Source of the DNA: Octopus sinensis
Taxonomy: Eukaryota
Length of the DNA stretch: 64,000 nucleotides
NCBI RefSeq assembly: GCF_006345805.1
Contig: NC_043000.1
Coordinates: 85,870,001-85,934,000 of the forward strand
Direction: 5' to 3'
Below, in pieces: positions 1 to 64,000 of this stretch. A program made the translations under genes and the position numbers. How positions within the stretch are numbered: the stretch's first letter is position 1; each line of letters begins with the position of its first letter. Under the pieces are notes generated by a model, which was not told the origin of the DNA, made no database searches, and saw nothing but the letters and a program-made list of their open reading frames with translations.

Positions 1-272
1 CAAGTCTGGGCAAGGTTTTTTTTATGGAAGACCAGCAGTTGCCCTTGTATACCAGCCTCCCCTCTCCACACCACTGATGTTGTCCAGGAGAAAGGCAAAA
101 GTCAATACAGCTTGGCACCAATGACATTGCAACTCATTTCTACAACTGAGTGAACTGGAGCAATGTGAAATAAAGTGTCTTGCTCAAGAACACAACACAC
201 AGTCTGATCCAGGTATCAAACTAACAATCCCATAATTGTAAGCCCAATGATCTAACCACTGAACCATGTACC
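1..272 (-). mobile_element. tRNA-derived SINE, family A (reverse orientation, partial)
   Basis: Reverse complement gives a tRNA-like head (ggtacatggttcagtggttag...gtttgatacctgg) and the same body (tgtgttcttgagcaagacactttatttcac..gctccag) as 1683-1950. Confidence 0.7.
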
Positions 273-404
273 TAAAGGCTCATATATTTGTAGTGTAGGG
301 TTTGTTGGAGTAAATCAACCTCAATGTAATAGTTATAGAATAATCATTACTGTTCATCCTTGAAAAATGGAGAGTAAAGATTATTATACAAATATTATAA
401 TGGT

Positions 405-600
405 GGTGAGCTAACAGAATTGTTGGAACACTGAAAAAAATACTTTGCAAACATCTTCCTAACTCTTTATAGTTTGGGTTCAAGTCTCACCAAGATCAAC
501 TTTGCCTTTTTTCCTTTAAGGTGGTAAAAATAAACTACCATCAAGTATAAGGGTTGATGGTATCAGTTAACACCTTCCCCATCAAAAATAGCTGGCTTTA
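405..600 (+). mobile_element. tRNA-derived SINE, family B (degraded)
   Basis: ggtgagctaacagaattgtt...gggttcaagtc...ctttgccttt matches the better copies at 1401 and 28277. Confidence 0.6.
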
Positions 601-1028
601 TGCTTAAATTAGAAACCATTTTATGACTGTTATGGATTTAATCCTCTATAGTCACTTTATTACATTGTCAAATACTTGGATAACAGCTTTTTAAGTGCAT
701 TCTAAGAGGTTTGTGTGCTATATCTGATTTAATTATGGTGTATTAGCAGCTATTTGTATTGGTTAGCCTAACAATAACTCTTTTAGAATTTGAAATTGGA
801 ATCTAGAGAAAGGAGTCTATTTCTAGCACATCACATAGTTGCATAGAGATTTGACTTGGCTTAGATCTTCAACTTCTGATTAAGTCACATGAAATACTGG
901 CATAATCTATTGTACACAAATTCATTTTCTTATTGCCTCTCTGTACTTGACTAATACTCTGTTCAGAAGCATAGATATATTGAGTTCTACACCAGGTTAT
1001 TAGTATTGCAAAGCTTAAGCGAAATATT

Positions 1029-1031
<3 letters not shown>

Positions 1032-1076
<45 letters not shown>

Positions 1077-1149
1077 CATGCATATCCACATGCATACATG
1101 TTCATGTTTACATACATATATGTACCCATATGTACATATATCTATACTG

Positions 1150-1183
<34 letters not shown>

Positions 1184-1210
1184 ACATACACGTATAAACA
1201 CACACACAGT
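1032..1210. repeat. Compound (CA)n/(TA)/(CT)n microsatellite
   Basis: Visible dinucleotide arrays; they explain the HT/CV low-complexity ORFs. Confidence 0.95.
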
Positions 1211-1400
1211 CATAAAACATACATATATACACAAAGGGATGAGTGAGCATGGAACTCCATTGATAAGGAATGATGGAGGCCAGATGCAATGCAAGGACCA
1301 AATTGTATTGTTGACTCACCAGCGTGGACTAGGTTTATTGGATAGAGGGGTGAGGTGGGTATGGGGGTTGTTATAATGTTAGAGAGCTGAAAGTACAAAG

Positions 1401-1618
1401 GTGGCAAGCTGGCAGAATTGTTAGCATGCCATGCAAAATGCTTAGTGGCATTTCATCTGTCTTTACATTCTAAGTTCAAATTCTGCCAAGGTGACTTCGC
1501 CTTCCATCCTTTCAGGGTTGATAAAATAAGCACCAGTTGAGCACTGGGGTTGATGTAATCGACTGACTCTCTCACACCAAAATCTTTCCAGCCTTGTGCC
1601 AAAATTTGAAACCAATAT
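1401..1618 (+). mobile_element. tRNA-derived SINE, family B
   Basis: A-box-like TGGCAGAATTG and B-box-like AAGTTCAAATTC, then gccttccatcctttcagggttgataaaataagcaccag; recurs at 405, 8480(-), 28277, 60520(-), 60725(-). Confidence 0.8.
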
Positions 1619-1682
1619 TACTAAAAGTGTAAGTTTACTGGGAAGCGATAAATAAATAAAATATAACTTTTCATCAAGTTGT

Positions 1683-1950
1683 GGAGGTGCATGGCTTAGT
1701 GGTTAGGGTGTCAGTACCATGATTGTAAGATTGTGGTTTCGATTCCTGGACCGGGTGATGCATTGTGTTCTTGAGCAAAACACTTCATTTCACGTTGCTC
1801 CAGTCCACTCAGCTGGCAAAAATGAGTAACGCTGCAATGGACTAGCATCCTGTCCAGCTGGGGAACACATGCGCCATAGAGACTGGGAAACCGGGCCCAT
1901 GAGCCTGGCTAGGCTTTAAAAGGGTGCATTTATTTATTTATTTATTTTCA
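1683..1950 (+). mobile_element. tRNA-derived SINE, family A, near full length
   Basis: Pol III A box TGGCTTAGTGG (1692-1702), B box GGTTTCGATTCC (1735-1746), (TTTA)n tail. Confidence 0.85.
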
Positions 1951-2479
1951 TCCAGTTAGAGTAGAGCAAATTATAAGGATGACTTGAATAAAATAATAAT
2001 AATAGATAGTGTAATAAATAATGGAATAAAGTAAATAAATAAAAATGCTGAGTAAAGATATCTGGTAAGGCAAATACATAAATTTAGTTTAACTAGTGTT
2101 TAATTATAATAGGTGTTAAGTAAATTATAACCCAGGTGAGGTACAGAAACATGAATTAAGGGAGAAGTATATTCCATAAATTAAATAAAATAAGATGGAG
2201 TCAGTTATTGCTTCTCCTTCCAACTCTTTGCATTCATGTGAGCTACCTACTCCCTACTCATGCACTCTTGGCAGTACTCTAGCATTCCATTTATATTCTG
2301 ATCTCTATATCTTGAAGATATATCCTGGCACATTGCCACTGTTTCTCACTTGCTCTCTTTCACCCTCTCTCTTACACTCTCACACTGTCACTCTCTTTCA
2401 CTCTCTCTCTCCCTCCCTCATTCTTGATTACTGTCTCTCTTTCTCTCCCTCTCTTGTTCTCTCCTTCTGACTGGGCAAC

Positions 2480-2865
2480 CATGTATCATCTCTATAGCAA
2501 GACACCTGTTTCTACCCCTCTGTCACACTCTAACCTCTCATCACCTGGTACAAAGCCACCTCCTCTCAAATGATCTTTGTCATGTGAGTTATTTGGTGAC
2601 CCTGGCAGTCCACACTGTAATGTGGTTGGTATTTGGAAGGCCATCCAGCTGTAAAAACCATGCCTAAGTAGATCTCGCTGGTGCTGGTGCTACACAAAAA
2701 AGCACTCAGCCCACTCTCTAAGGTGGTTGATGTTAGGAAGGGCATCCAGCTACAACCAAAGTAGGCAGTGAAGCCTGGTGCAGTCTTCTGTCTAGCCAGC
2801 TCCTGTCAAACTGCCCAACCCATGCCAGTATGGAAAACAAACATTAAATAATGATGACAATGAAT
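2480..2865 (+). mobile_element. RTE-type LINE 3' UTR/tail fragment
   Basis: ggaagggcatccagct...caacccatgccagtatggaaa...ttaaataatgatga matches the 3' ends of the RTE copies at 45340-45492 and 52380-52531. Confidence 0.7.
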
Positions 2866-2877
2866 ATGATGGTTACG

Positions 2878-3190
2878 TATAGTTATGTCTTCTGCTATAG
2901 CCCCGGGCCGACCAATGCCTTGTGAGTGGATTTGGTAGATGGAAACTGAAAGAAGCCTGTCGTATATATGTATATATATGTATGTGTGTGTGTGTGTTTG
3001 TCCCCCTAGCATTGTTTGACAACCGATGCTGGTGTGTTTACGTCCCCGTCACTTAGCGGTTCGGCAAAAGAGACCGATAGAATAAGTACTGGGCTTACAA
3101 AGAATAAGTCCCGGGGTCGATTTGCTCAACTAAAGGTGGTGCTCCAGCATGGCCACAGTCAAATGACTGAAACAAGTAAAAGAGTAAAAG
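2878..3190 (+). mobile_element. tRNA-derived SINE, family C (head truncated, internal microsatellite)
   Basis: gtcttctgctatagccccgggccgaccaatgccttgtgagtggatttgg...(TA/TG)n...gaaacaagtaaaagagtaaaagag; same family as 13035, 38752 and 58758. Confidence 0.85.
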
Positions 3191-3664
3191 AGTATAGATT
3201 CACTAAATTAAGTGAGTTTATGGCTTACCCTAACAACCTATCTATGAAAATAGCTATAACGAGGTAGTTGCTTACTGCATTAGGCTATATGGTAAAATCC
3301 ATTTAGTTAAAAAATAAATAAATAAAGGAATATGATAAGGTAGATATAATAACTTCAGTTAAGTTAGTTTATGCCTTATCCTAATGACATATCTGTGGGA
3401 TAAAGTGTTAGGTAGTTATACATAAGTAGTTATTTACTGCATTAGGATTTGTGTTATAAACCATCAATCAAATAAAATAATGTAATTGGCAGGCTCTGTC
3501 TTCTTTTACCATGCATTTTTTGTTATACTTCAACAATGGATCTGCTAACTGACACTATCTTTTGCTATCCTTAATCCTTTGATCATGGATCATGGATCTA
3601 CAAACCAATCCTTAATCCCTCAATGAACTGGTAACTAATAATATCTTGGATTAAGGATATTCCT

Positions 3665-5240
3665 TATTTCTGTGTTTATCAGAAAATGGCTTGGTCTTCC
3701 CAAACCATTGAATACAATTGCACCATATGGAAAAACTATGTTGCAACTACCAATAACATCAATCGCCAAAGAATATAAAGCAGGAAAGGCAAGGACTGTA
3801 ATGATGCTAAGGTATTCGAAAGATCAGAACATCCGAGAAAACCCACCAAAGGTACAAACAGGGAGGAAATGGAAAGCAGAAGAAGCAGTAAACAATGTAA
3901 TCAGAAAACTAAGAAGCAAGAGCCAGTCTAGGGTCGCACAATTTCAAGCCATTTTGCATGAGCAGTGTAAAAGAGATGAAAGAGGCAGTAGTACATGAAG
4001 TGAGAAAGGAGGAAAAAGAAAGGCAAAATGTACATTTGGTGCAATGTATTCAACAGAGACAGTGCTTGAAATGAGAGGAATATGTAGTCAGTTGCAGAAT
4101 CTCATGGAAGGAAATTTGGGCTTGAGAACAAGCAAGAACAGCCTTCATGATCAAGTATACCTTCAACGTTTTGCCTTCACTGGCCAATTTAGTCTGGTGG
4201 AACACACAAAAGACTGATGAATATAGATGCGGAGAGAAAGTGACAGTGAGACATGTTCAGGCAAACTGCAAGCTAGCACTAGACAGATACACATGGCACC
4301 ACAATCAAGTCCTCAGTGTGATAAGCACAGCACTCAAGGAGAAGATCGAGGGATACAATAGTGGGGAGTACCCAAAAGTGGAAAAGCACTGAAGGATATA
4401 CTTTCAGGAGGGAAAAGGACATAAGAGACCAGGCCTTCAAAAAAATTATACAAGACAAACGAAATATGGAAGGGATATTGGGAGCTTGCTGCGGAGTTAG
4501 GAAGACTTAATATTTTCACTCATAAAAACAACAAAAAGACCGGACTTAATCCTATGGAACACAGAATGTAAAATTGGAATTTTGCTAGAGCTGACAGTGC
4601 CATGGGAAAAGAACATTGCTAATGCAGAACAATGGAAGGAGAAGAGGTATGAGAGATTAATCGAAGAGTGTGGGGAACAGGGGTGGATTGTTGAGTATTA
4701 CCACCTGGTAGTGGAGGCTACAGGCTTCATTGAAAGAAAAATGGTGACATTATTTAAAAGAAAGTTTGCATTTTTGAGCTCAGAGCTGAGAAAAGTAATA
4801 AGGAGGATACAGGAGGCAGTTGACAAAGCCAGCAGAAACGAGAAGACCTGAAATGGCTCAAAAGTCATAACATGCTGACTGGGAAATAGCATTGCTAGGT
4901 GAGGCTGGCTGGCACTGGGCCAAGGGAGTGATCTTGTTCATTGTGTGCCTTCCTCCCCGATGGTTCAAAGGCTTGTATCACCAGACAGCTAGTCAGCTCT
5001 GGTTGTTGGAACTGAAACTAACACACCACTGTTGGAAAATAGGTTTAGAGTGGGTGCGGGTTAAAACTATGTGTCCTGCCCTCCATTGGTCAGTTGAAGT
5101 TTAGATAGTGTCATGTGACAGTTAGTTGGTGCTGGCTGGTAGAGCCTACCAGCGAGTATTTAAAGGGAAATTTGGCAGGATGGTCATTTGCTTGCTGACA
5201 TTCATTGACACTGCATCAAAGAAACCAAAGATAAAAGGAG
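3665..5240 (+). mobile_element. 5'-truncated, degraded non-LTR retrotransposon with restriction-like endonuclease (HERO-like clade)
   Basis: ORF pieces read FIRKWLGLPK..LQLPITS..TGRKWKAEEAV, a degenerate CCHC knuckle (Y-R-C-x7-H-x4-C) followed by RYTWHHNQVL, and RLE motifs KRPDLILW..LLELTVPWE..K..RY. Frameshifts and stops; RT domain absent; A-rich end near 5222-5230. Confidence 0.85.
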
Positions 5241-5411
5241 AAAAAAAAAACACGCAACACCTCTGAAAGGGAAGGGTCCTGCAATATCAAAAACAGTAGA
5301 GGAGTAGGAGCCAAAACCAGATGTGGTTCCTTCAGATGATGTCTTTAGCCACTGGATCCTATAAAGGAGCTGTGAGGTAGTGAATCATAAAATGTGGTTG
5401 GAATTTCTTCC

Positions 5412-5443
<32 letters not shown>

Positions 5444-5462
5444 CATATCTGTGTTTATTTGT

Positions 5463-5990
5463 ATCATCATCATCATCATCATCATCATCGTTTAACGTCT
5501 GTTTTCCATGCTAGCATGGGTTGGACGGTTCGACCGGGGATCTGGGAAGCCAGAAGGCTGCCCCAGGCTCCGGTCTTATCTGACAATGTTTCTACAGCTG
5601 GATGCCCTTCCTAACGCCAACCACTCCGTGAGTGTAGTGGGTGCTTTTTACGTGCCACCTGCACTGGAGCCAGGCGAGGCTGGCATCGGCCACGGGCGGA
5701 TTGGTGCATTTTACGTGCCACCTGCACGGAAGCCAGTCGAGGCGGCACTGGCTTCGGCCATGATTTGGATGGTGCTTTTTACGTGCCACCGACTCGGAAG
5801 CCAGTCGAGGCGGCGCTGGCATCGGCCACGATTCGGATAGTGCTTTTTACGTATCTCCAGTCCAGGAGTCCTGGCATCTGCCAGGTGCCAGTCATAGGAT
5901 TGGTTCAATTTCGATTCCGATTTCGATTTCGATTTCACTTGCCCCAACAGGTCTTCGCAAGCAAAGTGGGGTAGGCATAGGTGACTGTCG
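5463..5990 (-). mobile_element. RTE LINE 3' UTR (reverse) with internal tandem 'tttttacgtgccacc' modules and (ATC)n tail
   Basis: Begins with (atc)n-gtttaacgtc..ccatgctagcatgggttggacgg, the reverse complement of the RTE 3' ends at 45492 and 52531. Confidence 0.85.
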
Positions 5991-6016
5991 TTGGATAAGG
6001 TTCGATATTGACTTAG

Positions 6017-6049
<33 letters not shown>

Positions 6050-6081
6050 GCATGTATGTATTATGTGCGTGTGTGTATGTA

Positions 6082-6143
<62 letters not shown>

Positions 6144-6441
6144 TGTGTGCGCATGTATATGTGAGTGGGTGAGTGAGTGAATTTTTGAGATGAGTTATTG
6201 CAAAAGTAATTTAAAATTTCTGGACCATTAACCCTATCTTTCATGTAAAAGATCAGAATCAGAGAAAAAAAAAATTGAAGTTAGAAATAGCAGAACATAT
6301 ATAGTGTGAAAAGGGATACCACATACTTCTTTGGAATGAAATTTCCATTATAATGAACCAAAGTGAAACACAGGAAAACCAAAGAGGTACACACACACAC
6401 ACACACACACGCACGCACGCACGCACGCACGCACACACGCA

Positions 6442-6486
<45 letters not shown>

Positions 6487-7219
6487 CACTATCAGATAAC
6501 CTAATCACCAATCCCAGCACTGTAACTCAGCTACTGTAACTGAACTGACTTTAAATATTTCATAATTTTGTAAATAATTTTCATAGTTGAAGAGTGTTGG
6601 AAACCAGTGTTGGTACTAAAGGTTCTGAATCCAAACCCAGCCTTAGGATTGGTATCACCACCATCACTACCACCATCATCATTGTTATCATCATCATCAT
6701 CATTGTCATCATCATTACCTCCCACCACTACCACCACCATTGTTATTGTTGTTGTCATCAGCATCACCATCTTTTCTCTCTTCCACTGTTTTTAGCACAA
6801 CCACTACTTTCTCTTCACATTCCCATAATGCAATAGAAAATGGGAAACTGGTGAAGATGAAAAGGAACACATAACTTGGCTTTTTATAATGTTGATTAAA
6901 ACTGACATTTATTACAATTTTTATATGTACTAAATTTCAAATTACCGTTAACTGCTGTTTATCAAACTTTTCCATACCATTTTATATTTGACATATGGTT
7001 AACCAATTCTGCACCCACCCACATTGTCAATTATAATTTCTAATCTGTTGGTAAATACAGTTTAAACATCATCAAGGAATCCTTCTCACTATTTTTTCTA
7101 CCTCTCACTTCTGTTACTAAGTATTCTTGTCAATTAATGACATCTGTCACACATGCCAAGACTCTGTTAGCATCTAAATTTTTCTTTTCCTAACCAGTAT
7201 GCCCTAAAATTTATGTAAA

Positions 7220-7975
7220 ACAGCTAGCCAACCAACCAACCAACCAACCAACCAACCAACCAGCCAGCCAACCAACCAACCAACCAACCAACCAACCAAC
7301 CAACCAACCAACCAACCAACCAACCAACCAACTAATCAATTAAGCAAGCAACTAACCAACCGACTGACTGACCAACTAACCAGTCTATTAACTAATTAAC
7401 CAATCAACCAACCAACCAATTAAGCAAGCAACTTACCAACTGACTGACTGATTGACTGGCCAACTGACTGACCAACTGACCAATCTATCAACCAGCCAAC
7501 CAACCAATTAAGCAAGCAAGCAAGCAACCAACCAACCAACAAACCAATCAACCAATTAACCAACCAACTAATTGACTAACAAGGCAACTGACCAACCAAC
7601 TGTCCAATCTATTAACCAATCAAGAACCAACCAATTAAGCAAGCAAGCAACTCACCAACCAACTGACTAACCAATTGACTAATCTATCAACCAATCAACC
7701 AACTAATCATCCTAGTGACTGACTGGCTGACTGGCTACCAACTGACTGACCAATGACCAATCTATCAACAAAACTACTAACCAACCAACTAACCAACCAA
7801 TCAATTAAGCAAGCAAGCAACCAAGCAACCAATTAAACAAGCAAGCAAGCAAGCAAGCAAGCAACCAACCAACCAACTAACTATCCCACTGACTGACTGG
7901 CTGACTGACAACCAACTGACTGACCAACGAACCAACGAACGAACCAACCAATCAACCAACCGACCAACCAACACA
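7220..7975. repeat. Complex (AACC)n/(AAGC)n/(ACTG)n satellite
   Basis: About 750 bp of tetranucleotide units with recurring caattaagcaagcaa and actgactgaccaa blocks. Confidence 0.9.
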
Positions 7976-8479
7976 GCAACTAAATATTTTAAGCCTTACC
8001 TTGTTTTAATAGTTTTATTTCTTCCAAATCAATCGTTTAGTCAAATAATATACCAGAATTGAGATATTTTGGTTTTTGTTGTAAAGTGGTCTTTTGCCTC
8101 TGTTGTATCTGTCTTTTGATGATGGTTGTTGCTCTGACAAACATTGATATATTCCGAAGTCATCGATAAGATGGTTCTATCTGTTACTGTATGAACCCCA
8201 GTCATACAGTGTTATTATCCTCAAAAGGTTGGATCATTATAGCATCCACTCAGTATCACAGTATTATTACTATATCAGCACAGACACAACTATCAACAGT
8301 CTACACGTACTCTTGACCTTCTCTTGTTGACTGGCTACAGGTCTATTTATAATGGCTGTTTACTACCACTTTTTACTGGGAGGGGTGTACAGTTTTACGA
8401 TACAACAGTTTGGCACCAAAAAACAATTATTTAATATTTTGGGAAAATAATTACCTAATAATCCTTTCTATTATAGACA

Positions 8480-8660
8480 CAAGATCAGCAATTTTGAGGG
8501 AGGGATAAATTGATTACATCAACTCCAGTGTTCAACTGGTACTTATTTTATCAACCCCAAAAGGATGAAATGCAGATTTAACCCCAGAATGTAAAGATAG
8601 ATGAAATGCTGTTAAGCATTTTGCCTGGCATGCTAACGATTCTGCCAGCTCACTGCCTTA
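8480..8660 (-). mobile_element. tRNA-derived SINE, family B (reverse)
   Basis: Reverse complement of the family B head and body (ggcagtgagctggcagaatcgttagcatgccaggcaaaatgcttaac). Confidence 0.75.
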
Positions 8661-8779
8661 AATAATTATTTAATCATGAAATGATTTTTTCTTAGTGAAG
8701 TCTTTTTGTTTTGTACCAACATGACTCTATCTAACAGAGACCACCTGCAGACACCTTAAATTCTAATTATTATCATTAT

Positions 8780-9122
8780 CATTGTACTTCCTCTATAGCA
8801 AGACACCTGTTCCTGCTTCTGTCACATGCTAACTTTCATCATCTGACACAAGATCACCTCTTACGATGCCCCCTCTCCTCTCAAAAATTATTTGTTTTGC
8901 AAGTTACTTGATGACCCTGCTGGTACTGGTGCTATGTAAAAGGTATCCAGTCCACACTGTGAAGTGGTTGGCATTTGGAAGGGCATCCTGCTGTAAAAAC
9001 CATGCCAAAACTGATCTCACCTGTGCTTGTGTCATGTAAAAAGCACTCTGTGGGGTGGTTGGTGTTAGGAAGGGCATCCCATGCCAGCATGCAAGGCAGA
9101 CGTTAAACAATGATGATGATCA
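8780..9122 (+). mobile_element. RTE-type 3' tail fragment
   Basis: ggaagggcatcc...catgccagcatgcaaggcagacgttaaacaatgatgatgat. Confidence 0.65.
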
Positions 9123-9279
9123 TTGCTTTAGTGTTCATTTTCCCATGTTTAAATGGGTCAGATGGAATTCATTGAGACAGAATTACTATCAGTAGATGCC
9201 CTTCTTGTCACCAAACATAACCTGTTTCTAAGGAAGGTAATATTTCCAATAACTGGACATCTTTTATCTTTTAATCTTT

Positions 9280-9575
9280 TTCTTGTTTCAATCATTAGAC
9301 TGTGGCCATGCTGGGGCACTGCCTTGAAGAAATTTTAGTTGAATGAATTGACCCTACTTATTTTCTTTAAACCTGGTACTTATTTTATTGGTCTCTGAAC
9401 CACTAAGTTATGGGGACATAAACACACCAACACTGGGCTTCTTTCAGTTTCCATTTACAAAACACACTCACAAGGCTTTGGGTGCCCCCATGTCTGTAGT
9501 AGAAGACAGTGGGACTGAACCAGAAACCATGTGGTTGGGAAACAAGCTTCTTGCCACATAACCATGCCTGTGCCT
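9280..9575 (-). mobile_element. SINE family C (reverse, internally deleted)
   Basis: ttgtttcaatcattagactgtggccatgctggg...cttctttcagtttcc...gggactgaaccagaaaccatgtggttgg. Confidence 0.7.
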
Positions 9576-10596
9576 AAAAATTATAGCAGTGCATCAGCTG
9601 GGAAGCTGGGACATATTTTTAAGAAAGACTGAAAATGAAGGGCACTGCTTGTACAACAGTGACATTTGTTTACAATGATGATGTGATGTCAAAACATGGA
9701 AATACACACACATATAACAGGCTCATTTCAGTTTTTTTCTGCCAAATCCTCCCACTAGGTTTAGGTCTACTTGGGGCTACAGTAGCTGCCATGCCATAGG
9801 ACTGAATCTGACACTACATGGTTGGTAAACAAACTTCTTGGCCATGCAGCTATGCCTGCTATTGTACAATATTTTACTAAAATATGAGTTGAGAAAGAGA
9901 ATTAGATTTTCAAGTTTGTTAATTAATTTTATTTACTTAACTTAGCTTGATTTCAAATCTTAGGTGGTGGTGTTGGTTGACTTAGCTGTTCATTCCATGG
10001 AGGATTGATAAAATATCAGTTAATAGTCTGTAATTGATTCAGCCAATTATTTTGACATTATGCAGAGTCAAAAGAAATCATTATTATTTACTTAAGTAGC
10101 TAACCAGAGGTTTTTACAGTTTATTGGGGCAAACCTTGAAATTTGAATAAGTGTGGATATTTTAACAGTTTAATTCCATTCTGATCTATGTATACTGTAG
10201 TGTATACATCATACTCTTGGGAGAAAATTAAAATTAAAAAAAGCTGCTGTTTCAACAAAAAGGAAATATAATATTTCATTAAGAAAAAACATTTTGCTGG
10301 AATTGCAAAGCTCTTTTTTATGCAATAAAATATCTTCCAGTGGGGACCAGAGAACCTTGCCTCTTGCAACAGTTTCAAGATTACATATGAACAATATTGT
10401 CTTCTACGTAGGAGCAATATTCAAACAAAATCCTCAAACACATCACAATTTCTAGGTCTACCATATTATGATAATCCCTCATAGTAGCCTCACATAATAC
10501 AATAATGCCAAATCGACATCCCAATGACTAGTATATCTTTTCAGGGCTTGAAGGTTCTTTAATTCTGATCACTTGTTTTCTCTGTACAATAAGTGC

Positions 10597-11050
10597 AGGA
10601 GTGGTCATAAGTGTGGCTGTGTGTTTAAGAAGTTTGCTTCCCAACCACATGGTTTTGGGTTCATCTTCTACTACAGCCTCAGGCTGACCAAAGCCTTGTG
10701 AATGGATTTAGCAGATAGAAACTGGAAGAAACCTATCATATACATGCATGTGAACATGCATACATGCAAGCACTCACACACACACACATGTATGTATGCA
10801 TGTATGTATGAATACTTGTGTGTGTGTGTGTGTGTGTGTGAGTGTGTCTATCTGTCTGTCTGTCATTGTCACTCACTGTCATACAAGCAGTGTCTTTCCA
10901 ATCTTCTGCAAAAACATGTCTGGCAATGGAAACAGGTGAGGTTTGGCAACAGGAAGAGCATCTGGCTGTAGAAAATCTGCCTCAACAAATTCTGTCTGAC
11001 CCATGAAGGCATGGAAAAGTGGATATTAAAATGATGATGATAATGATAAT
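10597..11050 (+). mobile_element. SINE with family C head, microsatellite and RTE-type (GAT)n tail
   Basis: The head gtggctgtgtg..ccaaccacatggtt..ccaaagccttgtgaatggattt is followed by a tail ending catggaaaagtggatattaaaatgatgatgat; same layout at 25455-26065. Confidence 0.65.
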
Positions 11051-11299
11051 GAAAACATGTTATTCTTTAAGGTATATAATATTTACGTTGCTGTAGCATT
11101 GCAGTTCTGACATACTTGTTTTGTCATGTGACTCAAGTCAATGGTCATGTGAATCATGTGATGTTGCAAACTTGGCTATACAGTTTATTATGGTGTCTGG
11201 AGGTGAAGGACCTAATACAAATACAGCATTACTTAGATCAATACTCTGTTATGGAACTTCAATAAAAGTCTTGGACAAATACTTACTAGACATATTATA

Positions 11300-11785
11300 A
11301 AGAAACTGCATCCACATATGCATGCTGTTGTTGCTGCTACACATAAGCATGATTCTGCTGTAAGACATCTGCATAGTGCTGCTGCTGCTGTACATCTGCA
11401 TGGTTTTGCTACACATCAGCATAGTGCTGCTGTTACACACACATTTGTGTGTTGCTGCTGCTAGACACATATCTGTATGGTGCTGCTGTAGCTACATATT
11501 TGCATAATGTGGGTACTACACATCTGCACAGTGCTGCTACACACATTTGCTTGGTACTCCTCCAGCACATTTTCATGATATTGCTGCCATACATATTGTT
11601 GCTTACATGGTGCTGCTACATGGAGTTGCTACATGATGCCACTACATGGCACTGTTGTAACCCATTTACATGGTACTGCTGCACACATCAGTATGATGCT
11701 GCTATTACACACACATCCATATGGTGCTGCTGCACACTTTTGTGTGGTACTTCTGTACACATCTGCATACTGCTGCAACACATAT
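11300..11785. repeat. Degenerate ~21-24 bp minisatellite (atctgcatggtgctgctacac-like)
   Basis: Repeated catctgcat.gtgctgct.cac units; these explain ORFs 11249-11470 and 11449-11802. Confidence 0.7.
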
Positions 11786-13034
11786 TTAAGAGAAAGAGAT
11801 AAATTGGCAAAGTTTGTTTTAGAGCTGGGTGAAATACCTTATAGTAGTTATTTTGACACCCTGTTTTCTGAGTTCAACTCTTGCCCTTGTCAACCTTGTC
11901 TTCATCCTACAAAGGTTGATAAATAAAGTACCTGTCTAGAGAGGTGTACTGATAAAACCCTTAGAGCACCTTCTGGTATTCTGGCTTTTTATATTCTGAG
12001 TTTCACTCCTGCCTTGGTCTATTTGGGTGGTGCACTTAACTAATCACTCAATTTAAAACCTGCATCTGGTCCTTGGGTGTCTTTAACACAGTTCATTCTA
12101 TTGCCAGTTTCTGGTATGAGAGAACTGCCCCCATCTCTCTCACCAATCTTAGAGGTTCTATAAACAGTCATAATTCTTTTCTTTTGACTAAGAGATAAAA
12201 GAAAAACACTGCATAAATAAAAATAAAAAGCCACCGAGCAGATTGGCAAAGATATATTTTGTAACATGTTATAGTCTCTAGCACTGAGACATGCTGTTTT
12301 CTCTCTGTTTCTTTGGCTGTTATCATCATGCTGCAATGTTCTGTTTTTCACGTCTTCTGTACCACTCCCACTCAGTTCCATTGGATGCACCTATCTCTCC
12401 TCCTCACATCACTCCAGACTGAGCTCTAAAAGATTTAGTTTAATCCTTTTTACTCAGAACTGTAGATCCCTGATCTCCTTTCTTAGCCACATTTCCCTTC
12501 ACACAATAGGCATTAACTGTATTGATCTCACCAGTCTACAAGAGACTGAAACTATAATCTCATTGAGCTCATTCATAATGGATGGTAAGAGACTATGCAG
12601 AAACAATTTTAGAGGATAGTTGTAAGCTAACAATGCATGAACAATACAATAGTTTAGTAAGGTGTGGTCATGGTTGAGTGGCTAAGAAGTTCACTTTGCA
12701 ACCATGTGATCTTGAGTTCAATCCCACTTTAAGGTACCTTCTGTAAATGTGAATCATCATGTGTGAATCATAATGTGGCTGTAATCATCATCATCTTTAT
12801 CATCATAGAGGTAGATTTTTTTTATGGTCAGAAGCCCTTCCTGTCACCAACTCTCTATCAAAATTAACAAACAAGTTTATTTCAAACTTATCACAATGTA
12901 TCCATTTATTAGAATGCAACATGCAAACTCTTCTCTCACTTGCAACATCTCTATGTGTTACATATAACTTGCTACATCTTATTTGTTACTTCTTACCAGT
13001 TACATTTAGTGACCCCTACTTACTCTTTTACCCT

Positions 13035-13252
13035 TTTTACTCTTTTACTTGTTTCAGTCATTTGACTGTGGCCATGCAGGAGCACTGCCTTTAGTCGAGC
13101 AAATCGACCCCAGGACTTATTCTTTGTAAGCCTAGTACTTATTTCATCGGACTCTTTTGCCGAACCGTTATGGGGACATAAACATACCAGCATCAGTTGT
13201 CAAGCGATGTTGGGGGGGACAAACACAGACACACAAACATACACACAAACAT

Positions 13253-13285
<33 letters not shown>

Positions 13286-13478
13286 AATACAATGGGCTTC
13301 TTTCAGTTTCCGTCTACCAAATCTACTCACAAGGCTTTGGTCGGCACAAGGCTTTGGTCAGCACAAGGCTTTGGTTGGCCCAAGGCTATAGTAGAAGACA
13401 CTTGCCACGCAGTGGGACTGAACCCGGAACCATGTGGTTGGTAAGCAAGCTACTTACCACACAGCCACTCCTACGCCT
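13035..13478 (-). mobile_element. SINE family C, full length (reverse)
   Basis: Reverse complement reads taggcgtaggagtggctgtgtgg (A-box-like)...gggttcagtccc (B-box-like)...microsatellite...aagtaaaagag. Confidence 0.9.
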
Positions 13479-16256
13479 ACTTGTTAAATTTTATCTGTTA
13501 TTATATAGTTAAGAAATCTTTAAGGGTGTCCTTGCAACTCACTATTAACATCACCATGGAAACCAAACTGTTTATTATTGTTGCAGCTGTTGTTAGTTTA
13601 TACTTGAGCCAAATGAGAGCATGAAAATGGTTGACTAAATAAAGTATCAGATTAGCCTTAGCTGCAGCTGTTCCATTTTAACAATGAATCATACTGTTCT
13701 TAAATTTAGGATTTAAAATGTAGTGACTCTAGATTAAGAATGGTTGGGAATTTGTTGAAGAGAAATTGGCTGTTATATAGAAGCTCTTATACTGAAGTTT
13801 TGGCACATGGAAACAAAGAAGTAGAGACAGAAAAACATTTCTATAAAATATTTCTAAGTGTATGTAAACCATTATATCAAAACCGGCAGACAAAAATAAG
13901 AAAAAAATGAATAATTGAATTAAAGTTGTTTACTGATTGCTTTTAAGTTTTTACAAATAGTTAAAAGATAGGACACCAGCTATAAATGTTATATTCTATT
14001 ATTTCTTAGACTGTTTTCTAACAATACCTTCAATGAATGTTTTATCTTTCAGTCTCTTTCTCTGTCTGTCGGTCTCTCTTTCTCCTTGTTTCTCTGTTTC
14101 TCTCACACTCACATGTTTATATATGTTCACACTTCCCTTAAAAGCATATTTCCAGATTTTTCCTTTATTTTTAGATTCACTTAAATTCTGATGCATATGA
14201 TCATAATTTTGTAAATATTTAATATTTTATTTTTTATCTATCATAAAAGATTTCCAGTGGAATTATCCAAAATAGACAATAGTCATTCAATATATCTTTA
14301 CTTCTGTCTGGTCAATTATAAATGTTTATTTTATCATTCATTACTCACATCAAGATTAGTTTTGTTGTCTTCCCAAAACCTTCTCTTTGTTGTTGTAATT
14401 GTTGTTACTGTTGTTGCTTTCTCTGAAATTAGGTGACATTTTCTATTCTACAAATGTATTATATTTCAACTGTTGGTGGCTACCAATCTAACTTAGTGAC
14501 TTAATTGTTTTCATTTTTAGATTTTTATACAATTTTATTCAGTATTTCTTAAATTCTACTTCCATTTTTAAATACTTGAAAAATTTTGTTTTAACAGACT
14601 TATATTTTAAATATTTTGCACTCCAAAAAGTAAACTGAGAAACCCCCAAACACTAATTAGTTTCATCTACTTGTATAATATGGAAGCAAATATCTTATAA
14701 ATATTTTATTGTAAATGACAGAAATATCCCACTTCAAGGCAAAAATACAAAAAAAGCAAAAAATGAAAAATAAAAACCTGAAAAAACAACAATTAATGTA
14801 CATTAAAAATGCAGGATTAAATAATTAATGGAACTTATAGTTTTAGTTAAAGATATCCTATCTATGAATTGCTAAGTAGTGGGCAGGCCACGTTTTCATA
14901 TTACTGCAAGATTTTATTTACTTATGTGATAAATACAGCAAACTACTTGAGCTTAAGTGATTACAGATATCTTCTAGAGGCTTTTGTGATAAAACATATA
15001 GCTATAACTGATTAGATTTATTGACATTTTCCAGAAATTCAAGCATTGGTTGCTAATTGAATTGAGAAAATGTGCAATAATGAAGAATAGTGAAACAGTG
15101 AAATAACAAATGTAAATTTGAACTTATGATTATTGCTAGGTAATCCGGTAATATATCCTTAAGGTCCTTTTATCTCAATTTATTCCTGATTAAAACCTCA
15201 TCACCAAAAAGAAAAAAAACCCAAAATACACCATCAATAATATATTGATGAATAAGAAGACAAAAACAAGAGACAAAGGTAACAAAATCTACATCAGTTT
15301 CATAGCATCGCCACTGCTTACAGCAAAATATTAATACTAACTTAAACTCTATGATATTAGAGTTAGGTGAATTTGGTCATTAACTTTTTTGTTACTGTAA
15401 TTCTGTTGACATACACTGCTTTTGTTTCAGCTAATTTTTGAAATAATGAAGAATTCAGTAAATTAACTTTGCCATTATTAAGGTGGTATTTAGAATATAA
15501 ATTAACATAAAATTTTGATGAAAGACTTTAAATTAGATTATTTTAAACAGGGACAGTCTGAGACAGATGTATATCTAATAGATTAAAACAGCAAATTTAT
15601 ATTATAGAACCAAGGGATGTCTGATCAGATTGGTGTCAAAAGGGTTAGAAAGTGTAAATATCAAATTTTACAAGGTAATAGTATCAGACCATGTGAGTGT
15701 CAACATGTAATTTTTTTCCATTTAGATTAAAACAATATATCATCGGCACAGGTTCAGTAATATTATGTGTCAAAAGTGAAAGAATAACATCTATATTGTA
15801 ATGTGATATAATAGTTTCACTTTCATACTTTCACTTTTAATTCTAATGTGATAACACTTAGATCATCTTATTTCTATTATACTTGAAATAAATCAATAAT
15901 TTACATCCTAGTGTGAACAACGTTATGTAATGGCAACTTTCCGTCTTTATGGCCACCACAGCAGAATGGTGTGTCAGTGCATGTGTTGACTGACAAACGA
16001 AAGGTTGGATGTGAAACTCTTGACAAAAAACAATGAGGTGGCAGATCCGAAGTATGTAAAAATACACATTTACCATTCAATTACCAGTTAATAATTATCA
16101 CAGCAGTTGCTTCTATTTGGTTAAGTTGCTTATATTTGGGTAATCCATACTGCATACAAAAATAACGACATACTACATACAACTACTTACAAAAATAGAA
16201 ATTAATGAATAATTTTTTCTATGTTCATAATTTTTTGTTTAAAATATTGAAAAAAT

Positions 16257-17130
16257 ATGTCACCAAATACGTAGTCTCTTCAGAAACAAGTATAAAGCAA
16301 GGAGGATTGTAGAAAACCGAAGGCTAGAGTCTCGAGAGAGAAGGGAGATGAGACTTTCTCAAGATCAGCAAATGCATACTGCAGCATGTCAAATGGAGTC
16401 TCAAGAGAGTAGAGAGAGATGAGACTTTCCCAAGGTCAGCAAATGCATACTGCAACACGTCAGATGGTCTCTCAATTCAGAAGGGAGATGAGACTTTCCC
16501 AAGATCAGCAAATGCATGCTGCAGCACATCATATGGGGTCTCAAGACAGAAGCAAGAAGAGACTTCCTCAAGATCAACAAAGGTATGCTGCAGCACATCA
16601 GACAGTCTCTAGAGAGAAGGGAGATGAGACTTTCCCAAGATCAGCAAATGCATGCTGCAGCACTTAATGCTGGATTATTAAAACAACGTTTTAAGGATTA
16701 GACAGAGGCCCAATAAAATAGCTCTCAGAAACAGACTACATACAAATTCATTTGTCACAACTCCTGGAGCTGCTTTCAGATAAATGATAATTTTGTCCAA
16801 ATTGGTGTGCTAAGCTCAAATTGTTGTTTCTGCAAAGCTTTGAAATTTCCAAATGAAACTAATGGAATGTGCAGCTCAGCACTATCAGGTCCTGCTCAAC
16901 CTGTTACAGATCTTCTGGAAGGTACTTCCATCCAGTCAAAGGATTTTCTGAACAATATCAGACAATATAACTCTGCATTTCAAATGACATTGTTTGGTGC
17001 ATCTAAGAAGATAGCTGAACATGGATTTATGCTGACGTTCAAAGTTCAAAGGCAAGTTCATCACCTCATTGGTTCCCCGTTACCCACAAATGAACAACTA
17101 CAATTCCTCCAAATTTACTTTATGAGTGAT
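16257..17130 (+). mobile_element. Helitron Rep/helicase N-terminal fragment (degraded)
   Basis: C..CKALKFPNETNGMC and FLNNIRQYNSAFQMTLFGA..FKVQRQVHHLIGS..FLQIYF match the conserved Helitron Rep N-terminal block; preceded by the charged repeat region typical of these ORFs. Confidence 0.85.
16327..16670 (+). repeat. Five ~69-bp tandem units encoding ESQERREMRLSQDQQMHAAAHQM-like 23-aa repeats (Helitron N-terminus)
   Basis: Recurring gagatgagactttcccaagatcagcaaatgcatgctgcagca at about 69-bp period. Confidence 0.85.
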
Positions 17131-17139
17131 GTAAGACAA

Positions 17140-17380
17140 CAAGGGTTGTGTTATACACAGCACCAACCACTGCAAAGGAGAGTATATCCACCGACAGCTT
17201 TTCAGGGCATTCAAAAATCACATAACCCCCAACCCCAATTTTCCACGACAGGTTAGGCTCTGGAATTCTCCAAGTGGACTCATGGCATGTTGCTTAGTCG
17301 AATTAGCTCCTCATTTACTCCACAAATGTTTTGTCATCAATGCTGCACTTCTCCATATCACCTGTTTCAACATAACTGTA
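17140..17380 (+). mobile_element. Probable CR1/L2-group LINE 3' end remnant
   Basis: Translates FPRQVRLWNSP, resembling the FFPRTIRLWNSLP C-terminal motif of CR1/L2/Jockey-group ORF2. Confidence 0.45.
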
Positions 17381-17461
17381 ATATATATATATATATATAT
17401 ATATACAAACTATGCCATTTTAATCCAAGCAACGCTGGGTATCTCTGCTAGTTTCTTACAT

Positions 17462-17825
17462 ATTGTGAATGCAAAGGACATGCAAAGGCTTCAAAGAAAT
17501 GAAGCCAGTATACTCTGCTGGATGTGCAATATCAGTATGCATGTATGACAAAGTGCAAAGGTGTTGAGTGAAAAATTGGGTATAAGAGGCATCAGAGGCA
17601 GTGTACAAGAGTGAAGACTGTGCTTGTATGGTCTTGTGATGAATATGGATGAAGACAGCTGCATAAAGAAGTGCTGATCTTTGAACATGGAGGGAACCTG
17701 TGAAAGAGGAAGACCCAAGAAGATGTGGAACAAAGTGGTGAAAAATGATCTTCAAATGTTGAGTCTCACAGAAAAGATGACAAAGGATGGAGACAATTAG
17801 CAATTTGCTGTGTTTGAGAAGGCTT
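17462..17825 (+). mobile_element. Old RTE ORF C-terminal fragment
   Basis: AKDMQRLQRNEASILCWMCN..GRPKKMW aligns with the RTE ORFs at 43998 and 51007; contains stops. Confidence 0.85.
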
Positions 17826-18269
17826 ATGAAATTTGAGGCCATAAAAGTATGTCCTTTATTTCTATGCCTCTGCATACAATCTGACAACTCTCCCCCACAT
17901 CTCATTTTCCTAACACCTTTCCCCACCTATGTTTCCCTCTATCTCCCACTCTCCCTCACAAACCTACCCACACACAATATGTCCTTGTTGAATCTCTTCC
18001 TCTCAACATACTGTTATGGTGTCCTCTTACTACATTCATCCCTCCTCTTCACCTTTCACTCTTTTTGTATTCTCATGAACTTACTCACTCTATCCAATCC
18101 CGGGTTCCCTTTACTACATACACCTTCCTATAACTTGGGTGAACACCCCTTTACATCTTATCTCTCTCTCTACCTGAATGCAAAACACTTATTATGGCAA
18201 AACACTTATTTCTGTCTCTCTATTCATATCGTAACTTCTCATCACCTAACACTAAGCCACCTCCCTCAG

Positions 18270-18515
18270 TACTACTCCCCACTCTGCCAAGGGTCCTTGT
18301 CTTGCAAGTTACTTAGTCAGCTTACTGCTGTGGTACTACGTAAAAAAGCATCCAGTACACTCTGTAAATGGTTGATCTTAGAAAGGACATCCAGTCATAG
18401 AAACCATGCCAAAGCAGACAGTAGAACTTGGCACACTTATCTAATTTGCCAGCTCCTGCTAAATCGTCCAACCCATGCCAGCATGGAAGGAGGATATTAA
18501 ATGATGATAATGATG
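18270..18515 (+). mobile_element. RTE-type 3' tail fragment
   Basis: gaaaggacatccagtcatagaaaccatgcc...aacccatgccagcatggaag..ttaaatgatgataatgat. Confidence 0.65.
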
Positions 18516-20159
18516 ATATCATTTTTTGTTGGTGGTTAACCCCAGGTTAGCTGTGATTGGGCAGAACTATTAATAGTAGTATTTCAACCATGACTCTCCT
18601 ATTTAGGAGTAAATTGCCAAATGCAAACTTATTTTTGTAAGACAGTAGTGCATGATTTAAGAGACTGCTGCTATTCCTAACAAATCAAATATCCACAAAG
18701 AGTCACTTCATTATATTATACTAGCGCTGATCAGCTAAAATCTTACTTTAAAATTCATGTTATAATTAGATTTTGATCAAGATTTTAATTTAAATGGGAA
18801 CACTTCAGTATGGGTAGTCTCAGTTGGATTGGTATTGAAAGGGTGGCTCAACAGATAAACTGGATAGCAATAAAGAGGCAAGTGTCTTATAGCGAAGCAA
18901 GATTGGAATCTATATCTATAAAAGTGAGTTTGTGCGTGTGTGTGTGCATTTGTTCCTTATGCCTTCCAAAACTGAGTTGCTGATTTTGAAGTATGGGGTA
19001 TCAAAAGATTCAGTAGGCTTTTGGCTACCAACTAAACTATATTTTTGTTCACATGTCTGCATTACAAAAATTTAACATTGTCATTTTTCTTTTAGTCACC
19101 TATTGTAAATGACATTTTATATCACCACCACAATGACAATGACATCACATTTTCTGTATGAGTGTGTTTGTTAACAAGATATGTGTGTGATGGTGTATGT
19201 GTCTGTCAGTATACATATATTTTTGTGACGATTGACATAGACTTCAGGTATGCATTAATGCGTGTGTGTGTGTGTGTTTGTCTTAGTTTATGTATATAAC
19301 TTTCTCCTGCCCAACAGTGAAATACGCTGATATTGAAAGCTTAGTTACAACCTGGACTTTAAACGAATGACAACGTTCACTTCCAAGTACTACCAACATG
19401 AAGATTTGGCTGATTTAACACCACTCACAATATTCGCAAATATATCTGAAAAAAAAATGTTATTCTGGTTATTATAATAAATTCAGAAACTTGGCGAAGT
19501 AGAAAGCCCCAGCAGCTCTTTCAATATAATTACAGAAATGTTATTCCACTCCTTCTAACCAGTTTCAAGATAATGATTTTTAACAGTCCTCCTGAGCTTC
19601 TTCATCATTGTGAGTATCAACATCGCACAACCATTTTACTGTGTTACTCAGTATTTATTCTACAGTCTATAATGTTACACAGTTAAAAAATATGTAGTAA
19701 TGTCAAATTAATTTATATCTTGCTCCATACATCCTTCAGCAAATATTTAAAATTAATGTTCACAACAACAGCATTTTCCTTTCTACACACTTGGTTCAAT
19801 GTTTGTTTGAAAATTGTAAAATGAATTATTTTTGTATGAAAAATTGAATTATGCCTTCTGAATTTTCTTGGACTCTCACTTTCTTCACCGTGATATTCAA
19901 TTGTGAATTTTATAACATTTAGTACAAATAAATGTTGACTTTCTGTACTTTGGTACATTGGTGATGCATAGTAACTTTTGCTAAATTGGTGACTTCCCAT
20001 TTTTTCATAGCATGCTACAGAAAGTATGTTTTGCACCTATATTGACTACATTTCATTTCGCTTGAACTTTGTATGTGTACATTTTGCTGTTTTCAATATT
20101 ATCAATTCTATAAGTGTGTGTTTCTGCATTCCTTACATCTATAGTAAACTATAGTAAAG

Positions 20160-20490
20160 AACATTTTACATGGTTTTAATGAGTCCACATCTAATGATGT
20201 AGCCATCCTTATGGTTGGTGATCCCCATGAAAATCATAATATTCTCATTCATGTTTGAGATAACAACCTTAAACGCGTTTCACAGACTCATCCCTCTTAT
20301 CATGCTCTCCAGTATACTCTTATTCTGTGGAATGGACAAGATGGGTATCATTTCAATATTCCATGGACTGAACCTGCAACAGGATAGCTAATTAGAAACA
20401 AAAAGGTGCCATCAAATGACTTCTGTTCTTACCAACTGATGTTAAGACCAGAACAATCAAATCAATTACACATGTGAAATAAACTTTATT
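20160..20490 (+). mobile_element. Helitron Rep fragment 2 (continuation of 16257-17130)
   Basis: Manual translation gives GFNESTSNDVAILMVGD..LKRVSQTHPSYHALQYTLILWNGQDGYHFNIP..KKVPSNDFCSYQLMLR, matching the Helitron FNAPT.NEVA..HRSYDALQYPL..GEDG block; in-frame stops. Confidence 0.8.
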
Positions 20491-20978
20491 TTCATTTACA
20501 TATTTTCTATGTTATCTCATCAACCAGCTATAGTTGTTTCAGATAGACTTCTTTACAACGACCAAGTTTCATTGGAAAATGAAAATAGTTGCACACTTTC
20601 AATTTGAACCAAAATTACAAAGTGTTGCATTACAAGAGTGATGATGTGTGAATAATGAAAGTAATGTTTTTCTGAATTAGTCACATCTGTATTATAACAA
20701 AGAAAGCTGCTTATTATCTCTGTACCAAATAACCTACGTTTTTGACTCAACAACTATTTTTTACAATTAAAATAACCTCGGTAACTAGGTTGGGTCGCAC
20801 AATTTTGAGGTCATATTAGGACAATATTTTCATTTGCTTCCAATGTTTCATGCATGCGTTGACTTCTACTCAGACAAACATTTATGAAAATGTACACATA
20901 AATATGGTATTAAAATAAGCCACAACCAAAAGAATTGCATTAAAAGACATCCATTTATCTATGTTATGAGAAAATAGT

Positions 20979-21158
20979 CACACACACACACACACACACA
21001 CACTCTCTCTCTTTTTCTCAGGCACAAAAAAGATGTATACATATGTATTTATGGGCGAAGGTAAAGAATACGCACTCCTGGTGTTTAGGGTTAGGGTTAC
21101 GCCAAAAACGGGTGGTGTGTGTATTGTTTACATCCACTATGTATGTGTATATGAAAGA

Positions 21159-21237
<79 letters not shown>

Positions 21238-22096
21238 TGAGTGCCACTTACGCATACAGGCAAAAAAATTCAAACATCACACACACGTCCATTTCATATA
21301 CACATGCTTCTTATACTTTCTCCTCTCACTTCAAAGCAAATGTCACCTTTTCACTCTGCCCTCTCTTCAAAGCATACAGAAGCTAAAACAATTTTACAGA
21401 AATTAACGAAAAATCATATGATCCCATATATGTTGAGTTGACAACTTTGCTTCTTCAAATGAAAGAATACCATAAAATAACTTCCTTTGAAACACATACA
21501 CACAGTCTAGGTAAAACTTCTGTGAAAATTATGGACTACAGACCATCTTTGTTAGTCAGACAACCTCAGTTGTAAGCCAACACTATCAAATTTGGTTACT
21601 CCCATGTAATGACTGCAGCCACTAATGTGTTCATACTCCAGTGAATGGTGACTGAGCATCCTATCCAACCATCTGTAGTATCCACTGTCAACATTCTGTC
21701 CAAACATGTAGACATAAAAATAAAGACAACAGTTGGTGTTGATTCGATTGCATGAATACCATATGACCTGACCTGTTCGATAGAAGCCTAAGAACCTACA
21801 AGCCATCATGTATTTCTCTCAAACTTTCCATGCTGCTTCCTAACATCTGATGAGATGGATATATCCTAGATGCTCATGAATCTTTAAGTCGTGTGGACGG
21901 GAGACAGTTATTAAATATATATATATATTCTTTTATTTGTTTCTGTCATTTGACTGCAGCAGTGTTGGGACACCATCTTGAAGGGTTTTAGTTGAACAAA
22001 TCAACCTCAGAACTTATTTTTAAAGCCTAATACCTATTCTATCAGTCCCTTTTGCTGAACTGCTAATTTACAGGAATGTAAACACACCAACACTGG

Positions 22097-22146
<50 letters not shown>

Positions 22147-22754
22147 TGTTGCTTTTGAAGACTTCTATGACTTTTTGTTGCCATCCATTTCCATTATTAG
22201 GAATTTGATTTGGGAGCTTGAGTCATTGTGAATCTTTCATTAGCTGATTACACAACCATGGATACCACCCCTATGGATGCATTGCAGTTACTCTCTTGAT
22301 AGAACTTAGTGATGCTGACCGTTGATCCTGACTGCAGGATTCCTCTACTCAGCACCAATGTCAGAAGCACTGTTGGCTCAGTTGAGCTCTTCCGCTACTT
22401 CTTCACAATCAACCATGCTGCAGTCTCATGACTTTACCATGTCCTGACAGGGTGACTGAAGGGGTGCTATACTTTATTAAAGAGCAGCCCATAACTATCA
22501 TGCAGGGCATTGGTTGTCACTCAGTGAGGTATTTTCTAAATACCTGCATACATACATACACACACACATGCACACACACACACACACACACACACACTCT
22601 CTCTCTCTTTTTCTCAGGCACAAAAAAGATGTATACATATGTATTTATGGGCGAAGGTAAAGAATACGCACTCCTGGTGTTTAGGGTTAGGGTTACGCCA
22701 AAAACGGGTGGTGTGTGTATTGTTTACATCCACTATGTATGTGTATATGAAAGA

Positions 22755-22826
<72 letters not shown>

Positions 22827-23685
22827 TGAGTGCCACTTACGCATACAGGCAAAAAAATTCAAACATCACACACACGTCCATTTCATATACACATGCTTCT
22901 TATACTTTCTCCTCTCACTTCAAAGCAAATGTCACCTTTTCACTCTGCCCTCTCTTCAAAGCATACAGAAGCTAAAACAATTTTACAGAAATTAACGAAA
23001 AATCATATGATCCCATATATGTTGAGTTGACAACTTTGCTTCTTCAAATGAAAGAATACCATAAAATAACTTCCTTTGAAACACATACACACAGTCTAGG
23101 TAAAACTTCTGTGAAAATTATGGACTACAGACCATCTTTGTTAGTCAGACAACCTCAGTTGTAAGCCAACACTATCAAATTTGGTTACTCCCATGTAATG
23201 ACTGCAGCCACTAATGTGTTCATACTCCAGTGAATGGTGACTGAGCATCCTATCCAACCATCTGTAGTATCCACTGTCAATATTCTGTCCGAACATGTAG
23301 ACATAAAAATAAAGACAACAGTTGGTGTTGATTCGATTGCATGAATACCATATGACCTGACCTGTTCGATAGAAGCCTAAGAACCTACAAGCCATCATGT
23401 ATTTCTCTCAAACTTTCCATGCTGCTTCCTAACATCTGATGAGATGGATATATCCTAGATGCTCATGAATCTTTAAGTCGTGTGGACGGGAGACAGTTAT
23501 TAAATATATATATATATTCTTTTATTTGTTTCTGTCATTTGACTGCAGCAGTGTTGGGACACCATCTTGAAGGGTTTTAGTTGAACAAATCAACCTCAGA
23601 ACTTATTTTTAAAGCCTAATACCTATTCTATCAGTCCCTTTTGCTGAACTGCTAATTTACAGGAATGTAAACACACCAACACTGG

Positions 23686-23735
<50 letters not shown>

Positions 23736-24182
23736 TGTTGCTTTTGAAGACTTCTATGACTTTTTGTTGCCATCCATTTCCATTATTAGGAATTTGATTT
23801 GGGAGCTTGAGTCATTGTGAATCTTTCATTAGCTGATTACACAACCATGGATACCACCCCTATGGATGCATTGCAGTTACTCTCTTGATAGAACTTAGTG
23901 ATGCTGACCGTTGATCCTGACTGCAGGATTCCTCTACTCAGCACCAATGTCAGAAGCACTGTTGGCTCAGTTGAGCTCTTCCGCTACTTCTTCACAATCA
24001 ACCATGCTGCAGTCTCATGACTTTACCATGTCCTGACAGGGTGACTGAAGGGGTGCTATACTTTATTAAAGAGCAGCCCATAACTATCATGCAGGGCATT
24101 GGTTGTCACTCAGTGAGGTATTTTCTAAATACCTGCATACATACATACACACACACATGCACACACACACACACACACACAC
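20979..24182 (+). repeat. Near-identical tandem duplication, 2 x ~1.59 kb, bounded by (CA)n tracts
   Basis: ORF pairs are offset by 1589 bp (21552/23141, 22428/24017). Only two substitutions seen outside microsatellites (21692/23281, 21702/23291). Confidence 0.95.
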
Positions 24183-24199
24183 GCATATATACATATATA

Positions 24200-24430
24200 A
24201 TTTAAATGAGGAAAAGAGAAATTCAAATTGATGATACAATATTTTCTCTAAACGAATGTTGTTTACTCCTTACTACACATAAAGCTAAGCAATACATACA
24301 ATATATACGATAAAATTATTTGCATATATTGTATGAATTATATAACTTTATATGTGGTTTGGAATGAACAGTCTTTGTTTATGGAAACAATTGTAACATC
24401 GATTTGAATTTCTCTTTTCCTCATTTAAAT
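24200..24430. mobile_element. MITE-like element, TA-flanked
   Basis: 29-bp perfect TIR atttaaatgaggaaaagagaaattcaaat, extending to about 41 bp with 2 mismatches; TA at 24198-24199 and 24431-24432; no coding capacity. Confidence 0.8.
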
Positions 24431-24647
24431 TATTTCTATTATACACTCTGTGAGTTATACATTATGCCAACTGGATTTGTGAAGTACTTCCCTTTGTAGT
24501 CAGTTGGAGTTTAATTAATGCTCCTTTGGTTATTGGAATACTATGCAAGCCAGTTTCCTACATGGAGTGCTGATGAGATGATAGCCTGGATCATAATTAT
24601 CCCCTCCATTAATCTCTCTTGCTCTCTCCCTCTCTCTATATATGTGT

Positions 24648-24699
<52 letters not shown>

Positions 24700-25454
24700 C
24701 ATGTATACCTATATATGATTAGATATAGGATTTATAAACAATTTCTATGTATAGTAATAATAAATATATTAGTCCTTGAAAAATTTGATAATGTAAAGAG
24801 TTCCTTTTACTGTACAGATGCTTTTGGATGTAGTTGAATGAAATACATTGATTTATTATTAGCTTAATCATAAAAAACTCTAGTAATAGTTCTGTAATAA
24901 CTTAACACATATGTACCTTATAACTGATAAACAAAAAGGGAAACAGTAATATTTAGAAACAAAATAATATTTATAATGTTACTATGCAACTGCACATTTT
25001 TAAAAATCAAAGTGTTAATATATCTGATAATTGGAGGATAATCAAAATAGAATACAGTGTGGAAATATCAGTGGATTGGTTGAAAAAGATATCTTTTTTT
25101 CACAAACTAAACCAGAAATTTAACTTTATTGATTTAAATAGGAAGTGACAAAATTAATTGAATAAAGAGTCTTATTGGTTTATATCTGAGATGATCGTGT
25201 TAGATCTATAACCTGACAGAACAAGCGTAAATTTTGCTGGCTCACAGTCTTGTTGAATTCACTAAGAAAATTTTTAACTATCAGGCAGAATACACTTAGC
25301 TTGATGTCTGTCATTTAGTAATGAGAAACATAAAACCAATGTGATCTATTCAATATCATTTTCACTCTTTCTTATGATATAACACATTACAAAAAGAATA
25401 AATGGATATATTTTTGGTTATCCTGAATTTATATATTTCTAATTAACTGGTATA

Positions 25455-25645
25455 GGTATAGGAGTGGCTGTGTGGTTAAGAAGATCATTTTCCAACTATT
25501 TGGTCTTCATTTCACTTCCACTGCATGGCACTTTGAACAAGTATCTTCTACTATAGCTTTAGGCCAACCAAATCCTTGTCGGTGGATTTGGTAGACAGAA
25601 ACTGAAAGAAGCCAATCATACACACATATGTACAAACGTGCGTAC

Positions 25646-25676
<31 letters not shown>

Positions 25677-26065
25677 TGTATGTATGTATGTATGTATGTA
25701 TGTATGCATGCATGCATGTATGTATGTATGTATATATGCATATATGTGTGTATGTATGTATGTATGTATGTATGTGTGTGTGCATGTGTGTGTATGTATG
25801 TGTGTATGTATGTATTGTATTTGGCTGTGTGTGTTTGCGTGTATCCTCATTTTGACAACATTTGATATCTGTATCACTGACTCATGTGATGTTGCTTACT
25901 TCCAGTACCTTGAAAAAAAACATTCCTGACTGGAGAAAATACTACCTTGATTGGAAACAGGTGAGGATTGGTGTCAAGATGGGTATCTTCTTGGAGAGAA
26001 ATTGCCTCAACAAATCTTACCTGACACATGCAAACATAGATAAGTGGATATTAAAACGATGATGA
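25455..26065 (+). mobile_element. SINE with family C head, (TATG)n tract and RTE-type tail
   Basis: ataggagtggctgtgtggttaag head; tail ggaaacaggtgaggattgg..gcctcaacaaat..gtggatattaaaacgatgatg, as at 10597-11050. Confidence 0.65.
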
Positions 26066-26710
26066 AGGTTGTACATATCTTATACAGTTGATGTAGAGAT
26101 TTAAGCACATGTATGTTAATTAAGTGGTGTATATCTTCTACAGAAGAATAGAAAAAGTGGATCTAGTTGGCTTGGCTGCTAGCATCAATTCTGTTCAAAT
26201 TGATTTCATATTCAGTGTAATGTTACACTTTTATTGGCTAATGAATGATTTAAAAATCATTTTAACTATAAATCAATAAATAAAGAGTTATTAACAATTA
26301 AAGTTTGAAGATTTCGATAATTTTAGCCAATCGTAAGCCACAGACACATCCATGCCTGTTTCCATAGAAACAAGTGGAATATAAGAACTCTTTTGTCTGT
26401 GAGAAAGCATGTGTTGACAAATATATTGGAACCACTTGTTTTACTAATCTGTTGACAATTAAGTATGTGAATTTATGAACTGGTCAACAAAATTTAAAAA
26501 AGAAAAATTTAATTTGTAATGTGTTGTTCATCACATTTGCATTAAATGCATATTGAATACTTAAAACTACTTGTTTACTTGTTTCTTTTAGTCATTGAAG
26601 TGGTCGTGAGGTGTGCTAAAAATAACAGCTAAATAAAGTTTTTGGGATAAATCTTTTAAAATAACATAAACATTTATTTACATGAAAGAAAATTACTAGA
26701 GAAAATTATA

Positions 26711-27572
26711 GGCGTAGGAGTGGCTGTGTGGTAAGTAGCTTGCTTATGAACCACATGGTTCCAGGTTCAGTCTCACTGTGTGGCACCTTGGGCAAGTGTC
26801 TTCTACTATAGCATTGGGTCAACCAAAGCCTTGTGAGTGGATTTGGTAAACGGAAATTGAAAGAAGACCGTCATATATATGTATGTATGTATATATCATC
26901 ATCATCATCATCATCGTTAAGCGTCCGTTTTCCATGCTAGCATGGGTTGGACGGGTCAACTGGGGTCTGTGAAGCTGGACGGCTTCGTCAGGCCCAGTCA
27001 GATCTGGCAGTGTTTCTACGGCTGGATGCCCTTCCTAACGCCAACCACTCCGCGAGTGTAGTGGGTGTTTTTTATATATATACCTCGCTAAGATAAATAT
27101 TTCAATTACCTGAAGATTGACTGTAACCATAACTCGAATTATTACGAATTGGACAGCCATGAAACGATCGTAGTGTTTTACTCATTATCTTTTATGAAAC
27201 TTTTAATACTTTTGATATATATTTAAAATAATATAAATTAATTAATTTTATGTATTGGCTTAAGTTTTTCATTGTTTGATTTGCCTAATAGTGGTTTTAT
27301 CTCTAATTTAATATAATATATATATATATATATATATATACATACATACATATATATATATGTGTGTGTGTCTGTGTTTGTTCCCCCAACATCGCTTGAT
27401 AATCGATGCTGGTGTGTTTACGTCCTCATAAATTAGCAGTTCGGCAAAAGAGACCGATAGAATAAGTACTAGGCTTACAAAGGATAATTCCTGGGGTCGA
27501 TTTGCTCGACTAAAGGCGGTGCACCAGCATGGCCACAGTCAAATGACTGAAACAAGTAAAAGAGTAAAAGAG
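26711..27572 (+). mobile_element. SINE family C split by nested insertions (RTE tail on minus strand 26895-27070; hammerhead-bearing segment ~27080-27310)
   Basis: Head at 26711-26880 and tail at 27360-27572 are contiguous halves of the family C sequence, separated at the internal microsatellite. Confidence 0.85.
27104..27178 (+). ncRNA. Minimal type-I hammerhead ribozyme-like motif (Penelope-like/retrozyme type)
   Basis: CTGAAGA (27110-27116), stem II tgactgt/acagcca, GAAA (27161-27164), palindromic ACGATCGT stem III, GUA triplet (27170-27172), stem I aattac/gtgttt. U-U at the base of stem II. Confidence 0.6.
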
Positions 27573-28276
27573 AGAACTTTCATCTAATTCTTCCAAATCT
27601 TTATGTTAAAACTATATTGAAACCATTTGTGGGGAAAAATTGTAACGTGTTTATTGCATGTAATGTGGTGTTCATCGCATTTACATTAAATACATATTGA
27701 AGGCTTAAAACTACTTGTTTACTCTTTCCTTTTTGTCATTGAGGTGGTTGTGAGGTGTGCTGAAAATAACAGCTAAATAATGTTTGTTGGATAAATCTTT
27801 TAAGTTCGTGCTATCACATTAAATGCATATAGAATGCTTCAAACTACAAAACATGTGTTGTTTACAAATATTGACAACACATGCTATTTTCAAGATGCTG
27901 ATGACAAAACGTGCAGTTACGCATGAAATGACAGCTTCCAAACCCTGTTTCCTGACTGGGTGAAATGATCAAGCTTTAAACCTCTATAACTTTTTGAAAA
28001 CATTTTTCTGAAAAAAGTGAAATAATTTTGAGAAATTCAGCTTGGAAAAGTACATTATTGTGCCAAATTAAAAAATTTTCGATAAACTTTAATTTTTGAA
28101 ATGCTGGCATCCAAACCAACTAGATCCGAAAATGCTTTTATATATTAATGTATTATGATAAAATATAATTCAAACAACTTATTTTTTATTTGCTGATGTT
28201 CTGTTTATTTAAAATGTAAACAATTTCCTGAGAAAGTTTGATGATAAACTTCTTGCAATTTACCACAAGAAGTTAG

Positions 28277-28490
28277 GTGGTGAACTGGGAGAATCGTTAG
28301 CACATGAGGCAAAATGCTTAGCGGCATTTCTTCCATCTTTACGTTCTGAGTTCAAATTCTGCTGGAGTTGACTTTGTCTTTCATCCTTTGTGGTCAATAA
28401 AATAAATACTAGTTGAGCATTGGGGTTGATGTAATCAGCTTACCCCCAACTCAAACTTGCCAGCCTTGTGGCAAAACTTGGAATTAATTT
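28277..28490 (+). mobile_element. tRNA-derived SINE, family B
   Basis: ggtggtgaactgggagaatcgttagc..gagttcaaattc..ctttgtctttcatcctttgtggtcaataaaataaatactag. Confidence 0.8.
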
Positions 28491-29197
28491 ATTAAAGGAA
28501 GTGGAAATGAAAAAATTATGGTTGACTTCCAACAGACGATAGTTGTTTTATGGCAACGGTTTAACACTAACAAGAAAAAGACCATGGTTATACATAGACC
28601 AAGTTTCTCAGAAAATTTGTGTATACATTTGAAAGTAAATATATTAATTATACAAAATAATTATGTAAAGCTTAATAAACAAAGTATTTCATATTTCTAA
28701 TGGTAATATCAAATATTTTAGAATTGAAAAAGTTTAAATTTCTCAATAAAAATAAAACTAGAAAAATTTTGTTCAGTATAAAACTTTTACTGACTTCTTA
28801 TTCCATTATTATTACTAAATGAATGGCTCCATATTGGTATTATCATTTAAAAAAAATATGAAGAAGTCTATTTTGAATTAGAAAATTAAATCAAATTAAT
28901 AAAATACCTAATTCTACCAAAATGGTGATAGTAAAATATGACAGATTGAATATGTCAGAGTACAGAAATATAGTAGTTGTTTTCATAGTTGAAAAATAAA
29001 CAAAAATAAAGGACACAAATATTTTAGTAAATTTATGCAGAGTTTGAGTTATTAAAGTTTCAATGATTATTGGAATGACAGCCTGAAAGTCAACTTATAT
29101 CTGTGCGTATGTATGTGTGTAAATGTACATATGTGTGTGTGTGCACATATGTGTATGTATGTATATATATATATATATGTATAAATACACATACACT

Positions 29198-29243
<46 letters not shown>

Positions 29244-29885
29244 AAGTGTAATTACAATAAACATCAAAATGGAAGACAGGTGAGGAACAAAGTTTGATAA
29301 ATAAGATATATATATATATATTATGATTACAGAGTAATACTTGCAAATATGATTTCTATCACTGAATTTTCAGTTGGTTTCAATTGGAAAGAAACACAAG
29401 ATTGTGGAGAATAGTTTCCAAAGTCATAGAAAAGTTTTTGCTAATTTCAAATTTTATGTTAGTAATACAATAATGCAAAGGAAAGTTGGTAATTTTACAT
29501 ATGTCTAAATAGAATTAACAATGAATTTTCGAATATTTGTTAGGGTGAGAAGAAAGAAAAGGAGGATGAAAAAGGAGATATACCTAAAGTTGTTATAGGT
29601 TCTCCAAGTTTGTGGAATAAGAATAATTAGATGAGGTTGGTGTTGTTAATATTTTAAAAGTAAATGGTTGTAGGTTGGAGGGAAAATATAGAGCTATTAA
29701 AGAAAATAAACTATAGGTAGTTATTATGGAGCAGGAAATTGTGATTCAGTGGTGTCAATGAGCAATAGAGAGGAATATACATTAAATGAGTTTAAATAAA
29801 AACAGAATATAGGAATTTGTAGGAGCAAAGGCAATTATGGAAGTTAAGAAATAGGGGAAGAATGAAGGGAGTGTCGTGGAATGTT

Positions 29886-30340
29886 AATGGATCTAAGAAA
29901 TGCAAGTTATGCATATGTGAAAGAGCATATATCCTTTTTACATCTAAGAATTCCACCACACTGCTGAATTCCAGATCAAAAATGTTTGGCAAATGTAAAC
30001 ATATGGACAAATTTCTTTTGGCAAATTGGAGGACACTACCCTTTCTGGATTGAACAGCTGTATTGCAGACTTTAGACCCCTCTCCATTGATCCAACACTA
30101 ACTAGTCTTATTATGGCTTTATGGTCAAAGGGGACATAATTCTAATTCTCCCTTTTTTTTCTTTTTCCTTTCTTTTCCTGTTTTTTTTTCTACCCTTCCA
30201 CTTTTTGAACCACCTTCCTCTCATTTTTTCTCATGAATTTTCTTGATTAATCATCTTGATTTGTACCTTGTATAGGCCATGTGCTCAGAGCCTGAAGATT
30301 ATTTGGAGACACTAGGCATATTATAAAAACCTGTTTAGAC
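29886..30340 (+). mobile_element. Penelope-like element 3' remnant (GIY-YIG C-terminal tail plus 3' region)
   Basis: GSKKCKLCICERAYIL..LLNSRSKMFGKCKHMDKFLLAN fits the C.LC..E..LLN.RSE..CRH tail of PLE proteins; pyrimidine-rich 3' region with a lone CTGAAGA near 30292. Confidence 0.55.
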
Positions 30341-30406
30341 TACGTTTCTAATGTATGAAAGTATTAGTAGTTCATAACTACATACTATGTACATTAAACT
30401 ATGTAT

Positions 30407-30437
<31 letters not shown>

Positions 30438-30472
30438 CATGTACATATATATACATATGTACATATATATAC

Positions 30473-30530
<58 letters not shown>

Positions 30531-30571
30531 CATACACACACACATATGTACATTATATATATATATATATA

Positions 30572-31456
30572 AAGTAAACAGAAAATGGACAAATATTGAT
30601 CAACAACAATTGACTTACATCAATTATTATTTTTTAATTCAATACAAATAGACTGTATCCCATCTAACAGCTGTTTCTGCTTCCAATGATATATGGTATT
30701 GCCATTAAAAATTCTAAAAATAAAGTCATCATATTTGGTAATACATCCGATCTGGAACAGGGAGCATCATCAGATTGAAGAAAAATACATACAAAGAAGA
30801 AAAGAGAAGAAAAGAAGAGCCTCGAAAGGAAAATGAAAGGCTTAATATATTTAAATCATACCATTTTGCTTATGTGTCACTTTGGAACGTTGAGTAAATG
30901 ACTAAACTTAAAATAGTAATTGGTGGGTTAATTTTTCTATGGGGGTAATAGGGTAGATAAGTAATAAAAAAGTAAAAATAAAAAATTTACAATAACAAGA
31001 TATGCCAATAGGTTAAGACAAAGAGGGAGTGAAAGTGCCATAATGCTTTGAAGTAATCATAATAGTTCTAAATAATTATGTTTATAGTACTAATTAATAA
31101 TTTATCATAATAAAGTGCCCAACAATTAATTTCAATTATTTACTTACTGATATATTGTAAAGTCCAACCACCTATTGCCTGTATTGGGATTGACCAAGGT
31201 CCAGTGTTTGATATAATTAGTCAGTTAAATTTAAAAACAATGGGCAAGCTATTAAGACCGTTATATGGGTTGGTATAAATAAATAGATAAAAAATAAAAG
31301 TATAGAAAAGTAGTATATGTTGTAAGTAGTCCAAAACCCCTTAGGACATTGCATATGAAAAAACATGTAAGCAAGTACAATGCGAAGGAATGAACATTGC
31401 CAGCAGTATCATTAAAACATGATGTTGATCAATATTTCTCCATTTTCTGTTAACTT
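30572..31456. mobile_element. Putative non-autonomous TIR element, TA-flanked
   Basis: ~35-bp inverted repeats aagtaaacagaaaatggacaaatattgatcaaca / tgttgatcaatatttctccattttctgttaactt (2-3 mismatches); TA on both sides. Confidence 0.45.
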
Positions 31457-31624
31457 TAAATTTGATTCCTGATAAAGCCATGTTTATCTTTGTCATTACC
31501 TTATAACCTATGAGCATAATATGCTTCCATATGTATGTCCAAGGTTAACATAGGTAATTATACCAGTAGTATAATGGATACTTTTATCCCTTCGATGGCT
31601 ATTGCAAATTCTAACTCTACTAAC

Positions 31625-31683
<59 letters not shown>

Positions 31684-31711
31684 TATATATGTATGTATAT
31701 ATATATGTATG

Positions 31712-31801
<90 letters not shown>

Positions 31802-31845
31802 TATACATACACACACTCATATGTACATCATATGTACATATATAC

Positions 31846-31896
<51 letters not shown>

Positions 31897-32452
31897 ATAT
31901 ATAATATATATATATGCGTATGTGATCTTTTTCTTGAAGAATGTTGATTATTGATGAAGTTGGCAAAGCAAGAAATAGATTTGATTGTTTGGTTGACCAC
32001 AAAGGAAACTTCAAAACAACGTTTCTCTAATAAATGATAATCAAATCAACAGTGTCCTTCTAAACTTCTCATTTCAATGATACTAAACAATCCATTCTTC
32101 ACATCAGGATCAATATGGCCCTAAAAAAAGAAAGTAGCAAATTAATATCAAATTTATAATCTCATTAAAAAGTTTAATAAATCAACTTAATAATTTATAG
32201 TTTCAATCATTATGTATGCTCCTACCATTAATCAGTTCTTTCAAGTTAATATTTAGCTGTCATACAGAATATGTTTGGGATAATTATTGTATGGTTTACC
32301 TTTATATTCAGGATAATGAGAGACAATTACATTTTCTTTACAGTGAAGGAACTAAAATATATAATGCTTATCAATTTAATAAGAAAAATATTAAATTTTG
32401 CCTCTTGAAGCCTTTCACTAAATTTTATTACATTAAAGAAGCCAATTAAATA

Positions 32453-32970
32453 CTACGTTGAGGAAAAAGTTTGTGTACCGTGTTAAAATAATGATTTTTT
32501 ATGCAAGAATTTATTCAAAAACAACAACATCTATTCTTCAAAATAAAGACCAACATTTTCCAAGACCTTATTTCAATGATAGCAAGCTTTTGGATTTGGT
32601 CAGAGTACCAATCCTTCGGCTTTGAATAAAAAAATTCTTGACAGGCTTCTTCATCTTCATGAAATGACTCAAATTGGCAACCTTTCATAAAGTGCTGCAT
32701 TGATTGGAAGAGACCATAGTCAGATGGAGAAATGTCTGGATTATAAGACTGGATGCAGCAGAACTTCCACACTGTCCAATTCGTCAATCTTGTTGCTGGC
32801 CTTTCTGCCGGTATGTGGCTTTGCATTGTCTTGTTGAAACAAAGTGCGCTTTTGACAAACACAGTGAGTCATCATTGAACATGACATGAACTGAATGAAC
32901 ACACACACCACAAAAATATATAAAAAAAGCATTATTTTAACACGGTGCACGAACTTTTTCTTCCACTTAA
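32453..32970 (-). mobile_element. Internally deleted mariner (DD34D) derivative
   Basis: ~41-bp TIRs (..aaaaagtt.gtg.accgtgttaaaataatg) with TA at 32451-32452 and 32971-32972; retains FQQDNAKPH and YNPDISPSDYGLF motifs only. Confidence 0.85.
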
Positions 32971-33426
32971 TATAAAGAGCTTTGCAAACCTGAATAGCAC
33001 TGATTAAATGTAAACGGTAAGTCTGCACAGTTTCTTGATAGCGTTTCTCTGAATCCTAGGAAGAAAGTGAAATAAATACATACATAAAGAAATTAAGAAA
33101 ATAAATAAGTTAGAGATATTATCATCAATTGGCAGTCTTTAGCCCTGTATTTTTAGTACTATTAACACAAAGCAAAATGTTTATAGCCCAAGGTTTAAAA
33201 ATGGTTTTACTGGGTAGGTAGAGATAAGATAATATGATAAAGTTTGAAATTCTTCTCCAGAAAGCAAAAGACCTTAAGGAAGAAAATAACTGAACAGGAA
33301 ATTTTCCAGCAGAAACAAGTATTTTTGATAGTTTGACATATTTAGGATTATCTAAAAATATTTCAGGGTGTGTATAGCAAGTTGTTCTCTATTTTTAGAT
33401 TGTTTATTGCTTTTGAACTAGAAAAG

Positions 33427-33463
<37 letters not shown>

Positions 33464-33509
33464 TTTCTTTCTTTCTTCCTTCCTTCCTTTCTTTCAGTTG
33501 AATTGAAAA

Positions 33510-34699
33510 TATTTATATGCATTTAAGAGTTGAAATAACTGTGAAGATATATATTATGGCTGACTAATCAATGTGTTGGACTAACAACTTTAAGCTGATA
33601 TTTATCCAGTTTTCCTTTTGCCAAGAATAAAGTTGAAAACTAGGTAACATTGCAATATCAGAATTGAATAGACAACATTAGCAAGACCATCACAGTAACC
33701 AAACAGATATTCTATGAACAAATGCAAATGTTTGAACTCATGGACGGCAGAAATAGAAGTTTTGAATTAGATGCTTTGCAATATGTAATTATATCCTTTT
33801 ACAGAAGCAACATTATCATTTTAATGTCCACTTTTACCATGCTTACATGGGGCAGACAAAGCTTGTTGTGGCAGACTCTCTGCAACCAGATGCCCTCCTT
33901 ATTGCCAACCATCATCTATTTTCAAGAAAGGCAAGATTTCCATAGAAGATAGTGACACTCATAGCATTCATCTGATGTTGAAAGAAATCTCAAACATGCA
34001 TGAATGCATGAATGCATGCGTGCATGCACAGAGGTTTCTTTCAGTTTTCAGTTGCTATCTACCAAATCTGCTTTGGTTAGTTCAATGCTTAGTAGAAGAC
34101 ATTTTCTCAAGGTGTTATGCAATGGTTGGGAACTGAACTGCTTAACCATGCAGTCATGCCTACTCCTCATTCTGAATCCAAACCTTCTAAAATAAACTTC
34201 ATCTTCCTTAATTCATGGGACAATGAAAAGACTATGAGTAATAGGAATATACTGGAACCAATTCCTTTTACCATATTTATTCACTCAAAAATGTTTTATG
34301 CTAAAGTTAGAAACTAATCTTTTTTTACATGGTTATGAGGAAGTAACATAAATGAGTGTTGGACAGAATACTATATCTTTTCTCCTTTGTCTCAGTCATG
34401 GTACTGTGGTCATGCTGGGGCATTGTTTCAAAGGGTTAGTCAAACAAATCGATCCCAGTACTTATTTTTAAAGTCTGGAACTTTTTCTATCGGTCTCTTT
34501 TGCTGAACTGCTAATGTGATGGTCTTGCTAATGTAGTCTATTCAATTCTGATATTGCAATGTTACCTAGTTTTCAACTTTATTCTTGGCAAAAGGAAAAC
34601 TGGATAAATATCAGCTTAAAGTTGTTAGTCCAACACATTGATTAGTCAGCCATAATATATATCTTCACAGTTATTTCAACTCTTAAATGCATATAAATA
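33510..34699. repeat. 185-bp inverted duplication (33510-33694 vs 34515-34699), 820-bp spacer
   Basis: Base-by-base comparison shows 184/185 identity; the right copy interrupts a SINE C. Confidence 0.95.
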
Positions 34700-34918
34700 G
34701 ACAAACCAACAACATTTGTCAAGCAATGGTGGGGATAAACCCCGCCCCCACACACAATTGGCTTCTTTCAGTTTCCATCTACCAAATCAACTCACAAAGT
34801 TTTGGTTGACCTGAGGTTACAGTAGAAGACATTTGCCCAAGATGCCATGCAGTGGGACTGAACTTGAAACCATGTGGTTAGGAAGCAAACTTCTTTACCA
34901 CACAGCCATGCCTGCACT
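34375..34918 (-). mobile_element. SINE family C (reverse), interrupted by the 185-bp inverted copy
   Basis: SINE sequence stops at ..gctgaactgctaa and resumes at gacaaaccaacaac..gtcaagcaatggtgggg. Confidence 0.8.
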
Positions 34919-35264
34919 ATTAGGGAGTTTATTGTTTTGGTTATCTCTATTCTGATTTCTAATATTATCAGGGTTTAACTTACAAAGGTTTGATTTTAGA
35001 GAGTCGCATATTTCCTTGCAAAAAATTGGCATTTTGTCAAGGGTGATGAGTTGGGTAGTGGTGATAGAACCAGTATTTATGAACATGAAAGAAAGCAAAA
35101 ATGTTCAAAGTAAAGATATTATTTAAATTTAAACCCATTATACTACATTCTTAATAATGATAAATTTTTGTGATAAGCGCTTTGGCAGTAAAAAAACAAA
35201 AATTAATGAAAATATATTTCAATGAAAAAATATATTTAATCTTAGCCATAAATGAATTAGAAAA

Positions 35265-35637
<373 letters not shown>

Positions 35638-37945
35638 TGGAGAGATGCCAAAATAAAAAAATCACTGCTGTTGCTGCTACTCACTGCTACCAATCCATAA
35701 ACACAACAATCTTTTCCTCCCATGCAGTTGTTGGAATTCTTCTCCAAGTAACTTGAGGTTTGGGTTTTTGGTTTACTTATATCACTAATGAAATTAGGAA
35801 GGGCTGAACAACACAACTTCTCATTTCTCATTTTCTAAACATACGAGGCTTTTGGTGTTTTGCTTTTACTGGTTAAACTTTATTTCTCTAATTAATAATG
35901 GTGCCAAGAAATAAATTCTTAGGTTTAAGCTGTATGGTTAATACATTTGCTTTCCAACCACATGATTTTAGGTTCAGTTCCACTGCATGTCACCTTGGGA
36001 AGATGTCTTCTATTATAAGTCCTGAGATGACCAAAGCCATGTGAGTGATATTAAATCAAAGTATACAGTACTATAGATCCATTTCAGCTGATGATCACAG
36101 CAATCAGTTTCACATTGGGTATTAGATAACCAGGTATTAGATGACAGATGAGTTAACTAACTCCACATGCTCTTCAGAGATGGAAGGTATGGAACGACTG
36201 TTCTGTGTTATTGAAGGTAAAAAATGTCATATCTGGTTTGTGGGTACTGCAAAGAAAGATGAAACGTCATGGGAGACAATTGAGCAAGGGATTTATTAAG
36301 AGTTATGTCTCTTGAACCCCCAAAACACTTGAGTTGGTTGTAAAATCAAGGGTATTCAGGAAATTAAGGCAAATATCTTAGTCAGCAGTCCATGCAAAAT
36401 CTCAGCTAACAGGATGTATAGAGATGAAATAACATCCAGTAAATGCACCAATTATAAGAATACTACAGCCATTGCTGAGTACAAAATTAAATGATAAGAA
36501 GAATAAAATTGGCATTACTATATTTATTAATTAGTAATGATTGTTTCAATAATTGGTGGAGTTATTACATCAATCAACATGCTGGATTATCTTTATCTTT
36601 TGCTTGTTTCACTCATTAGACTGCAGCTATGCTGGGGCACTGCCTTGAAGAATTTTTAGTTGAATGAATTGACTCCAGTAATTATTCTATTGTTAAGCCT
36701 GGTACTTATTCTATTGGTCACTTATGCTGAACCGCTAAGTCATAGGGATGTAAAAACACAAACACCAATTGTTAAGCAGTGGTGGGGAACAAACACAGAT
36801 ACACTCACACACACACACAACGAGCTTCTTTCAGTTTCCATCTACCAAATCCACTCACAAGTTTTTGATTGGCCCAAGACTACAGTAGGAGACACTTGTC
36901 CAAGGTATCCGAGTGGAATTTGAACTCAGTATGAAAAGATGGATAGAATGCTGCTAAGCATTTTGCCCAGCATGCTAACAATTCTGCAAGCTTGCCACCT
37001 TAACACCATGTAACATTAAATGAAAATGCACTGATGGTTTCTTTGAGACAAGTAACAGAAATTGCAGTGTACATAGCCACCAGATATAAATACAATGAAA
37101 ATCAGAGTAATAAATAACTTTAAGTTGAAGTATTGCCAGAGAAACACATAAGGGGAGGAACCACTGAGACAATGTGTCTAGTTTCTCCTCTATATATGAT
37201 CTCTTACAAACACCTGGGTCACTCATGTTGACAGGTCAAGAAATTGTCTGAATTTATGGTGTACATATATGCCAAAAGAGAAATAAGATGTTCAGATAAA
37301 AGCAGTGGTAATTACTACTATATTCTCAGAATTGCCACAAATAAGTATGAGGGAAGAGGGAGAGAAAAATCTGTAGGAAAGGAAAAAGTAAAAAAAAAAG
37401 CAGCAAAAAAAGAACAATGTAGAAATAGAACCTAAAAAGATAAGAATAAGGACATATATATACATCTGTTTCGTAAACACTGAACCTTACAAAGGAGATG
37501 ACAGAAGACTGAAATATGTGGTGTATTACTGTACTTGAGAAGACCTGCCTACCACAATGGAACTGAGATCCTAAAACCAAGGTGCCACATAAAAAGCATT
37601 GATGTGGGTGCTGATGTCATGTAAAAACTACTGGTGCTGGTGCTATGTAAAAAGAACTGGTAAATGGCACAAGAATGCTTTTAACTCATTGATTGTCATA
37701 ACAGCCTCCTCTAAGAATGGAAAGTGAGCATGATTAGAGGTCTTATTCTTTCTGAGAAGCAAGGATCCCAGTTGGAATAACAAGTAAACAGACTCATAAT
37801 ATGAGACAGGGGCTGTTTATTAATTGCTACTGGTATATAAGCAGAAATAAATGTGAGAGTGTTAAGATCTAATTCACTGGGTCATCTATCTAAATAAGTG
37901 AACATGCCTTTCATCTTGTTGTCATGAATAAGACTCTTTATAATT

Positions 37946-38220
37946 TCACTTGTTAAGGTCATCTCTATAGATTTTCTATAGAAATTATAGCCAGCACTAA
38001 TTTTGTTACAACATTTTGTATGTCAGTATGCCTAATGCAAACAACATTGAGATTGAAGATGAAAAATGGGTAATGTATACTACAAAGTCTATTACCCATT
38101 TTTCATCTTCGATCTCAATGTTGTTTACATTAGGTGTACTCAGATATGAAATGTCGTAACAAAATCATCAGTGTTGGCTATAATGTCTATAGAAAATCTG
38201 TAGATAACCTTAACAAGTGA
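37946..38220. repeat. Foldback/hairpin element, ~130-bp arms, 16-nt loop
   Basis: Left arm 37946-38074 pairs with right arm 38091-38220 (inner gagattgaagatgaaaaatgggtaat / attacccatttttcatcttcgatctc). Confidence 0.9.
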
Positions 38221-38751
38221 TGTAATAGCACTGCTAACACAGTAGAACACAGTGTTCACTTATGAAAGCATTTAATATACTTTGTAGAATATCATGGTTG
38301 CATAATGAAATACAGTGTCCCAACAGGTCATTAATCTTTATAATTTGTTCCAAATCTTTAAAAACCATTTGTAAGACTGGAACTAAAACGTTCAATTTCA
38401 AACAATTGACTATATATCTAAAAAGACAGAAATATTTCATCATTGAAATAGAATGCAATGCAGCAGATTAGCATTGAGTTGTTAATAGTTTTAGACTAAC
38501 ACTAATCTCTTTTTGCTGTTATTGTTAATGATATGTATTAGTGTATTATGCTGATCACTTGTCTTGACAATATCTTTTCTGAGAATTCTACTCATTTCCA
38601 ATAAATAAACTTAGATTAAGGGAACTTGTAATGCAGATTTAAAATTGATTTGAGAAGATTTTTGATGGATTAATTTTTAGTTCAGCCAGAGAGCAAATCT
38701 CTAAGTTTGGTTGGTAGTGGGGCACTAACTCATATATTAACAAACAAATAT

Positions 38752-39117
38752 TTTTACTCTTTACTTGTTTCAGTCATTTTGACTGCGGCCATGCTGGAGC
38801 CCCACCTTTAGTTGAGCAAATTGATCCCAGGACTTATTCTTTGTAAGCCTAGTACTTATTCTATCGGTCTCTTTTGCCAAACCGCTAAGTTACGGGGACG
38901 TAAACACACCAGCAATGTTGGGGGGACAAACACAGACACACAAACACATATATACATATATGATGGGCTTCTTTCAGTTTCTGTCTACCAAATCCACTCA
39001 CAAGGCTTTGGTTGGCCCGAGGCTATAGTAGAAGACACTTGCCCAAGGTGCTACACAGTGGGATTGAACCCGGAACCATGTGGTGGTAAGCAAGCTACTT
39101 ACCACACAGCCACTCCT
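38752..39117 (-). mobile_element. SINE family C, near full length (reverse)
   Basis: Colinear with 13035-13478. Confidence 0.9.
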
Positions 39118-41018
39118 GAAAAAGAATATCAAGAATGCTTGTTGAACAGTCATAGAGTATGAGGAAACATATTTGATCATTAGGACAGTCTTTTAATTCT
39201 GGCTTTAGTTCACAAATAGTTTTAATTCTAGTTCACTATATTTCTTGATTGGCCCATTGAAATGAACTGAATCATACACTTGTAGTTGTATTCAGCAATA
39301 TTAGGTTATGTACAATTGATTCAGAAATATCATGCCAATGTCCTTTTAAAGAATTCCATGAATGACTAAGTCAATGAGAGAGTCTTTGTCTACAAGGGGT
39401 AAGTACCTCAAGAGGCAAGTACCTCAAAAAGGTTAGAACTGCTCATAGTTCTTTTGGGGATCTACAGAATTTTGAAATGTGTTCCTATTTCTTACTCATG
39501 AAACAAGTAATAAAGTGGATTGTGATCATGCAATGAAAATTTCCCATAGAAATAAAGCCTTTAACCTGCAACAAGGGGCAGTTACACAAGAAGAAGCTTA
39601 TTTAGAAGTTTGACTTGTAGAATTCAAAAGTTCTCCTTAAGCCACTTCACAAGGTAACTGCACTATTTTCTATTTGTATGGCAGAGTCATAGAACTGAGA
39701 CTCTTTCTTGGTATTTATGAAGCATGAACCTGATTTATGGTTGAAGTAACAGTTAAAGTTTTGTTTTCCAGTAGCTTGTTTCATATAGAGACCTAAGGGA
39801 GCTGGTTGTGAATGAATGGAAATATATTCATCTTTTTATACGTCAGCCATTACATTTTTGAAGTTACAATCTAAGACATATTTCTAACCAGGTCTTACAT
39901 ACATCCCAACAGATTCTATTGTCAATTGTTTGCAAGAGATGATCTTGTGTACTACTATGGCATCCTTTGTCAATTAAATAAAGCCAATTTTAAGCAGTTA
40001 AAGCATCATTGTGAACAACATATTAAAAGATTATTTAAAAATTATTTTGGTTTAACAAAGTTTGCTAGTAGTCCCTGATAAGAGCCACCAGTCCATTCAA
40101 GAATAGATTTATACTGAGTAAAGCAAACAGTCAATGCTTAAAGGTGTGTAAAACTTCAGGAGCTGTTGAAGCTGCTTCAAGTTCTTTCTCATATTATAAT
40201 TCCCGCTCTGTTTTCATGTTTTCATGATTACAATTTTTAGTAAATTAAATGGAAAGGTGAGTCACTGAAGATGAGAGATATTGGTAGAATAATATAATCA
40301 GTGGTTTACAAGAGTATTTATAGTAGTAGTAGGTACTAACTGTTGAATTTTGTGGTGATTTAGTAACCATTTCTAATCTTATATAAAACATTATTTACAT
40401 AGAATTGTAAAAATATGAAATCTTGCTATTTAAAAAAAAATGTTAATTGAAAGTGTACAAAAATGTTTATTGAAACTGTGTAAAAATATCTATTTTGTTA
40501 AATCTTCTGTAACAAATGGTATTAACTACATTAACAACTTGTTTCATAATTGCTTAAAGAGATCAGGAATTGTGAGTAATAATCAATGACAAGGTGAAAA
40601 TATTTTTAGCATATATGTTGTGGATGTGTAAAATACCGAACAATATCATCATTTTATTTGTTATTCGTCATAATATCTATTTAAATATATATTATGTAAA
40701 ATATATTTTATATCTTTATTGGAAATTTTTCTAGAACATTATCTTTTTATTTATGGCATAATCACTAAAGGTATTAAACATAATACAAAGTGTAGCCAAA
40801 AATCTCCCAGATTCTTCATTCTTGGCCATGTAAAATGTAGGAAGGTTTTTCTGCCATAGTCTTTAACTGTATCATTTTTAGCTTTTAAAGCACTTTGAGA
40901 GGTAATCTTGAGCTGGAAGCTTAGGATTACTTTTTCTACCAACTTGGCCAACCCATGTCAATAAAGAAAGCATATCTATTATGATATACTTGACTATGAG
41001 AGTATCCAGTTTTATGTG

Positions 41019-41083
<65 letters not shown>

Positions 41084-41422
41084 GAGAAATTATTATCCTC
41101 ATTAATGTTTTTATATCTGCTCATCCAAGGACTGGACGTTTATAAAATTGCCTCTATCTTGTCTACACACATTTCCTTTACAGGCTTTCATTCCTCTTAG
41201 GTCACTCCTACCATGATAGTTCTTGGTTATCTTAGATTTGCATCCGTTAAGAGTGTGAACTCCCAAATGACCTACAATATTTAAGTACTAATTTATATTT
41301 TTATCACTCTCTTTTCCTTCCTCCATCTTTCTCTCTCTCCCTCCTTGTGTGTATGTATGTATGTGTGTGTGGTGTGTGTGTGTGTGTATATATGTATACA
41401 CACACACATATACATACATATG

Positions 41423-41483
<61 letters not shown>

Positions 41484-42284
41484 TGTATATTTATATGTGT
41501 ACATATATACACATAAATATATATACACATACTTGCATGCATGAATGCACACACACACACACACACACATTTCCACTTCAATCAGTGTTGCATTTGTGCA
41601 AATGTATACAAATTAAAGATTCTATTTTTTATGAAGTCACTAATATTCCATAGCTAGTAATGCCTCCAGCATTATAACCAGCACTAAATTAGGTTCTTGT
41701 CAGTGTTCATTTAACTCTGATTGCTGTGAGACCAAGAAGAAACAATGTATAACTGTATTGAATTCGTCTTACTTTATACACAAATGCCAAGAACATTTTA
41801 AAAACTGGCAAAACAAAATTCTTAGATTTTTAACAAAATATATGTAGGTTAAGAAAAATAAATATTTATAATTTTGCTGTGGAATGAAATTTGGAGGAGA
41901 TAAACCCCAAGTTTTTGCAACAATGTGGATTAAGGATTTTTTAATGGCTTTCAGATTAACACCAGCAAGCCAATTTGTACACCCTATGTGAATTAATATT
42001 CTTTTTCTAGAGGGTTGTAAGCTTTTTATTTATTTATACAGGAACTTGAGAGGAACACATTCTGATATGAAATTAAAAGTTCAATACCTGTGATTTTGGT
42101 GAAAACTTATGGGAGATTTTCAACTAACACACACACACACACACACACAACACACACAAACACACACACACACAGACACACACACACACACAGACACACA
42201 CACACACAGAGACACACGTATGTATATGTGTATCTGTGTATGTGTGTGTATGTTTATGTGTGTGCGTGTGTATACATATTCTTT

Positions 42285-42506
42285 TATTTTTTTACTTGTT
42301 TCAGTCATTTGACTGCAGCCATGCTGGAGCATTGCCTTAAAGAACGTTAGTCAGAGAAATCGACCCCAGGACTTATTCTTTGCAAGCCTAGTACTTATTC
42401 TACTGTTCTCTTTTGCTGAATCTCTATGTTATGGGGACATAAACACACCAGCATCGGTTTTCAAGCAATGGTGGGAGGACAAACACAGACACATACATAA
42501 AAATAT

Positions 42507-42595
<89 letters not shown>

Positions 42596-42752
42596 ACAGG
42601 CTTCTTCCATTTTCTGTCTACTAAATCCACTCAAAATTTGGTTGGTCTAAGGATATAGTAGAAGACACTTGCTCAAGGTGCCACACAGTGTGACTGAACC
42701 CAGAACCATATGGTTGAGAAGCAAGCTTCTTACCAAACAACTACACTTGCGC
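42285..42752 (-). mobile_element. SINE family C with expanded internal (TA)n (reverse)
   Basis: Colinear with 13035-13478. Confidence 0.85.
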
Positions 42753-42755
42753 CTA

Positions 42756-42793
<38 letters not shown>

Positions 42794-42901
42794 AAAACAT
42801 ATACACATACAATGTTTTTTTATGGTAAAAAACTTAACAAATTGATACTCAGAGTTTCTAAGCATAACCAATAAACAGAGAGAAGTTTTAGAACAGTACA
42901 A

Positions 42902-43540
42902 TGGTTTACAGATATTTAGAAATATTTTAGTCTTAGATCAGTACTAGCTAAACAGATGTACTTTCAAAGGTGTTCCAGTTGTGAAATTGCTACTTTTACT
43001 TCTGACATAATATTTTGGACAACGTTATCTTATGTGTCCTTTCTTTTAGAAGAAGGTTGGGTGTAACTTGAATGAGATTTATTGGTTATTTCCAATGTAC
43101 AGTGACAAACACTGAGTATCCTTCATTGATGTGGGAGGATTTGTCAGTAACTCAACATCTGAGGCAGGAAGAGAACATTTGCCCAGGATTGAGATTGGTG
43201 AGGGCTTTAAGATGCTTAGCTCCTTTTTGCATGATTGTCCATATTTGTGATAATTAGATAATTCAAATTTATTTTTACTTATAGGATATAAAATATTTAT
43301 TCATATTTTATACTATATAAATTTCTTTTCTAGTTCCAGTAGTGATTCTGCTATGAGAGCCAGGTCATCAGCATAGAGGAGCTCCCAGGGGCATCCTGTT
43401 TTGAATTCCTCTGTTATTGCCTGGAGGACTATGATGAATAAAGGGGGACTGAGCCTTGGTGTACACCTACTTCTACCCGGAATTCTTAACAAGGTTCTTT
43501 CACCTTCTGTCAGCTGGTTTACAGATATTTAGAAATATTT
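42902..43540. other. Templated insertion (587 bp) with 26-bp target-site duplication
   Basis: TSD tggtttacagatatttagaaatattt at 42902-42927 and 43515-43540. Insert = 49188-49579 (forward) + reverse complement of 51192-51044 joined to 49746-49700. Confidence 0.92.
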
Positions 43541-43753
43541 GTAAACCATTGCATTGTTCCAAAAGTTAACTTTTGTTTAATGATCAATTACAAGAAAAAA
43601 AAAAAAAAGTTTACTTTGGTATATGAATGTATTTACTTTATTCACCTTGTTTTGCAGCTATGCACTCACATATACATGTGTTTGTGTGTGTGTGTGTCTG
43701 TATGTATGCATGCATGTATGTATGTATGTGTGTGTGCATATATATATATATGC

Positions 43754-43821
<68 letters not shown>

Positions 43822-43825
<4 letters not shown>

Positions 43826-45488
43826 CGGGTAGAGGTAGGGGGTCCACCAAGGCTCAGTACTCAGCCCCCTCCTATTTATCATAGTCCTCCAGGCAATAAC
43901 GGAGGAATTCAAGACAGGATGCCCTTGGGAGCTCCTCTATGCTGATGACCTTGCTCTAATTGCTGAGTCGCTATCAGAACTGGAGGAGAAGTTTCAGGTG
44001 TGGAAACAAGGATTAGAATCGAAGGGCCTCAGAGTCAATCTAGCTAAAACCAAAGTCGTAATCAGTAGGAAGGTAGACAAATCACAAACACCTTCAGGTA
44101 GATGGCCCTGCTCGATCTGTAGAAAAGGTGTAGGTAGAAACTCTATAAGATGCACCAAGTGTAAGCTATGGACACATAAGAGATGCAGCAATGTCAAAGG
44201 AAGGCTAACTAGGAAGATGGTTTTTGTATGTGGCAGATGCTCAGGAACAATAAACACTGAAAATGCTCTGAGACCAACTTCCGTCACTTTCCAGGGAGAA
44301 AAACTAGAAATAGTTGATAGTTTCCGTTACCTAGGTGACCAAGTCAGCAGCGGGGGCGGGTGTGCTGAAAGTGTAACTGCTAGAGTAAGAATAGCTTGGG
44401 CAAAGTTCAGAGAGCTCTTACCTCTGCTGGTGACAAAAGGCCTCTCGCACAGAGTGAAAGGCAGACTGTATGATGCGTGTGTACGAACAGCCATGCTACA
44501 TGGCAGTGAAACATGGGCCGTGACTGCTGAGGATATGCGTAAGCTCGCTAGAAATGAAGCCAGTATGCTCCGATGGATGTGTAATGCCGGTACTCACACT
44601 CGGCAGAGTGTAAGTACCTTGAGAGAAAAGCTGGACCTAAGAAGCATCAGTTGTGGTGTGCAAGAGAGACGTTTGCGCTGGTATGGTCATGTGGCGAGAA
44701 TGGATGAAGATAGTTGTGTGAAAAAGTGCCACACCCTAGCGGTTGAGGGAACCTGTGGAAGAGGCAGACCCAGGAAAACCTGGGACGAGGTGGTGAAGCA
44801 CGACCTTCGAACTTTAGGTCTCACTGAGGAAATGACTAGAGACCGAGACCTCTGGAAGTGTGCTGTGCGCGAGAAGACCCGGCAGGACAAGTGAGTCCAC
44901 AACCCGTGGCCTTCTACATGGGATGGAGCCAGCCTACGTATGCATACCTTCCCTTCTTGGGACACAAAACTCTACTTGTGAAGACGTGTTGAGGCAAGTG
45001 AGGATCAGAATCGAAATTGATCAATGGAAATTGCGGATGTGCTACCAGTGCCGGTGGCATGTCGAAACTCTGCTTGTGAAGACCCATTGAGGCAAGTGAG
45101 GATCAGAATCGAAATCGATCAATGGAAATTGCAGATGTGTTACCAGTGCCGGTGGCATGTAAGAGAACTTTCCGTTTCGCGACCGTTGCCAGCACCGCCC
45201 CGTTTCGTGTCCGTTGCCAGCCTCGCCTGGCCCTCATGCCGGTGGCACATAAAAAGCACCATCCGTTCGTGGCCGTTTGCCAGCTCTGTCTGGCACCAGT
45301 GCGGGTGGCACGTAAAAAGCACCCACTACACTCATGGAGTGGTTGGCATTAGGAAGGGCATCCAGCCGTAGAAACACTGCCAGATTTGACTGGGCCTGAT
45401 GAAGCCTTCTGGCTTCACAGACCCCAGTAGAACCGTCCAACCCATGCTAGCATGGAAAACGGACGCTAAATGATGATGATGATGATGA

Positions 45489-45492
<4 letters not shown>
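43822..45492 (+). mobile_element. 5'-truncated RTE-clade LINE (copy 1) inserted in (TA)n
   Basis: RT motifs [46 protein letters not shown] (frameshift near 43838; ORF 43998-44894); 3' UTR with tandem modules; (GAT)n tail; (TA)n on both sides. Confidence 0.95.
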
Positions 45493-45550
<58 letters not shown>

Positions 45551-45678
45551 CTATAAATCTTTAGTTAAATATATTCAATGAGAATATTATATATAGAATT
45601 TACATTGAGTGCTCTATTGTATCATAGTATTAATACTATTAAAGTATTTATACATTTAATATGAGCGATTATATATAC

Positions 45679-46078
45679 TATATAATATATTGTTAATAAT
45701 ATCAGGAAATCAATATCAGAAAATTCTTCAGGAAGATATATACATGTGTAGAATATATTTATATTTTTGATAAAAAAACCATTTGATAGATTATACAAAT
45801 TTCACATTTTATACCTCTGAGGAGCAGAAATGTTGTCTATAAATGCTTATCAAATTTAGGATTCCATTATAGGAACAACACTTCTGCGAAACGATCATAA
45901 GATGCTTTAAAATCTTAATTCAAAACTTTTAAACTTTTATTATTATATATTTATACATATTTACATATAATTATATATAGTTATATTTTTAATACAACAA
46001 TTATTCTATACATGTATATATCTTCCTGAAGAATTTTTTGATATTGATTTCCTGATATTATTAACAATATATTATATA
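45679..46078. repeat. 77-bp inverted repeats (45679-45755 / 46002-46078) enclosing a hammerhead-like motif
   Basis: tatataatatattgttaataatatcaggaaatcaatatcagaaaattcttcaggaagatatatacatgtgtagaata and its reverse complement, 2 mismatches. Confidence 0.85.
45810..45905 (+). ncRNA. Degenerate minimal type-I hammerhead ribozyme-like motif
   Basis: CTGAGGA (45817-45823), long stem II gcagaaatgttgt/acaacacttctgc, GAAA (45888-45891), ACGATCAT (one CpG-type change from palindrome ACGATCGT), UA, weak stem I atacct/agatgc. Confidence 0.55.
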
Positions 46079-46124
46079 TATTATAAATGTGTCGAGTGTC
46101 CTTTCATTTGTCCACTCATTCATG

Positions 46125-46171
<47 letters not shown>

Positions 46172-46363
46172 CTTATACATAAATGCCTTGTTATGCTCTG
46201 TTATGCTACATAATTATGTATTATCAACTTAACTGAGTCATATTGAGAATACATACATACATCGCACTCTGAATCAGAGCAAAATTATACATGCTTCAAG
46301 TATATAAATATATTTAGGTCCACCGCCACCCACTGCAACTCTCACTCTCTCTCTCTACTCATG

Positions 46364-46403
<40 letters not shown>

Positions 46404-47575
46404 TGCATGATTGTATTTGTATTAAAATTTATCTAAGAATTGCATTCCAAGTCAGTACCAAAACCATGAATAATTCAGAGTGCTGTTTTCTGGTAATTTT
46501 TGAGAAACTTGAAGTAATGCAATCCTGTGTTAGCTGATATAAAGAAATATATACTTTACAAAATGTATTGACTACTCTTTTCTACCATGTATATGTAAGG
46601 TGGAAGTGGGGTCAGGGGCGAATAGCATTCAATAACCAATTCTGATCAGTACTCTACAGAATACTCAAGTGTGAAAGAAATGGGTGTGGAAGGACGAAGA
46701 GGTAAGTATTAATGATTACACTAGAATACTTAACTGGAAGAAAAGAATAAGGAAAGGAGAAGAAAATGAAAAAGGCCATCATTTGAAATTGGCTGACTTG
46801 TCAGAGGTCATTGCAATAAGAAAGTGGAGTAGTGGTTTCTGTAATGGGTAAGATGCTTGACAGATTGGAACATAATTACATAAGTAGATACCTGTCTAAA
46901 AAACTGAGAGAAAGGCATTTTAGTATATAATACTCATTAATGTAAAGTATAGCAAGATATATTTGTTTATTCTTCTTGTAAGGGCCATTATCTGATTGAA
47001 CAAAAGCACATACACACATATACATACACATCTATATAGTTGAAGTCAAACTGTCCAAGTGCAGCCACTTCCTGCACATTGACCATCCATCTTAGTATAA
47101 GTTTACTTGTCACTGGTCACTTCTGAGACAGCTTATAGTCTAAACAATCATTCACCTCCAACTCATACTGCAAGTTGGACATTTGATCTATTCTAATGGA
47201 TCTTAGTCTATTTGGGTGGCATGCTTTGAGATGGCATTTTAACTCAACCATTTAACAGCATACTTTGCTACATAAGCCACATGGAAGGTCAGATGGGGTG
47301 TTATATTGCTTTTTGGCATCATGAGTAACATGACCCTGTTCCTGGCTGAGCAATGCAAATTTTGAAAGGCATACACAATTATAGACCTGGTATTATAAGG
47401 GACTGTCTAGAGCCCTATTCTAGGAGTGGTACTTCAGCCTTCCTATGTTTCCAGTATGTTTCAATTGTGCAAGCTAAGCACTTGAAGTGATTTATTCACT
47501 TAGGTATTTAAATAATTATGGGTATGTATGTACGGTGAACATTTTCGTTTTTAATAATATCAAATTGTTACTTAC

Positions 47576-48649
47576 TATTAACTCTTGCTGAAGTTGTGAT
47601 ATAAGGACCTTCAGTAATTCGATCTGATTCGATTTCTGTATATCAATCTGTTCCTTCTCTGAACTATTGTTTGGAAGTGTCTGTTGAATGTTGTTATCAT
47701 CTGTAGTTTGAATAGACCTTTCATTTGGCTGGGAGGGGTATAATTGAAGTTGTTCTTGTTGATTAGAGTGTAGTCGAATGCTGCTGTCATTAATATTCTT
47801 GCTATCAAGGCCACTAATATCTTTAGCAGCCACATTTTGTTTTTCAAGCAACAATGATGTATAATTTTTCTCTAACAAGCTATAGTTTTCAATTGCTGCA
47901 TTTAATTTTTGTTTTAGCTCACTGTTTTCATTGAATGATATTTCAAGGTCTTCAATAACATTCTCTTTCTCCAGGAATAATTTTTTGTTTTCATCCCTCA
48001 GTGTCTGCAAATGATTCAATATTATACTTTGGTCTTGTAGAACTTCTGAGCAGCTGTTCAGTTGAATACTTCTTTTTAACCCATCTTCTTCTATCACATC
48101 CTCTGTTTCTGGATTCCTCTGTTGACTCGTTCTTAAATCAGTGTCTGAATGCTTGTTTATTATATTTTGCTTGCCTTGCTCCCAGTTCTCAAAATTAGGA
48201 TTAATAGTTTCAGGGATTTCTTGAATAACATTCTTTGTTTCCAAGGCAGCTATTTCATTTTGGGCTACCCATTTGGTGTTAGTTACCTTTTCAAGGACTT
48301 CTTGCATTTTATCCCGTTCTTCAAGGAGTTTCTCATAATCCTCTTGCAGTATGTCCCCAGCATTGACTAGGTCTTGGTGTTCTTTTTGCAGAAGCAGGTA
48401 ATCTTGTTTGAGTTGTTCAAGTTCCAGTGTTAGTAAGTCATTTTGTTGCTGTATTGGAGATAACTGACTGTCTTGCCCACTGTCAATACTCTCATCAGAG
48501 TCTTTCCTCATAAATCGATTATAAACTTTACTTAATTGAAAAGATAACTGTTCAATTTGAAAGTGCAAGCATTCATTTTTGGCTAGTAGATCATTAACTT
48601 TATCATCTGTAACGAAATCAGCTTGGGTTTCTGAATCTTGGCCCTGATT
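47576..48649 (-). CDS. Internal exon of an unidentified long coiled-coil protein (358 codons, phase 0/0)
   Basis: Open frame within ORF 47516-48676. Strong acceptor ttttctttttcttttcctttcag| before 48649 and consensus donor |gtaagt after 47576. E/Q/L/K-rich heptad-like segments (LLTLELEQLKQDYLLLQKEHQDL). No family motif recognised. Confidence 0.85.
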
Positions 48650-49726
48650 CTGAAAGGAAAAGAAAAAGAAAAACAACAGCTAAATAATTAAATTTTCTCA
48701 CCATTACTAATTATCATATTTTTAGTTTTGGAAAAGAAGGTTACCGAAAAGCTGCAGTTCTATCAATGAAGAACAGAGGAATAAGTATTTTTTAGAGCAA
48801 TCATCTAACAAATGGAAAGATTAGACAGTAAAACATTTCATATTTATTTTAATATTTATAAAATAATTCTTTAACATTATGAAGTCTTTCATCAAGAAGA
48901 TAATAATTTTTGTTAAAAAGCTTAAAACAAAAGAGAAAATTAAGAAAACAATATTGTTGAGTTGAAGTATGTCTTGGTTGGTCCATCTAATTATATGATA
49001 TTTTCACTGATATAATCCCTGACTGTCTTCAGGCACCATGATTTTGCAACAATTCATATATTCCAAGCTGCTATAATTTGACTCCAAATCTTTTAGAGAA
49101 GATTGATCATTCTTTAATTGTTTCTGCATACTCTTTTAATTAATCAATTTTAACAAATGATATATAATTTTATTAAGCATTGCTATTTAGTCTTAGATCA
49201 GTACTAGCTAAACAGATGTACTTTCAAAGGTGTTCCAGTTGTGAAATTGCTACTTTTACTTCTGACATAATATTTTGGACAACGTTATCTTATGTGTCCT
49301 TTCTTTTAGAAGAAGGTTGGGTGTGACTTGAATGAGATTTATTGGTTATTTCCAATGTACAGTGACAAACACTGAGTATCCTTCATTGATGTGGGAGGAT
49401 TTGTCAGTAACTCAACATCTGAGGCAGGAAGAGAACATTTGCCCAGGATTGAGATTGGTGAGGGCTTTAAGATGCTTAGCTCCTTTTTGCATGATTGTCC
49501 ATATTTGTGATAATTAGATAATTCAAATTTATTTTTACTTATAGGATATAAAATATTTATTCATATTTTATACTATATATATATATATATAGGCCTAGGC
49601 TTAGCTGATTCCCAACTATGTGGTTTGAGTTCAATCCTGCTGTGGGCATACATCTTCTACTGCAGCCCTCAGCCAACCAAAACCTTAGGAGTGAATTTAG
49701 CTGACAGAAGGTGAAAGAACCTTGTT

Positions 49727-52531
49727 AAGAATTCCGGGTAGAAGTACGAGGGGCGTTCAATAAGTAATACCCCTGACCCACTTCCCATAGAAGTAGAGCA
49801 ACGAAACTTGGGACAGTTATTAGCCTTTTTCTACATAGGAACCACCCAGAGTTATGCATTTCTCCCATCGTTTGATGCAGCTCTGAAGACCATTTTTGTA
49901 GAAGACCCCAGCTTGGTCCTCCAACCACGACGTGACTTCATAAATCAAGGCTGCATCATCTGGGAAACGCTTTCCTTTCAAAAACAACTTCATGGCTGGG
50001 AAGAGGTGAAAATCAGAGGGTGCAAGGTCAGGAGAGTAGGGGGGATAGGGGATGAGTTCATAGCCGCACGCCTGTGCTTCTGATCTGGCGACACGCGAGT
50101 TGTGGATCGGAGCATTGTCCTGCAGGAGGAGGATGCCTTTGCTGATCTTGCCCCGCCTCTTGATTTTGATAGCTTCTCTTAATTTCCTCAAAAGTGAAGC
50201 ATAATAGACTCCTGTAATTGTGGCACCCTTTGCCAGGAAATCTGTCTTCACTACTCCGTCCTGGTCCCAGAAGACTGTAAGCATGACCTTGCCAGTGGAG
50301 GGCTGCACCCTTGCCTTCTTTGGAGGAGGTGAGTCACGGTGCTTCCACTGCATTGACTGGGCTTTGGTCTCTGGATCATAGTGATGGACCCAGGTTTTAT
50401 CCTATGCAATCAGCCTTTTGAAAAATTTTGACTCATCTTCTTGGCACATCTCCAAATTCATCCTCGAGCAATCGACGCGTTCTTGCTTCTGGAAAGGTGT
50501 GAGCAACCTGGGAATCCATATGGCAGACACATTTTGCATATGCAAATGGTTATGAATGATAGTTTCCACAGACCTGGTACTAATCTTGACCTCATGGGCT
50601 ATTTGGTGAGTAGTTATGCGTCGATCTTCCAAAATGGCAGCTTCAACTTGACAGACAGATGCCTCATCAATTGCAGAAGGGGGGGGCGACCAGATCTGGG
50701 AGCTGTTTCCACAGAGTTCCGACCATGTTTGAATTCATGATGCCAGCGTTTTACAAGGTCATATGATGGGGCATCATCACCATAAGTTACTTTCATTTCA
50801 TCAAAAGTCTCCTGTGGTGTGTGTCCTTTCAAATACAAAAACTGGATCACTGCTCGACACTCAACAGGCTCCATTTCACACTTGACTCAGTTCAAACACT
50901 TGTAAATCGGAAACCACAATTAGTTCAGAGCTGTAATTTGCCACTTAATCTATAGAGATATAAATAATTGCACATGCAAAATTTCAGCTAGATCAAACAA
51001 CTGCAAGTGGGTCAGGGGCATTACTTATTGAACGCCCCTCGTAGGTGTACACCAAGGCTCAGTCCCCCTTTATTCATCATAGTCCTCCAGGCAATAACAG
51101 AGGAATTCAAAACAGGATGCCCTTGGGAGCTCCTCTATGCTGATGACCTGGCTCTCATAGCAGAATCACTACCGGAACTAGAAAAGAAATTTCGGGTGTG
51201 GAAGCAAGGGTTAGAATCAAAGGGCCTTAGAGTAAATGTAGCAAAGACCAAAGTTATAGTAAGCAGAAAGGCGAACTCAGCACACACCCCCTCGGGCAGG
51301 TGGCCCTGCTCGATCTGTAGGAAAGGTGTAGGTAGAAACTCCATAAGATGGACGCATAAGAGGTGCAGCAACATCAAAGGGAAATTAACTGATAGGATAG
51401 CTTTCATGTGCGGCAGATGCACTGGGACAATAGACACCACAGATACTCAGAAAACAGATTCCATCACACCCCAGGGGGAGAAACTAGAAGTAGTTGATAG
51501 TTTCCGCTACCTGGGTGACCAAGTTAGTAGTCGAGGTGGATGCTCAGAGAGTATCACCACTAGAATACGAATAGCCTGGGCAAAGTTCAGAAAGCTCCTA
51601 CCCCTACTGGTGACAAAGGGTCTCTCGCTCAAAGTGAAAGGTAGATTGTATGACGCATGTGTGCGAACTGCCATGCTTCACGGTAGTGAAACATGGGCTG
51701 TGACTGCAGGGGACATGCGTAGACTTGAAAGGAATGAAGCTAGCATGGTCCGCTGGATGTGTAATGTCAGTGTGCATGCACGACAGAGTGTAAGCACCCT
51801 GAGAGAAATACTGGACATAAGAAGCATCAGATGTGGTGTGCAAGAGCGACGCTTGCGATGGTATGGTCATGTACTGCGGATGGATGAGGAGAGATGTGTG
51901 AAGAAGTGCCACTCCCAAACAGTTGAAGGTATCAGGGGGAGAGGTAGACTCAGGAAGACATGGGATGAGGTAGTCAAGCATGACCTCAGAGCGTTGGGCC
52001 TCACTGAGGCAATGGCAAAGGACCGAGATCTCTGGAGATATGCTGTGACTGCAAAGACCCGGGCTGCTTCCTGCACCAGTCCCGCATAGCCCCTGCCCAT
52101 TCAAAGTACCTTGGATTCCAGAACATCCCGCTGTGCTTGAGGAGACCTGTCGAGTCAAGTACATGAACATCGAAATAAATATCAATGGAAATAGCAGTTG
52201 TGATACCTGTGCCGGTGGCACATAAAAAGCACCATCCGAACGTGGCCGATGCCAGCGCCGCCTTGGCTGGATTCCATGCCGGTGGCACATTAAAAGCACC
52301 AACCGATCGTGGCCGATGCCGGACCCCCCTGGCACCTGTGCAGGTGGCACATAAAAAGCACCCACAACACACGCGGAGTGGTTGGCGTTAGGAAGGGCAT
52401 CCAGCTGTAGAAACTTTGCCAGATCAGACTGGAGCCTGGTGCAGCCCCTGGCCTCCCAGACCCCAGTTGAACCGTCCAACCCGTGCTAGCGCGGAAAACG
52501 GACGTTAAACGATGATGATGATGATGATGAT
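49727..52531 (+). mobile_element. 5'-truncated RTE-clade LINE (copy 2, different subfamily), interrupted by a mariner
   Basis: ORF 51007-52089 has LLYADDLAL, FRYLG, RRLRWYGHV. The 5' 20 bp lie left of the mariner. (GAT)n tail followed by (TA)n; 5' junction lies in a SINE C head (~49590-49726). Confidence 0.95.
49747..51041 (-). mobile_element. Full-length mariner transposon (DD34D), 1,295 bp, inactivated
   Basis: 37-bp TIRs cgaggggcgttcaataagtaat(a/g)cccctgacccactt (1 mismatch); TA TSD at 49745-49746 and 51042-51043. Transposase pieces MEPVECRAVI.., WIPRLL, QDNAPIH..YSPDLAPSD (34-residue spacing), broken by a frameshift and a stop. TIR style resembles the irritans subfamily (inference). Confidence 0.95.
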
Positions 52532-52675
52532 ATATATATATATATATATGTATTCTGTAGAAGAGCGTGGGCTCGAAACGTAAAAGACTTTTTTTTATTC
52601 CTGAGTGTTATACTAATACATCTATTTGTTTTGTACACCACCTGTCTTCGTCTTTTGTTTTCTCCGTAAACTCTT

Positions 52676-52718
<43 letters not shown>

Positions 52719-52883
52719 GAACCTTGTTGTATATATATACATATATATATATTTATATATATCGGGGTAGATGCATGAAAGAATGATGGAAAATAAACAA
52801 CCTTTAAATCAGTTCAAATGTTTGAATTTAACTAATTCTGGATTGCCTTGAAAATGTTGTGTTAACATGTATTTTCGGAAATA

Positions 52884-53850
52884 TTAGCTTGTTCAGAAAA
52901 TACTGCCTGATTTTTCAAAAACATTTTTCAAATTCGATTTAAGATGTTATTTTTGTAGTGTTTTAGATGAAATTTTACATGCTTAATAATTGATGTGTAC
53001 TCTTTAATAAATTTTTATTGATTTCTTTCAGAATATAATTTTGAAGTGCAGAAATCCTTAATTTCAAACATGAAAAAAGAAGAAATGCATTTACTTTTTT
53101 TTTGCATGAATTGAAGCTTGGACATAATGCTTTCCAAGTAACCACCAATATCAACAGAGTATGGAGTAAAGGGCCCACCAGTGATCAGACAATACAATGG
53201 TGGTTTGAGAGATTCTGTAGCAGGAATGAGAGCCTTGAAGATCAAAAAAGTAGAGGATGTCCATCCACCCTTGATGATCAGCATTTGAAAACAATAGTCA
53301 AACAAATCCCATGACCAAGTGTCAGAAAAATGTCTCATATGCTTGGTATCAGTGTTTTAACATTATCAGATTACCTGAAGAAAATCGGCAATGTGAAAAG
53401 TCTTGATAAATGGGTTCTGCATGATGTCAATGAAAATCAAAGACTTCAGCATTTTTGAAGTGTGTTCGATGCTCTCCCTGCAAAACTCTAATGACCCATT
53501 TCTTGATTGAATAGTGATTTGCAATGAAAAATGGACCCATTATGACAATCATAAGCAATTGGGTCAATGGCTTGATTGTGATGAAGCACCCAAACATTTC
53601 CTGAAACTGAAGTTGCATCAGCAAAAGATTATGGTTACTGTCTGGTGGTCTGTTATTGGTGTTATCCATTACAGCTTTCTGGAACCTAATCAGAACATTA
53701 CATTGAAAGTTTACCGTAAGCAACTGGAAGAAATGCATGTTCACTTGAGCAAAATGAGACCTGCACTTGTTAATCGATGTGGTCCAATTCTGCTCCATGA
53801 CAATGCTCAACTGCATGTTTCTAGGATGACACTGCAGAAGCTCACAAAAG
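52884..53850 (+). mobile_element. Degraded mariner (Hsmar1/cecropia-like), 3'-truncated
   Basis: HTH piece (..TIQWWFERFCSRNESLEDQKSRGCPS) and catalytic piece (CNEKWTHYDN..IMVTVWWS..ILLHDNAQLH); TIR-like ttagcttgttcagaaaat after TA. Confidence 0.85.
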
Positions 53851-54123
53851 AAGTTGAAAATGAGAGAAAGCAAAAGGTGGAAATTTTCAGATGATGAATG
53901 ATGAATTTATATGTATAAATATGTACTTAATATATTTAATGTATTTGATGTGTCTAATTCACTTATGTCAATAATTGCTTTTATACCTGCTCAACCTGAT
54001 CTATCTTATAGCCTTTCTTTGCCTTGTAGAATGATCCCCTGTAAAGACATCGGAGTCTAATTTTGAATCTTTTGAGCACTACTAAGTGTCTTCTATACAG
54101 AGAATATCTGGATTTCAGCTGTT

Positions 54124-54179
<56 letters not shown>

Positions 54180-54529
54180 ATACATGCCTGGCATTTTGCT
54201 GTACTCAAGAAGACCTGTATTCCTCAGCAGAAGTGTTAAGACTAGTCCTCCTGGTGAAAAGGATTGGCCAGTAAGAGTCCTGAGCCAGCACCACATAAAA
54301 AGCACTCATGCTGGTACCATGTAAAAGCACTCACTTGGTGCCACATAAAGACATCCAGCACACTCTGTAAAGTGGTTAGTGTTAAGAAGGGCATCCAACT
54401 GTAGAAACGGTGCCAAATCAGACTGGAGCCTGGTGCAGCTCTCCAGCTCTGATCAAACCATCCAGCCCATGTCAGCATGGACAGTGGACATTAAATGATG
54501 ATAATGATACACACACACACACACACACA

Positions 54530-55280
54530 CAGAGGGTGTTCAGGCTAAATTTGACAGCTTGCATAAAAGAAGAAAACACCATATCCCATCCAAAAAATTT
54601 TTAAATTTATAAAAACCAAAAGATATCAACTAAATTATGGCTGGGAGATAACAGTTTACTCAAAGTAGCCCCCCCCCTCAGCTCCTAACACAGCCTCAAG
54701 ATGGCTACGGACCTGGTGCATGCATTCCTCACTGTTTCTCTGGGAAGATCTTCACACACCTCTTTGATCTTGGCAACCAGTTCAGCCTTGGTGTTGCAGG
54801 TGGTGTGGCTGACACCTTTCTCAATGATGCCCTACACATAGTTATTCTTGAATTACAATTGGGAGTATTAGGAAGCTTGAAATTGGGCTGATGAAGTCAT
54901 AGAAATTCTCTGACAGCCACTTCTGACTGTTTCTAGAGGTAACGGCAAGGAGCCAAATTCTGCTGTCACACATCTGGCCTTCAAGCAGCAATCCTTTGCA
55001 GCCAGAGATTGACCACAATCTCCAGCAGCTTCACATAGCTGTCTGAATTGAGCCTAAGGCCTGTTCAAAGATGTGGGGATGAATTCCAGTGGGCAGATAC
55101 AGTCAGAATACTTGCACTGTTCTTTCCTGCTAGTCATAGCTTTGTAGTTTCTATTGCAACTGTCCATGTCACATTTTATAGCTTTTGCAGTATTTACAGA
55201 GCATTGAGCAGCAATCATGATGTTGGCATTTGATACCTGGCATGAATCATCATGATACAGATAACTATTTTCCAATGTTC
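54530..55280 (-). mobile_element. maT-type (DD37D) transposon remnant
   Basis: Reverse-strand translation GLRLNSDSYVKLLEIVV..QQNLAPC..SQKWLSENFYDF..EAVLGAEGGYFE parallels the 57173-57556 ORF. Confidence 0.7.
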
Positions 55281-56073
55281 AGATGGTTTCCAGCCTTCTG
55301 TGTCAGCTTAACTTTTTCTCAATTACAACTTAAATCTCTATGCTCTCCAATAATGTTGACTATTCACCAATACATCAAGCTGTTTCTGAGAAAAGGAGAC
55401 ATAAAATATCACCAAATTTAGTCCTAATACCCCACCAACACATACGTGTGTGTATGTGTGTAATTCTGTGTATGTCTGTGTGAGTGAATTCATATTTCCC
55501 TCCTCTTCAAATGCGTTCACTTGTTAGTTATAAACAGTGGCTTTGCTAATGGTATCATTTGCTTGCAGTCTACCACAAAAGTATGTCTAGGTTTTTTGAC
55601 ATTTCTTGACATTTCATGACATTGGGTGATTTTCATAAACAAACAGCTCATTCATACAGTGTTGTTTATTTCCAGGTTGTTTGTTGTTCAGTAGACTGGG
55701 AGATTATTACCTCACTTTACAACAGGTGGAAATTAGTGACAAGAAGGGCATCCAGTTGTAGAAAACAGCTCCAATATACTTTTGTCAGTTGCACACAAGC
55801 ATGGAAAAGTATACTTTAAAACAATGACAATGATGATGATGATTGATATATCTGCCAGTCTATCTATTTATCTATCTCTACCTATCTTATATACATAGAT
55901 CAACACCAGATTGGTAGATGAATAATTTCTTTTAAGAGTAGACCATTATTGATGTGATATCCTTGGTTTAATGCAAATATATTCTATATTGCCAATTATT
56001 GAATCAGGCTGCTTGCTTGTCTGCTTGCCATTGCGTGTGTGTGCATGCGTGTTTGTATGTGAGTGTGTGTGTA

Positions 56074-56114
<41 letters not shown>

Positions 56115-56283
56115 GAGAGACTGAGAGAAAGTCTTACTTGTCAATGTTATTGGAGAAGTGCTAAATTTTCATCCAACTGAATCTGCAGCCAGGACTGAAT
56201 TCTCACTCAGAATAATTTAATTGTCATTGCTTATGCAATTTTGCATACTTATACACACACACACGATATGTATACATATGTAC

Positions 56284-56315
<32 letters not shown>

Positions 56316-56792
56316 GTAGTTTTTGCTAATAAAGATGATGAAGAGGGCCGGCTGCATTTGTGGTATAATTGGGTATTTAAGCTCATGTAATTGATATTTT
56401 AGCTGATCCTCAGAAACATGTATGTATCATATAAAGCATAAATACCAATTACATTTTCTTTGTTCCTTTCTACACACACATAAACACATGCACGCATGCA
56501 TGCATGCATACATACACACACACACTAACATTTATATATAAACACATGATTTTTTTGTATTTTTGTATTTCCGTTTCCATACTTTATAACAATGTAGACC
56601 AGCCCATTATATTTGTACAACAGCATTATCACATACCTTTTTTAATCATCGCATTATCTTTTTTATTTATCTTTATATAACTTCATGTGTGCACATACAT
56701 ACATACACACACACGCACATATATATATATATTGTTATATTTCGGAATGGTCATTTTGCCAGTTTAGCCAATCTTGCACAACAAATATATAA

Positions 56793-56855
<63 letters not shown>

Positions 56856-56865
56856 TACATGCATA

Positions 56866-56919
<54 letters not shown>

Positions 56920-56963
56920 ACATATCTATCTATCGAAATAAAATTTATATCCATACATACACA

Positions 56964-57782
56964 CAGGGCGTGGTGAATCTATTGTCGTCTAATATATGTA
57001 AAAATGAAAATAACACTCACATCTCATCTTAACAGATATACTTACCAAAGTTACATAAAAATATCTTGAAATACTAAAGAGTAAATTTATTCAATAAAAT
57101 CGCTATTGGCTTCAACCATGGCCTCCGTACGAATTCAGAATCTTCTGCAACTCTTCAGGATGATTTCCTTGTTTAAGTTGGTGAACACTGCCATAATCCT
57201 TGCCTTGGTGTTACAATAGTTTTGTTGGTCTCTTGCTCAACTGCACCCCACACATAATAATCAAGTGCGTTGCAATGTGGGGAATTAGGTGGCCAGATGT
57301 TAGGGGTGATGTGGTCGCAAAAATTGTCTGACAGCCATGACTGAGTTCTCCTGCTTGTGTGGCATGGTGCAGACTCCTGTTGCCAGAAATAGGGTCTTCC
57401 AGCAGCCATCCTCTTCAACCAGGGCAGCACTACCACCTCCATGTACTTGATGTAGGCTTCCATGTTGAGTCTGAGGTGGTGTGGAAGTCGAATGGAAGCA
57501 TAACTAGTGATCACTCCAAACACCATGATGTTGACTGGATGTTTGATTTTTATCACGCTTGGTACTATCTATTTGTATTGGGGCTTCCAGCATGAATGCC
57601 AAGCAGTACAGCATGTTGTTTCCAAATTTCTGGCAGAGTGAATTGCATCATGGTGCTGTTTTTCTCATGAGTAGTGCCCAACTGACCCTACTATACTGTG
57701 TAGTCAACAAAATCAAAAACAAACAATGCACATGTGTGAAATTAAAAATATAAAATGATGACAATTTACCTATCTCACCCTA
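56964..57782 (-). mobile_element. Internally deleted maT-type (DD37D) transposon
   Basis: ORF 57173-57556: WQQ(E)SAPCH..WPPNSPHCNALD with 37 residues between the last two acidic positions; diverged cagggyg-type TIR candidates at both ends. Confidence 0.8.
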
Positions 57783-57837
57783 TATATACATACATACATA
57801 CTTCCATCCATACATATATAAAATATATATATCCATA

Positions 57838-57878
<41 letters not shown>

Positions 57879-57879
57879 C

Positions 57880-57954
<75 letters not shown>

Positions 57955-58757
57955 GTCTATATATATATATATATGTATAATATATATTCATATATATATA
58001 TTTGCTGTACACATTCTTTCATTATTGTTGATTCTTTTAATATTTCTATTCTTTTTCCATATGTTTTACTCATCTAACTTCAAGTATTTGTTTGTGTCCT
58101 CTTACTTTCATAATAATACTTGGTTTGTTTTTCTCTCTGTCTCTGTCTGTCTCTCTCTCTCTCTTCTTCCCTTCATACCTCTCACTTAATGCTTGTATAT
58201 GTTTTCAAATATCTTCATATATAATTTTTGTATCTTTTAATAAACTTTTTATATATTTTCATATAATTTTTATGGTTTCTATTTTTGGGTTTTATATACT
58301 CCTCTCATCCATTTATACTCCTTTTGATGTCCTTCTCTTATATATTCCTTTTCTCATGCCTCTTTATACATCCTTCAAATAATTTCCTCCCTCAACATTG
58401 CCTCGTCTATTTCATTCCCTCACACAAAACCCCTTTCTTATAATTATACTGACCTTTCCAATCATAATACACCCTATGTTGTCCTTTAACTAGAACAACC
58501 TATTTAGACAATAGTAATATCAAACTAATAACCCAGTTTCCACTTCTACTCAATAGCCTTCCCCTACACCCAATCCTTCCATTTTCACTGTTAAAATATT
58601 ACCAGGCAACTTTAGTTCTCATAAACTTATATAATTGATCACTGCTGCCATCTATGAACATGAACCACTGCTGCAGGAAGATTTACTTTCCTGATATTTA
58701 CTCTCTAATATTGAATTCATATAATTCGAGTCTCAAAACCATATTATTGTTTCCATT

Positions 58758-59170
58758 CTCTTTTACTCTTTTACTTGTTTCAGTCATTTGACTGCGGCCA
58801 TGCTGGAGCACCACCTTTAGTTGAGCAAATCGACCCCAGGACTTATTCTTTGTAAGCCAAGTACTTATTCTATCGGTCTCTTTTGCCGAACAGCTAAGTT
58901 ATGGGGATGTAGACACACCAGCATCAGTTGTCAAGCAATGTTGGGGTGGGGGTGGGGGTGGACAAACACAGACACACAAACACATATATATACATATACA
59001 TATAAATGACGGGCTTCTTTCAGTTTCTGTCTACCAAATCCACTCACAAGGCTTTGGTCAGCCTGAGGCTTTAGTAGAAGACACTTGCCCAAGGTGCCAC
59101 ACAGTGGGACTGAACCCAGAACCATGTGGTTGTAAAATAAGCTACTTAGCACACAGCCACTCCTGCGCCT
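58758..59170 (-). mobile_element. SINE family C, full length (reverse)
   Basis: Colinear with 13035-13478. Confidence 0.9.
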
Positions 59171-59979
59171 ATGTAAAATTTTATAAGAATCATTCCCTGA
59201 AAATATATTTGCCAACAGAAAGAGTAAGTTGTTTACTTGTTTCCCGAGATATTTAAACCAGATCATCACATAAATAAGTTTATAGTGATTATTTGAGTTT
59301 ATTTTAGCTTTTAATTATAGTAGTTTATTCTAGTTTATTCTAAGTGTATGCATGCATCCAGCACCCATGCTCAGCACTTGCCTCAAATTTTTAGCTTTCT
59401 TTTACATATATTAATCCTTACTTTTGTCATTATTGTTGCTGTCATCATCACTGAGTTGCTGCCATTGCTACTGTCACAGTTGCTATCGTCGTCATCATTG
59501 TCATCGTCGTCTTTGCTGCCGCTGCTGTCGTTTTAATGTCATTTTTTCCATGCTTGCATGAGTCAGATAAAATCCATTTCTGTGGTGACAGGATGCCATT
59601 CATGTCACCAACCCTCATCTGTCTCCAAGCAAAGCAATATTTGCTCATGGCCAGACATGTTTTACACAAAAGGCTGGAAATGAACCACATTGCTTGCATG
59701 ATGGCTCACATAGAACCATCAGATGATGTCAAAACAAAGGGACACATAACTATGTATTACAGCTGACTTTTGTCATAGTTTTCATATCAGTCTTAACTCT
59801 CTTTGTTTTCTTTTATTTCCCACCATTAGTTCATTTCTAGGCTGTTTCCCACTTATAATAATATATACATATATATACATTTTTAATCAGTTCTTTATAC
59901 TACTAAAAAGAGAGTGAAACAAACATGTTTGTCAGTACATAAATAATACTTTTATAATGCTTCACTCTACTTATCATCA

Positions 59980-60220
59980 CGAGGGTGGACTGAAAAGCTC
60001 ATAGGCTGATTATGAAGGAGTGATATTAGAGCTATGAAATATTGCATGTGTTAGTTTCAACTCTTCTTATTAATAACTGTATTGTTTCTTTCTAGGTAAA
60101 CTGACATCTCACAGTTCAAAGAAGACTATGAAAGTAACTACTAGCGACTTCTCTTGAAAATGGACAAAATTTGGCATCACACTGCCATCAAATACCTGCA
60201 GAAAAAGGGTTTCACACATT
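59980..60220 (+). mobile_element. Mariner 5' end fragment
   Basis: TIR-like cgagggtggactgaaaagctcataggctga; ATG at 60160 gives MDKIWHHTAIKYLQKKG, similar to the start of the 49747-51041 transposase. Confidence 0.65.
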
Positions 60221-62589
60221 TATTAAACAATGATAAACTAGCAATGTATTTTGAAATTTTAGTTTGTGGTTCCTTTGGATCTAATTAGCAAATGCATTCT
60301 AATATACAAAAGTAAAATGGGTGTGAATGATTAAATCCTGAATGCAGACTTAATTGGTTGAGAATTTAGCACTCCATTTGTTAAGCAAGGAATTCCTACA
60401 TTGGCATGAATTGTAACAAAGAGGGAATGAAAGAATGTGTGACATCCATGCATCTATCACAGGAAACAGTGAAATGATGTAACTACAAATAACTTAATGA
60501 TTTAGGTATAAAACCAGAAATTTTTGAAGTAAGGGGGTTAGTTACATTGACCCCAATACTCAATTGGTACTTTATTTAAATCACCCTGGAGAGATGAAAG
60601 CTAAGTTAACTGTAAACAACCTAATGTAAACAATCAAAGAAATGTTGCATGGCATTTTGTCTGATGCTCCACTGATTCTACTAATCTATCATCCTTATGT
60701 ATTTACTAATAATTATATCTAATTTTAGCACAAGGCCAGCAATTTTGAGGTAAGGAGGCAAATCAATTACATCAAACCCCAGTACTTGACTGGTACATTA
60801 TTTATTTGACTCTGAAAGGGTGAAAGGCAAAGTTGACCTTGGTGGGATTTGAACTCAGAATGTAAAAAGCCAGAAGAAATACTGCTCTATTCTCTAATGA
60901 TTCTGCCAATTTAGCATCCTTAGGTGATTACTAATAATCACAACAGCACAGTTTCATAAATTTTAAAGAAAGTATATAGTTGATTGAAATATTCCTGACA
61001 TATGATAGGTATGTATTTTATTGACACCCCTTCTACCATTTCTTGACTATATGGTAAACAAAGTTAACTCTGTAGAGAGATGAAACTAAATACAGCAATG
61101 CATTCAGTGTAAGTAGCTTATCATTTTTGTCATTTCACTACTTACAATGGTAAATAAAGAAAATAATATTATCATAGGTTTAATAATAATGTCATAAGTG
61201 CAATAGCAGTTTTAATAGACAAAAACAAACCTTCTGTGTTAAGTAATTCTATACATCACTGTGAATTCAATGCACAGTTTACAACCAACCAAACATCATT
61301 GAGTTAGATTTTAAAGAACTAAATAAGGACATACTTAATGTTTAGAAAGAAAATCATTAATGAATGAGAAAGAAAAGAATAATTGTTCTCTGCTTCTTTT
61401 GTTTACTTCATGATATTTTCTAACTGAAAGTGATGTAATTATTGATGGAACAGAATTCAAATAATATTGAGCGAAATAATATTGACTGAAATACTGTTTC
61501 CAAGAGTCTTAGGCTCAGACAATGGCACTGAGTTCACATAAAACTTCTAGGCAAATAATGTTACCTTACTCTGTTCCAAAATGTTATTCTTACTTCACAG
61601 AAAAGTGTTTGGAAGTTGGAAGCATATATAGCAGTAAAACATTTGTCCCTACTCCCATAAAAAAAACAAAAAAACTGAAATTGTAGATACTTGAATTTGC
61701 AGAATAATGATGCTTATGCATTAATGTAAAAATGTCAAAAAGTAAATCCCAGTACAGCAAAGCATTTTCAGCTGTGAAAGATAGATGTATTATTAACTAA
61801 AAAAGTTAATATCCTGTACCAGACATAACACTACACCTGTTCTTACTGCTCTGTAAATGGCCAGCCATAACAAACAATGTGTGTGTGTGCATATGTGTAT
61901 AAATATATATATATAAGTATATTTATACATATATGGTATGGCCAATGTAACATGTGGGTGTAGAGAACAATTTTAATGGATGAGGAATGACTAACAAGAG
62001 AGATGGTTCTGGCTAGCAAGAAAGAAAAGTGGTATGAGGAGGGGGAGAAGAGCTATGGTGATAGAAGAGAGTAAAGTGAGAAGGGGAGTGATTGATTGAG
62101 CGATACATACATACATACATATATATATATATATATGTCACACCTGGAACCAAGCCTGAGTTGGATTTATGGTTTATATTGAATTTGGTTCTACATATGT
62201 ACATACCTGGAGTATACACAAGATGTTTCATAGTTGTTTTACCTCATTGTGAACTCAATGCTATGGTACATAGCTGGTCTTGGTGTCCTATGTGTTGATG
62301 CAACTAGATTCTAATGAACCCTGTAACTAAATAACTAACCAATGTATGTATGTATGTATGTATGTATGTATGTATGTATGTATGTCTGTATGCATGTATG
62401 TACGTACGTACGTATGTATGTATGTATGTATGTATGTATGTTATGTATGTATGTATGTATGTATGTATGTATGTATGTATGTATGCATGCATGTATGTAT
62501 GTACGTACGTATGTATACATATATAAATAATATATATACATTAAATATATATATGATATATATATATGTTGAATATTCATACATACACA

Positions 62590-63005
62590 TTCTTTTATTC
62601 GTTTACTTGTTTCTGTCATTTGACTGCACTGCCTGTAGTTGAACAAAGCAACCCCAGGACTTATTCTTTGTAAGCCTAGTACTTATTCTCTCAGTCTCTT
62701 TTGCTGAACTGCTAAGTTACAGAGACATAAACATACTAACATTGGTTGTCAAGTGATGGTGGTGATGGTGGGGACAAACACAGACATACAAACATACACA
62801 CACACATATCTATCTATCTATCTATATACATATATATATATACATGATGGGCTTCTTTCAGTTTCTGTCTACCAAATCCACTCACAAGGCTTTGGTCAAC
62901 CCAAGGCTATAGTAGAAGATACTTGACCAAGATGCCATGCAGTGGGACTGAACCTAGAACCATGTGGTTGTTAAGCAAGCTACTTACTACACAATCACAC
63001 CTACA
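62590..63005 (-). mobile_element. SINE family C (reverse)
   Basis: Colinear with the other family C copies. Confidence 0.85.
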
Positions 63006-63059
63006 CCTATATATACATGTATACACACTTATATATAACATCTGCCTTGAGTCAACTGG

Positions 63060-63310
63060 CTCCTGAGGCCTGAATTTGTCTGGATTTTTAAGGTAGTTGA
63101 GCAACTGAGAGTACATGCCCTGGAGGTAATGCTGGTCCATCACAGCATTAACTCTCAGCTGCAGCAGGTACTCCTTTTTAGCAGAGTTTGACTGAAGCAA
63201 TGTGAAATGAAGTGTTGTGCTCAAGAAGACAATTATCACCAGGCCCTAGAATCAAACACACAACATAATGATTGTAAGTGCTACACTCTAACTGCTAGGC
63301 TATGTGTCTT
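63060..63310 (-). mobile_element. SINE family A (reverse, degraded)
   Basis: gcaatgtgaaatgaagtgttgtgctcaagaagacaat..cactctaactgctaggctatg resembles 1-272. Confidence 0.55.
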
Positions 63311-63606
63311 CACACACACACACACGCACACACACACACACATGCATACACACACGCACACACACGCACGCACACACACACACACATGCACACACACACC
63401 ATGCACACACGCATACACACATTACAAAATTTTACAGCCAAATTTTGAGTTGCTGCTCAAAGTTGATCCAGATCATGTTTCTTGATATTTCAAATACTGT
63501 TGATTCTAGTGAGAGTTGCCTTTTTACATATCCCATTCCAACTGGGACTACATTGTCAAGAAACACAAACTCTGTGTTATGTTCTCTCTTGAAATCCTTA
63601 ACTGGG

Positions 63607-63830
63607 ATTATTTCCATGCTAGATGTGACCATTTCCATGTTAGGTGTGATTACTTTCATGCTAGGCATGGTTATTTCCATGCTAAGTGTAATAATTTTTA
63701 TTCTTGGTGTGATCATTTCTATGCTCGGTATGATTATTTTCATGCTAGGTATAATTATTTCTATGTGATCATTTCCATGCTAGGTACAATCATTTCCATG
63801 CTGGATGTAATTATTTCCATGCTAGGCAAC
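63607..63830. repeat. 21-bp minisatellite (attatttccatgctaggtgtg), ~11 copies
   Basis: Regular 21-bp period; gives the IISMLGV and HAR(Y/C)DYF repeats in the ORF track. Confidence 0.9.
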
Positions 63831-64000
63831 AGGATCTTGCAATTTGTGCTATTTATTTTCATGTTTCATTTTTTGATGGATATTTTCAGTTTGTCAATGA
63901 CAAAAGACGTTCAGGTTGTGTTGTCAGTATCTTAACAAGCATGGTGTACAAATATCTTACAAATATGGACTCTAAAACCTGAAGATTACAAATATGAACT

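What the first reader, a model, noticed from the sequence alone, without database searches (positions are those of the whole stretch)
42902..43540. Local non-TE DNA copied 6 kb away with a 26-bp TSD and 5'-inversion (twin-priming) geometry
Seen: a 587-bp insert between perfect 26-bp direct repeats (42902-42927, 43515-43540). It has segment A (49188-49579, forward, 1 mismatch) and segment B (reverse complement of 49700-49746 + 51044-51192, 2 mismatches). B carries the donor's SINE/RTE junction and its private deletion (caaggctcagtccccc), so this locus is the donor. Donor bases 49580-49699 are missing; junction microhomologies are 1-2 nt; there is no poly(A). Read as a minus-strand transcript (the host exon's strand), the layout is TSD, inverted 5' part starting at the internal point, non-inverted 3' part, TSD. 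Established: this is the layout of twin-primed L1 insertions. Inference: host intronic RNA was reverse-transcribed in trans by a LINE (RTE is the obvious local candidate) and inserted back into the same gene. The alternative is polymerase-theta templated insertion with a template switch.
Basis: partly seen in the sequence, partly recalled or inferred. Interest (0 to 1): 0.85.

Follow-up and report, generated by a model that had tools for sequence, protein, structure and literature searches.

The report
Two-piece copy of nearby intron DNA
A 587-bp patch stitched from two oppositely oriented pieces of the same octopus gene's upstream intron was really pasted 6 kb away inside a DNA hairpin site, most likely by error-prone repair or replication and not by a jumping-gene enzyme, though an RNA template cannot be excluded.

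Summary
A 587-bp insert (42928-43514) lies between perfect 26-bp direct repeats. It matches donor 49188-49579 forward plus the reverse complement of 49700-51192, 584/587 identical, with 1-2 nt junction microhomologies.

New findings:
- The split in segment B is a 1.3-kb mariner that entered the donor after the copy was made. The insert keeps its empty TA site.
- The donor SINE is whole and the insert holds only its tail, so the direction is donor to insert.
- The host gene (98% identical to Octopus vulgaris CAI9721300.1) is on the minus strand. Donor and target sit in two introns either side of a 1.07-kb exon.
- The target is the centre of a 72-bp quasi-palindrome. Such hairpins cover 0.27% of the window.
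- The A/B switch lies inside a (TA)9 tract.

The twin-priming geometry holds: both 3' ends copied one minus-sense template. LINE hallmarks do not. There is no poly(A) or RTE (GAT)n tail, the 26-bp duplication exceeds the usual RTE 7-15 bp, and the target is not TA-repeat-like.

Best reading: a structure-triggered, microhomology-primed templated insertion of the MMBIR/FoSTeS/SDSA type. RNA-templated repair remains possible. Endonuclease-driven RTE retrocopying is unlikely.

The parts
42902..42927 (.). Left copy of the 26-bp direct repeat (target-site duplication), TGGTTTACAGATATTTAGAAATATTT
   Evidence: perfect 26/26 match with 43515-43540, chance expectation 0.00.
42928..43319 (+). Segment A of the insert: forward copy of donor 49188-49579
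   Evidence: 1 mismatch (43065 A versus donor G at 49325). Unique in the window apart from the donor.
43320..43514 (-). Segment B of the insert: reverse complement of donor 49700-49746 joined directly to 51044-51191. It holds the SINE tail, the SINE/RTE junction, an RTE reverse-transcriptase fragment with the 7-bp deletion, and an unoccupied mariner TA site.
   Evidence: 2 mismatches (43338, 43388), both derived in the insert judged by the second RTE copy as outgroup. Only 83-85% identical to the other RTE copy.
43515..43540 (.). Right copy of the 26-bp direct repeat
42883..42927 (.). Left part of the pre-insertion 72-bp quasi-palindrome. Its centre is at about 42918-42920, and the perfect inner stem starts at 42899.
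   Evidence: inverted match 42883-42925 with 43525-43567. The empty site folds as DNA at -19.3 kcal/mol, z = -8.3.
43541..43567 (.). Right arm of the same quasi-palindrome, now separated from the left part by the insert
49188..49579 (+). Donor of segment A (unique intronic sequence)
49574..49591 (.). (TA)9 tract in the donor. Copying of A stopped after its third unit (49579).
49580..49699 (.). 120 donor bases not copied: the rest of the TA tract plus the 5' and middle part of a diverged SINE
49602..49726 (+). Diverged SINE copy, continuous at the donor. The insert holds only its last ~27 bp, which fixes the donor-to-insert direction.
   Evidence: 72-78% matches to more than 10 SINE copies in the window, spanning the 49699/49700 breakpoint.
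49700..49746 (+). Donor of segment B, first part (SINE tail plus the first 16 bp of the RTE copy)
49747..51043 (-). Mariner element with a TA duplication, 39-bp terminal inverted repeats (38/39) and a partly broken transposase. It is present in the donor and absent from the insert.
   Evidence: PF01359 Transposase_1, E = 7.7e-22.
51044..51192 (+). Donor of segment B, second part: RTE reverse-transcriptase fragment (YADD motif region) with the 7-bp deletion
   Evidence: (RVT_1).
47576..48649 (-). Host-gene exon (residues ~916-1273 of a 1319-aa coiled-coil-like protein), lying between donor and insertion
   Evidence: dN/dS 0.295 against a related species; CAG acceptor, GTAAGT donor.
32990..33055 (-). 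Penultimate host exon (residues 1274-1295). The insertion therefore lies in the 14.5-kb intron between this exon and the large one.
32049..32120 (-). Last coding exon of the host gene (residues 1296-1319)

Best explanation
This is a genuine, evolutionarily young templated insertion made by DNA repair or replication, not by a retrotransposon endonuclease.

Proposed sequence of events (inferred):
1. A break or stalled fork arose at the centre of a 72-bp hairpin-forming quasi-palindrome in an intron.
2. It left, or behaved as, two 3' ends that shared 26 nt.
3. The ends primed on 1-2 nt of homology and copied a single-stranded stretch of the same gene 6 kb upstream.
4. One end, or one leg of a serial template switch, made 49188-49579 and fell off inside a (TA)9 tract.
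5. The other made 49700-51192, which was 196 bp at the time because the mariner had not yet arrived.
6. The two new strands were joined through 1 nt of homology and filled in. This gives repeat - A - inverted B - repeat.

The event belongs to the MMBIR/FoSTeS/SDSA-with-template-switch class. I take the template to have been DNA.

Shown directly: the structure, the junctions, the direction of copying, the relative timing, the palindromic target and the (TA)9 switch point. Inferred: the nature of the initiating lesion, the polymerase and the chemical nature of the template.
For: - Structure and junction microhomologies of 2, 1 and 1 nt.
- The template lies in cis only 6-8 kb away. A LINE particle assembled on a cellular RNA would have no known reason to return to its source locus.
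- Both nick positions (42901/42902 and 42927/42928) lie inside one of only four non-microsatellite perfect hairpins (stem >= 12, loop <= 20) in 63.4 kb. Together these cover 0.27% of the bases. The empty site folds at -19.3 kcal/mol, z = -8.3, and 0 of 200 shuffles fold as well.
- The A/B switch lies inside a (TA)9 tract. Such tracts cover 2.1% of the window.
- No poly(A), no RTE (GAT)n tail and no LINE or PLE sequence at the insert ends.
- Quasi-palindromes and multi-step direct/inverted template switches are documented features of MMBIR-type insertions (PMC8421209).
- A misassembly is unlikely. The insert differs from the donor at 3 positions and lacks the donor's mariner.
Against: - A perfect 26-bp flanking duplication and the exact twin-priming layout are also what target-primed reverse transcription gives.
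- The polarity of the template equals that of the host pre-mRNA.
- At 587 bp the insert is much longer than typical polymerase-theta or catalogued MMBIR insertions.
- One of the three substitutions (donor T51123 to C in the insert, which is A-to-G on the transcript strand) is of the type that A-to-I editing would leave. One site carries no statistical weight.
- The palindrome test was made after seeing the site.
- A single locus cannot tell a DNA template from an RNA template.
Confidence: 0.55

Rival explanations
1. RNA-templated repair without a LINE endonuclease. The same structure-induced staggered break was patched by reverse transcription of nascent or excised intron RNA of the host gene, tethered nearby. 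The enzyme would be a stray retroelement reverse transcriptase or polymerase theta, both ends priming on the RNA (endonuclease-independent twin priming).
For: - Both segments were copied from a minus-sense template, the sense of the host transcript.
- Donor and target lie in the same transcription unit, which would explain the locality.
- RNA-derived patches at double-strand breaks, including intronic templates, are documented in human cells (PMC5110952).
- One A-to-G-type change on the transcript strand is derived in the insert.
Against: - The polarity match is a 1-in-2 event. It is equally predicted if the R-loop-displaced non-template DNA strand was copied.
- There is no splice junction, no poly(A) and no cluster of editing-type changes.
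- Documented class 2 templated insertions lack target duplications and come from distant loci.
Confidence: 0.25
2. A LINE (RTE or another clade) nicked the target with its endonuclease and reverse-transcribed host intronic RNA in trans, with classical twin priming giving the 5' inversion and the 26-bp target-site duplication.
For: - The target-site duplication, the inverted-5'/direct-3' layout, the 120-nt loss at the inversion point and the 1-nt junction microhomology match the twin-priming model.
- Potentially active RTE elements exist in Octopus (PMC9115989).
- RTE copies flank both loci.
Against: - There is no (GAT)n tail or poly(A) at the priming junction, although every RTE 3' end in the window has the tail.
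- The RNA would be antisense to its RTE fragment, so it lacks the 3' recognition signal.
- Priming would be internal, about 0.54 kb from the intron end.
- The duplication is 26 bp against 7-15 bp for the RTE clade.
- RTE copies here abut (TA)n targets, whereas this site is a complex palindrome.
- Landing 6 kb from the source has no precedent for trans-mobilised RNAs.
- Mobilisation of intron-containing host DNA by Penelope-like elements needs flanking pseudo-LTRs, which are absent (PMC3846280).
Confidence: 0.08
3. Assembly artefact: a chimeric read or a collapsed or misjoined contig created the insert.
For: No read data could be examined. Exact-sequence look-ups of junction-spanning ORFs in public assemblies found nothing.
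Against: - The insert has three private substitutions and lacks the 1.3-kb mariner carried by the donor in the same assembly.
- It is framed by a perfect duplication of a sequence that reconstitutes an uninterrupted palindrome when the insert is removed.
- Chimeras do not make target duplications.
Confidence: 0.03

Closest known systems
Twin-primed LINE-1 insertions (Ostertag and Kazazian 2001; cited)
   Same: - Flanking target duplication.
- One template copied by both 3' ends of a staggered break.
- An inverted upstream part next to one repeat and a direct downstream part next to the other.
- A small loss of template at the inversion point.
- Microhomology at the internal junction.
   Different: - No LINE sequence at all, and no poly(A) or 3' tail.
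- The template is unique intronic sequence 6 kb away in cis.
- Both priming sites are internal.
- The target is a palindrome and not an endonuclease consensus.
- The duplication is 26 bp.
MMBIR / FoSTeS templated insertions and complex template-switch events (PMC8421209)
   Same: - A local template.
- 1-2 nt microhomology at every junction.
- A mix of direct and inverted pieces.
- Association with quasi-palindromes.
- Copy-and-paste, with the donor left intact.
   Different: - The pieces are much longer (392 + 195 bp) than the short insertions usually catalogued.
- The template is kilobases and not tens of bases away.
- The flanking duplication is a clean 26 bp.
Templated sequence insertion polymorphisms, classes 1 and 2 (Onozawa and Aplan; PMC5110952)
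   Same: - Class 1: target-site duplication.
- Class 2: microhomology junctions, no poly(A), non-annotated or intronic templates, and a suspected RNA origin.
   Different: - Class 1 requires poly(A), a cryptic polyadenylation signal and a TTTT/A site. None is present here.
- Class 2 lacks duplications and uses distant donors.
Polymerase-theta-mediated end joining with templated inserts
   Same: 3' ends primed on 1-2 nt of homology, aborted synthesis and re-annealing.
   Different: From general knowledge, not tested here: typical inserts are a few to a few tens of bases, copied from within tens of bases of the break.
Penelope-like element mobilisation of intron-containing host genes (PMC3846280, PMC8557442)
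   Same: Intron-containing host DNA copied with a target duplication, and an inverted 5'-truncated part adjacent to the direct copy.
   Different: Those events are framed by the element's pseudo-LTRs. None is present here, and the duplications reported there are 8-10 bp.

Membership tests
Twin-primed LINE (TPRT) insertion | Insert flanked by a target-site duplication | tested here: met
   26/26 perfect direct repeat.
Twin-primed LINE (TPRT) insertion | Inverted 5' part plus direct 3' part of one template, each starting at a repeat, with a small loss or gain at the inversion point | tested here: met
   Relative to a minus-sense template: inverted 51192-49700, then direct 49579-49188, with 120 nt lost and a 1-nt junction overlap.
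Twin-primed LINE (TPRT) insertion | 3' end of the insert carries the element's tail (poly(A) or a microsatellite-like tail) abutting the duplication | tested here: not met
   The junction reads ...AAATATTT|TAGTCTTAG. There is no A-run and no (GAT)n.
Twin-primed LINE (TPRT) insertion | RNA intermediate (splicing, polyadenylation or editing marks) | tested here: inconclusive
   The template is contiguous intronic sequence, so no splice test is possible. One of 3 substitutions is A-to-G on the transcript strand.
RTE-clade-mediated retrocopy | Template shares the RTE 3' end (...GGAAAACGGACGTTAAAC(GAT)n in this genome) | tested here: not met
   The tail is present at all close RTE 3' ends in the window and absent from the insert. 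The template would be antisense to its RTE fragment.
RTE-clade-mediated retrocopy | Duplication length in the clade's range (mostly 7-15 bp) | tested here: not met
   26 bp here. The range is taken from PMC6007223, which cites Ichiyanagi and Okada 2008.
RTE-clade-mediated retrocopy | Target resembles those of resident RTE copies | tested here: not met
   Three of four close RTE 3' ends abut (TA)n, and one short copy is flanked by (TA)n on both sides. This target is a complex palindrome. The sample is small.
Penelope-like element trans-mobilisation | Captured sequence framed by pseudo-LTRs of the element | tested here: not met
   The insert consists only of donor sequence up to both repeats. 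The requirement comes from PMC3846280.
MMBIR/FoSTeS-type templated insertion | Every junction at microhomology, with no untemplated filler | tested here: met
   2, 1 and 1 nt. All 587 bases are accounted for by the donor.
MMBIR/FoSTeS-type templated insertion | Template nearby in cis, donor left intact, pieces in both orientations | tested here: met
   Donor 6.3-8.3 kb away, intact, with one direct and one inverted piece.
MMBIR/FoSTeS-type templated insertion | Initiation at a replication-blocking or breakage-prone structure | tested here: met
   Quasi-palindrome with z = -8.3, a hairpin class covering 0.27% of the window, and the switch inside a (TA)9 tract. These tests were made post hoc.
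MMBIR/FoSTeS-type templated insertion | DNA (not RNA) template and a replicative or repair polymerase | not testable with these tools
   Needs many loci or experiments.
Class 1 TSIP (L1 ORF2p acting on cellular RNA) | Duplication plus poly(A) 10-30 nt after a cryptic signal plus a TTTT/A site | tested here: not met
   Only the duplication is present. The nick contexts are ATTT/GT and ACCA/TT.
Cut-and-paste or Pack-type DNA transposon capture | Terminal inverted repeats and a fixed short duplication | tested here: not met
   The insert ends (TAGTCTTAG... and ...CTGTCAGC) are not inverted repeats, and the duplication is 26 bp.

The most novel reading that the evidence does not exclude
Host intron RNA, still at or near its gene, served as the template for filling a staggered break in the next intron of the same gene. 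That would be a natural germline example in an animal of transcript-templated DNA insertion in cis with twin priming. The reverse transcriptase could be an RTE enzyme or polymerase theta, and no retroelement RNA would be involved.
Probability: 0.3. Interest if true: 0.75.

Novelty: new member of a known kind. Interest (0 to 1): 0.45.

Why it matters
The locus is an unusually clean fossil of a complex insertion. Every base is accounted for, and the donor, the target, the direction and the relative timing are all fixed: the copy came first, then a mariner entered the donor. It shows that 'target-site duplication plus 5' inversion' is not by itself diagnostic of LINE activity, because the same layout follows from two 3' ends, or one switching end, copying a nearby single strand. 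It also gives a concrete search image: 15-30 bp repeats flanking two opposed pieces of nearby sequence, at palindromes. That image can be used genome-wide to ask whether such events track transcription. If they do, this would bear on the open question of RNA-templated repair in animal germlines. For one locus alone, the practical consequence is small: an intronic insertion in an uncharacterised gene.

Tried and rejected
**Searches for independent copies of the locus**
- The Octopus vulgaris gene model spans 218 kb, so no DNA was returned.
- Exact-protein look-ups of three ORFs found nothing. They were the ORF crossing the A/B junction, the ORF inside A, and the neighbouring RTE ORF.
- The related-species contig L001 stops 70 bp short of the donor.

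**Mechanisms and families rejected**
- Penelope-like mobilisation: no pseudo-LTRs.
- DNA-transposon capture: no terminal repeats.
- Rfam scan of 40-54 kb: only sub-threshold microsatellite look-alikes of miRNA families, nothing in the insert or the donor.
- The 26-mer's partial match at 13846-13871 extends to only 31 bp, so the palindrome is not a recognisable repeat family.

**Tests that could not decide**
- A-to-I editing signature: 1 of 3 changes, uninformative.
- Survey of RTE/SINE duplication lengths in the window: blocked because the elements end in, and insert into, (TA)n. Only one short copy gave a tentative ~8-bp TA duplication.
- Alternative for the missing mariner: the copying enzyme may have skipped across the base of the mariner's 39-bp inverted-repeat stem at the TA/TA repeat. 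This is possible but less simple than a later insertion, and I could not separate the two.

Full report
**1. Observation**

Direct reading and blastn of the region against the window confirm the finding.
- 42926-43319 equals 49186-49579 on the same strand (394 bp, 1 mismatch).
- 43319-43470 equals the reverse complement of 51192-51041 (2 mismatches).
- 43468-43515 equals the reverse complement of 49746-49699 (100%).
- 42902-42927 is repeated exactly at 43515-43540.

The 26-mer has no other match with fewer than three mismatches, and the chance expectation is 0.00. A base-by-base reconstruction accounts for all 587 inserted bases with 584 identities. The overlaps between neighbouring alignments give microhomologies of 2 nt (repeat/A), 1 nt (A/B) and 1 nt (B/repeat). 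There is no untemplated filler and no poly(A).

**2. Which copy is the donor, and when**

Segment A is unique in the window apart from the pair. At 49.6-49.7 kb a diverged SINE (49602-49726, 72-78% identical to more than ten copies in the window) runs continuously across the 49699/49700 breakpoint. The insert holds only its last ~27 bp.

Segment B is 98.7% identical to the RTE fragment at 51044-51192 but only 83-85% identical to the other RTE copy at 43822-43994. It shares a 7-bp deletion with the former. The 49-51 kb locus is therefore the donor, and the repeat-flanked copy is derived.

The interruption of B between 49746 and 51044 is a 1297-bp mariner. It has 39-bp terminal inverted repeats (38/39), a TA duplication and a Transposase_1 match at E = 7.7e-22. 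The insert reads ...GGGTAGAAGTAGGTGTACACC... with a single TA, which is the unoccupied site. The simplest order is copy first, mariner later.

Using the second RTE copy as outgroup, both polarisable substitutions arose in the insert:
- C to T at a CpG (43338).
- T to C (43388).

At 0.5% divergence the event is young. The private substitutions, the missing mariner and the clean duplication make a misassembly very unlikely.

**3. Host gene**

The 386-codon ORF 47516-48676 on the minus strand has a homologue in a related species, P0001 on contig L001. It is 85% identical in protein and 88-91% in DNA, with in-frame indels and dN/dS of 0.295. It is 98% identical to residues 912-1278 of a 1319-aa Octopus vulgaris protein, CAI9721300.1, whose gene spans 218 kb.

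tblastn places the last three coding exons at these positions, all on the minus strand with canonical splice sites:
- 48649-47576
- 33055-32990
- 32120-32049

The earlier exons are not in the window. The donor therefore lies in the upstream intron, about 0.54 kb from its 3' splice site. The insertion lies 4.0 kb into the 14.5-kb downstream intron.

**4. Geometry**

The top strand ending in the left repeat is extended by 49188 to 49579. The bottom strand ending in the complement of the right repeat is extended by 49700 to 51192. Both new strands are plus-sense, so both were copied from a minus-sense template, with the two start points 512 nt apart on it. The first synthesis ran toward the second start point and stopped 120 nt short of it. 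This is exactly the twin-priming layout.

It is also the layout produced by one 3' end that does four things in turn:
1. It anneals at 49186-49187.
2. It copies A.
3. It switches to the opposite strand 316 nt ahead (pre-mariner distance) and copies back.
4. It returns 26 nt behind its point of departure.

The serial model yields a twin-priming-compatible order in either polarity with equal probability. The match to the transcript strand is therefore worth only a factor of about two. It would also be expected if the R-loop-displaced non-template DNA strand were copied.

**5. Tests of LINE involvement**

- Every close RTE 3' end in the window ends in ...GGAAAACGGACGTTAAAC(GAT)n, usually followed by (TA)n. 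Neither junction of the insert has such a tail or an A-run.
- The putative RNA would be antisense to the RTE fragment it carries (RVT_1 is read on the plus strand).
- RTE-clade duplications are mostly 7-15 bp (PMC6007223). This one is 26 bp.
- The RTE copies here sit in TA repeats. This target does not.
- Penelope-like elements can move intron-containing host DNA and often carry an inverted 5' part, but only between their pseudo-LTRs (PMC8557442 and PMC3846280). None is present.
- Class 1 templated insertions made by L1 need poly(A) and a TTTT/A site (PMC5110952). Neither is met.

**6. What the target and the switch point say**

Removing the insert and one repeat restores a 72-bp quasi-palindrome. 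Its arms are about 35 bp at 86% identity, with a perfect 12-bp inner stem. As single-stranded DNA it folds at -19.3 kcal/mol, against -4.4 +/- 1.8 for shuffles (z = -8.3).

In the 63.4-kb pre-insertion sequence only four non-microsatellite perfect hairpins with stem >= 12 and loop <= 20 exist. They cover 0.27% of the bases, and both nick positions fall inside one of them. The A-to-B switch lies three units into a (TA)9 tract, a class covering 2.1% of the window.

Both are DNA structures that stall polymerases and break. Quasi-palindromes and multi-step direct/inverted switches are described for MMBIR-type insertions (PMC8421209).

One way to obtain two 3' ends that share 26 nt (inference): the extruded cruciform is nicked near its base, which leaves both ends with the palindrome as a 3' tail, and each tail is then trimmed. 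These tests were made after seeing the site and should be weighted accordingly.

**7. Locality**

The donor is 6 kb from the target. A cellular RNA mobilised by a LINE particle has no known reason to return to its own gene. Repair and replication errors typically use nearby templates, and a tethered nascent transcript would also be local. On that measure the endonuclease-driven retrocopy model is at a strong disadvantage.

**8. Verdict**

| Reading | Probability |
|---|---|
| Structure-triggered, microhomology-primed templated insertion from DNA (MMBIR/FoSTeS/SDSA with a strand switch) | about 0.55 |
| Same break patched from host RNA, without a LINE endonuclease | about 0.25 |
| Classical endonuclease-dependent LINE/RTE twin priming | about 0.08 |
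| Artefact | about 0.03 |
| Other | remainder |

The attribution to a LINE is not supported. This is a well-preserved instance of a known kind of event. Its value is as a search image for a genome-wide test of RNA-templated versus DNA-templated insertion.

**9. What led nowhere**

- No independent assembly or read evidence could be reached.
- Rfam found nothing relevant.
- The partial match of the 26-mer at 13.8 kb is only 31 bp long.
- The editing-type signature is a single site.
- A within-window survey of RTE/SINE duplication lengths was defeated by the (TA)n tails and targets.

Noticed in passing
49747-51043: A 1297-bp mariner (TA duplication, 39-bp inverted repeats 38/39, C-terminal transposase ORF 49820-50353 on the minus strand, N-terminal half broken) sits inside the donor RTE copy. 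It is younger than the 0.5%-diverged copy event, which suggests recent mariner mobility in this genome.
   Followed up: partly
20979-24182: A 1.6-kb tandem duplication (20979-22593 and 22575-24182, 99.4% identical). Its ends and junction lie in (CA)n tracts, which suggests unequal exchange or slippage between microsatellites.
   Followed up: partly
33510-34699: A pair of 188-bp inverted arms (98.9% identical) separated by 814 bp, with no obvious target duplication, about 450 bp from the penultimate host exon. It could be a long-TIR element or an inverted duplication.
   Followed up: no
43822-45547 and 49731-52550: Two RTE copies only 79% alike begin at the same element position (ATTCCGGGTAGA...), one after (TA)n and one after a SINE tail. 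This points to a preferred 5' truncation point or a truncated subfamily.
   Followed up: no
45459-45547, 52498-52550, 26860-26915, 5440-5489: RTE 3' ends in this genome finish with ...GGAAAACGGACGTTAAAC(GAT)6-9, usually running straight into (TA)n. This suggests insertion into TA repeats.
   Followed up: partly
35170-35830: A long, nearly pure trinucleotide repeat block that gives homopolymeric Ser/Leu/Tyr/Cys/Ala/Thr ORFs in all frames, inside the same intron.
   Followed up: no
38055-38110: A perfect 20-bp-stem hairpin with a 16-nt loop, the strongest non-microsatellite palindrome in the window. It would be a natural control site for palindrome-associated rearrangement.
   Followed up: no
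32049-48649 (minus strand): The last three coding exons of an uncharacterised 1319-aa protein, 98% identical to O. vulgaris CAI9721300.1. The few amino-acid differences suggest the window comes from another individual or a sibling species and not from assembly GCA_951406725.2.
   Followed up: partly
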